Source of the DNA: Schmidtea nova
Taxonomy: Eukaryota
Length of the DNA stretch: 64,000 bases
Reading direction: 5' to 3'
NCBI GenBank assembly: GCA_044892505.1
Contig: CM097882.1
Coordinates: forward strand, 542,996,001-543,060,000
The notes under the pieces are model-generated. The model did no database searches, was not told where the DNA came from, and saw nothing but the letters and a program-made list of their open reading frames with translations. This document shows, in pieces, positions 1 through 64,000 of the stretch. The position numbers were made by a program, and so were the translations under genes. Numbering within the stretch: position 1 is the first letter of the stretch; each line of letters starts with the position of its first letter.

Positions 1-1420
1 TGGAAAATTTCTTGCATTCCTACAACTAGCGGAAAATTCTTAACTTTATCTGCAAGGGTTGGTGATTTAACCATTAAATTCATCGATTCTTGTCAGTTTG
101 TTAATTCTAGCTTAAATGATGCTGTTAAGACTCTTACTTGTTTGCCTTTGACTAGATCTGAATTCACCGGGACTATTGTTGATTGTAAGGGTATTTTTCC
201 TTATATTTTGCAACATCTTTAGAAATTCTTAATAAAACTTATGAGTTGCCACCGAAATGGGAAGGTGTGAAACAAGACGAATATGACAAGGCATTAGTGA
301 TTTGGAGGGAATCCCAGTGTCAAACTCTTTGTGACTATATGATGGTCTACCTTAAACTGGATGTTTTTTTTCTTGCTGATTTCTTTCAACAGTTTAGGGC
401 TAAATCTATAGCTCACAATAGACTTGAGCCTTTGAATTTCTTGGGGATTCCAGGTATGTCGTGGGCTTCTGCGCTTATTACCTTGGATGAACCTATTGAG
501 TTGCTTCAGGATATGGAAATTTATAATTTTTTCGAAGGGGGATCCATGGTGGATTGACATTTGTCAACAAGCATCATGTACTATAATCCGAAACGACTGA
601 ACTTTTATATATTGATATAAATAATTTTTACGGGTGGGCTTAGAGTCAAATATTACCTTATGGTGAATTTAATTGGATCACAGATCAAAATAATTTTAAT
701 TAATTAATCAAATTAATGGATGCTGATTTGGCTATTTTAACTTATGGCGTGACTTTTGAAGTGGATCTTGAAATCCCTTCAGAAATTCACGAAAAATTAA
801 ATGATTTCCCGGTTGCAGCAGAGAAAATGTGTGCTCCGGGTTCAAAAGTTGAGAAGTTAATGCTTACGCATTATCCAAAGTTCAACTATGTTATTCATTG
901 GAGGCTTCTCAAGCTTTTTGTTTTTTTGGGTGTTAAAATAACTCGAGTTCATCGGGCTGTTCAGTAATAAACAGAAAGCCATTTTTAAAAAATATATAGA
1001 TACAAACACTCAACTTAGGGCAGCTTCTTCTACGGCTTTAGATAAAAACTATTACAAACTCTTGAATAATAGTCTTTATGGAAAAACGGTTGAAAACCTT
1101 AAGAAAAGACTTAATTTACGACTATGTAATTCAGAATCAAAATTGATTACATATTCTTCAAATCCTACCTTTCGAAAAACTTATAGGATTGATGATGACC
1201 TAGTTTCTGTCTTGCTTAATAAGGACTCTGTGTGTTTAGATAGACCCAGCTACATTGGTCAAACTGTACTGGATTTATCTAAACTTAGGATGTATCAACT
1301 CCAGAATGAAGAATTACAAAAATATCGTAATGAATTCAATTGTGAGATTGGAATAGTTGCTGGTGATACAGATTCTTTCTTCTTGGAAGTTAAGAATTGT
1401 AAGTTGGATATTCTTTTGTC
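1..1420 (+). pseudogene. Polinton/Maverick protein-primed DNA polymerase B, 5'/central part (stops and frameshifts)
   Basis: Recognisable pPolB motifs across ORF pieces: KFIDSCQF, KGIFPY, YLKLDVFFLADFF, NNSLYGKT (KxxxNSxYG region), YIGQTVLDLSKLRMY, GDTDS; interrupted by a hAT at ~1421. Confidence 0.88.
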
Positions 1421-1424
1421 TTTC

Positions 1425-4286
1425 TATGGTATCGGAATTCGAAATTCGCAAGTTAAATATTTCGGAATTCGATCGAATTCCGAAATATTGTTAATTTTTT
1501 AAAGTTTATACAAATAATAAAAATAACTTATTTGAGATAATTTATTGTTATTTATTGCATAATATTACTTTTTTTAAAATAAAAATGGAACATAAAATTA
1601 TATCATTCAAAATGAAATATAAACATAAATGTATTGTACACAAATTCAATTATTACATAACAATATAATAATAGTTAAAAATATATTATTTAAAATGTTA
1701 TATAAACATAAAATTATTTTTACAAAAATTCAATTAGTACAGAAACATTCTAATATGGCATATCATTTAATAATAAAAAATATAAAATTATTCTTGTGTT
1801 TGCCTAAAATATGCTTTAAGGAAGCAGAGATCACTTAAAGATGTGTCTCCGAGTCTCGATCGAACTTTTGTACAAAAGTTACCTGCAATTGAGAAGGCTC
1901 ACTCGGACTCCACGCTCGATGGCGTAATCAAAATAAAAAATGAGTAGACAGACTCTAACATTTTTCTTCAAAGAATTTCATTTCAGATTTAATTTTTGAA
2001 ATTAAGCTCCGATTTGTTATTTGTTGAGTTTTGCTGGAAGGTATGTTAGACGATAAATTCAATTGAATTTTGTTCTGCAACTTTTGCATTAACGACTGGG
2101 AATTGGTTTTTTCTTCCGACATCACTTCTTCCACATCTTCAGCTTCTAACTGCTCGCCTGAGGAAGTTTCCATGTTAGTGTTAAATATCAATCTTTGTGC
2201 AAATCTTTCAATAACTTTGGCTATTGTATTTTTCAATGGTCTAGTAAAAGATTCGTGAATCTCACTTTTTCCGCCATTGTGTAAATACTGAAGAGTTCTA
2301 GACACATTTGTTCGCCTTTGGGTTATTCGGTTTTCTAATTCGTTCTTCAATTTTAGTGAAAGTTCATCAGATCCAAAATTCTCAAGCATAAAAGACAATG
2401 CCGCATCATCAGAAAGCAGATTTGCATCTTCTCGACAAAGGGCGTCAACAGTAAGCTTCACTGGGATAAGTGCAGAGATCATGTTGTTAATCGAGAAAAT
2501 TTCAGCATCTAGAATAACGATATCAGGCGCAATGTCAATCAATGCCTTTCTAACACAGCTTTTTAGTTGGTTAAATCTTTCAAGCATTTCGACTAAGCTA
2601 TTCCAACTAGTTCTAGTGTCCATAGTAAGTTTCAACTCTTCCAAATTCTTGTTTCATGTATACTTGAAGAATATCAATCGATGTTCTCGAAAAACGAAAT
2701 TTCTTTACAATCGAACGAACTTTTTTGATGAGAAAACCAAATCCAAATTCTTCAGTCTCAACATGCTCAGCTTCAATATAAATTTGTTCAATCAAGCCAA
2801 CACTTTCATCATCAATGTATTCCTCATCCTCTGATTTCTCGAAGTTACTTCCTTGTTCTTCTACACTAACATTTTCTGTATCTGTGTGAGCCACCAATTC
2901 ATCAGTTGCATTCGAATTATTATACAGAACATTAACTACAGCTAAATGTATCGTGTGTGCAAAGCACAACTGCTGATTACATGGTAAAAGCCGCCCAACT
3001 TTTTGCATCACAGCTGCCCCATCAGTTGTTATGGACGTAATATCTTTATCGATATTTAGATTGTTGTCTTGCAATGTGGTTTTCAGGGCCGTAATGCATT
3101 TCTCTGGAGGGAAACGTCCTTCAACACGAACTAAACCTAAATTACAAAACTGTTTCTTGCCATGGACATTCAAATTTAAATAACATCGGTTTCTTGATGA
3201 TGTCCATTCATCTATAGTTAAGCAAAATCGTGTTCCATCTTCTTTGAAATTAATTAAATCCTGCATCATTTTAGCACGCATTTTTTGTGCGTATTCTAAA
3301 ACCATTTTGCGAATTGAGTTAGGTGATTTTGGTAGTACATAATCTGGAGCGCCTCTAGCCAAAAGTAAATTTCTCAAATCGATAGACGTACAAAAAATTT
3401 TGAATGGCATATTATCCAAGGCACACATTTGTGATACAATTGCAGAAAGTTGTTCATCTTTTTTGTTGACTAAATAATTTGTAATCATCATTTTTGATGA
3501 GCTGCTTTCTTGAACTTTATCTTGCACGAAATCACGTTTTAATACATTAATATTGTGTATTGTTCTTAAATGCGTGTGCTGCGGTGTTGTCGTTGAACCA
3601 GAAGTTTTTAATATTTCATTACATATTTTACATTTTGCTGTTAGTTTTTTTGATCCTCTCAAAAAATGAATCCAAACAGAATTTTGATTTTTATATTGCT
3701 TTGTGTATTCCGAATAAATTTCTTTTGATGACATTTTAGGATATTCTAATAAAAATAATTTAATTATTAAATTAAAACTGCTAATGTTATTAAATTAAAA
3801 CTGCTATTGTTTACTTACCTATTTAAAAAATATTGATGATTGTACAGAAATCAATGTCCAAATATTTCAATATACACTATACTCGATTACACAAATCTCA
3901 ACACTATTGCAAATCGTAAATATAAGACACGAACACGAAGTTATACGAAATATAAAATGTTGTGTGAAATTTTATGCTACATTACATTTATTATTATTAC
4001 ATATGGATATGAAATGAAGAAATGAAACCGTTTAAATGTTTAGCTGCAATTTAGAAATGTTTTCTCTATGTCTACTTGTATTATGTAGAATAACTGTAAT
4101 TTTGCATTGTCTTCTTTATGTTAATAGAATGTAGAATATTGATATGTACAGAACGAAAACACAATTTACAAGTTGGAGATAGCACGAAAAAATAAATTTT
4201 AAATTCGGAATTCGCTGGGAATTTTTCGAAATTCGAAACTATATTTATGTAAACAAATTACGGAATTTTCGAATATGCAATCCCTA
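1425..4286 (-). mobile_element. hAT DNA transposon inserted in pPolB; one terminus lost
   Basis: Right end ...GAATATGCAATCCCTA (reverse complement TAGGGATTGCA, hAT-type terminus) at 4271-4286; GGAATTC/GAATTCG subterminal repeats at both ends; pPolB frame resumes at 4288 (LLDT*NYDPNH); no matching TIR or 8-bp TSD at the left end. Confidence 0.8.
1800..3734 (-). pseudogene. hAT transposase with N-terminal BED zinc finger (frameshifted)
   Basis: VWIHF...CKIC...HLRTIH BED finger; DEWTS, ITTDGAA, CFAHTIHLAV; C-terminal SSVESE*AFS dimerisation region at ~1860-1920; split into ORFs 2613-3734 and 1955-2644. Confidence 0.88.
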
Positions 4287-4287
4287 G

Positions 4288-4758
4288 TTATTAGATACTT
4301 AAAATTATGACCCAAATCATACCTTGTACCCGAAAAACCTAGATTCTGTCATTGGTAAATTCAAAATCGAGAATAAAGGATTCAAGTATGCGGAGTGGGA
4401 GTTTCTTAGGCCAAAGTGTTACAGTCTTTTAGGTGATGAAGAGTGCATTAAGGCTAAGGGTATAACATTGAAGGATACTAAACTGAATCATCAGTCGTAT
4501 CTGGATTGTTATAATAATAATTCAATAGTTTCTGTTTCTCAGTCGAGAATTGTTAGTAAGAACCATCAACTCTATACTAATAAATCTTCTAAGATTGCCT
4601 TGACTAATCTTGATGATAAAAGACTTTGGGTAAGAAAAAATGAAAGTCTTGCATATGGGCATTATAAAGGATGTGATTCGTTTATAGATCAATCAAAAGA
4701 TCAGGTTGGTGTTCCAGTTCCAGATCCAGCTCTCAATTCAAATTATATATTAAATTGA
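4288..4758 (+). pseudogene. Polinton pPolB C-terminal part
   Basis: VIGKFKIE, FLRPKCYS, KAKGI, LTNLDDKR...SLAYGHY are typical pPolB C-terminal motifs; continues the protein broken at 1420. Confidence 0.85.
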
Positions 4759-5429
4759 GATTTGTAATGAATAAAACTTTGTTAAAAATAATTGGTTTCA
4801 TTGTATTTAGTTTTATATTTCTTTAGACTGTTATGTTTAATTGTTTTTTAAAAATTTTATGTGTTGTCTAGATTTAACTCAGTCTGGTTTTACCGTTCGG
4901 TGTTTTCACCTGATTAGTGTAATATTTTTAGAATTTGTTTTAATCGTTTTAATTTAATGTAAAAATAATTGTTAGTGTTTACAAATATTAATAAATTTCA
5001 TCTGTTCTTTTAGTTGCACTATTGTCACAATTCTCGCATTAATTCCATCCGTTATCAAAGTTCTCATATTCGATTTTCTAAAGTTATCAGTTAAAAATAT
5101 GTGGAACAACTACTCGAAATGTTAGCCAGTACATTAAAACAAAAGTGTCGTTCGATTAAGTAAAAACATGTTATCGTGTGTGTTACGGATAATAATTAAT
5201 GTGTTGTGTTTTGAAGTTACCAACCGTAGTTACGGAGGTTACATAATGGTGTGTTTATCTTAGCAATATATATTTCAGGAATTATATATTGACACGTGTA
5301 TTTACCTAAGCAACAGGTTCCAAGGAGACTATACTTTTGTGTGTGTATTTACCATAGCAACAGGTTACGCAGGGAAGTCATCTTATGTTAATTAAATTTT
5401 AGTAATTGGTTAAATGTTTTTAAACGTAC

Positions 5430-5578
5430 TTTAAAGCCTCGTTTTTGAAGCAATCTATAAATATCCATTACGATCTTTTTGTTCGAGTGGCTATAACTGA
5501 TCATAAAATGGGATTCTCTTTCTGATATTTCATCTGTATCTTCGCATACGTTTTTAGTTTTTCTATTATTTCGATGAT
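5430..5578 (-). CDS. ARM-TIR gene exon 6 (start of TIR domain)
   Basis: AG acceptor 5580-5579, GTACGT donor from 5429; encodes HFMISYSHS. Confidence 0.78.
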
Positions 5579-7817
5579 CTAGAATATATAATTCAAATTG
5601 TAACAATTATTTATGATTCAAGTAATAATTTAACCCTTTCCTATCTTGTGTCTATAAAAATATGACAAAAAAAATTAACCATTCTATCCTTTGTCTGTAA
5701 AAAAATGACATTATTTTTAAATAGTTTATTTCCAATGCACTGTGAAGAAGAAGACTATGACGACAGAGACAGAGACACAGAAAAAAAATTTTTTTGAACT
5801 TTTTTTGAAATTTTATTAGGATTGGAACGGGCGGGAAACATAAAATAAAGAAGATAGGAAAGGGTTAAGGATCACAAGTTACACAAAAAATTACGATTTT
5901 ATGAATTTATGTGAAATAATTTATAAAACTCGATTAGAAAATTTTCATATGGGGTTGACAAAAATATTAGTTATTTCATTATTTTTAGCATTCCTAATCA
6001 AAGTTATATTTGTAGTGATTTAACAAGTACTTGCACATTAATTGGTGTAGTGTTTGATGGTATGCTGGATGGGAAATCAAGGTGCAACGAGGTTGTTTGT
6101 TATTACATAACAATAATCAGTTTCATTGCATTCAGATTTTCCTAAATCATTATGTTGCGATATTTTTTGGCTCTGTCAAACGATAAGCATAAAATAAATG
6201 TTTTGCACAACTAGTCTTTTCTTTTTAACATTTATTTTAAATCATGGAGCCACAATCTGTCGCGGCCCTACTTAAATATATTCCCGAAATATTTAGGATA
6301 AACTTAAGCTGAAGCGTCAGCTTCTGGAAGCATCTACCTATATTGATCAGATTATTTCTCTTCGACTTGAAGGTATGGCTCTAGACATATGGAAATATCA
6401 GACAGAAACTACAATGAACAGTTACTCAGTTTTAAAAGCCGCGCTGGTTTAAGTCTTTACGTGGCATACGAAGTTGACGAAACCAGAGAGTATTACTTCG
6501 GCTTTTTAAAACCTTTGGTGGAACTGACAAGAATAGATGATAATTGAAATGAAGTAGTGTTTAAATTGAAGCTATAGGCGCTGTTGTGGGCGGAGAAAAA
6601 CTGAAGAGTCTAAAATACTTTTTATGCGTGAAAAATGTCCATCCAGCAAGAAACTGTCAGCAAACAGAAAACCCTAAAAGAAAGCAGTAATGGCCGGTAA
6701 TTTCCTTCGACACAATGTGGTGTTGAGTTTCCCAGAATCTCAACTTGATGATCTTATATAAATAAATAAGTCAACACTGGTTCGAAATAAATTTTATTTA
6801 TTTAAAACAAATATAACAATTACCCAAATAAAATAATATTACAACCACTAGTTTAATTGTTTTTTGTATTTGTGTGTATAGGTTATATATGTAATGTGTG
6901 ATGCTGAATGCGGTTCTGAGCTCGGCATACTGTATACTCGAGTTTAAGCTTTCAAAGTCGATTAAAACTAAGAAAGTTTTAATGGGTGATTTGACTGAGA
7001 AATCAGTCAGTTTATATACTAATTTTTGAGGCACTTAATCTGCCAATAATAATTGTTATTTTTATACTTAAATTGTTTTCAAAACAGAATTGATTTCTAA
7101 CCTTCAAATTTTTTCATTTTACTGACCTTTGTTTGCCATGAATATAATTTATTTAAACAAGCATTAATTTATTTATTTTAATTTATTTAAATAATCAGTA
7201 TTATTTATTTATTTTTATTATTATTGTTATAATTTAATTTTTTGAATTAAAATATTACAAAATAAATCAAAGTATGAACCATTTTCTAAATAGTTAAAAA
7301 ATAATAATTTACATAAAAAATTTTCAAAACAAAATATTCCTTCAAAATTACATAAAATTTTATCATTAATTGTGTCCATCACCATAAAGAAATGTTCGCA
7401 AGATCTTAAACTGTAAATTGATAAATTGTCATAATTATATTGTCAAAAATTTATTGTCATTCTATTCATTGTTTGATCTTAATTGCCGTCCACGTGTACA
7501 TTTATTCTATATATTTTTCTTTTTATTCTGTAGTCATCATTATTTTCTAATGTGTCCACTATTCTTCTTGTATCTAACAGTGGCGCAAAAATCAAAATAA
7601 TTGATAATAAAATCATAAAGGGTTCGGGTTCTGTTCTAGTCGATTCTGGAAGCTCTCAGTCAATTTTTTAAAAAGAATGGTACAATAGTTAATTGTTTCG
7701 AGTAAATGAATTGTTACAATTGACGATCGAAAGCTAAAGTCTGGGAGTCCTTACCGATTGATTTTGAAATTTTCTGAATTAAATTTACTCAATTGTGTTT
7801 TAATTATTTACAAATTA

Positions 7818-7858
<41 letters not shown>

Positions 7859-10800
7859 CTAATTCTGTTTTTACGCGATAGATACATTCCTCGAAAATTC
7901 AGGTAAAAAAAGATATAGTATCCATATAAAAGTATGGGATTGGTTCCGAATTTTCAAAATCAACCAAAATAATGTGATTAAAATATATAAATTTATATTT
8001 TTAGGTGCTTTACAAATTTTATATTTATTTAAAGATATATTTATAAGTATAATATTAAAGGACAAACGAAAAAAATGATAAAAAATACTAATTTAACAAA
8101 AGAAATTTATTATTTAACAAAATATCACAAAAAAATTCATTTTAATAAAACAAAAAATGGCAAAATATATTATAAAGCATATTTTTTAATTGCTGTCACT
8201 TCCTGATGATATACGCATTTGTTTATGTGAGACTTGAACGTCACTGTCATCACTAGAAATATTTGCAACTTCATTTTCATGTTCAAGTGGTGTTGATGTT
8301 TCAGTTGTTTTGAGTTTAGTCACAAATTCAGTTATCAATCGTTGTGTTCTCGGTTTGATAATGCTGTTATATAATTCACGATAATTACCCATTAATAATT
8401 TCACGTCACGTTCAAATTTCCGAGCTCTTTCCTCGATATGATCATGCTTGCTAAAAATGATCGCTCAATTTAGCTGCTAGTTGCAGTCCTTCTTTGATTA
8501 GATCTGGGGTGAGGGTACTTGCAATTTTCTGGGATTTGGCTACGTATGTTCTGCTCGGCATTCTTTTCCAGAAAAGGCTTGTTTCATCTGCATTCCATAT
8601 CTGATCCGGAGTGTAGCCACGTGCTTCAATTATTTTAGCCAATTTTTGGGGAAATGCTTTAGCTGCATCCTCATCTGCAGATGCAATTTCACCCTTAATT
8701 TTTATATTGTGAAGCGCGTGCCTTTTCAGATAACCTGTCATCCAACCTGTACTTGCAGAAAATTCAAATTTTTTTTCTTTCTGGCCTGATGTTTGTGGTT
8801 CCATCTCTTTCATCTACTTATAAAATCGTAACGCCATCTGCTTTATGCCATTTCCGTCAACAGGTATCCGTTTTTGTGAGCAATCCTCCATCCATATTAC
8901 AAGAGCCTTCTCCATTTTCTCTTTTACAGTGTCTCTTGTGTATGATGTTTTATGAGCACTCATATTTGTTCCAGCAATCACATATTTTCTGATAGCTTCT
9001 TCATTTTTTTATAGTTCTTATGGTTGATTCTTTTAAATTAAAATATTTCCCTACAGAAGTGGCACCTTCTCCAGTGGCTAGTCTATCCAAAATTTTGATT
9101 TTAATTTCCAAAGAAATAGCTTTTCAATTCGTTTGTTTTTAGCTGACATTATTAATTGTAATGAGGTTCCTATAAAAAAAATTTATTTGCATGAAATAAA
9201 TTATTGAACTTAAAATTATAAATTACCTTTAACTTTAATTGAATTTATATTTGAATTTTTTTTTGCTAAAAATGAAATTTTTTGCATTGCGGTTAATCAA
9301 ATCAAATCGCGTAAAAACAGAACGAAATATTTTTGTTGAATCGCGTTAATTCAAATTCGCGTAAAAAAAGTTCGCNNNNNNNNNNNNNNNNNNNNNNNNN
9401 NNNNNNNNNNNNNNNNNNNNNNNNNNNNNNNNNNNNNNNNNNNNNNNNNNNNNNNNNNNNNNNNNNNNNNNNNNNNNNNNNNNNNNNNNNNNNNNNNNNN
9501 NNNNNNNNNNNNNNNNNNNNNNNNNNNNNNNNNNNNNNNNATTAAAAAAGACATTATTATAATTATATTACTTATTTTTATTTGAAGAATAATGTTAACT
9601 AAAGTTACGTAAAATTACGTAAAATTATAAATTGGTAGGTCAAACAGATCGACGGACAGTGTAATTTTATATATTATACTTGTTGGTAAACATTAATTTG
9701 GCTTTCAAGCAATTTTTGAAGCTTAAACAATTTACTTCATCAATTTTATTAATATTTACTGCAATGTGTAGCTCTGAAAGTTGGTTTTCAATAATGAGTC
9801 ATGAGAGGATTTAAATAGAAGTTATAAAAGTTAAAAAAGAAAATATTACAAATTGAAAAAAGTAATAAATTATAAAAAAGAAAATTGTAAAATAGTTTGA
9901 AGAATTTATTCAAGATTACAAAATACTGGGAAAATAACAATTTTTATCAAAATAGTTTTTGACAATAGTTTGCTAAATTTGTATGAAAGAATTTAAATCA
10001 CATCTATTTGATAATATTGAAATTAAAGTCTCGAAAATTTGTTCAAATATTTCAAATTGTTTATTAAAATATTATGATTTTAGAATTTCCGGATTGAAAT
10101 ATTATTGGGAGCTAATAAATAACATTAAATGATCCATACTATCACTGAAATTTGTTAGAATTTTATTCAAAAATAATACCCTGTAAAATCCAATTGAGCC
10201 CATCAAGTACATTGACATACGTTTTTCTGGGCATTTTTTCCGTATCATTCATATTTTCATTAAAATTCCTCTAAATAAGTTAATTTATTACTAAGAAATT
10301 TAATTAATTACAGAATCATTATCATTTTGGACTTTTATTTTTTGTTCCTTTGTTAATGTTCCATAGAGCAAAGGAAATTTATCCCTTCGAAAATCACTAA
10401 TAATGTCAGAAAACAAACTTTTAATTTCCTGTCTATTTTTCTTATTAAATGCGAGATTCCAGAGAATTGATAATGAAATTTCTTTGTATTTCGTAGATTT
10501 GTTTTCTATCAATATCATGAGAGTAGGCAATATTCCGCATTTGACTAGAAGCCTTTTGTTCTCGTCAATTTTGGACAGTTTTTCAATTCCTAAAAATATC
10601 TCCTTGATCCAAAATAATTTCCACGTTGATTTACCTTTAGCTAATTCAAGGATTGAGTAAGTTCTCATTTGACCGTTTTGGTCAGCCAGATATTTGTTCA
10701 ATAGCTGTGTTAAATATGACAAATATTCATGGCGCTGTTTTTTTATTATTTCTAACTCGAAATGACTTTCATTTGATAAGTGAGCAATGAGTAGAAGTGA

Positions 10801-13800
10801 ACTCAACTTCATTAAATAAAAATTAATTTATATGCAAATTATCAAATTATGGTTACCTTGATTCTTTCATAAGGGGATAGAATAAATTCTTGTATAAGTT
10901 CTACAAATTTCATAGAATGCAGAACAGCAATTTGTTCAGGGATTCCATTAATTGAGATAGTATACGAAATTGTTATAGCATCATTTAATATTTGAATGTG
11001 GTGCTAACAATTTATTTTAATCTAATAATATTTCAATTTGAGAGCATTAACCCCTTTACCGTACATCCTGAGTAAACTCGTACTAAATTTTCTATTTTTT
11101 CGAAAAAAAAGCAATAAAATTTGAAGATTTTAATTTTTTTATAATTTCTATTTAAGTAGGTATTTCCATTCAAAATAATGTTATATTTTGGATAATTTAT
11201 TAAACGGTAAAAGGGTTAATACTTAGTAATTAACAAAAATCATAGTTATAATTTAATTGAACANNNNNNNNNNNNNNNNNNNNNNNNNNNNNNNNNNNNN
11301 NNNNNNNNNNNNNNNNNNNNNNNNNNNNNNNNNNNNNNNNNNNNNNNNNNNNNNNNNNNNNNNNNNNNNNNNNNNNNNNNNNNNNNNNNNNNNNNNNNNN
11401 NNNNNNNNNNNNNNNNNNNNNNNNNNTGGTTAATTTTATGTTATTACTCGTTTAAGAGGTTTTAAGCGCCGTCATTACTATGGATGATGCCCTAGCGGTC
11501 ACCAGGAACCCCCCTTATGTTTTTTTTATGTCAAAATAATAAAATAATTCAAATAAATTTCGAATTATGAAATTTAAATAGCTTACTATAGGAAACTATA
11601 GTAAGCTAATTTCAAAATAGAAAAAATTGATTAAAAAAATTTAAAAAGACTGAATAAGTTAACAAACCAAATAATTAAAAGAAGCTAGAAAAAAAGAAAC
11701 TTATCAAGATAAGCTATCAAAAGATATTATTCCAGGAAATATATTATCCCTGTGCTAACCCACTATTATCCAGTACATCTCTGTGACATTCAGTTCCATA
11801 TTGTTCAAGTTTTAGTATTATCCAACTATAAATATAGTTCCGTATTGTTCAAATTTCAATATTATCCAACTATACATATATTTCTGTATTGTTCAATTTT
11901 CAATATTCCCCCAATTATATATTTTTCCGTATTGATCAAGTTCCAATATTAGCCAACTATACATATATTTCTGTATTGTTCAATTTCCAATATTACCCAA
12001 CTATACATATAGTTCCGAATTGTTCAAGTTTCGATATTATCCAACTATACATATAGTTCTGTATTGTTCAATTGTCATTATTATCCAACTATACGTATAG
12101 TCCCGTATTATTCAAGTTTCAATATTATTCAACTATACATATAGTTCTGCTTTATCCAGTGTTATTCCCAGTGTTACCACACACACAATAATTTAATACT
12201 CAACCGTATTATCGAGGCAAAAGCCAAGTAACATTTATTTAGTTTTTCGAGTTATTTTCTTAATAAAACTTGTTCAGTTAATAGAGTTTTTTCTTAGTTT
12301 TTCGATATTTTATATTCTGTACTTGTACCTATTAATCCACTCAATCAATTACACAACAAACACCCCGAGTGTCCCAACAATTAATAGGTGACTCTCTCGG
12401 GATCTACAATTCTTCTCTACACCACACGTACAGTAATCAAAAACCCAATTAGAATAGTATATAGAACCATAATAACTGGTGTCAGAAGTCAACACACACA
12501 CACACACTCGCCGTTTTTTTCAAGCGTTAACGCCTTTAGCATACCTATTATAGAGGTATAAGGATTAACGTCGCTTTTAGCCGAACACAGTAGGCTATAT
12601 CCTTTTGTCAAGCTCATTTTTTTTAACATAAAAAACAACATAACAAACAACAACAACAAAACTAAATGGCATCGAACCAAGCAAACCCAAACATTACACA
12701 AACACCCATGGATAACGAAAACACACAACCCCAACACCAAAACAACAACTACTATTACAACCCCGAAAACACACACACCATAAACTCTGTAATTAACCCG
12801 AAACCCAACCTACCAAACTATTTCACAGATGAAAATGGCACCCCACAAAAATGGCTAGAATTTGCCAAATTAACACTAACCCTTTCAGGTATAAAATCCA
12901 CAAAAACCCTATGCTCCAACATTATAGCCGCACTCCCCAGCAACAAACTAAATGAAATAGCGGATCAGATCGAAGAAATTTCTAAGGATGATGACCCTTT
13001 CAACAAACTGTGTAACATCCTGACGAACAAAAATAAAATAAACAGGAGACAAATGCTAGAGTCATGCCTCAATAACACACAACTAGGCGACAATAAACCA
13101 ACAGATTTTCTCCGACAACTTAAGCAAAAATTAGAATACCTCCAACCCAACATCACAAATTCAGGCTCCAACGAACTGGTGAAAGAATTTTTCATGCGAG
13201 CAATGCCACCAGAAATCAGGAGGATTTTGGCAGCCAGCAACAACGCGGATGTGGAAACGCTTGCCGACATAGCGGATAAAATCAACGAGGAAATTTATCC
13301 GACTATATGCAGCACCCAAAACAACAACAAAAACAAACCGCACTACAATAATCCCGCATACAACAAAAACAACGAAACAAACGACAACATGAACAAATTA
13401 TTAAACACCCTAATCGGCAAATTCGACGAAATCATAGTCGAAAACAGACAAATTAAAACAGAATTAGCCGAAATAAAAGAACGTTGTAATAAACAGACTT
13501 TCAACTCAACACAATCATACGACAATTACAACAAATATAACTACAACAGAGACCTGCCTTCAGACGGTCAAAACAGACAAAACTACAGCCGCAGCCAATC
13601 ACCGAACAACAATTACAGAAACCGGTCAAACTCCCCTAATCGAGGCAACAATTACCGAAACAGAAGCCCAGAAAGAGATCCAAGAAATAATTATATAAAC
13701 AAAAATCTATGTTACAACCACAACAAATTCGGTGAAAAAGCATTTAAATGCACACAACCCTGCGAATTCAATAAAACAGAACAGGGAAACCAATAAGGTC

Positions 13801-16800
13801 ACCAATGATAGCACCCACATCAGGTGACAAAAATAACACATTCTGGGTGCACAGCAATAACATAGATTTTTTAATAGACACCGGCTCGGTGATCTCACTA
13901 CTGCCCCATTCTATGTATAAAAGTGCCAACAAAACAGAAAAACCATTAACAGCAGCTAACGGCACAAACATCAAAACCTTCGGGCAACAAAAAATAAATA
14001 TAAATATAAACAAAAAAATTTACAACTGGACATTCACAATAGCTGAGGTCCAACAAGCGATAATAGGAGCAGACTTCCTAACAAATTACAACCTCCTAGT
14101 GGATTGTAAAAACAAACAAATAATAGAAAATAATACTAATACTACAACACCACAGCACAACACAAACAATGGAGGAATGCCAAAAATAGACATCGGTGTG
14201 ATCCAAACGGATACACCTAACAATAGACAAAAACAAAAACCGAATCACGACCCAGAAATAAATAAACTACTGGGAAAATTCGAAAAAATCACCGAACCAG
14301 TAACTTTCGACAAAAACGCGGATCACTCCACCGAACATGCAATCATAACAAACGGAAACCCGGTGCATGCAAAGGTGAGACAACTAGATCCACAAAAAAC
14401 AAAAATTACGAACGAAATTTTCAAGGAGTTACTAGAAAACAAAATAGTAACTCACTCGAACTCTGATTGGTCCTCAGCACTCATGCTCAAACAAAAGGCA
14501 AACGGAGAATGGAGAGCTTGTGGAGACTACCGAATGCTCAACAAAATCACGGAACCAGACAACTATCCACTGCCTATCATCAGAGACATAATAAACAGAT
14601 TAAAAGGAGCTAAACTCTTCTCAAAAATTGATCTACAGAAGGCTTACCATCAAATACCCATCAGGAACGAGGATATTAAAAAAAACAGCAATCGTAACAC
14701 CAATCGGCATGTTCGAGTACAACAGAATGCCATTTGGTTTGCGAAACGCAGCTGCAACATTCCAACGTTTTATGGACAAGACGCTGAAAAACAACCAGAA
14801 CACAATAGCTTATTTGGACGACATCCTCATAGCAAGCCCAAACAAATCTACTCACTTAAAAGACATCGAAAAGGTGTTTGAAACGTTGAACTCCGCAAAT
14901 CTCAAAATAAACATTCAAAAATGCGAATTTTTATAAAAAAAATGATTAATTTTCTGGGACACACACTGGATGAAAAAGGCACGAAACCAATAGACAAGAA
15001 AATAAGCACGATACAAGAGTTCAAATTACCGAACACAAATAGAGAGCTAAGACGATTCTTAGGGATGGTAAACTTTTACCACGCGTACATCCCTAACTGT
15101 AGTGAATTGTTAGCTCCATTAAACGACCTGATCAAGACAAGAAGAAACATTAAAATAAACTGGACAGAACAAACTACCAAACAGTTCGAAAAAGCAAAAA
15201 CAAGCTTATCCCGAGCAACATTACTCGGATATCCAAATCCAGAACTGGACTACAACCTAGCAACAGACTGCTCTGGATATGCAATGGGCGCAACCTTATA
15301 CCAAGATAATGAATACGGCAAACAGCCAATCGGGTTTTTCTCAAAAAAACTAAAGATACATCAAACACGATACTCAACGTTTGATCGAGAACTACTCGCG
15401 ATACATGAAGCCATCAAACACTTCCAGCACTTACTAGAAGCAAGAAATTTCAAAATATATACGGACCACAAACCGTTAACAAACGCGATACAAATGAAAA
15501 ACCCATCGCCACGATAAATAAGACAATTAAATTACATATCACAATTTAATTGCACAATTAACTATGTCGCTGGCGCCGCAAACATCGCAGCAGATACTCT
15601 GTCAAGAATAGAAACAGACGTAAACGCACTAGAATTTGGCGAACTATTCGAAATCGAAAAAATTAAAAACAAACAACCAGAAACTTTAAAAGAACTTCCG
15701 CTAAAACACAGCCTGAAATTAGAAAAAATCATTGAAGTTGTGTACGACGTCAGCAACGAAAACACACCAAGAATACTCTTACCAAAAGAGTTTAGGAAAT
15801 CGTGTATTTCGAAAATTCATGACATCAGCCATCCAGGTAACAAAGCCACTTTCGAAATAATTCACAACAGATACATATGGCCAAATATGAGAAAGGAAAT
15901 CAAAAGTTTCATAAAAACATGCAAAGATTGCCAAATCAACAAAATATCAAAGAAACCAACAACACAAAAAGTAAACTTCCCAAGCAGTCAACCTTTCGAG
16001 ATGATTCACATCGACATAGTAGGACCGTTACCACCAAACAACGGGTACAACTACCTACTCACAATCATCGATAGGAAAACTAACTGGTTCGAAATCATCC
16101 CACTAAAGGAAACATCCGCCCAGAACATATGCAACAAGCTCGAATTAAATTGGATAGCCCGCTACGGTCAACCAAAAGTATTGATAACAGACCAAGGGAG
16201 ACAGTTCGAATCAGAATTATTCAGTACTCTGTGCAATAGATACAACATAAAAAGAAACCGCACAACAGCTTACAACCCTCAAGCAAATGGAAAAATCGAA
16301 AGATTGCACAGAACACTAAAAGAATGTATCCGAACTAAAGCAAACGACAGAAATTGGCTAAGTCAACTCCCCACAATCTTACTGGGACTAAGAAAAACGC
16401 CAAACTCAACCGACAACGAAAGCCCAGCATACAAAGTATTCGGCAGAGAATCAAATCTCCCAACAATTAAAAACAATACAACCGAAATCACGGAAACCAA
16501 CAAACAAGCAACCAAAACAAACAACGAAAGAGCAGAAAAGCAATTAAAAGGAATCCTAAAAAAGAGAGCCAACTCCGAAATGGACGGAAAAGTAGTGCTA
16601 ACAACAGAATACGTATTAATAAAAAAGCCCTTCACCAAAGGTTTCGAACCAAAATACGAAGGCCCTTTCAGATTGCTTGAAATTAATAAAAATGTCGCAA
16701 CAATAATAAAAGACAACACCAAAATAAGAATCAATCTTAGAAGAATTAAGCCATACCACAACAACCAAAACACTCCAAACAACCCCACAAAAGAAAAAGC

Positions 16801-18287
16801 CCCGACACAAACAAAAACACAAACAAAACATAAACACATCACATTCAACTCCAACAACTCGATAAAACTGTTCGACAAGGACACCATAATCACACCCCTT
16901 TACAAAAAACGCTATAGCGATTGCCTCAAATAAAAAATACACAAACATACACGAGCAAAACACAAGCACAACACAGCAAAATGTACAGTTTTTATTTTTT
17001 CGTGTAAATATGTAAAAGTTACAAATTTTTATGCTCTATGTAATTATGTAATTTATGTGGTTAAATTGTAACCCAACAAAACAAAACAAAAAAAACAAAA
17101 CATAATAAAACAAAAAATGAATAAAAAGTTTTAAGTTACCGGTTGTATAAATATGTAAAATTCAAGTAATTTGTTAATTTTTATTGTCTTGTTAACCTCC
17201 GGTTTTAAAGGGGGAAGTTATGTGGATGTCTCATTTTATGGTTAATTTTATGTTATTACTCGTTTAAGAGGTTTTAAGCGCCGTCATTACTATGGATGAT
17301 GCCCTAGCGGTCATCAGGAACCCCCCTTATGTTTTTTTATGTCAAAATAATAAAATAATTAAATAATTCAAATAAATTTCGAATTATGAAATTTAAATAG
17401 CTTACTATAGGAAACTATAGTAAGCTAATTTCAAAATAGAAAAAATTGATTAAAAAAATTTAAAAAGACTGAATAAGTTAACAAACCAAATAATTAAAAG
17501 AAGCTAGAAAAAAAGAAACTTATCAAGATAAGCTATCAAAAGATATTATTCCAGGAAATATATTATCCCTGTGCTAACCCACTATTATCCAGTACATCTC
17601 TGTGACATTCAGTTCCATATTGTTCAAGTTTTAGTATTATCCAACTATAAATATAGTTCCGTATTGTTCAAATTTCAATATTATCCAACTATACATATAT
17701 TTCTGTATTGTTCAATTTTCAATATTCCCCCAATTATATATTTTTCCGTATTGATCAAGTTCCAATATTAGCCAACTATACATATATTTCTGTATTGTTC
17801 AATTTCCAATATTACCCAACTATACATATAGTTCCGAATTGTTCAAGTTTCGATATTATCCAACTATACATATAGTTCTGTATTGTTCAATTGTCATTAT
17901 TATCCAACTATACGTATAGTCCCGTATTATTCAAGTTTCAATATTATTCAACTATACATATAGTTCTGCTTTATCCAGTGTTATTCCCAGTGTTACCACA
18001 CACACAATAATTTAATACTCAACCGTATTATCGAGGCAAAAGCCAAGTAACATTTATTTAGTTTTTCGAGTTATTTTCTTAATAAAACTTGTTCAGTTAA
18101 TAGAGTTTTTTCTTAGTTTTTCGATATTTTATATTCTGTACTTGTACCTATTAATCCACTCAATCAATTACACAACAAACACCCCGAGTGTCCCAACAAT
18201 TAATAGGTGACTCTCTCGGGATCTACAATTCTTCTCTACACCACACGTACAGTAATCAAAAACTCAATTAGAATAGTGTATAGAACC

Positions 18288-18330
<43 letters not shown>

Positions 18331-21300
18331 ATTTTGTTGTTATTTTTATTATTTTAATTATCGTTATCATTATTAATATGGTCGGCGCTTTTATTATCGT
18401 TAGCGTCCTTGTTGATGACTTTTTCCCCCCTTTTTATTTACTTTGTAATAATAATTAAAGAAAATTAAAAATTAAAATTGAAAAGTTAAAAAAGAAATCA
18501 ATGACAATTGATAATACAAAAAAAAACTATGGAAATTAAATAACTATCACAGATCCAAAAAATTAAACAGACAATTCAAAACTAAATTAGCAAAATTAAC
18601 TATGACAATTTGGAAAACACTACAGCGGCAATAAGACGAAGACTATTTCAAAATTAACGAATTTTATAACTAAAGAAACAAATAAAGCAACAATTAGAAA
18701 ACAATAAAACGAAGACAATTAAAATTAACGAATTTACGTGAGTACTAGTTATAGATTGTTAGGGATATTTAATTAACTAATTTATAAATAACATATATTG
18801 TATTAAAAGTAATCAATTTTATTATATAGTCAAATTATTATAAGTATAAATGCTGGCACGCATAATTGTCATTATTATTTAATTGATTAATTCGCCATTT
18901 TAAATTTGTTCGAATAAGACAAATTATTAGGGAAGCACTTTTTATTTGAATATAATTTAACAACAACAAATCTTTAATTATTAACATGGCGACCCTGACA
19001 ATGATCAATAAAATGATCCCAGATATTTAGGACGGCAGCGTCGATGTAGAAATATTTATTGGAGAATGCAAGAGATACTTCCAATTATGTGGACTAGAAT
19101 AGTCCAGCCAAAATATAATGATCAAATGTTTGATCGCAAGAGAATTGTTACCAATGTATGAAGCAATAGAAGAAAATGAAACTTGCTTTGAAGACAGATT
19201 GAAAAAGGCTTTCAGGAAACCAACGACGTTGATAGGGGATTTTTTAACCCTATGCAATTACGAAAAAAACGAGGATACTGCCCCAGTATATTTTGAAAAA
19301 ATAGAAAAGATGGTTGACCAAGTTCTAAAACACAAATGGGACAAGAAAGAATTGATGTCATATTTTTTGGTCCATTGTATCAAAGACAAAGATACACAGA
19401 AAGAAATAAAGATGAGAGATGCGATAAGCGTCGAAGAAATAAAAGGAGTGATAAAGAAGGTTGATGATATAAATATTGAAGTGTCGGGAATTTCAGTTTT
19501 AAATAGAAGGAAAGAAACATTTGCGAATATTGTCAAAGCAAGACAGGGATTTGCCGATAGACAGAACCAAAGCCGAAATTTTACAAAAACAGAAAGGATT
19601 GAACAAAGATATGATTCAAGACCGATGATAAAAGCAGATAACAACCAGAATAACTTCCAACAAAGAGAAATGCCTGCTAGAAACAGACCAGTTATTACAT
19701 GTTGGAATTGCCAGGAAGTGGGTCATATGAGTCGAGAATGTCGGAAACCAAGGATTCAGAAATGCTTCCAATGTGGAAAAGAAGGGCACAAATCCAGAGA
19801 GTGCAATCAGAGAGCATCGAATACAGAGATGAGATGTTTCGCGTGTAAAGATATCGGACATAATAGAAGAGAATGTCCATCAATATCTTGCTCAGGATGC
19901 GGTAGAAGAGGCCATTTGCGATTTCAATGCTGGAACCAGACAGACAGAAGAAGATACGCAGACGAGCGTGGACCACAGAGACGAACACAGGTAGCCACTT
20001 TTCAGACCGATCAAGCCGAAAATTATGGAAAAAAATCATGTCAAGACGAAGACTACCCAAACGGAGAAGCTCCATTTTTGGGCGAGATGATCGGAGCAAT
20101 GAATTAATGGGTAATAATGATGATTGTGTATCCCAGTATAAATGTATAAGTAGATATAAATATATTAATAATATTAATAATAAAGTGAATAGTATAATTC
20201 CTTTTGTAAATAATTTAAATAATATAAAGAATAGCAATAATAACGTGAATAGTTTAAGTCCTTTAGTAGATAATTTAAATAAAGTAAATAATAAAATTTT
20301 GGATGAGAATAATGAAATTGTAAATAACGTTGGTAGTAAAGCTGTGGGAATCATCGATATAGTTGAAAAAAATAATGAACTGAAAACAAATTTTAAAAAA
20401 TGTGAATCAATGTTATGTAATAAAATATTTTAAAAATAAAAAGTCAATAAAAAATAAATTTACGGTTATTGATGATGCAATTATTTTAAATGTGCGGAAT
20501 GACAATCAGTTTAATATTGATGACGATAATAAAAATGAGTATGCGGAAATAATTGTACCCAAATTTTATCGATAGATTTTTAAAGAAAAAAATATGATTT
20601 ATGTACATAATGAAAAAGATAGAATATTTGATACATGTGATTGTAAAATACAAAATTGAAATGAAACATATTCTAAGAAGGATCAGTATAATATTGTTTA
20701 TGATAAAATGGGTGGACGTCCAAGTGTATTAATAGGCATAAATAATTATTTTGAGAATTGTTTGTTGGATACAGGGGCAAGAATGAATGTGATGGATAGT
20801 TCTATTATAAAAGAGATAGGAAATCCGATTTTAAATGAACAGGGTGACAAAATTTGGTGCGCAAATGGCAGTCCATTAAAAACTTTGGGAAGGATCAAAG
20901 TTAAAATAAATCTAGGAAATAGAGAAGAAAATATTGTTTTTGTAGTAGTTGAAAATCTATCTCCATCGATAATAGGAGAAATCGATTTATTACGTAGATT
21001 TTTCATAAAATTAGTGAAAGTTACAGAAAATAAAAGCAAAATTGCAACCGAATATAATGATAATATAGAAATATGTAACATTGAAGCCAAATTTGGGAAA
21101 AGAATGAGCGATGAACTTCGATTTAAAAGAACAATCGAATTAATAGGATCAAGTTGTGACAATAAGCTTTGTGGAGTAATTAAAAGAAATGCCGAAGTAT
21201 TTATGATAGATAAGTGGGATATCGGCAAAACCAATCTATTAAAGCATGACATCAAGACTGTTGAGGGACCAATCCATTTGAACCCAAGAAGACAACCAGC

Positions 21301-24222
21301 CCACCTAGAAGAAAAGATTGAAGAAGCTATTAAAAATTTGGAAGAAAATGGCATAATTAGGAAGTGTGACTCACCGTGGAATACACCATTAGTATGTGCC
21401 TGGAAGAAGGAAAAAATGATATTCGATTGTGTTTAGATTTTAGAAGTCTAAATAAAATGACGGAAAGGCAAATTTTCCCAATGCCTAATTTCGAACAGAT
21501 GTTAGATTCATTAAACGGATCAATGTTCTTTAGCACCATTGATCTAGGAAGCGCGTATTATCAGGTTGAATTGACAATAAATTCGCAAGTAAAGACAGCA
21601 TTCTCAACAAGATCGGGACAGTCTTGTTTTAATAGGATACCTTTCGGAATTGCGGCGGCTCCAGCTACATTCCACAAATTTAATGAATATGGTTTTAGGA
21701 AAATTATTATGGAAAATTGCGATAGTATATTTAGATGATATTTTAATATCCTCAAAAGACAAAGAAGATCATATAACAAGAATAAATGAAGTATTAGAAA
21801 AAATAAAAGAAGCAGGTTTAAAAATAAATCCTGAAAATTGTAAATTTTTGGTGAAGGAGACTAAATTTCTTGGTCACATTATAAATGGTGAAGGTGTTAA
21901 AGTTGATGAAGCTAAAATCGAAGCAATAAAAGGGTTTCAAAGACCAAAATGTTTAAAACAATTAAGGAGTTTCTTAGGACTATGTAATTATTACAGAAAA
22001 TTTATAAAGAATTATTCAAAATTTGCACGAATATTAGAATCGATGTGTGTAAACAATAAAGACAAATTAGTTTGGTCACAAGAATGTGAAGAAAGTTTTG
22101 AGGAATTGAAGAAAGCATTAGCAACTACACCTGTTCTAATATATCCTGATTATAAGAATTTATTCTGGATACAGATGCTAGTTTCGACACCATAGGAGCT
22201 GTTCTGTCACAAATCGATGATTTAGGTAATGAACGTGTTATTGCCTATGGTTCACATACAATGAGTAAACATGAAATAGGATATTGTATCACGAGAAAGG
22301 AACTTCTAGCAATTTATTACTTTGCATAGCATTTTAAGCATTATCTTTACGGAAAGCGATTCCAGCTAAGAACGGACCACAAAGCTATAATATTTATGAT
22401 GACAACTAAAAAGCCTATAACAGCACAATTTTAGACATGGATAAACTTCTTGAGTAGTTTAGATATGGATATTAAATATCGAAAAGGAACGTACCATTCG
22501 AACGCTGATGCGTTATCGAGAGATAAATGTTGGAGATGTACTCAGTGTATGGAAATTCATGAAGATCCAAAACCAGAAAAAGTAAAAACCAGATTGTTGG
22601 CATTGACAGCTACTAAACAAGGATTTCAATGGCAAAAAGGTAATGAAGAGATAGAACTTATGAGAAAAACAATTAATAAAAATGAGACTACAAGATTTAA
22701 AATCGACGAAGATTTAATTTTAACAAGAGAAAATAAAATTTGGATTCCAAAAGAAAATAGAATTGAATTTGTGAAAAGCATGCACAAAATGTCGTGTCAT
22801 GCTGGGTTTAAGAAGGTAATCGATTATATTAAAGTTAATTACGATATGGAAGAATTGAATACAATCGCGACTTAATATATACAAAGTTGTGAAATATGCC
22901 AGAAAAGAATAACTTTGACAACAAAAACAAAAGAAATAATTGTAAAAACAGAAGTTGTGGAACCTTTTGAAGTTATAGTGATAGATTTTTATGGACCTTT
23001 ACAGACGAACATTCGTGGAAAAAATTATATTTTGGGAATTATTGACAGGTGTAGTCGATACATTTCGTTAACAGCAGTTGCAAAACAAGATGAAAAAACT
23101 ACAGTGGATATTATTATGAAATTCTGGATATTAAAATATGGGGCACCTAGAATTATTCAAGTTGATCGTGGCAAAACATTTGAGTCTATCTTGATAAAAG
23201 AGTTGACAAAGAATCACAATATACAGCTACAATTATTGAGCCCATATCATCATAATACTAATGGTTGATTGAAAGACAATTTCGAACAATACGAGATTTT
23301 ATCAGTACGTCATTAAAAGACAAACTTAAGAGGAATCGGGTTGAACTATTACCTGAAATCGAATTTACTTTAAATGCAACTATTTAAAGCACAATTGGAA
23401 AGAGCCCCTCAGAAGCAGTATTTGGTTTCCGGATATCTAGAGAATGGAACAATAATAATAAAAGATACAACGATAGAAGTAAAATAGTGGACGAAATACA
23501 ATCAAAACAAATAAATTTAAGTTATAAAAATGAGAACCGGATACACCGAAAATTTGATATAAATGAAGAAGTTTTGGTTAAAGTAGATGTGAGAAAAAAA
23601 GAGGAAGACCGATATATCGGACCTTTTACAGTTGTTAGAAAGATACATGAGAATAGCTTTGAATTACGAGACAGAAATGGAAAAATGATGGTCCGCAACG
23701 TTGAATGGCTAAAACCTTTTAAACAGGGGGGATGCTAGGGATATTTAATTAACTAATTTATAAATAACATATATTGTATTATATGTAATCAATTTTATTA
23801 TATAGTCAAATTATTATAAGTATAAATGCTGGCACGCATAATTGTCGTTATTATTTAATTGATTAATTCACCATTTTAAATTTGTTCGAATAAGACAAAT
23901 TATTACGGAAGCAGTTTTTATTTGAATATAATTTAACAACAACAAATCCTTAATTATTAACATAGATTATTTCATTTTATTTAATAAAAGTTTGTTTTCG
24001 GAACGTTATTTTTGTTGTTGCAATCTTTTATTCGTATAATCTTGTCAATACAATTAATACATACACACGCACGCAAGTACACAAATACATAACACGCACC
24101 CCAGCTGTCCCAAGACAGTTTTTTTACCGGTGACCCGGCTGGGCTCAACATCCTCTTCCACAATTCACATCATCAACACAAATACTAATTGGAACAAAAT
24201 AAATAACCCTCCATCGACTTTT

Positions 24223-24266
<44 letters not shown>

Positions 24267-25518
24267 ATAAAATTAAATTAAATTAAATATATAATTTATA
24301 AACAAAAGTATAGTTGTTTGAATAACCAAACGCACTGGCACAATTTAGAATCAACAAAAAAAGCACTGGCTCAAATTCGAAAAACAAAATACAAATCAAG
24401 ATGGAATTCAATCAGTACAAGAGGATCGCAGCACGGATACATTTCTCGATTAATAAAATTTATATTATTATCAACTACAGTTTTGTTAGTTAGTGAGTGA
24501 GTCACAAGTTGTGAAGCTTCGGCACACTGCACATGGTATCGCCCGCTTTATTATTTCCTTCGTTACTTGTTCCAACTTAATTTTTTTATAATTTGTTCGT
24601 TTTCTACAGATTATATTTACTATAAAAACTTACTTTGTTTAGTGAACTGACAATAAAAAATACAATACTAATTAGTCTAATAATTATACTAATTAGTATC
24701 GTATTTTGTATTGTCAATTCACTAAACAAAGTAAGTTTTTATAGTAAATTTAATATAGTAAATATATAGTACAGTATAAAATATATTATATATTTTATAC
24801 TGTACAAAAATAAATGAAGACAATGTACTCATTTACTGTATTTTTCTTCGAAAAAATAGCGAGCCGTTTGTTCAAAATTTGGCAACCCACCCCTGTGTAT
24901 ATGGGAATACTAAATGTTTTAAATTCTTAAGGCCTTTAAATTTACAGTGAAGTGATAAAATATACATCTTCTTGTTCAAAATATCATTAAATTTATAACA
25001 ATTATTTATTATAATTAAAATATTAATAATAAACTAACTTTTGATAATTTTTCACATAGTGCAAATGGTTGAAATTCTTTGATAATTTTATAAACAAAAT
25101 TCAATAAAATCTTATTGTTGCAAATCTCATCAGCAAATTTCTGACTAATATCAATCGAATAAATAAATAAATCCAGAATTTTTTTAATGGACTTGTACAA
25201 GGTCAAATTCAAATTGATAGAATAATTTTTATCAAATACTTCAATAAATAAATTTTGTAGGAGTAGCCCAAATATTTCAATAGATTGGGTTGAGACAAGA
25301 ATATTTATATTTGTCTTTCTAATTGTTTTGTTTTCTTTAACACTAAATTTGTAATAGTAGTGATAATTGAAACGATCCAGACTCTCGACGAAACTTTTCG
25401 ATTCATAAGCATGATAGTTGCTTTTAAAATTTGACAAGTTGGTAATTTCGTCTTTTAGAATTTGTTGTATATCTTGATCTTTCATCATTTCATGCTCAAT
25501 TTTACATATCTTGTACAT
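5430..25518 (-). CDS. Host ARM-repeat + TIR (TIR_2-like) domain protein, 3'-incomplete; exons 25518-25039, 11003-10857, 10806-10635, 10589-10312, 10270-10180, 5578-5430
   Basis: All introns GT-AG with compatible phases (0,0,1,0,1); 1317 nt / 439 codons without a stop; ARM-like ELAKGIEKLSKIDENK and SILWNLAFNKKN; TIR betaA/alphaA HFMISYSHSNKKIVMDIYRLLQKRGFK. Confidence 0.78.
5634..5864. mobile_element. piggyBac-type MITE
   Basis: TTAA-CCCTTTCCTATCTT ... AAGATAGGAAAGGG-TTAA: 14-bp perfect TIR with TTAA TSD. Confidence 0.8.
6243..6720 (+). pseudogene. Highly degenerate Gypsy gag-like remnant
   Basis: Broken frames give MEPQSVAALLKYIPE and LRLEGMALDIWKYQTETTMNSYSVLKAALV*VF, resembling gag N-termini such as the one at 60758-61189. 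Confidence 0.4.
7821..7855. repeat. (TA)n microsatellite
   Basis: Direct read; abuts the Tigger terminus. Confidence 0.95.
7856..9375 (-). mobile_element. Tigger/pogo-family DNA transposon, internally deleted; 5' end in assembly gap
   Basis: TA-CACCTAATTCTGTTTTTACGCG terminus; inverse CGCGTAAAAACAGAA and related repeats at 9308-9375. Confidence 0.8.
8186..9149 (-). pseudogene. Tigger-like transposase (HTH-psq + CENP-B HTH + start of DDE), most of the DDE domain deleted
   Basis: ISLEIKIKILDRL...ESTIRTI; FSASTGWMTGYLKRH; DQIWNADETSLFWKRMP followed by an abrupt jump to C-terminal sequence. Confidence 0.85.
10180..10270 (-). CDS. ARM-TIR gene exon 5 (not in ORF track)
   Basis: TTATTTAG acceptor, G|GTATTA donor; RNFNENMNDTEKMPRKTYVNVLDGLNWILQ; the only arrangement found that restores phase between flanking exons. 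Confidence 0.65.
10312..10589 (-). CDS. ARM-TIR gene exon 4
   Basis: Follows a 45-nt GTAAAT...TTTAG intron (10634-10590); ARM-like ILWNLAF; donor GTAATT at 10311. Confidence 0.75.
10635..10806 (-). CDS. ARM-TIR gene exon 3
   Basis: Follows a 50-nt GTAACC...GAAG intron (10856-10807); LSSLLLIAHLSNE. Confidence 0.75.
10857..11003 (-). CDS. ARM-TIR gene exon 2 (not in ORF track)
   Basis: TTGTTAG acceptor, AAG|GTAACC donor, 49 open codons HHIQILNDAI...PYERIK. Confidence 0.7.
11051..11215. mobile_element. piggyBac-type MITE
   Basis: TTAA-CCCCTTTACCGT ... ACGGTAAAAGGG-TTAA, 12-bp TIR with 1 mismatch. Confidence 0.72.
11427..12474 (+). repeat. Gypsy-A 5' LTR (first ~18 nt in gap)
   Basis: Direct repeat of 17239-18293. 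Confidence 0.92.
11817..12150 (+). repeat. ~44-bp tandem array (~8 copies) inside the Gypsy-A LTR; second copy ~17636-17970
   Basis: CTATACATAT recurs at 11826, 11870, 11957, 12001, 12045, 12089, 12133. Confidence 0.9.
12477..12489 (+). promoter_or_regulatory. Primer-binding site TGGTGTCAGAAGT (tRNA-Leu-type)
   Basis: 2 nt downstream of the 5' LTR; the same TGGTGTCAG PBS occurs at 28438, 36021 and 43445. Confidence 0.8.
12666..13796 (+). CDS. gag: Gypsy-A Gag (CHCC motif)
   Basis: 376-aa intact ORF ending CYNHNKFGEKAFKCTQPC. Confidence 0.9.
   Translation: MASNQANPNITQTPMDNENTQPQHQNNNYYYNPENTHTINSVINPKPNLPNYFTDENGTPQKWLEFAKLTLTLSGIKSTKTLCSNIIAALPSNKLNEIADQIEEISKDDDPFNKLCNILTNKNKINRRQMLESCLNNTQLGDNKPTDFLRQLKQKLEYLQPNITNSGSNELVKEFFMRAMPPEIRRILAASNNADVETLADIADKINEEIYPTICSTQNNNKNKPHYNNPAYNKNNETNDNMNKLLNTLIGKFDEIIVENRQIKTELAEIKERCNKQTFNSTQSYDNYNKYNYNRDLPSDGQNRQNYSRSQSPNNNYRNRSNSPNRGNNYRNRSPERDPRNNYINKNLCYNHNKFGEKAFKCTQPCEFNKTEQGNQ
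13784..13790 (+). promoter_or_regulatory. -1 ribosomal frameshift slippery site G_GGA_AAC (gag-pol)
   Basis: X_XXY_YYZ heptamer in gag frame just before the gag stop; pol is in the -1 frame and open through the site. Confidence 0.75.
13805..16933 (+). pseudogene. pol: Gypsy-A Pol (protease, RT, RNase H, integrase) with two homopolymer frameshifts and one stop
   Basis: FLIDTGS, YLDD, TDCSGYAMG, TDHKPL, H-H-C-C finger, HIDIVGPL, TDQGRQFES, GPF; breaks at ~14690, ~14935 and 15517. Confidence 0.92.
17207..17217 (+). promoter_or_regulatory. Polypurine tract AAAGGGGGAAG
   Basis: Precedes the 3' LTR; identical tract at ~42411-42421. Confidence 0.8.
17221..18293 (+). repeat. Gypsy-A 3' LTR
   Basis: Starts TGTGG after PPT+TTA; ends CCATAATA and runs into (TA)n. 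Confidence 0.9.
19001..20107 (+). pseudogene. gag: Gypsy-B Gag with four CCHC zinc knuckles (two early stops)
   Basis: CWNCQEVGHMSREC, CFQCGKEGHKSREC, CFACKDIGHNRREC, CSGCGRRGHLRFQC. Confidence 0.88.
20708..23738 (+). pseudogene. pol: Gypsy-B Pol (multiple frameshifts and stops)
   Basis: LLDTGA, LCLDFR, IDLGSAYYQ, YLDD, TDHKA, IDFYGPL, QVDRG, GPF. Confidence 0.92.
24615..24749. repeat. ~135-bp near-perfect palindrome (foldback/MITE-like)
   Basis: TTTACTATAAAAACTTACTTTGTTTAGTGAA... mirrored by ...TTCACTAAACAAAGTAAGTTTTTATAGTAAA. Confidence 0.85.
24769..24805. repeat. 37-bp perfect palindrome
   Basis: GTACAGTATAAAATATAT-T-ATATATTTTATACTGTAC. Confidence 0.85.
25039..25518 (-). CDS. ARM-TIR gene first visible exon
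   Basis: 160 open codons ending AAA|GTTAGT donor, phase 0 compatible with exon 2; the start Met is inferred. Confidence 0.62.
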
Positions 25519-26486
25519 TTATGCATTTTTGCTACATTTAACTGTTTATTTAAATGTAACCAATCATAATTAGTTAACTCAGAAAATGATCATTGCCTTG
25601 TTTGTATGCGTGTGTGTGATTATGAGTTTGTATAAGGGATTGTAAAAATTATTAATTTAATTTCTTTGCCATTATTGATTTACTTAAGCTTTAAATTTAA
25701 TTGGTTTATCTTTATAAAAATGTAAAAATAATTAAAATTTGTTTTAAATAAATATATTTAAAAATTCGTTTACAAAATATGATAATTTGTCAAATTTATT
25801 ATCATTTATTTGTTGATTTATAAAAAACAGAGTAGTTTAATAATTGCAAAATAGAAATAAGTAGAAAATTAAAAATAGATAATAACATAAAATATTTCTA
25901 TTGTAAAAAAAAAATCTCGCAGTTTGAAAGAAAGGACGCAATTTGCTGAACTGCGGAAACATAATAAAAATTTTATTCATTAATTAATACCTGCTTTATT
26001 TAGAAAACAATCTCATTCTGGAGTCTGGAGCCAGAGTAATTAATACGAAAAAAGAATATACATAAACATTTAATTTAAATCAATAATTTTCATATTAATA
26101 ATTGTATGACTATAGATCAATTTTTTTTAGTTGTTAGGTACCCTATCTCACCTCCCATTCTGTACATCAATCATCAACCTAATCAATCCAATAATCATCT
26201 CAATTAACTATGATTAGTGATTTTGTTCAATTGTGAACATTTATTCTCCTTTTTTATATCAATCAATCAATCCACATCAAACCAGCCAATATAATGATTA
26301 TTGACAATTAACTATGACCATAACTATCATTTATTATTTAATCTCTTAAATAATTGTGACAATTTTATTTTACTGTGGGAAATTGGTGATATTATTATTT
26401 CGTATGTAAATTTGTATTATTCTTTCATAATTGTAATCAATTTTTAGACTGTTAGTGTAAATACATGTAATTGAAATCTATTAGTT

Positions 26487-26489
<3 letters not shown>

Positions 26490-26539
<50 letters not shown>
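26490..26539. repeat. (TA)n microsatellite
   Basis: Direct read. Confidence 0.95.
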
Positions 26540-26541
<2 letters not shown>

Positions 26542-27486
26542 CGGAGGAAAGCGAAAAAACTATTAAACTACCACTAAATCACTAACTAAATAAATTTAGC
26601 GTTTTTTTTAAATAAGTTCTTGAAGGGTAATCAGAAGAGACTTATAAAATAGAGCAGAAAAAGGCTTCACGCATTTTCAAAATTTTCATTCGAAACACAA
26701 CATCAAAACACATGAGATTTATATTTAACACGCACACATGCAAGCAGAAAGTTAATGGAAATGTTAGACACAGGAAGAATAGTCGACTCATTCGAAATTA
26801 TTGATGATTATAAAATAGAAGGAAAAATCCAGAATAAATGAATATGTGGACGGGAATCAAGATCAGACAATGAACCAAATGACATTTAATTTTAGACAAT
26901 ATAATTATGACAATTTATCAATTTACAATTTGTGATCTTGCGAACATTTATTGACATTTTTTATTTTATGGTGAAGCACACAATTAAAGTAAGGGATAAA
27001 GAGTGGTCTAGCACAAGCCATTTATCCCTAAACTGTATATGCTACGTAATAATTATACAGCTACCACCGCACCCTCGCAAAAATATTTGGAGTGATAAGT
27101 AATACGGTCCATATTATGTAACCATTACATAATGCTTTATATAATACGTGATAATTACGTGATAGTTGATTTGCTACGTGGTTGTTGTGTACTACTTTAT
27201 ATTGGATATAATTTTCTATATATTATGCAATTCCTATTTAACATTTTATAAATTATACAATAGTTCAGATTCTTATGTAATTGATGATGTAATACTAAAA
27301 TTTAATAAATTTTTTTTAATTTAAAAATAATTTTTATTTTATTTTTCACAATTTTGGTAAAAATTTTAAAAATAATTAATTTCTTCTAAATTTTTGCAAA
27401 ATCTTTAAAATTAATTAATATTTTCAACAAAAACATGGATAATTTTAAATCCGCGATCAATTTACATATGAAAAGGGTTGAGGCTC

Positions 27487-27850
27487 AGAATTAAATAACT
27501 TTTATACCAATCTACTGAGAATTGAATTGCGAACAAAAAAGAGTAAAAAAGTAAAAACATGAAAATTTTGTCTCATCCGACCCAATTTTACATGTAAAAT
27601 TGGTCGACTCCCACAATTTCCAAAAATCAAAAATGTTCAGAATTCAATAATTTTTATACCAATCTACTGAGAATTGAATGTCGAATAAAGAAAGAGTTGA
27701 AAAGTAAAAACATGAATATTTTGTCTCATCCGACCAAATTTTCCATGTAAAAAAGGTCGACTCGGGCAATTTCCAAAATTTTGAAAATGGTCAGAATTCA
27801 ATTATTTTTATACCAATCTAATGAGAATTGAATGGCGAACAAAAAAGGGT
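27487..27850. repeat. ~152-bp tandem repeat, ~2.4 copies
   Basis: AGAATT(C/A)AAT..TTTTATACCAATCTA recurs at 27487, 27639, 27793. Confidence 0.85.
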
Positions 27851-28449
27851 AATAATAATTATGATTTGTAATAATTGTAATAACTGTGAATTTCACAGGA
27901 GTTATTTAAATAAAAATAATTATTTTCAATAAATATTATTATTATAATCATCACTGTTCTAACTTTTGAATTAATAAGTATTGTTATTTGTAGGTTGTTG
28001 ATAGATTTTGTGTTAATAAGGGAAATTTTGTAGAGACCAAGAGAGTCTTACAAAAATAGTGTGTAGACACTCGGGGCGCTTGTTGTGTAACTTTTGGTGT
28101 GTGTAAATACAAATAATTCAAAATAGAAAATTCAAATGACAAACCAACAAAACTAATTATTTTTTTAAAACTTTTATTATTCAAAACTTTATAAACACGT
28201 ACTCGCGTAATTTATGTTTTAGTTCGTTTTCTTTAATTTACCTCCTTTAGTTTATCTTCCTTAGTAGTTAAGTTTTTTTCTTTGTTTTTTTTATTTGCTT
28301 TTATTGAAATAATAATTATCTTGTAATTAATATTTCAAATAAATTAAAAACAAATATTTTGTTTTAATTTAGAAATTGTAGTATAATAATATATTTTAAA
28401 AAAAAACGAGTTTTATGTCTTTCGATAACATAATAAATGGTGTCAGCAG

Positions 28450-29183
28450 CTTTCAACTCACAAATGTTTCTGTCAAAATTCCAGCACCCTTCGCCAATTG
28501 GAATCTATTGTTTGCTCAGGTCGATGCCAGTTTTCAATTATCAAGAATTTCAGAGGAGACCACTAAATATTTTCACTTAATATGCAACCTGCCATCCGAA
28601 ACACTCAAAATTTCAACATTTGCTAGATGGCAATAACCCTCTGGCATACAGCAATCTCAAAGCAGCTATCATTGATGACTACACGCAGAACAACAATATT
28701 TCCCTTTCAGACATCATGAGGGAACAATCATTGGGGGATAGAACGCCAACGGAGGCCCTACGTCAAATCCAAAGATATCTTCAGATATTTGATCAGACTA
28801 TCGATCCCAATGGCACAATAGCTCGTGAAATATTCTTAAGAGTTCTACCAAAGGACATACAATCCTCTCTATTATCTCAACCAGAGAACTATCTCCACTC
28901 TTTAGCCATGCTAGCCGACAAAATCATAGCCTTCAACAAATGTACTAGTCAGAGAAACAACATAACAGCCGTAACAGAAGAAGACAAAGAAAAATTCAAC
29001 GAGATTTCCATGCTGCGTGAAGAACTGAATGCACTCAGGCGAGCAATCAGCAAACCAGAATCAAGCAAACTGTGCTTCTATCACAAGACGTTTGGAGAGC
29101 GAGCAAGAAAATGTCAGCAGCCTTGCAGTTGGACCAATAAAACATTCAATCAGGACCAGGGAAATGGGAAAAGGTTTCATTAA
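28450..29183 (+). pseudogene. gag: Gypsy-C Gag (CHCC), frameshifted
   Basis: VKIPAPFANWNLLFAQVDASF; LGDRTPT; CFYHKTFGERARKCQQPC; GGGAAAT slippery site near the 3' end. Confidence 0.85.
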
Positions 29184-29199
29184 ACCTGAGGAATGAAAC

Positions 29200-32150
29200 A
29201 TGCCAAAAAGTATCAACACACTCAGGCACCAACTCAAATATTTTTAATATCAAAGCGAAACTTAAGGACCGATTCATCGAATTTCTTATTGACACTGGAG
29301 CTGACATCAGTGTAATACCAATGTCTTCATTTGAGGCCGACAGCAAATGCAACACCAATCGATGTTTAGTCTCTACAAACAACACTTCGATACAGTGTAA
29401 TGGTGAGAAAACGTTACATTTCACAATTGATGGTTTCAGTGACAAATTTAAATGGACGTTTGTCGTAGCAAGCGTCACAAGGACAATAATAGGCGCTGAT
29501 TTTCTATCGCATTTTAGAATAAATGTAGATTGCAGTACCAGAACAATATTCAAATAAAAATCCAACGAAAGTACAAACAAGACAATATGTGTATCAAACA
29601 TTCAATTCTACCGAGACATGATAGCGGAATCCGAGAGTTCCGAGCAAAACATTATAAAACCAAAAACAAGTCTTCGTATAAACACCTCCGGAATTCCAGT
29701 AGCCCAACGTCAACGAAGACTCTTCGGGGACAAACTCAAAGCCACTAAGGAAGAATTTGACAGACTTCTGGCGGCGGGGATCATACGCCACAGCAAAAGC
29801 GAATGGGCTTCACTACTAGTAGTAGTAAAAAAGGGAGATGGTACTTGGAGGCCTTGTGGAAATTACCGACTTTTGAATGAAATTACGAAAGCAAATAAAT
29901 ATCCATTACCTAGAATTAATGATATTTTAGACAGAATATCTGGCAGCAAATATTTCACGAAACTAGATCTGAAGAAGACATACCACCAAATCCCAAACCC
30001 TCCCATGGATACCTCGAAGACAGCGGTGATCACGCCTTTTGGCCTATTCGAATATGTAAAGATGCCGTTCGGCCTTAGGAATGCATCACAGACGTTTCAG
30101 CAATACATGGACGATACGCTGTCCAAGACGAGGCGATATTGCCTCAATTACATTGATGATGTGTTGATATTCTCGAACAATGTGGAGGAACATCGTGACA
30201 ACGTGAAGAGTGTGATGCAAACACTAATCGCCGCTGGCCTGAATATCAATAAAGACAAATGTGAATGGGAGAAAACAAATGTCGATTTCTTAGGATTTAA
30301 TATATCGGCATCAGGAATCAGGCCAACACAACAGAGGGTTGATGCTATCATGAGTATAAATAAACCCGACAACTTAAAGGAACTGAGACGCTTCATTGGG
30401 AGTATAGGGTACTATCATTGGCAAATACCACATATATCATCGATCCTATCTCCCCTACATCAATTGGTATCATCATCAATTAAAGATAAAAAGAACTATC
30501 TGTGGTTGAAGGTCCACAATGATGCATTCGAAGAAGCAAAACGACAACTTAACTCCATAACACATCTCAAATACCCTGATGAAAAACTGCCGTTCATTTT
30601 ACAGACAGACGCTTCCTCCATTGCTGTAGGAGCAAGTTTAAACCAGAGGAGAAATAGTAAAAACTATACACCCATTGCCTTCTTCTCTAGGAAATTAACG
30701 GATGCCGAGACAAGATACTCGACATTTGACCGGGAACTTATGGCAGTTCATTTATCAATTAAACATTTTCAACATTATTTAGACGGATCAAAATTCACTG
30801 TCATGACTGACCACAAACCATTACTCCGAGTTCTGAAGATGAAAGAACCATCACCTAGACAGTGGAGATCCATCGAATTTCTAAGCCGATTTGACTTCCA
30901 GTGGGAATTTGTAAAAGGAGTCGACAACGTGGTAGCTGATCTACTGTCAAGACCCAACATAAAAGCCTCACAAAAAGAAACCAGTATACATTTATTTGGA
31001 ATATCAACCTCAGAGTTAATAGAAGAACAATCCAAGGACCAGACGCTACAAGTATTAAAGGATGGCGAACTTGAACTAGCACTGAAAACAACATATTGGT
31101 TGATACATCCCAAGGAAGCCCAAGAGTGATGCTACCAAAGATGTACAGATTTCCGGAATTTGAAAGAATTCACCGAATATCTCCCCAGGAGCCAAGCCGA
31201 CCATACAGTTAATGAAAGAACGTTATGTCTGGCCAAGAATGAAGAGTGATATAAGAGAGTGGTGCAGACAATGCCAGAAATGTCAAGTAGCTAAGATATC
31301 TAGACATACCAAAACACCGATTGGAGAAATACCAACAAAAGGAAGATTTCATACAGTTCACCTGGATATCGTCGGACCGCTCCCAGTAGTAAACAATAAA
31401 CGATATATTCTAACCATGATAGACAGAGGAACATCGTGGGTAGAAGCAATTCCTCTTTATGATATAACATCCGACATGATCCTGAAAACCTTTGAAAGGG
31501 AGTAGATAAGTAGATTTGGTACACCACACATTGTCATTACAGACCAAGGAACGCAATTCGAGTCAGAGAAATTTCGACAATTTTGTGTCGAAAAAGGAAT
31601 TGAAAGGCATAGAACGACTGCATATCACCCTCAATCAAATGGTAAAATAGAGAGATAACATAGATCAATGAAAAACTTCATTCGAGCGCATTCAAATAAT
31701 GCTTCAAGAACATGGGCTGAAGACCTTCCAAAGATTCTATTAAGCCTTCGCAACTGTGAGAGATCAGGCGGTAAACCATCGGCGGCCAAACTCACATTTG
31801 GACAAATAACCAGACTTCCAGGAGATTTTGTAATCACGAAACAAATTCCGTGTGAGGAAGAAGAGATTGAATCAATTCAGAAGCTATTAGATGAAAATGG
31901 GGAAGAGGATGCACCGTGTTCAAAACAGAAAGAAGCTACATACATCAATAAATTTCTCTCAAGTTGTAGTAAAGTTTGGCTGCGCTCCGAATTCAGAAAA
32001 ACATTCAAGAATCCGTATTCAGGACTATATAATGTTATAGAAAGATCATCCGACAAAAAAACTATGATAATCAATCTGGATGGAGCTATAAAGAGAATTT
32101 CAACTGACAGACTCAAGCCGTGTGTAGAAAACGAGCAGCAGACGCAATGA
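29200..32150 (+). pseudogene. pol: Gypsy-C Pol (protease, RT, RNase H, integrase; several stops and frameshifts)
   Basis: FLIDTGA, YIDD, QTDAS, TDHKPL, HLDIVGPL, TDQGTQFES. Confidence 0.92.
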
Positions 32151-33479
32151 ATCTTGGATAGGAGTTATATTGGAATATTAATTATCTTTTAATTAATATT
32201 TCAAATAAATTAAAAACAAATATTTTGTTTTAATTTAGAAATTGTAGTATAATAATATATTTTTAAAAAAACGAGTTTTATGTCTTTCGATAACATAATA
32301 GCTTTCTTTAATTATACTTCCTCAACTGAGTTTCTTTGATCAAGTTTCTATAAGTTACTCGCAATGATCTGTATTGTCGCTTGTTAAGGTTTCTTCTCAG
32401 TCTTTATTTCTTTTTTTTGTCTTCTTTAATTTGACTTCTTTAATTGGGTTTCTTTAAGCAAGTTTTCTTTCGTTTTTATAATTAATTTGAGTTAATTCTC
32501 ACGTCTTCAAATTCAAATAATTTTGCCAATCGTTTTTCTTTTTACTTTTCAATTTGTTTCTTTAGTTTCCAATTAGTAATTTTCTATGGTTTGTTTATTT
32601 CCAAATTTCCAGTTTTTATTTTAATTTGTGAATTGATTTATTTTTACTTACTATAGTTTATTTCTATAGTAAGTAAAATTTTAAATTCAAATTTTTTATT
32701 TCATAATAATAATTATAACATTTATGAAATAACACCAGGGGGGTCATCCTGTGTCCATACGGACGCCCAACGTCAATAAAACGACGGCGATATTAATCAG
32801 GTGATGATTATAAAAATAATTTAAAAAATCATAATGTCGATACGACTTTTAGAGTAATATAAATAAACCCAATGTTGATATAACAATTACCATAACCATA
32901 ATAAAAATATACAGCATTAACAATCACTATTATTATCAACTATATAATTATTTTTAACAAGTAAAGCTTGTGATGCTTTGTGATACCCAGTGCAAATCCC
33001 CAATAGCAGACTAGTTTTGAGCTTTTGACTCTCATCAGTGCTATGCAGGAGACGCGAAAATTTCACTCCGCGCCAGGTAAGTTTAAAACAAAGTCAAAAG
33101 ATTTTTGTTATATACTATACCTGAATTAAATATAAGTTGATTGTTTTAATCAATCAATAAATTTACAAAAACAATGGAAGCACACATCATTTATCGGAAT
33201 TAAAAACAAAAATTTTAGGAATAAATAAATTAAATTATAAAATTAAATTTACAAAAATTAAATAAATAATCATTTATTGAAACAAATAATTTGAGTTTCA
33301 ATCATAATATAATTATTTGAATGGAAATATGCGTGGGTGTCAGCCTATTTAGTATAAATAGACGCGAAAAATCACAATAAAAATAATATAGGTAGTTAGC
33401 AAAAGTTTGCAGAATTTCATTTTCGCCAGTCAGTCACGTAGGTGAGTAGGTTTGTTTTGTGTATGGTAATCTGTAATCA

Positions 33480-34053
33480 TGTTATGTGAATGGTATTCAA
33501 TAAATGTTTTGAATAATAAAAATTCATGATTATTCGCGGGTAAACCATCAGAACCTCCGGGAGAAAATATATAAGGGCACGTCTTGATGGTCTCACAACC
33601 TGATGGGCAATAAATGGCGTCTCGTCCTGACTCTCTTCAGGGGGTTAGGCGATGCCGCATACTTGAACCAAATTTAGGCGAGAGGAAATTAGATTGCCAG
33701 GAGCATTCGTCGTTTTGGTGAATTAATTGGAAAGGAATAAAGATTTAATGTTGATAGCGAAAAGTAATAGATCGTTAGGAGAAAATCATGCGATAGGAAC
33801 GAAAAGAAAGTAGATTCGAAAATCCTTCTATCGGCAGCAAGAACCCGAAAGAGAGAATTTAGTGAGGAGTAGTTTCGGCAACGGAGCTCACCTGCTCACT
33901 AGATTATCACCACTGTGTACAGTACCAACATAGTTATTTGGGGAATAACTATGGGTGCACGTGTGTGATGGATTGATATTTGTGCTGCGGTGTGGGTTGT
34001 GTTAACACCTGGAATCGTTAATAGTTTTATAACAACACCCATACCACCCAACA
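33480..34053 (-). repeat. LTR-like repeat, homologous to 49073-50076 in inverted orientation
   Basis: Shared block CTCAC(C/T)TGCT(C/T)ACTAGATT..C(A/G)CCACTGTGTACA.TACCA.CATAGTTA; minus-strand TGTTG...CATAACA ends; no TSD found. Confidence 0.5.
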
Positions 34054-34985
34054 TGTTTATATTACTAATTAATTTTACTTATTGGTATGTTTTAAGGAAA
34101 AATAAAGTTATATCCTACGAAAAATTTTCGTTATTAACTTTTTATTTGTTTTATAGAATTTCTACTCTGTCAGACATTTTCCCATTCTATAGAATTGATA
34201 TTAAAAAGAAAAGAAGAATTTTTGCTTAATTCTAATGTATATAATCATAACTAATCGTTGTTCTTCCATACCTTTTGATGTCGGTCCGGTCTTATGCGCC
34301 GTACTGACTAAGTAGCCGAATTGAATTGCTGGTGGGCTGAGGTCATTTCAACTTGGTTATGGCAATTTATATACCGAATTTCTCTTGTTGTTTTCATTAG
34401 CGCGTTTATAACAATTTTTTTGGATTGAATTTCTCGATTTTTCCAAAATTAAATATAACGATTTTAAGGAAAATTAAAATATTATTTTGTGTAAAATTTT
34501 ATAAAAAATTTAAATAAATTTGTTTTAATCCAAAATTTTTACTTTAAGGTTTTAAGGGTTAGTGTTTTTGAAAGTCACTGAACTATAAGAAAATAGTCAC
34601 TTTCCAAAAATTATCCGTAGTTGAACCAAAATCCCTATGAAATTGCATTTATATCCATTTTTTAATATAAAAAAGAAATAAGCAAAAGAAATGTTTTATT
34701 GAACGAACACGATAAGACAACTTCAAAAGTCTCATGAATATAAAATAAAAAATTTTCCAAACTCCGGAGACGACAACGAAATGATAATTCCCGGGTATGC
34801 TCTAAATGGGATGATTAAATTCGAGGGAGAAGCAGAGATTGATTTCTGCCATTGTTCATGGAAAAGTACAACTAAATAAAAATAAAATGTTACACTTCTA
34901 ATAGCTGAAAATAAATGTATTAGCGTTTATGTAGTACCTTCGTCATATATATATTTTATTTACATTTTAAATTATTGTTAAATAT

Positions 34986-35044
<59 letters not shown>

Positions 35045-36232
35045 TATTTACAAATATAGTTTATTTACAAATTTGGTAATGGTTGTTTTAATATTTACAA
35101 TTAAAAAATGGCAAGCAAACAAATTCAAATGCAAAAGATGAAAGATTCATTAAATAAAAAGCAGCAAACAAGCTCAAATGCAAAGAAGACAGTGTTAATG
35201 CTGTATTTTATTATTGTTATTATCCTTATTATTATTGTTTATTTTATTGTTGTTACCGCTGCTATTATGGGCGTCATTGCGGACACCGGGTAGCCCCCAT
35301 ATGCCTTATTTTTCTAATGCCCCAATGGTGTTGAATTTTATTATAATAATAATTATTATAAAATTAAAAATATAGAGATTGATAAAAGAAATTGAACGAA
35401 AAAAAATTAATTTAAAAATTACCTATGACAATCAAAGGCTGAATTGGAAGAAATTGAGAATTGATATGAAAATACAAAAACAAAATATCGAGGGAAAATT
35501 GAAACAGACAAATAAAAAGAAATCGATTATTTTTAAAAAGTGGAGATATGAAATGAAAATATGAAATTAACAGATTATCAAAGTGACAATTAACCAAGAC
35601 AAATAGAAAAAATAATTAAAGAAACGAATTATAAAATTCACAAAGATACAAAAACAAATTATCAACCGATTGAAATAAAAAAAAAGATTTTTATTTAACG
35701 AATGAAATATTAATCCCCAGCGAATCGTGAGTACATGTTGTTATTTAGAGTAAAAGTTGTTATTTAAAATTAAAGTTGTTATTTATAATAAAAGTTGTTA
35801 TTGTTAATCGTTGAAATTGTTATTCTGCATTCTTACACAGGCAAGCACACACTCACACCCACAAGCACTTACACAACAAGCACCCCGAGTGTCTCCACAT
35901 ATTTTTGGAAGACTCTCTCGGGCTCTACAAGTTCTCCCACACAACATAGGTCTATCACACAATACACAGCCATCCTCGACATAAAATTAAACAGAAATTT
36001 ATTCATAGATTCATAACAATTGGTGTCAGAAGAAAAAACATCAAAAACACATTCGACGAATTTTTTTCAAATCACCTTTCTTTTTAGCATAGTTATTATA
36101 GAACTATAAAGGAAGGTGAGATCTTTTGACCGAACACAGTAGGTCATATCCTTTTAATAAACTCTATTTTAATTACAAAATAAGCAAAGGATAAAACAAG
36201 AAAATAAACAATTTTAACAGCATTAAAACTAA

Positions 36233-37229
36233 CACTATGAATAACCCCATCCCAAAGTTTTTTATAAATGAAAATGGCTCTATGCACACATGATTAAAAA
36301 AAGCAAAATTGACATTATTTTTGAGCGGTATAACATCACCAAAACTAATATGCTCGCAAATATTAACGGCACTCCCAAACAATATACGCAAAACATTTGC
36401 CGATCAAATAGACAAGATGTTCAATTGCAACAACCCATTTGAAAAACTGTGCAGCATATTAGCAAATAGGGATGAAACAAATAAAAAACAAATACTAGAA
36501 TCTTTCACAAATAACAGGCAAAAGGATAATATGCAAAATAATTTCCCAAAACCACTAAAACAAAATATGGAGTATGTCCAAACAAAAATAGCAAACTTGG
36601 ACTCAAATGAACAAAGATCATGTCAAACATTAGCTATTAAAAATAATAAAACTGAAAATAAAATGTTGACAGGCATGGTCCATAAATTAAATACAAGAGC
36701 TTACCCCAGTATTAACAGTACTCAGGAAAACAAAAATAGAATACCCAACCATGAACAAGATGAGGAGGAAACCGAAAGAACTGGATTTGGCGAAACAAAT
36801 AAAATTCATAGTAATTTAATAAGTCAAATTGACAAAATCACAACTGAAAATAAAAGGTTCAAATTAGAACTAAAGGAAATTAAAGAAAAAAACTTAAAAC
36901 AAAACTACTACCCAAATCAAACATTGTATAGGCTCAACTGGCCAAAGCCAAACACAAGAAACCAAAACCAAAACTTTCACAGCAATAAAAACAAAGAAAC
37001 TGGAAATAGACAAAAATTCTGGAAACCAGAAATCAGATTAGCAAATCAAGAATTTTGTTATTTCCATAACAAATTTAGAGAAAAGGTATTCAAATGCACA
37101 AAACCATGCAGATATAACGAAAAAAACTCAGAAAAATTGAAAGGTTTGCCATTAGTTGCTCCTACATTTGATGAAACAAATACAAAAAAACTGGAAACAT
37201 TACCAGTAGTCGCACACGCATTTGATGAC
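36233..37229 (+). pseudogene. gag: Gypsy-D Gag (CHCC)
   Basis: Aligns by eye to Gypsy-A gag (LTLxLSGI, NPFEKLC); CYFHNKFREKVFKCTKPC. Confidence 0.85.
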
Positions 37230-40200
37230 TATGAGGAAGTTGGAAGATGTAAGAAATTTTTAATGAAAAATTTTAAAAATTAATTTTAAGATTGATTTTT
37301 AAAATAGAAAAATATTTTTAATTAGAAAAATATTTTTTTGGAAATTTGTTTAAATAACAAATTATTAAGGAAACATTATTTTGATAATTATATTTTTCTG
37401 AAATAAAAATTATGGATTCAAGTTGTTGTAAAACTGATTTTAATGTTTTAAAGGATGAAAATCCTAATATGGTGGCAGCGGTAAACACTGACGCAATCAC
37501 CGAAAGATTGCTACCAAAGGTGTTCTGCCAAGGGACGACTTGGAAAAGTTTAAATAAAAGATGAGAAATTTATTTCGATGCCAAGGGAATCACGCAGAAG
37601 AGAGATCAGGAAAGATTAACATCTTGCATGATTGATGAGAATCTCTTGGAAGTGTATGCCAAACAGAATGATTCCAGAATGATAAGTAGAAATTAACCAG
37701 ATAAAAAAGCTCCAAGATGTTTTGGTTGTGAGAAAGAAGGTCATATAAGAAGATTGTGACAGGAAATACGTTGTGAAAGATGTAGCAGAAATGGTCATAG
37801 ATCTGAGGAGTGTTATACAAAAATAAGTTACAGGAAAGCGACGGAGAGACAAAGACTCACGGGAAACAGATACAGTTGGATAATTGGTATCGAGAAAGAA
37901 GAAGAAAGGGAATCGTGTGTAGAGACAAATGAAGATAATTTTAGGAAGACGTACCCAAACAACAGGGCTCCACCAGTACAGGAGTTTGTTGGAGCCATAT
38001 ACTAACATAAAATTTGATGGGATATCCTCAAGGGGCAGAAAAGTGGGAGAATGTAGGAAGGGTAAGCGAGAAAGTATACAGGTTCCTAAGGAGAGAAATG
38101 TTTGAAGAGGAAGTGGAAAGAATTGGAACCATTGAAACGAAGCAGACTGTTAATATTTTGTATAACAAAATGCAAGGAAGGCCTAGTATAACAGTAAGGA
38201 TGAATGGGGAAAATTTCGACTGTTTACTAGACACTGGTGCAAGAATCAATGTAATGAGTGTGAACTGTTTTAACAAGTTACGAGGACAACAATTGACGAG
38301 AAGTGACGAGAAGTTACGATGCACAAACAAGAGTACGATCGAGACAATAGGAAAAACAAAGGTGCAAGTAACCATTGGAAATATTTCGAAGGAAGTTATA
38401 TTCATTGTGGCGGAGAAAGTGACACCAGATGTGATTGAAGGAGTCGAATTACAAGAAACATTTGGATTTAGACTGATAAAAATTAAAGATATCGAGACTA
38501 GTGAAAAAGACAAGAACTATATTTGTAACATTGAAGCAAAATTTGGCAGACAAATAGAGGATGAAGAACGATTGGTACAAGCGTTGGAACAGTTAAAGAT
38601 CAATGAAGATAGCAAATTAAAGGAAATTATAACGAACAGTGGAAACGTGCTTATGGCAGATAAATGGGATGTGGGTTGCACACATTTGGTAAAACATAAG
38701 ATAGTTACAAGAGGTGAGCCGATAAACATAAAACCATATCGCCAACCATTAAATTTGGAATCAAAAATTGAAGAAGCAATACATAATTTGTACGAAAATG
38801 GGATTATACGGAAATGTAGCTCTCCATGGAACACGCCGTTAATATGTGTATGGAAAAAAGAGAAAAAGGATATTAGACTATGCTTGGATGTCAGACAGCT
38901 GAACGCGGTAACAGAGAGGCAGGCATTTCCAATGCCAAACATAGACGAGATGTTTGATTTGTTAGGAGGATCCGTCTTTCTCAGCTCAATCGATCTAGGT
39001 AATGCATATTACCAAGTGGAATTAGAAGAAAAATCACAAGAGAAAACAGCCTTCTCAACAGAGAACGGACAATACTGTTTCAACAGAATGCCGTTTGGAA
39101 TTGCAGCAGCACCAGGTACGTTCCAAGAAATGATGACAAAAGTATTTGGAAAAATAAAGGGAGCAATGGTGTATTTGGACGACATCTTGATTTATTCAAG
39201 TAGTAAAGAGAAACACTATACAATACTCGGAGAACTATTAAAGGCGATTGAGGAAGCAGGGCTAAGGATTAATCCACAAAAGTGTCAAATAATGAAGAAA
39301 GAAATCAGATTCTTAGGACACATAATCAGCAAGGAAGGAGTACAGACAGATCCATCTAAGATTCAGGCCATACAAAACTTTGGGAAGCCAAATTGCGTAA
39401 AGAAACTCCGAAGCTTTTTAGGTATTTGCAATTATTATAGAAGATTCATCAGTGAGTATGCAAAGAAGGCAAGGATGTTAGAACAATTATGTAGCGGACC
39501 GAGTAACAAAGAATTAGAATGGACTGAAGGAACAAATAGCGTGTTTGAAGGATTGAAATTAGCACTCATGACGGCGCCAATCTTATTTTTTCCGGATCTG
39601 AAAAAGGAGTTCATTTTAGATACTGACGCTAGTTTTGATACCATCGGAGCAGTACTTTGACAAAGAGATAAAGATTGAATGGAAAGAGTAATTGCATATG
39701 GATCACACTCGATGACGAGCCATAAGAAAGGATTTTGTATCACAAGAAAGGAACTATTGGCGGTATATTATTTTTACATTCATTTTAAGCACTATCTCTA
39801 CGGAATAAGATTCACACTCAGGACAGACCACAAGGCAATCACGTTTATGATGACAACCAAGAAGCCGACTACTTCACAACTCTAAAAATGGATCAATTAT
39901 TTGAGCAGTTTAGATATAAGCGTAGAATACAGAAAGAGTATTAATCACCAAAATGCAGGAATGGTGTCGAGAACTAAATGTGACACGTGTGTTCAGTGTC
40001 AAATGGCCCACGAAGAAGCTAAGAAAGGAAAGATAAAAACCAGATTACTAGACTCGATCAGAGAAGAAGGGAGAAGCAACAACCAACGTGGAATTGTAGA
40101 AGAAGAAGTACGAAAGAAAACGATGATACCTGAAAATGAGTTACAAGAAACAATAAAGGAAATACATAGACTAGTGTGTCATGCGAGAGTCGAGAAGATA

Positions 40201-41301
40201 GCCGATTATATGAAAGATAGTTAGGTTAGAAAACACCTGTGGAGTCAGAATCAGGAAATTGTTCGAAGTTGTGAGATTTGTCAAAAAACAAAGGCTATAA
40301 CAATAACAACGAAAGAACCAGTAAAGAAACAAGAATCAAATGAAATGTTTGAAATTATATTCGTGGATATATGTGGACCGTTGAAAGAAACAAAAGGACG
40401 TAAGAAGTATATATTGGGTATAATAGACCAGTATAGTAAGTATCAAGTCTTGACAGCGATAACAAAACAAGACGAAGAAACAATAAAACGATTTTAGAAA
40501 AATGAATTTTAAGATTTTGATGCCCAAAGGAGATAAGAGTTGATTGAGGAAAGGCGTTTGAATCAGGAATGATGAGAGAATTCACAAAGATGCTAGATAT
40601 TAAATTATGTTTTTCGAGTCCATACCATCACCAAATAAACAGTCAGATAGAAAGACAATTCAGGACAATACGAGAGCTGATAAATGCTACTCTACAGGAA
40701 GGAAGACGGATTGGTCAGAGATATTACCAGAAGTCGAATTCACATTAAATGCAACCAAACAAAAAACGACAGGGAAAAGCTCGACAGAGATAGTTTTTGG
40801 AAAAAAGATTAGCAGGGAAAATGGTACAGCTCCAAAGAAATACCGGTAAAGGAAGAACTAGAAGAACAAACAAGGAGAAAATTCAATGTAGGAGAAGAAG
40901 TGTTAGTAAAATTAGAAACACGCAACAAAAGCCAGGACAGATATGAAGGTCCATACAAAGTGATCGAGAAAGTGCATGACAGACGATACATCTTAAGAAA
41001 TGAAAATGGTAAAATGATCGAAAGAAATGTTGAAAAACTTAAAAATTTCTTAAGAAAGGGGTTATAAGGAAGTTGGAAGATTTAAGAAATTCTTAATGAA
41101 AAATTTTAAAAATTAATTTTAAGATTGATTTTTAAAATAGAAAAATATTTTTAATTAGAAAAATATTTTTTGGAAATTTGTTTAAATAACAAATTATTAA
41201 GAAAACATTATTTTGATAATTATATTTTTCTGAAATAAAAGTTATGGATTCAAGTTATTGTAAAACTAATTTTAATGTTTTAAAGGATGAAAATCCTAAT
41301 A
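37230..41301 (+). mobile_element. Gypsy-E: decayed Gypsy (Gypsy-B lineage) with TA...TA LTRs, inserted at the gag/pro junction of Gypsy-D
   Basis: ~240-bp LTRs 37230-37469 and 41063-41301; TSD ATGAC/GTGAC; PBS TGGTGGCAGCGGT at 37470; PPT AAGAAAGGGG. Confidence 0.88.
38014..41060 (+). pseudogene. pol: Gypsy-E Pol
   Basis: 548-aa ORF with LLDTGA, YLDD, LDTDAS; further RH/IN fragments (TDHKA, VDICGPL, YEGPY) broken by stops. Confidence 0.92.
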
Positions 41302-41306
41302 GTGAC

Positions 41307-42261
41307 AAAAATAATACATTCATGGTACACTCAAACAACACAGAATTTCTAATTGACACTGGTTCTGTGATCTCCTTATTACCCCATTACCTGCACAAAA
41401 AACTCAAAAAACGCAGAAAAACATTTAACCGCCGCTAATGTCACAAATATAAAAACATTTGGTGAACACACCCTAACCTTAACAATTGATTCAAAGAAAT
41501 ACAGCTGGACATTCATAATCGCTAATGTTCAACAATCCATAATAGGAGCTGACTTTCTGGCACACTACAACCTTACAGTAGACTGCCGAAATAAAACACT
41601 AATCGAAAGCACAAATAGAAACAAAGAAACCGCCAAAAGCATGGCGACAGCCAGGTCAAAAGTAGATATTGGTATTATCCAAATGGGTCCAACAAACAAT
41701 GAATCAAAACAAACACTCAATCATGACCCAGAAATAAATACATTACTAGAAAAAGTCGACAAACTTATCGCACCTGTAACTTTTGACTAGAAAGCAAATT
41801 TAAAAAACAACGAAAAAATAAACAAACAAATAACAACTAAAAATATTGAAAACATCGTAAATAAATTAAAAGGAATATTTAAAAAGAGACCAATCTCAGA
41901 GAACGATGGTAAGATAATACTAACGACCGATTACTTACTAATAAAAAGGTCATTTACAAAAAGTTCCGAAGACAAATACGAAGGCCCATTCAAACTACTC
42001 GAAATTAACAAAAATGTGGCCACAATAATTAAAAACAACAACAAAATAAGAATAAATATACGAAGGACGAAACCATACCACTACAATCAACAACTTCCAT
42101 GCAACCCCACATGCAACCCTTCACAAAACGAAAGCCAATCAAAGAAAAGGCACATAACATTCAGCAACAGAAACACAATAAAAGAATTTGACAAAAACGC
42201 GATTATCACCCCATACAAAAAACTATACAGCCAATGCTTCAAACAGCACAACACTACATAG
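41307..42261 (+). pseudogene. Gypsy-D protease remnant fused to the integrase C-terminal tail
   Basis: FLIDTGSVISLLP, IIGADFL; deletion junction near 41790-41800; KYEGPFKLLEINKNVATII as in Gypsy-A. Confidence 0.82.
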
Positions 42262-42570
42262 CATGCAAACATTTGATCGTTGTATATTTTAGATTTTTAG
42301 CGTGAATTGTTAAAGACAATACATAAACATACAACACAACACAACGCATAATTCTAAATACGTATTTGGAACACGTTTGAATTTTTGTAAATAGTGTAAC
42401 CTCCGGTTTTAAAGGGGGAAGTTATGTTAATGCTGTATTTTATTATTGTTATTATCCTTATTATTATTGTTTATTTTATTGTTGTTACCACTGCTATTAT
42501 GGGCGTCATTGGGGACACCGAGTAGTCCCCCTATGCCTTATTTTTGTAATGCCTCAATGGTGTTGAATTT

Positions 42571-42615
<45 letters not shown>

Positions 42616-44299
42616 TATAATTATAATTATAATTATAAAATTAAAAATATAGAGATTGATAGAAAAAATTGAACGAAAAAAAATTAATTTAAAAATTACC
42701 TATGACAATCAAAGGCTGAATTGGAAGAAATTGAGAATTGATATGAAAATACAAAAACAAAATATCGAGGGAAAATTGAAACAGACAAATAAAAAGAAAT
42801 CGATTATTTTTAAAAAGTGGAGATATGAAATGAAAATATGAAATTAACGAATTATCAAAGTGACAATTAACCAAGACAAATAGAAAAAATAATTAAAGAA
42901 ACGAATTATAAAATTCACGAAGATACAATAACAAATTATCAACCGATTGAAATAAAAAAAGATTTTTATTTAACGAATGAAATATTAATCCCCAGCGAAT
43001 CGTGAGTACGTGTTGTTATTTAGAGTAAAAGTTGTTATTAAAAATTAAAGTTGTTATTTATAATAAAAGTTGTTATTGTTAATCGTTGAAATTGTTATTC
43101 TGCATTCTCACAGGCAAGCACACACTCACAAGCACTTACACAACAAGCACCCCGAGTGTCTCCACATATTTTTGGAAGACTCTCTCGGACTCTACAACTT
43201 CTCCCACACAACATAAGTCTATCACAAAAAACACAGCCATACTCGACATAAAATTAAACAGAAAACTATTCATAGATCCATAACACACAGTTTCATTAAA
43301 TAAAAAGCACCAAGCAAACTCAAATGCGAAGATGAAAGATTTTTTAAATATGAAGAAGGAAGCTATTTAAAACTCAACGCGCCGACATTTTTGTTTAAAT
43401 AAAATTTTATTATTTATAGCAATTTATTTCAGTGTTACTAAAAATGGTGTCAGAACTGACGGCTCTTCAGCATCAGAAAGTGAATATTATTTGGTCAATC
43501 AGATTCATCTACAGCCGCAACAAGTCGTTTACAACAGCATTATTCACAATCTTGGAGTGTCCTTGTCTCAACATCATTCTATTCAACTACAATTCTTCTC
43601 TCATTTCATCGGGCAATCAAAATCATTCTCAAGTAATATTGGCTCGATTTCCTATCTGGTAAATCAACAATACACAATTAGTCGACAACTTATCGTAGCA
43701 ATTTCGATATTCTCTGTTGCTACTCCGTGCTTATTGCTAGCAGCCTCTCCGATAACTGCCGAAGTTATGCACTCATTCCAACAACAACATCAAATATCTC
43801 AACCGAATGACAATAGGTTCACCAATCCAAATGAAATGGCAAAAAGTATCATTTATTATATTTCTATAAATAAAATTTTATTCATATTTATGATAATTTT
43901 ATATATATTATTTAATAAATATTATATTATTTAAAATTACCCTTCCCGAATTCTCTATACCGCCTCTCTTCCGCCCTTTAACTACAAACAGCACCCACAA
44001 TCTTAACCTAGATCCAACACAAGTTAACGATTCTTTCGCTAAAACCACACTGATACTACCAGCCTATATCCTCACACGTTTTAATAACAGAATACGGGAA
44101 ATCGTCGTTACTTCCGATCTACACACAGACATTGCCACATCGCTTCGCATTGACAAGACCTCATTCTACGTGTCGTGCAATGGTTCTTTAGTCTCCTCTT
44201 CTACCCAGCTGCAGTCTAATTCAATCTTGGACATCAACTGTCGCATCCTAGGATGTGGTAGAATCACAACAGAGCCATCTTCCTCATCCGGATTCCGCT

Positions 44300-47200
44300 C
44301 CATTTTGTTTTTTCTAGACCAAGACGGTAAACCTTCGTCGTGATTTTGCATTTTCGAAGCCCGCACGTCTTCCTTCCCGAAATCACGCGCGATCATCTTC
44401 TCGACAGTTTACCTGCTGAATTGATATCGGAACTGGCACCCAAAATCGCTGACTCCCTAGAGTCAGAGAATCAATAAGAAACCTTAAAAGCGCTCATAAG
44501 TTCCAAATACACTTTCTCACAGACACAAGCCCTGCAAAAACTACTAGCACCACAACGTTACGCATGCCAGCAACCGAGCCTATTTTGGCAGAGATCATTC
44601 GCTCCAACGACATCGCCATACCTGATCTTTCCAAAAATATACAGCTCTTAAAACACCAATTACTTTCGGCACTTCCATACCACCTACAAACCTCTCTCGC
44701 ATTGATAGACTTGGAAGACCCATACTATCTTTCTAAAATAGCCGATTGTATTCACGCACTTCAACCCCATAAACCCCGATATTTACAAACCAACACCACC
44801 ATCTTCCCATTGAGAACGCAACACATACACCTGATAACCCCTACGCTCGCAACGTTAAAAGATATTCCAACTACACATCGCTATCACATAATGTACAACA
44901 TCCCAACCACCAACCAACGACACGCACACAAAACATACAACTCAATAACAGTGCCAGACTAATCTGCTTTTATCATAACAGATTTAGACAGCATGCACAA
45001 AAATGCAGCATCCGTCGCATGTCTGAATTTCCAACCATCCCAGTGTGTATTCACCATCACCTCTACAAGAATGAAGCCAGATCGTGCCTCGACGGATGCA
45101 CCTGGCGCACAAGTGACGTCCATCCTTCAAGAAACTAACCCAGTCATCGGACATTCCTGGACGCCCCAATGACTTACTGCCAGTGAATTCTCTTTCTCAC
45201 AGCCAACCAAGTCCAACGCACATACGATCAACTGCGCCAACAAACACCATTTCCGAAATTGGCGTTTATCCGTCTATATTACAAGTACCTGGCTCTAAAC
45301 CAAAACTTAGTACAGCACAAACCACCTCACCACCCACCATACCTCGCACAGCACCAGCATCAACACCCGCACCAGCACAAACACCACCAAGCACACCTCG
45401 CACAATACTAGCACCAACACCTAACACCGACACTACGCACAGCATAACCCACATCACCTTTAACAATATCATTCACAGTACCATCAACAATACCACTAAC
45501 AATACCACAAGCACCGCCTATTTCCTCACACAACGAAGCCAGCAAGGGCAACACACGCTTTCTACCACAGCCACCACAAACCACATTTTATGCACCACCC
45601 CCAACAATGCCCCTCGTCACCACAAACAAGGCAGCTCTTACACTAATCTTAACTAGAATTGCCGGAAACTTCACAATCAACGCAGAACTGTTAGAAGAAT
45701 GCGGCCAACCTGATCGACGCACCATAACACTACTTATAGACACAGACTCCTCATATTCAATACTACCTACCACCTTCATCCTCCGCCATAGCAGTGAACG
45801 GCACGCACATACTACTCTCCGGTACAAAATCGATTCAGTTTCGCCTTCCAGGTTTTTTCAAACTTTTCTCACACTCCTTATACATCGCTGATACCACATT
45901 TCATAAACTTGGCCTCGATTTCTTAACGACCGAAGAAGTGACCATCGACTGTAAGAACAGAAGAATATATCAGCTCCTTCAGCCAGTTTCCACGATAGTT
46001 CCACAACAAACAACAATCTCTTTAACAGCAGACAATGTAGAGTCAGTCATCAACACACATTTCCCGAACCTTCTGACCAAGTCTACCACACATGTCCCCA
46101 GCAACGAGTCTGTCCATTTCATCACTACCGTCCCGTGCACACCACAAAACGCTGGTTCCCAACCTCTAGCTATCAATAAACGACAGGCCGTCGAACTCGA
46201 ATTTTCCAAGCTAGAAGACAAGGGCATCATCTGACACACCTCCTCTCCATGGGCTTCTCCTATTCACGTAGTAACAAAGAAAGACAGTTCCTTTCGTCCT
46301 TGTGGCGATTTTCGCCCATTGAACAGTGTTACAATACATGACGCTTACCCAATGCCTCTCATCAAGGATCTGTTTTCAAATTTTTCCGGGAACACAGTTT
46401 TTTCCACAATTGACCTCGTCAAAGCATTCCACCAGTTCCGTGTCAATCCAGATGATATTCCAAAAACAGAAGTAACAACTCCTTTTGGCAACTTCGGATA
46501 CTTTTTCATGCCATTTGGCCTCAGAAACGTCGCTCAGACACTACAACGCTTCATGGACATCACCTTCCGACACCTTAAACACACATTCGCCTATCTAGAC
46601 GACATCATTGTCGCTTCCCCGACGAATCTTCGCACGCAAAAGATCTAATGCAGGTATTTGATGTCCTCGATAAAAACAACCTCCAAATCAGCCCTGATAA
46701 GTGCCAGTTTTTCAAGTTGCGCGTTCGCTTTCTAGGCCACATACTATCCGTAGACGGATGTGAACCATTCCCAGAAAGACTAGATGTTATCTGTGCATTT
46801 CCAAAGCCGTCCACGGTCAGAGAACTTCGAAGCTTTCTCGGAACTGTAACCTTCTGCCACAGATTTATCCCTAACTTTTCCCACATTACCGCACCACTAT
46901 CAGTTCTCAATCACGGCCCCAAAAAGCTATTATCAAATGGTCAGGCGAAACAGATCAGGCCTTCACAGATGTAAAAAACGCTTTAACTAATATCTCAACG
47001 CTGTATTACCCACATAACGACCTGTCATTCACTCTAACCACCGACGCCTCAGACATAGCAGCCGGGGCGGTTCTCCGCCAAATTAAAGACGATGTTCCCC
47101 GCCCCATCGAATTTTTTTCCCGAAAATTCTCACTAGCAGAAACAAGGTACAGTGCCTTCGACCGAGAACTACTAGCCATCGTGCTGTCCGTTACACATTT

Positions 47201-48480
47201 CGGCACTTCTTAGAGGGTAGACATTTCACAATATTCAACGACCACAAACCTCTCCTACACTGTCTCACCATGAAAGATCCTTCAAATAGGGTATTCCGTC
47301 AGCTCGCTTTTCTATTATCTTTTGATTTCGAGATCAAACACATCGCAGGAGGTGACAATGTAATTGCAGACTGCTTTTCACGCGCGATCTTAAACTCAAT
47401 ATCCTTCTTCCCCATCCTTTTATTAGACACCCTATCTTCCACACCACCCTCCGAGAAGGACATTTTCATGTTCAAAGACTCCCATAAACTCATCGACGGC
47501 GTACATTATGACACATCCTTTAACAAAAGACTCTTCGCCCAATACTACACGAATCACTCCGCAAAGAAGCCTACATCACACCGGCATAAAAACCACTTAC
47601 GCACTACTCCACCAGAAAGTAACTTTGTACACCCTATTCAAAGATTTCAAACAATGGGTAAATGAGTGCCAAGGCTGCCAACAACATAAAGTTAATAAGC
47701 ACGTCAAACCACCGCTCACCTCTTTTCCACACCGGCTCCCGCTTCGACATTCTGCATATTGACCTAGTAGGACCCCTCCCAGCTGACGACGACTTTTCCT
47801 TCATCCTTACCATGAGAGATCGTAAGACACGTTGGTTTGAAGCAGTCCCTATACCCAATATCACGGCACCAACTGTCGCAAACTACCTAGCCTCTACCTG
47901 GTTCTCCCGTCATGGTATCCCCACAACCATTATAACAGACCAAGGCCGCCAGTTCGAATCAGAACTATTTAAATATATTACAAACGCCCTTAACATTAAA
48001 CACCTACGAACTTCGGCCTATCATCTGCAGACCAACGGACTTGTCGAACGAGCTCACCGCACCATCAAGATCTCACTTCGAATCCTCGCATCTTCCTCCG
48101 GCTGGACCAAATCTCTGCCCTTCGTACTGCTCGGATGGCACAACACACCCAATCGCTCTAGTGGAGTATCTCCGGCACAATTACTATTCAGCGCCAATAT
48201 ACGCATGCCATCAGAGCTCATAGAGACAGACTCTGAATCGTCATTACAACAAATAAATCTGGCCCGTAGCCACTTCCTTGCCTTAGACTCCAACCCGTCC
48301 TTCACATACTCAACCTCTTACAAACCTTACATGTCAAATACACTTACCTCAGCATCACACGCCTGGTTGAAATGCATTGATTCCACTAACTTGAAACCCC
48401 GATATAAAGGTCCCTTCCATACATCAAACTATATAAAAACACTGCCCAACTGCACATCGAGGGCGCACCACACGTCATAA
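44300..48480 (+). pseudogene. Gypsy-F gag-pol, heavily degenerate
   Basis: CFYHNRF CHCC remnant ~44963; LLIDTDSSYSILP; IDLVKAFHQ, YLDD, TTDAS, HIDLVGPL, TDQGRQFES, YKGPF. Confidence 0.85.
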
Positions 48481-48781
48481 GCTTGAACCACTTAAAACCT
48501 GCTTTTGTAATAGCCGATCAGGAAAGTCAACTTCCCCTTCATCACCCCTGCGACGAAGAATTAATCGAAGACCCACATATGACCCAAGCTCCGAGGTTCC
48601 CAAATCCCTATCCATTCCACAGGCCGAACCATTTCGCGATATATCTTAACACAACCGCATCCGCCGTCCTCCACAATATCTCCTAGACTACCATCTTTAT
48701 TTCCACTCCGACCCTTGATTGCCCTTTATCGTATTTCCCATACGCTCCGCGTACTTCGCGAGGGCTATTGTAGTGCCTCCG

Positions 48782-48784
<3 letters not shown>

Positions 48785-48866
<82 letters not shown>
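48785..48866. repeat. (TA)n microsatellite within the Gypsy-F 3' LTR
   Basis: Direct read. Confidence 0.95.
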
Positions 48867-48870
<4 letters not shown>

Positions 48871-49072
48871 AAATAACTGTAATATAAAAATATGGACATA
48901 TATAAAAAAATAGTTGTTTTAATAAAATAACTTGGAAGCAGAATTTAAATTTATAATGCAGAAGAGAATTTGAAGAGAAATAAAGCAGTTTAGAAGCAGA
49001 ATTTGGAATTTGAATATAAACACTTCAGAAGCAGTTTTAAAAGAAGCACAAGAAGATATCTTTTAAAATAAA

Positions 49073-49425
49073 TGTTGTATTTTATGGTAATAACTTCTGT
49101 TTTAGGGTTATGAGCAACGAAAGTTGCAACCCCGATAGTTACTAAGGATGACCACAACTCATAGCAATTCACAAATATCAAACTAACTCACTCGGCTACG
49201 CATAGTTATTCCTTAACTAACTATGCTGGTATTGTACACAGTGGCGAAAATCTAGTAAGCAAGTGAGTTTTGTTACCAAAGCTACTCCTCTCCAAATTCT
49301 CTCTTTCGAATTCATGCTGCCGATAGAAAGGCTTACGCATCTACTTACTTTACGGTTATATCGCATGATTAAATCTTAACTTTATATTACTTGATTCGAT
49401 TTTCGATTTTCACTTATTCATTCTT

Positions 49426-49481
<56 letters not shown>

Positions 49482-50076
49482 TTTCTTAACTGTCACAGGT
49501 TTACTTTACACTTATGTCCTTAATTTGCCTATTCCCATCACACAAGATTTAATTGTCAATAATATTTAGATTGTACTCACCGCGCACGCGGAACTCAAAG
49601 GAATTACCAACAGTGCGGCTATCACCCTCGCGGACATAAACCACAGAGGACGCGATTATCTATTTTAGGAGCAGAGTTTAATCGGGAATCCCTTAATTAA
49701 AACCAAACTTTAACTCGAAATGTTATTGTAAACATTACACACTGATTACTCCAAAAATACCATTACCCAAAATAAACATAAAACATTCTTCTGGAATCGA
49801 TCCACGTGACTAACTAGCGGAATCCAAAGAATTGCTCTCGGTAAATTAATTCTAAGTAAGTTTATATTGTGATTTTCAGAGTCTATACTAATTCTACTGA
49901 CGTCTACATATGTTGTTATTTAAATAATGATATTAATGACTTAAACTTGCTTATTAGTTTTAATTAGTGAGTATTTATTTATTTTTCATAAATTTAACTA
50001 TATAATTTGATTTACTTATTTTTTTAAATATTTGTTTTTAATTATATTAAATGATGTGTATTTTATGGTAATAACA
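49073..50076 (+). repeat. Probable solo LTR (TGTTG...TAACA), homologous to 33480-34053
   Basis: Inverted homology to the 33.5-34 kb block; TG..CA ends; weak TSD (ATAAA/AAAAA). Confidence 0.45.
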
Positions 50077-50329
50077 AAAAAATCTTTATGAAACCACTTG
50101 CAATCGAGGAAGGTTTATGTGTAATTTAAGAATATAAATAGCCTTTTTGATTTTTTAAAAAAATGCATCCCCCCTTTTTGGAAGAAGAAAGTGAAGAAAT
50201 AATTTTATTTCAAAAAAAGGACATGTTTTTTAGCTTTGTTCAAAAGAGTAATAGTAATAACTAAGCAACTTTTATTAATAAATAAGATACAGAACAGTTA
50301 GTGATCTGTACAAAATGTACAATAAATGT

Positions 50330-51730
50330 TAAAACAAATATTTTTTCCAATGAACTTCAGTTTCAAAAATTCAATTTTTCTCGATTTCGCATGAAGTTCC
50401 TCCATCAGTTTTACAGCAAGTTCAGCAATTTGGTTTGATCTGGGAATGTCAATTAATGACTCCTCGACTGACCAATGTGTCTTTAATCACTTAATTGCCT
50501 TCTTGCATTTTATATTGTTGAGTGAGGTAAACAGTTCATTGAAGGACGCTTTATTGTGATATTGCTAATGGAACCAAGTATTTTCCCATTCGTAGCAGAT
50601 GAAGTCGCATGCTGGAGCGAGGATGCTGCGCTACTCTGGTATCAGATATAATGATTTAACAGCATATATCTTGCCTGGTGTAAATTTGGGAGTTTCTTCC
50701 AGATGATTCGAGGCCAATGTGAAGTTGTTTTGTAATGACAATATGTCTGAATAGTTTAAAAAAGAATTTAAAATCATCTCGTCATCCAGGGTTCTCGCCT
50801 GTGTTAATGTCATCGGTCGCAACGAGGCGGTAATCAGCCTGAAGAGAGACATAGTTTTCTGTTAATTTGTCAATGAAAGAATAGTTGAGTTCTGGTCTGC
50901 ACGTTGGCTCTTGAATAAGGAAATTTATGACATACTTCAGAAGGAGGTCGAGTGCATGGTGCTGATAGCCAATATATTGTGGCTTCTGAAAGCCCTTGCT
51001 CAAGACATCATCCTGTATGAGCTTTACTATCCCGTGCAAACGACTAGTATTTACTGCGATCGTGTCGCAGATTATCATGCAAAATTTTTCAAGCATCGTA
51101 TTCATCAATTAGCTGATGTAGTTCCTTGTAAATGGCCGCGGCAGAACCACTCTCACATTTAAGAATACCGAGTTTGATTTCGGTTGTCATGTTTTTCAGC
51201 AGAACTACTTGATACTCTTCCCCTTGCAGTCTTTTACCATCAAACTGGAGACAATAGGGATCTTTGCTGTGAAGTTTTTGAACAATTTTGGTTTTCATTT
51301 TCTGTTCTTAGAAGATTACTCGTTTCCAGACATCCGCCTAACTTGGAACCGGCACATCATGTCCTCTTTTAGCAATGGTTGCAAGAACGTCATGTGCTTT
51401 ATGTGTAGAAATGTTGTTTTTCAGTACTAGTAAATGCGCTGTTGTAGTGCTTGCTCTTTGGTATTTCGGTTTGCATTCAGGAGAAGATGGCGCGGAAGAA
51501 GAGGTTAGCGACTCGGGTGAAGAAGCAGAGGTTTCAGAATCCGAAGATTCTGAAACAGTTTTATGTGTTTGTGTGGGTTGCGATTGAGAAGAGCTGGCTT
51601 GAGGTTGAGTTTTTGATAGTCGGATTCGTTTTCTTGGGTTGATTGATTCCAAAGTGGCTTGTTTGACCATTGAATAACCAATCTTTCCTCCACTCTTAAC
51701 TTGCCTCTGGTGGAGTTCTATATCCTCCAT
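50330..51730 (-). pseudogene. DDE transposase remnant, tentatively hATm-like
   Basis: LQFDGKR, MIICDTIAVNT, IGYQHHALDL, LHQAR, PRSNQIAELAVKL in broken frames; superfamily assignment is from recalled motifs only. Confidence 0.62.
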
Positions 51731-51849
51731 GCTTTTCTTTTCTCCATTAACGTTGGTGACATCAAATAACTGAGAAAGTGTTGCAGTGAATTTATCAGAG
51801 TAGTAGGAAGTGAGCCCGCCAGATATAGGTCAAGACCCCCCCCTAGAAA

Positions 51850-52906
51850 ATTTTTTTTATGTAGGTCAAATTTAAGGTCAAATTTTTCGCTTAAGGTCAC
51901 TTTGAGGACACTTTAAGGTCAAAAAAAGTAGGTCAGGGTCGTTTTAAGGACACTTTAAGGTGAACTTAAGGTCAAATTCGTGGTTTAAGGACACTTTAAG
52001 GACAAAAAGTAGGTCAAGGTCGTTTTAAGGACACTATAAGGTCAAAAAGAATGCCAATTTAAGGTCACGATAAGGACAAATTAAGTAGGTCAAATATTTT
52101 TAAGGTGAATTTAAGGTTAAAATAAGTAGGTCAAATATAATTTTCAAATTTTTTCTATGTCAGAAAAAAGTAGGTCAAATATTTTTAAGTTGCTATGACA
52201 ACGAATAAGTAGGTCAACTTTATTTTTTCAAAATTTGGTAGTTGCTATGACAACGAATTAAGTAGGTCAATAATAATTTTGAAAATTTTTCTATGTCAGA
52301 AAAAAGTAGGTCAAATATAAAAAACTTGAAAATTTTTCTATGTCAGAAAAAAGTAGGTCAACTTTATTTTTTCAAAAATTTTTCTGTCAGAAAAAAGTAG
52401 GTCAACTTTATTTTTCTTAAAATTTTTCTATGTCAGAAAAAAGTAGGTCACGAAAAATTTTCTATTTCAGAAAAAAGTGGGTCAAATTTATTCTTCTCAA
52501 AAATATTTCTATGTCAGAAATAAGTAGGTCAACTTTATTTTTATAAAAATTTTCCTATGTCAGAATTAAGTAGGTCAAATATAAAATTATTCAAAGTTAT
52601 AATATATTTAAAATATTTTCTATGTCGGAATTAAGTAGGTCAATTTAAGGTCAATGTGAGGACGAATTAAGTAGGTCAATTTAAGGTCAAGGTGAGGACA
52701 AATTAAGTAGGTCAATAATAATAATAATTTCTAAAGTTTTTTCTATGTAAAAATTAAGTAGGTTAATAATAAATTTCGAAATTTTTCAAAGTCAGAATTA
52801 AGGGTACATTCAGGATACTACAAGGTCAACAAAGTAGGTAAAATATATTTTTTCTGTCAGAAAAAAGTAGGTCACGAACAATTTTTCTATGTCAGAAATA
52901 AGTAGG
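51850..52906. repeat. Degenerate tandem array rich in AAGTAGGTCA and TAAGG(T/A)CA motifs, continuing into the gap
   Basis: About 17 exact AAGTAGGTCA copies counted by eye, plus recurring TTTCTATGTCAGAA; lies 5' of the transposase. Confidence 0.9.
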
Positions 52907-53222
52907 NNNNNNNNNNNNNNNNNNNNNNNNNNNNNNNNNNNNNNNNNNNNNNNNNNNNNNNNNNNNNNNNNNNNNNNNNNNNNNNNNNNNNNNNNNNNNN
53001 NNNNNNNNNNNNNNNNNNNNNNNNNNNNNNNNNNNNNNNNNNNNNNNNNNNNNNNNNNNNNNNNNNNNNNNNNNNNNNNNNNNNNNNNNNNNNNNNNNNN
53101 NNNNNNNNNNNNNNNNNNNNNNNNNNNNNNNNNNNNNNNNNNNNNNNNNNNNNNNNNNATCTTATAAAAAATGGAACAATCAAAAACTAAAATTTAAATT
53201 ACTAACATTTATTAAATAACAT

Positions 53223-53690
53223 TTATGCATATCGTGCACTGTCAATTCCCCAAATTGGAGTTATAACATCTTTTGTATCTACTTTATAACCCTGAATAAT
53301 TATATTAATGAACCAGTGTTCTTGATCCTTGTATTCGATTGATTGGAACGCATCATGAAAACGAGTTTTTCTGTTGTTGATGTATATTGTTGCTTTGCAA
53401 CTTAAATTTTTATTGATTTTCAATAAAACTTTATTTAGTGCAACAACATCTTCTTTAGATATATTTGCAGCTAAACTGTCATACAATGATTTTGTTAATT
53501 TAACCGGATACAATAATCTAAAAGGTATTTCTTCTACTAAGAAATAAATTTTATAGTCATAATACATTTGGACTGGTTTGACTTCTGTCTTCATTTTTCT
53601 TTTAATTCCTTCTTTTTTGTTTTCTTCCCCATTGATTGGGTTGTTAAAAATATTATCATAAGTAGGAAAATTTTCTTTGTAAGATTGCAT
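53223..53690 (-). CDS. Polinton-associated hypothetical protein (155 aa)
   Basis: Intact ORF with ordinary amino-acid composition, co-oriented with neighbouring ORFs; no motif recognised. Confidence 0.6.
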   Translation of the reverse strand: MQSYKENFPTYDNIFNNPINGEENKKEGIKRKMKTEVKPVQMYYDYKIYFLVEEIPFRLLYPVKLTKSLYDSLAANISKEDVVALNKVLLKINKNLSCKATIYINNRKTRFHDAFQSIEYKDQEHWFINIIIQGYKVDTKDVITPIWGIDSARYA

Positions 53691-54279
53691 TTTAATAATT
53701 GTGACATTATCTAAAAAATAGCTTTGTATTTATAGTCATGAGTTTATGTCTTTGTCCAATGAAAATGAAGCATTCACATTGTGTGTTATGGATGTGTGTA
53801 TGTTATGCGTGTGTGTATGTCTTTGTTACATGTTTTTTGTCGAATGTGTGTATGTCTTTGTTACATGTTTTTGTCACATGTGTATCTTTGTCACATGTGT
53901 ATCTTTGTCACATGTATTAAATAATTGATCATGTGTGCGTATTTTTATTTAGTTAAATGTTTTATTTAATGTCTTTATTTAAAATGTTTATGTATTTAGT
54001 TAATATTTATATTTCTTTATAAGTCAAATTGTTTTAATAATGAAAACCTCTATATTAAGAAAAACATTACTATTTAAAATAATAAACTAAAACCTGAACT
54101 TTAATATAAATTTATAAACAAACTAAAATACTAATACTAATAAATTTATTAAATGAAAACTAAAATACTAATACTAATACATTTATTAAATGAAAACTAA
54201 AAAAGGTATTTACAAATTATAACACACAAAAACATAAATAATAACAATAAAAATAACATAAAACATAAAATATATTCAA

Positions 54280-54887
54280 TTATTTCTGTGGTGATGATTG
54301 ATTGCAATCTATCATTTCACGATTGCATTCTTCGTAATCTGGAAGATCATCGGGAATCTTGCGATGACATTCCTCACAATTAGGTGATTCTGGCGAATCG
54401 CCGCATTGTGACAATTTATCACATTGAATCGATTCGTCTGTAGGACCCGAACAATCAGCGGATCCATTGTAATCAGGAGTATTATTGGGCCATATTTTAG
54501 GTTCTTCTTCTTCTTTTGAGGATTCTAATTCGAATCTTTTTAGTTCCGTCCGCAAAATCCATATACGGAACCTCTCAATTCGGTCAGTACAATGACCGCA
54601 TTGATAGGCACACAGGATGTGCTCGGCCATGAAAGGGATTTCGACATTTAGATTTGCGAGGTGGTCCAGCAATATTTGATTAATATCTATTCCCGTAATA
54701 CACTGGATCTTATACGGGAGTAGTTCCGGTGCTGTGTAAGTCAGCTGCGTCATCAAATTGGGGAATATTTCTTCCAGTTTTCTGTATAATACAGCCATCA
54801 TCTTTTCTAAAAAAAGTAAATTATAAAAAATATAAACAAGTAATTTTTTAATTTACCATTTTTGAGTTTTGTCGATGTGAGACTCAT
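54280..54887 (-). CDS. Polinton-associated hypothetical protein, two exons (54887-54857, 54806-54280)
   Basis: ATG exon MSLTSTKLKN joined in frame across a 50-nt GTAAAT...TTTAG intron; CAYQCGHC and an acidic Cys-rich tail. Confidence 0.62.
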
Positions 54888-54968
54888 TTTAGATATAAAT
54901 TATCGCAAAATGTTCATGGTATATATACGATAGTAACACACACAACATATATGAAATAATACACACAT

Positions 54969-55032
54969 AACCAATCAGATTCGAGTGCACGTAATATGTC
55001 TTTATCTGATAAATACATACACAGCCAATCAG
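54969..55032. promoter_or_regulatory. Paired CCAAT boxes (A(A/G)CCAATCAGA) upstream of the 54887 gene
   Basis: Two copies at 54971 and 55025, in the intergenic gap. Confidence 0.4.
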
Positions 55033-55055
55033 AATCGTGCATTACTATTGTAGGT

Positions 55056-55532
55056 TTATTGCAAACATGAGTCACATGATAATAAAAAATCTAAAAAGTC
55101 TTTATCTTCAATAATTGATTTTATATCGATAATAATACTATCAACTATATTATAATAATCCCTATTTTTTAACCCTAATATCACTACTTTACCGCTTGCA
55201 AATATATTAACACACATAGGATTATATTTTATATATCTCAAAGCTGGAAATATTTCTGGCTCGTAAACACAATCCATTAATTTAGATAAAACATTTAAAT
55301 TACAACTAAATCCCAAGTCTACCGTTACAGTAATTGATTGTATTTTTAAATCATAAATCTTTACTTTTTCATCACTAATAAATTCCTTGCATCCCATTAT
55401 TCTAAATCTTCCGGTCTTAAAAAATATTATCGGGTACTTACCACTTCTATCAATAATTTGCTGTGGTTTCCCCTTTGGGAAATTCAAGTGAGATACATCA
55501 GTTTTACCCTTATAATTTATGTTGCTAATCAT
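55056..55532 (-). CDS. TATA-box-binding-protein-like protein (158 aa) encoded in the Polinton
   Basis: Repeat 2: IQSITVTVDLG...YEPEIFPAL...VNIFASGKVVILG; degenerate repeat 1: ISNINY...IIFFKTGRFRIMG. Confidence 0.85.
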   Translation of the reverse strand: MISNINYKGKTDVSHLNFPKGKPQQIIDRSGKYPIIFFKTGRFRIMGCKEFISDEKVKIYDLKIQSITVTVDLGFSCNLNVLSKLMDCVYEPEIFPALRYIKYNPMCVNIFASGKVVILGLKNRDYYNIVDSIIIDIKSIIEDKDFLDFLLSCDSCLQ

Positions 55533-55628
55533 TACTTTAATGAATATTTTTTAAATATGAGAACTGTAATGAAAACTATTATTTAAAACAAATATAAACA
55601 ATAATACTAAAATAATAAAATAAAAAAT

Positions 55629-56279
55629 ATGGAATTAAGAAATGATGCAGTGTTTCAAATTGTTGGACCGAGCGGGAGTGGGAAAACTTTATTTGTTTGT
55701 AAATTATTACAATCAAAATTATTTAAATTAAAGTTTAATAAAATTTATTGGCATAGGGGTGCGGATGATGAACATGGAATGACTCAAGATCAATTTTGTA
55801 AAATAAAAATGACTATAATAAAAGGTTTCGATAAAAATTGGTCATCTAGATTACGACAAGGTGATGTGATTATTATTGATGATTTGTACCAAGAAGCAAA
55901 TAAAGAATAGGATTTTAATAATTTATTTACAAAAATCGCTAGACACAAGGGTGTTACAGTTATTTTTATTACTCAGAATTTATTTCATCAGGGTGGTAGT
56001 CATCGAACTCGTAATTTGAATGTTCAATATCTTGTTGTTTTTAAAAATCCTAGAGATGCAACAGTTATTGATTTTCTTGCAAGACAAGCATACCCTTCTA
56101 ATCGTAATTTCTTGATTGATGCATTCCAAGATGCCACAAAAGCCCCTCATGGATATCTTTTTCTTGATTTCACGCAACAATGTAGTGATGATTTACGAGT
56201 TAGAACAGATATTTTCAACAAGGAAGGAGCAATGGTTTATAAACAAAGTAAACTGGATGTATATTATCAATCATGTTAA
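55629..56279 (+). pseudogene. Polinton DNA-packaging ATPase (A32/FtsK-like), one premature stop at 55908-55910
   Basis: Walker A GPSGSGKT, Walker B IIIDD, ARH..FITQNLF, LNVQYLVVFKNPRD. Confidence 0.92.
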
Positions 56280-56815
56280 TGAAATCTAGAGTAAAGTTTG
56301 AGCGCTTGATAAAGGCTAGAAAAATGAAGAAACCGGGAAAGAAATTAGTTTCAAAGAAAGTATTTTCAAAGAAAACAAAGAAACCAGTTTCAAAAACCAG
56401 TTATACACCATCTAAAAAATTACTTATTGATAATATCCCAAAAAGTAATTGTATTCAAAATACTTACAAACCAAATCCAAAACAAATCCATCATCGTAGT
56501 TTCCCATTTTTCAATGCATTACTTAAAGCCCCTAGTATTAGAAGAATGAATATTTTACAATCATTTCCTAATTATGTTATTGACGATTTACTAATGATTT
56601 TAATTAAAGTTGTTAGAGGTAAAATCAATATAAGTGAATCTAATAGAAGAGTTTTGAACAAACACAAGAAACCATTGTTATCACTTGTGAAAACCAAAAA
56701 TAGAAAATTAATGCGTAAAATAATATATAAACAACAAGGAGGGTTTATTGCAGCATTGTTACCATTAGCATTATCACTATTAGGAGGTGCTGGTTTATTA
56801 GGAAAACAGTCATAA
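56273..56815 (+). CDS. Basic Polinton core/virion protein with C-terminal QQGG|F hydrophobic peptide
   Basis: Lys-rich N-terminus; KQQGGFIAALLPLALSLLGG, typical of Polinton small virion proteins. Confidence 0.75.
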   Translation: MLMKSRVKFERLIKARKMKKPGKKLVSKKVFSKKTKKPVSKTSYTPSKKLLIDNIPKSNCIQNTYKPNPKQIHHRSFPFFNALLKAPSIRRMNILQSFPNYVIDDLLMILIKVVRGKINISESNRRVLNKHKKPLLSLVKTKNRKLMRKIIYKQQGGFIAALLPLALSLLGGAGLLGKQS

Positions 56816-56870
56816 ACAATGGGACAATCGTTGCCTAATCTTAATTTAAACTTTAAATCTTCTTGTTGTA

Positions 56871-57919
56871 ATGGAGAAGATTTGGACCAACCCAAAACAC
56901 GAAGCAGGTTTCGGTGGAGTCGAAAAGCTAAGCAAAAATGTATTGAATTCGAAAAAAACAGACTCAAAGTTGGTTATCGGGGCAACTTGCATACAGTCTA
57001 AACAAACCGATGCTGAAACGGTTTCCGACTCGAGCATATAAAACATATAGAATTAATGATTTGTGGCAAATGGATTTGATGGAAATGATTCCATATTCAA
57101 AAATTAACAAGGGATACAAGTATATTTTAACATGTATTGATGTTTACAGTCGTTTTGCTCGGGCTATTCCAGTAAAATCTAAATCTGCTAATGATATGGC
57201 AATCGCAATCAAAACAATGTTCAAAAGTGGACGTCCAACTAATTTACAAACTGATTTGGGTAAGCTAATAAATATTTTATAAAATGATAATTATTTATCT
57301 AGGTAAGGAATTTTACAATAGCAAAGTTAAAGAAATTATAAAGGGAATCAATCATTACTCAGTATTCTCTCAATTCAAAGCCGCTCATGTTGAAAGATTT
57401 AATCGTACATTACGAGATCGTCTCAAAAGATATTTTGTGCATCAAGGGAATAAAACATGGATTAATGTTTTACCACAAATTATTCATAGTTATAATCATT
57501 CTGCTCATCGAGGTATAAATGGAAAGAAACCTGCTGAAGTAGTTGATACTGAAAATATTTTGAGTGATACGAAAATAAAGAAACCTAAATATAAAATAGG
57601 TGATCATGTTCGAATTAGTAAAATTAGTGCATCGCCATTCATTAAAAATTTTGATAGTAATTGGAGTGATAAGGTATTTAAAATATCGAAAGTCAACACA
57701 GTCCAGAATCCTGTCATGTATACTATTTCTGATTCTGATAACAATATAGTCAGTGGAAAATTCTATGAACAAGAATTACAAGTTATTCCCCCTCCCACAA
57801 TATTTAGAATTCAGAAAATATTGAAAACTAAAATGGTCGGTAAAGATAAACAATACTATGTAAAGTGGCATGGATATAAAGAACCATCATGGATATCGTC
57901 AAAAGACCTAGTAAAGTGA
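56871..57919 (+). pseudogene. Polinton retroviral-like integrase with C-terminal chromodomain; 43-nt intron (57260-57302) and a 5' frameshift
   Basis: GFGGVEKL, WQMDL, CIDVYSR, QTDLG|KEFYN restored by splicing, ERFNRTL, YYVKWHGY. Confidence 0.92.
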
Positions 57920-58935
57920 ATTTTTATACTATATTACCAAGTAATAGCTGTCCACTAATACATCCAGATAATCAAGCCAGTAAATTCATGGTCAATCTTC
58001 AAAATCCAATTTATTTAGATGGTAATTGGGAAGTTGCATTACAAGATTTCACGTTTGTGTACAACACATTTCCATTTTATAGTAAATGTAAGATTGATTA
58101 CAAAAGAATTGAAAATAGAACATGCAGTGGTCTATTCATCATCAACAATTTTGAAAGGATATATACTATTCCTAACCAAAATTTGAATGTTCATTGTAGT
58201 ATGTATTTCAGCAATGGTTGTTTAAATATTAATTGTGATTTTACTCCATATACAATTACATTTAAAAATATTGAAAAAGCCAAGCGAATGGGAAGTAATC
58301 AACTTAAAATTGTAAGTACACAGAAACAATATCAATTAAAGTTCATATTATTTGAACCGAATAGTTATTTGAAAGAAGATATTACGGTGAAAATATCTTA
58401 TGATGCAGAAATTGAAGATACATTTACATTTGCAAATGATTTGTATATAATACAACTGGAAGATTTATCTAAATATTTATCATTCAATTGTTCCCATATC
58501 TTTAAAACTCTAGAGATTAATAAATGGTTCCAATTCTGTCTCAATGATAATATTAGTGAAGTTACATTTGATAAAAACTTGGTCAATACTTTAGGATTAG
58601 CTAAACAAACGTATAGAGACCGAAACCTTATCGATGGAACTGTGAAACCTAAAATACTTGTTCATCATCAACAAATGTTCATATACAGTAACATTATTGA
58701 ACCAATAATTGTCGGTGATTCTCTGGTTCTTCTACTGAAATCGGTATGGATCGAAAAATATGAACAGGATGAAGTTGTACAAATAGTAATGGATAATCCA
58801 ATGTACTTACCTATTTCTACCTCATGTATAAACAATATAGAAATAAATATACGTGACGATAGTGGTAAATTAATAAATTTTCCAAAAGATTCAAAAACGC
58901 ATTTGACATTACATTTTCGTAAATTAAATGAGTAA
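57889..58935 (+). CDS. Polinton minor capsid (penton-like) protein
   Basis: FYTILPSNS...DNQASKF...GNWEVAL N-terminus; FIYSNIIEP.IVGD...YLP...IEINIRDDSG...LHFR C-terminus. Confidence 0.8.
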   Translation: MDIVKRPSKVNFYTILPSNSCPLIHPDNQASKFMVNLQNPIYLDGNWEVALQDFTFVYNTFPFYSKCKIDYKRIENRTCSGLFIINNFERIYTIPNQNLNVHCSMYFSNGCLNINCDFTPYTITFKNIEKAKRMGSNQLKIVSTQKQYQLKFILFEPNSYLKEDITVKISYDAEIEDTFTFANDLYIIQLEDLSKYLSFNCSHIFKTLEINKWFQFCLNDNISEVTFDKNLVNTLGLAKQTYRDRNLIDGTVKPKILVHHQQMFIYSNIIEPIIVGDSLVLLLKSVWIEKYEQDEVVQIVMDNPMYLPISTSCINNIEINIRDDSGKLINFPKDSKTHLTLHFRKLNE

Positions 58936-59292
58936 TCCCGATATAATTTCATTGTACAGTAATAGCCAAACCGGTGGCGAATTACCTTATTTTGTAGTTA
59001 AACAGTATGGATCAGGTTGGTTGAAAACTATTGGTAGATTTGCACTTCCAATACTTAAGGACTAGGCAGTTTTGGAATGAAAACGGCTAGAGATGTTATC
59101 ATGAAAGATCAGAAAATATTGCCTTCATTGAAAACGAATGCTATGGATGCTGTATCAAAGGCGATTCCTTCAATTACAAATATGTTTACAAAAAATGAAC
59201 CAGAACCTGAAACATTAAAACCAAGACGTAAAAAAGGTAGAAAGCGTATAAACAATCGAATGAAAGGACATGGAACTATATTTGAAGAATGA
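58928..59292 (+). pseudogene. Small Polinton virion protein with QTGG/GSG motifs and an amphipathic helix (frameshift ~59065)
   Basis: MSNPDIISLYSNSQTGGELPYFVVKQYGSGWLKTIGRFALPILK; basic C-terminus. Confidence 0.68.
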
Positions 59293-60508
59293 TTTGCGGT
59301 AAATCTGAATTATGTCTTTTTGATCGACCATCTCCTCAAGCAGTTATTGAATATGGGGTGTTTGAAGATGTGTTTCCAATGAATTCCATTACAGATAGTA
59401 GAAATGATGTGGAATTTTACATTAACGGTTCTCAAACCGAATATTTAGATTTGAACGATACTTTATTATCCGTTACTATCAAAGTTGTAGATAAAGATAA
59501 AAAACAATTAGCTGATGCTAGTAATGTAGTACCTAATAATTACCTGTTTCATACACTTTTCAAAGATGCAATTCTTGGATTTAATAATATTAAAGTTGAA
59601 GGTGGAAACAATACATATGCGCACAAGGCAATAATTGAAACTATTTTAAATTATACTAGTGATGCAAAAGAAACTTGTCTTACTCCAATGGGATACGGCG
59701 CATCTGACGATAGAAAAAAGTGGATTAAAGGATCGAAACTTTTCAACATGTGTTCATCATTACAACTAGATTTTTGGATCAACCTAAATATTTACTTCCT
59801 GGAGTTAATTTGCATATTAGATTGAAGCGATCTGATTCTGCATTATCATTGACATCTACAGCTGGGAAACCAATAATACAAATAGTAGATGCAAAATTAA
59901 TGGTTCGAAGAGTTCGATGTGAATCTTCAGTATTAGCTGGACATCAAATTGGATTAAATAACAAACATGCAATTTATCCGATAAAATCTAAAGAAATTGT
60001 ATCTTTTGCAATCGGTAAAGGGGCATCATCATTTTAAAAGGAGCAAATATTTGGAGATAGAAGAATGCCTAATTTCATTCTTGTAACTTTTCAAACCGAA
60101 AATCAATATAATGGATCTTATTCTGCTTCTTCATCTACATTCAAACATTTCAATGTAACTTCGTTATCTCTGTCAAAAAATACTGATTATCGGGAAACTT
60201 ATAATCAAGATTTTGAAAATGATAATTTTTGTGCCACATATATGCAAAGTCTTGTCCGGAATTTAGGATATTTGGATAAAAACTTGAATTGTGGCATAAG
60301 TCTAGATGAATTTAAAGCAAAATATCCATTCTTTACGTTTGTTCTTGCTCCTGATTTCGATTTGAATCAAAGTCAAATCCCTCAAAATGGAAATTTACGA
60401 TTAGATATCAAATTTGGTAAAGCCATTGAGGAACCGGTTCATGTAATAATATATGGAGTTTTTGAAAATGAAATTCAAATTACTGCAAATCGAACAGTAT
60501 TAGTTTGA
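59289..60508 (+). pseudogene. Polinton major capsid protein (double jelly-roll, hexon-like); frameshift ~59770, stop at 60037
   Basis: KSELCLF, VEFYING...YLDLNDTLL, LHIRLKRS, GNLRLDIKF...IIYGVFENEIQITANR. Confidence 0.88.
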
Positions 60509-60757
60509 GTACTGGTTTGAACTCTTATTTGAACTCTTATTTGAACCCGATTTACAATATCGGGATTGGTGTCCGAGCATTTCACACCTAGAACATTGAA
60601 TTTTTTTCTTGTTCGGACAGTTACGGGCAAAATGGTTTTCGTTACAAATATAACATTGCATCTTCTTTATCTTCACTGCAAAGGCAGACTGATGTCCATG
60701 AGTTAGGTTCAGTCGTGAAACGATGTCACCAATTGCGTCGATCGTCGTTGATCCTTG

Positions 60758-61189
60758 TCATCTCACCTCAGCTGCGATTTCTACTGGCAAGGAGTTGATT
60801 ATAATGTTTATTAGGAGATCTCCAGCGTTACAAGCCAGATTCTTCATTTCTGATAAATGAATGTTAATATTGTTCCCGATCTGGAATCTCTTGTTTAACA
60901 ACTTGGAAAAACATGCTTCTGGGGGATCGCTGAAAGCTCGTATCAATGATATTTTAATTTCTTCATAACTAATATCTTCGTTTTTCGCTGCTTCCTTCAA
61001 GGTGATAAATGCCTTCCACTTCATGACAGCAGGTAAAATTTCTTTTTTTCCATTGAATTTGTGAAGCTTGCATATTAATTCAAACTTATCGAACCATTCA
61101 TCGATTTTCACGGTTTCGCCGTCAAAACATTCGATTGCATTCAATATATCTTTTATCATGCCTGGATAGCTTGTGAGATAATAAGACAA
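60758..61189 (-). pseudogene. Isolated Gypsy gag N-terminal fragment
   Basis: FDGETVKIDEWFDKFELICKLH...SYEEIKISLIRAF; no LTR or pol nearby. Confidence 0.6.
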
Positions 61190-61306
61190 TTTAAATATTT
61201 CTTCATTAAATAAATCTACTTATTTAAACAACTTTATTTTCTTTTATAAATCATTATTTTAAATTATTCTTCTTTATACATTTCAAATTTTCGTATTTTT
61301 ATCGAT

Positions 61307-62200
61307 TTGCACATAGTTTTTGTGCTTTTTAATATTTTATTTCAATCCTGTTCAGCCAACCCCAACAATATGAACAAATATATTAATATAATGCAAGGTA
61401 ATATGAAATTAGTTATCGAGCTATATTCAAACGTGCAAAGTTTCGCAACAACATTAAAACTATTTCAGAGACATATAACTGCGAATAATTTCCAGCATTT
61501 CAAAGTTTGTGATAATTGTAAAAAATCCAGTGAACTAAAAGCCAATATACCAATTAATATATTCAGTTATACAATAAATATATTAATACAAAACATGGAA
61601 GAGATATTTTCAGATTTCGACGATGTATCAAATGAAATAGCTTTATTTGAAAGTCCTTTTACAATTGTAGTGTATGCAGCGTATCTAAATATACAGCTTG
61701 AACTTTGTCAATTGCAGAGTACCAATAGTTTGAAAGGAAGTTTCAATGAAAACACTTTGGTAGAGTTTTACAAAAGACTATCGAAGCAAGATTTTCCAAA
61801 CCTGAGAATATTTTCATCAAAAATGTTGTCAATTTATGGCAGCTCATACATATTTGAACAAACTTTTTCAAAATGAAAAATACAAAAACGAACGGCAGAA
61901 ATAAACTATCAGATAATCATTTGCAGTACATTCTAAGAATTGCAACTTCAAGAATGGAACCTAACATTACAGAACTGGTAACTAGAATTCAAGCGCACCC
62001 AGTGCATCACTAAAATAACTATATAATTTTGATTTTTATAAAAATGAATTAAATTTAAACATTAATACAATCCTCTTAATTTTCATATTTTGTATTATTT
62101 TGATTTATACTTTTTTATATGATTGGAAAAAGAATTTAGCCATCCAAATCCTGTAAATTTCATTTTGTGGCACTAGTAAAAATAAGTTTGGGCATCGCTG
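61307..62200 (+). mobile_element. 3' fragment of a hAT (SPIN/Buster/GTF2IRD2-like) transposon
   Basis: FESPF, IQLELCQLQ, FPNL...KMLSIYGSSYIFEQTFSKMK; terminus AAGTTTGGGCATCGCTG followed by CTTTAAAT (central TA, Buster-type target). Confidence 0.8.
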
Positions 62201-63005
62201 CTTTAAATTAAAGTTTAATTTAAAGGTTTTTTCCGTCAATTTAGTTAAATTTGCTAAATTCTTTATTTAAATCAATTTTCTTTTGTATTTTAAGAGTTTT
62301 TAAGCTAAAAATTGAAATATTCTTTCTGAAAACATGTAAATTTTCTCTAGTTTGTAATTTTATTCTGTATTTAATGTTTCTATGTTGTATATGTGTTTTA
62401 AGGTGTATTCTTGAAGCGCTTTTGCTCAGTTTAATTTTTAAACGTGTTTTATATAATTTTTTGAGCTGTTCACTTCTTGCGTGCTCTCTACATGACATGT
62501 TACCGCTTAAGTTAAACCAGTTCCAGTTTTTGCCCAAAACATTTGGGTGTGCTCATCTATAATTTAAATAGAACAAATAAAATCAATGAACCACAAACGC
62601 TGACATCGACTAAAAGCATTTCTTTCATCCATCATTCAGACGATCTATCCATTCAATCTGTTTCAGGCAATCAACCCAAAAAAAGTATTTTGTAAATCGA
62701 CCTCAAACGTTCAATCCTTTTTGGCCTCGTTCCCCAAACAATCTTTTCCAAGACCCAATTCAGTGCTGTTCAACAACTGATTAATATATTGATTTATTGA
62801 TTATCATCAGGGGATACTACCTGGCGTTTGTTAACAAATGTTAACCCCCCATGGATCCCCATTTTAAAAACATTATACATTTCCATATCTTGGGGTAATT
62901 TGATAGGAGATTTCAAAGTCATCAAAGTGGAATTTCATAACACGTCTAGAATTTTCAAGAAATTAAGAGGCTCAAGACTTCCTAACTTTTGTACCAGTAA
63001 CCGAT

Positions 63006-64000
63006 TTGACTGTTATTTCGATCGTAGATACTATAGAACCAACATTAAAAAATATGGGATTTAATTTAAAAAACCTTCGAGGACAAGGTTACGATGGAGC
63101 AGAAGCAATGCGTAGACAATTTTGCGGCGTTCAAGCTGTTTTAAAAGAAAAATACCCAAAAGCTTTATATACGCACTGTGTGGGACATAGTCTAAATCTT
63201 TGTTTATCTGATTCTTCAGTTGTCCCCGAAATTCGAAATTCCTTTGGTGTTCTTTCGGAAGTTAGCGCATTCTTTCATTTATATGCCAAGCGTAGTGCTG
63301 TTCTTAAAAAATCAATTCACAAAATGATGCATAATTCAAATAACTCGAATAAAAACTTTATGTGAAACTCGCTGGGTACCGCCACATGAAGCAGTTATGT
63401 TTTTCAAAAGTTTTATCGAACCAATTTTTTCTTCTCCTGAAAGCATCAAAATGGATTATAGTTCGGAATCGTCGAAGAAAGCCAATTTAGTGTTAAATAG
63501 TATACGCACGTTTCCTTTTCTAGTTTCTATTTTTACTGCCAGCAAATTACTTGCACTAACTTACAACATCTCCCAGTATTTACAAAAGAAAGAAATCGAC
63601 CTAGTTGATGCTGTAATGCAAATTCGCAACATTATTAACGTTTTGAAAAAAATGAGAGAAAATGTGGAAACTACCTTCATAATTATTCATGAGGAAGTAA
63701 AACTTTTCGCTAAACAAATTGATGCACATGAGTCAGTTCCACGTGTGTGCAAAAATCAAAGAAATAGAAATAATGTTCCATTTGATTACCTTGAAGAGTA
63801 TTATAGGAGATCAATATTCATTACATATATTGACTATTTTATTGCTTCACTTACCGAAAGGTTTCTACCTCATGAAGAGTCTATAGTTTCATTGCAGTGT
63901 CTTATTTCTCTTTATGCTATAAAACATGCAGAATTTAATGTTTCATCATCCGCGGAATTTTATGAAGATGATTTACCAGGACTACCAGTAGTGATTACCC
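63006..64000 (+). pseudogene. hAT transposase fragment (ZMYM1/P52rIPK-like), frameshifted, runs off the window
   Basis: LRGQGYDGA..M, YTHCVGHSLNL, CETRW, EEYYRRSIFI. Confidence 0.85.

Follow-up and report, generated by a model that had tools for sequence, protein, structure and literature searches.

A shortened TBP-like protein encoded by Polintons of Schmidtea nova and an ATAAAC(A/G) box as its candidate late-promoter element

INTRODUCTION

Beta- and gammaherpesviruses encode TBP mimics, named ORF24, BcRF1, or UL87, that are paired with TATT late promoters, according to the available portion of PMC6541308. Cellular TBP is bound through its N-lobe by TFIIA, TAF1, and Mot1/BTAF1 and contacts TFIIB through two glutamates, E186 and E188 in yeast numbering (available portion of PMC7221094). 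TBP also appears as a legend label in Fig. 5 of a study of adintoviruses, where it refers to MELD viruses whose PolB is adintovirus-like (Starrett et al. 2021, PMC8502044), and no TBP is named in that paper's text on other adintovirus genes, in the readable map labels of its Fig. S2, or in the part of its supplement that was searched. In the available portion of the paper, the label comes with neither a family description nor an analysis of promoters, and beyond it, a literature in which subscription papers were thinly covered described neither the protein family nor the box reported below. Thus, a TBP in MELD viruses is already labelled in the literature and is not wholly unreported, and the kind of system, a viral TBP with its own late box, is known. 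A first-pass annotation of the present locus had noted that the standard Polinton gene set includes no basal transcription factor. Here, we describe a Polinton that carries a TBP-like gene and has multiplied in the genome of Schmidtea nova.

RESULTS

A Polinton copy with an intact TBP-like gene

The window is a 64,000-nucleotide stretch of Schmidtea nova contig CM097882.1 (positions 542,996,001 to 543,060,000). It holds a Polinton copy that has the left of the two element ends, at 51799, and ends at 60509; its ATPase is shortened, and its integrase and capsid genes are broken. The features of this copy are as follows.

51799..52906 (+), left TIR; starts AGTAGTAG and contains tandem units with AGGTCA copies, with the same end in sister copies that have 6-bp target-site duplications
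53223..53690 (-), ORF155, putative protein; no Pfam family
54280..54801 (-), ORF173, Cys-rich putative protein
55056..55532 (-), TBP-like gene, short and intact, 158 aa
55629..55910 (+), A32-like packaging ATPase; premature stop in the window copy, 207 aa in sister copies
56273..56815 (+), ORF180, basic protein
56871..57919 (+), rve integrase with chromodomain; predicted 43-nt intron at 57260-57302, first exon broken in the window copy
57889..58935 (+), putative minor capsid (penton), 348-aa ORF; by position, without Pfam support
59289..60508 (+), double-jelly-roll major capsid gene; in pieces in the window copy, 406 aa in sister copies

Its composition and position make ORF180 a likely core-type protein of the virion. 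In the window, ORF173 has two CCAAT-like sites upstream of it. The left TIR carries 28 copies of AGGTCA on one strand, 17 of them as AAGTAGGTCA, and the rest of the element carries none; we take these copies to resemble monomeric nuclear-receptor half-sites, and a hormone- or clock-linked activation array is a possible reading of them. Short spliceosomal introns were predicted in the integrase (window 57260-57302), at the 5′ end of the protease (L035, near 3236-3290), and in ORF173 (window, near 54810-54860). Both integrase parts match contiguously in metagenomic relatives, which suggests intron gain in this lineage. Upstream of the Polinton, ORFs resembling LTR retrotransposon gag, reverse transcriptase, and integrase occupy 36417-48480 of the window and are unrelated to it.

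The element is repeated across the genome

A protein search of the S. nova genome with the TBP-like protein gave at least 150 matches, of which at least 124, the window copy included, were 100% identical. Five full-length sister copies were fetched, and four of these had both TIRs and a 6-bp target-site duplication, at lengths of 17.1-20.3 kb; the left end of the fifth lay outside the stretch examined. The 1279-aa polymerase ORF was intact in three of the five. The sister copies have the TIRs, AGT ends, and 6-bp target-site duplications of Polintons/Mavericks, and the gene order of the element is TIR, ORF155(-), ORF173(-), TBP-like(-), ATPase, ORF180, integrase, putative penton, ORF121, major capsid, adenain-like protease, ORF148, polymerase, TIR. 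The Polinton set of family B polymerase, integrase, ATPase, protease, and capsids is therefore represented, with rve taken from the window copy and the penton assigned by position only. In the sister copy L034-L036, Pox_A32 and Peptidase_C5 scored above cut-off and the double-jelly-roll capsid below it (PF21738, E 9e-4, for the sister-copy major capsid). The polymerase of the same copy matched PF03175 above cut-off at C2:321141460 in the genome search, and hmmscan of the whole protein gave no family.

A TBP-like relative with 55% identity, used as the query, revealed three further families, and an ATPase adjoined the gene in all 30 loci fetched. In the reverse direction, a distant ATPase used as the query led to 30 fetched loci, every one of which carried a TBP-like gene, and no TBP-less Polinton that could serve as a control was present among these 30 ATPase-anchored loci. 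The first-pass annotation had assigned the gene to a Polinton, and the assignment extends to the other copies; the gene is Polinton-linked in many of them, and a single domesticated host locus was rejected.

Ten 20-kb stretches were also anchored on the polymerase: three held TBP and virion genes, two held virion genes with the TBP position outside the stretch, and five held the polymerase only. Polymerase-bearing stretches without virion or TBP genes within 20 kb (L182-L187 and L198-L199), some with AGTAGTAG ends, are possibly a reduced, non-autonomous family. Two palindromic derivatives of 11.5 and 14.3 kb, at G000:C1:451588000-451607999 (L046-L047) and G000:C2:137083000-137102999 (L048-L049), are each built from a pair of left arms in inverted orientation and have two TBP-like genes, both TIRs, and a 6-bp duplication, without polymerase; polymerase arms were likewise found as inverted pairs. 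Some related families (L190-L191, L196-L197, L200-L201, and L052) have two tandem penton-like genes, with a box of the kind described below ahead of each next gene.

The protein is a TBP that has lost much of its N-lobe

The TBP-like protein matched PF00352 at 57.1 bits (cut-off, 22.9) over one repeat in the Pfam scan, and the predicted model together with the sequence matches gives the two-lobed saddle fold of TBP. The ESM Atlas returned TBP for the protein with a recognition score below the threshold of the tool, and a structure search found matches in BFVD and a weak similarity to BcRF1 (Foldseek E 0.012).

Residue conservation was assessed in 169 non-redundant short members drawn from 324 fetched proteins, and the yeast TBP numbering used here is anchored on one alignment. 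Three intercalating Phe are kept: F95 (yeast F190) and F111 (F207) in 169/169 and F38 (F116) in 167/169. Both glutamates of the C-terminal stirrup are kept as well, E91 (yeast E186) in 160/169 and E93 (yeast E188) in 167/169. The N-lobe has lost helix H1, helix H2, and strand S2 along with the first stirrup and its Phe (the F99 equivalent), such that the protein differs from canonical TBP, with its two complete repeats and four intercalating Phe, in having three Phe and an incomplete first repeat. The first-pass annotation had read an intact TBP-like gene, a conserved second repeat with both Phe, and a short, degenerate first repeat keeping one Phe, and all three readings are borne out.

Other residues have changed and become nearly fixed. 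Five of the changes, V71 to N (159/169), V122 to R (167/169), T124 to M (169/169), N159 to S (157/169), and V161 to T (142/169), are at positions that we take to face DNA in TBP. A further three, I194 to R (157/169), V203 to C (160/169), and L205 to N (169/169), fall on the three positions of the altered-specificity yeast mutant TBPm3 (available portion of PMC1636458).

Nei-Gojobori dN/dS was 0.063-0.175 for six family pairs, well below 1 and approximate because synonymous sites are near saturation. The ratios support purifying selection on the TBP-like gene. Neutral decay and a chance ORF were both rejected.

The short TBP forms its own family

The first searches returned 40 relatives, and many more were found by profile. 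Among 52 metagenomic loci with a TBP-like gene, 23 also hold a core Polinton gene, a proportion that becomes 9/11 for loci of at least 4 kb, and 17 of the 52 carry relatives of ORF155. The position of the gene varies, and the head-to-head arrangement with the ATPase was present in only 2 of 15 loci. In a quick tree that included 31 of the 169 family rows and from which 4 of 39 candidate outgroup rows were dropped, the 31 family rows fell on one side of a long branch (SH-aLRT, 99), away from the TBP exon and the TRF2-like gene of the S. nova genome. The tree supports a long-branch clade of its own, a family rather than a local capture. The first-pass annotation had suggested a captured TBP/TRF2-like factor; a recently captured host TBP or TRF2 does not fit this placement, and recent capture of host TRF2 was rejected.

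Scans of IMG/VR gave no relatives, whether the query was the TBP-like protein, the ATPase, the capsid, or an alignment of any of the three; a phage collection gave no ATPase relatives, and the TBP search there gave only a haloarchaeal virus TBP. When prokaryote-binned contigs were searched with the ATPase, four loci were obtained, L213-L216, of which L216 is a short fragment. These Polinton contigs were binned into bacterial metagenome-assembled genomes and are probably misbinned eukaryotic-virus DNA. A distant Polinton, L215, encodes a different, two-repeat TBP of 185 aa (11568-12122, minus strand; Pfam E 1.3e-36). The ATAAAC box is missing from this element, and Polintons thus seem to have TBPs of more than one type.

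A positioned ATAAAC(A/G) box precedes packaging and capsid genes

Listing the 100 bp upstream of element genes brought out the sequence ATAAAC(A/G). In the window copy, it stands before six genes.

55594..55600 (+), ATAAACA, 35 bp before the ATPase ATG
56239..56245 (+), ATAAACA, 34 bp before ORF180, inside the last ATPase codons (VYKQ)
56812..56818 (+), ATAAACA, 59 bp before the integrase start position of sister copies
57846..57852 (+), ATAAACA, 43 bp before the putative penton, inside the integrase CDS (DKQ)
58828..58834 (+), ATAAACA, 100 bp before ORF121, inside the putative penton CDS (INN)
59248..59254 (+), ATAAACA, 41 bp before the major capsid ATG

Boxes were counted 25-60 bp before the ATG in de-duplicated loci, with expectations from shuffles. 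The box was found before the ATPase in 15/16 loci (0.36 expected), the capsid gene in 6/7 (0.23), and ORF180 in 5/8 (0.29), counts that are not independent because the loci are phylogenetically related. Within the same interval, it was present before the penton in 2/5, the integrase in 2/7, ORF148 in 2/4, ORF155 in 2/12, and ORF121 in 1/6, where it mostly lies about 100 bp away. No protease gene (0/4) had it at 25-60 bp, and three of the four had one at 70-74 bp. The distance from the box to the ATPase ATG was 31-36 bp in 14/16 loci, in a single orientation. TBP-like genes themselves were preceded by the box in 1/38 cases (0.53 expected) versus canonical TATAWAWR in 15/38 (2.6 expected), and TATAWAWR preceded ORF155 in 4/12. 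The signal is positional only: ATAAACR occurred 50 times window-wide against 44.7 expected, which is not an enrichment, and about half of the 14 plus-strand sites of sister copy B do not adjoin a start.

Where the box lies inside a coding sequence, codon choice follows it. The penton I-N site read ATAAAC in 8/8 cases versus 34/200 of all I-N dipeptides, the ATPase YKQ site kept the box in 18/18, and the integrase xKQ site kept it in 7/7. At the capsid I-N-V site, four of six rows read ATAAAC and two ATAAAT; a seventh row has no I-N site. We conclude from these alignments that the embedded boxes are kept at the DNA level, against codon bias. The contigs found through the ATPase bear on the pairing of box and protein. 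L213 encodes the short TBP and carries boxes at the embedded sites, without one directly before the ATPase. In L214 (incomplete) and L215, no family member was detected and the box was absent at 7/7 equivalent sites, a negative control that is small and non-independent, the two being related contigs from one binned genome, and in which L215 carries the two-repeat TBP.

DISCUSSION

We propose that the shortened, Polinton-specific TBP serves as the element's own late-promoter factor and as an early-to-late switch, a reading to which we give a probability of about 0.65. Host TBP would transcribe the TBP-like gene, many relatives of which have canonical TATA boxes before them. The shortened TBP would then bind ATAAAC(A/G) before the packaging and capsid genes and would recruit host TFIIB and RNA polymerase II to transcribe the virion module in a presumptive late phase. 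No TFIIB gene was recognized by Pfam match among the element ORFs or among 45 of 94 representative unassigned neighbor ORFs, a search that divergent forms may escape. Loss of the N-lobe may free the factor from control by TFIIA, TAF1, and Mot1/BTAF1. Pointing to this reading are the fixed changes on the DNA face, the kept TFIIB contacts, the positioned box, the codon constraint, the comparison of L213 with L214/L215, the dN/dS values, and the herpesvirus precedent as an analogy. The first-pass annotation had suggested that the protein redirects Pol II initiation to element promoters, and the conserved non-canonical box before virion genes lends that idea indirect support; that the protein binds the box is what we infer.

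Some observations run counter to the late-promoter reading. The box is not confined to virion genes, since it also precedes the integrase, ORF148, and ORF155, and loss of the F99 equivalent with half of the N-lobe could weaken DNA binding. Moreover, TATAAACA is a single position off canonical TATAWAWR, so host TBP might read the box. That near match also suits a protein that acts as a decoy or repressor, using the kept stirrup to bind host TFIIB (or Brf) or else occupying host promoters, and thereby dampening host transcription, with the box a weak TATA variant for host TBP. The first-pass annotation had named a dominant-negative decoy as one possibility, and such a protein might well keep the TFIIB-contact glutamates and lose the lobe that binds TFIIA together with one intercalating Phe. 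Invariant new residues across the DNA face would, however, be superfluous in a pure TFIIB sink, and a weak TATA variant fits poorly with a box whose C is fixed at a position that is A/T in canonical TATA, that is kept against codon bias, and that so far co-occurs with the TBP-like gene. We therefore regard the decoy as unlikely.

Still lower on our scale is a box that is the site of a host sequence-specific factor, for example forkhead, with the TBP-like protein acting less specifically or being recruited by it. ATAAACA fits what we take to be the forkhead consensus, RYAAAYA, as does the ATAAAT variant at two of the six capsid-embedded sites, but the first base is always A in the listed embedded sites and never the G that the consensus allows. 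The single orientation and the tight 31-36 bp to the ATPase ATG (14/16 loci) are better suited to a core-promoter element. We find it just as improbable that binding of the protein to the box, or to other DNA of the element, serves a purpose other than Pol II initiation, be it recruitment of Pol III through Brf or the bending of DNA in replication or packaging. The same two glutamates do contact Brf1/Brf2 (available portion of PMC7221094), and KSHV ORF24 also acts at a replication origin (available portion of PMC6541308). Against such a role, the boxes precede protein-coding starts, ATAAACR is absent from the TIRs of sister copy B, and Pol II transcripts are implied because the integrase has a predicted spliceosomal intron.

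The late-promoter reading can be extended to a widespread Polinton lineage with a one-gene temporal switch, in which a minimal TBP with reprogrammed minor-groove specificity would use host TFIIB and Pol II at its own ATAAAC(A/G) core promoter and escape TFIIA, TAF1, and Mot1; we hold this fuller version to be only slightly better than an even bet. At L202-L206 and L209-L210, the host genome holds several loci of the TBP family, with five matches, and two or more that are TFIIB-like, which gives the element factor a choice of possible partners in the host. The system bears on whether animal Polintons make virions and on how gene timing is achieved in a 17-kb element that has no RNA polymerase. 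A conserved TBP with a positioned box would offer a late-gene switch that can be tested directly and would mark virion-gene promoters at the sequence level, and the two could serve as an orthogonal TBP/promoter pair. The protein is also a natural experiment, a saddle of about 150 aa that has shed its regulatory lobe and changed its TATA-specificity residues. If the proposal is true, TBP and box together would form a naturally occurring altered-specificity pair and the smallest viral late-transcription system known, and they would speak for a regulated, virus-like early/late program in Polintons.

Compared with known systems, the Polinton protein shares with cellular and archaeal TBP (PF00352) and TRF2/TLF the saddle fold, a complete C-terminal repeat, three intercalating Phe, and the TFIIB-contact glutamates. 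It differs from cellular TBP and TRF2 in its length of about 150 aa, its gutted first repeat, its fixed polar or basic DNA face, its separate clade, and its being encoded by a mobile element. Like the TBPs of Nucleocytoviricota and mirusviruses and poxvirus VITF-3, it does not conserve the N-lobe regulator surface (available portions of PMC7221094 and PMC12917281). Almost all viruses with such TBPs have a TFIIB gene as well, and conservation of the first glutamate is about 40% there (available portion of PMC7221094); in contrast, the glutamates of the Polinton protein are 95-99% conserved, and the element ORFs gave no TFIIB match.

The herpesvirus mimics ORF24/BcRF1/UL87 are, by analogy, the closest functional model, and we treat them purely as functional analogues. 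Both systems appear to combine a viral TBP-fold factor with a modified TATA box before structural genes and host Pol II. The herpesvirus proteins are large and belong to a viral complex of six members, in which they make direct contact with Pol II (available portion of PMC6541308), whereas the Polinton protein keeps the TFIIB stirrup and has a different box; its 158 aa leave little room for a herpesvirus-type Pol II-binding extension, and a partner search across 45 of 94 neighbor ORFs identified none. With the Polintons/Mavericks/adintoviruses described in the available portion of Starrett et al. (2021, PMC8502044), the element shares TIRs starting AGTAGT, a 6-bp target-site duplication, a family B polymerase, an rve integrase, the ATPase, an adenain-like protease, and a jelly-roll capsid.
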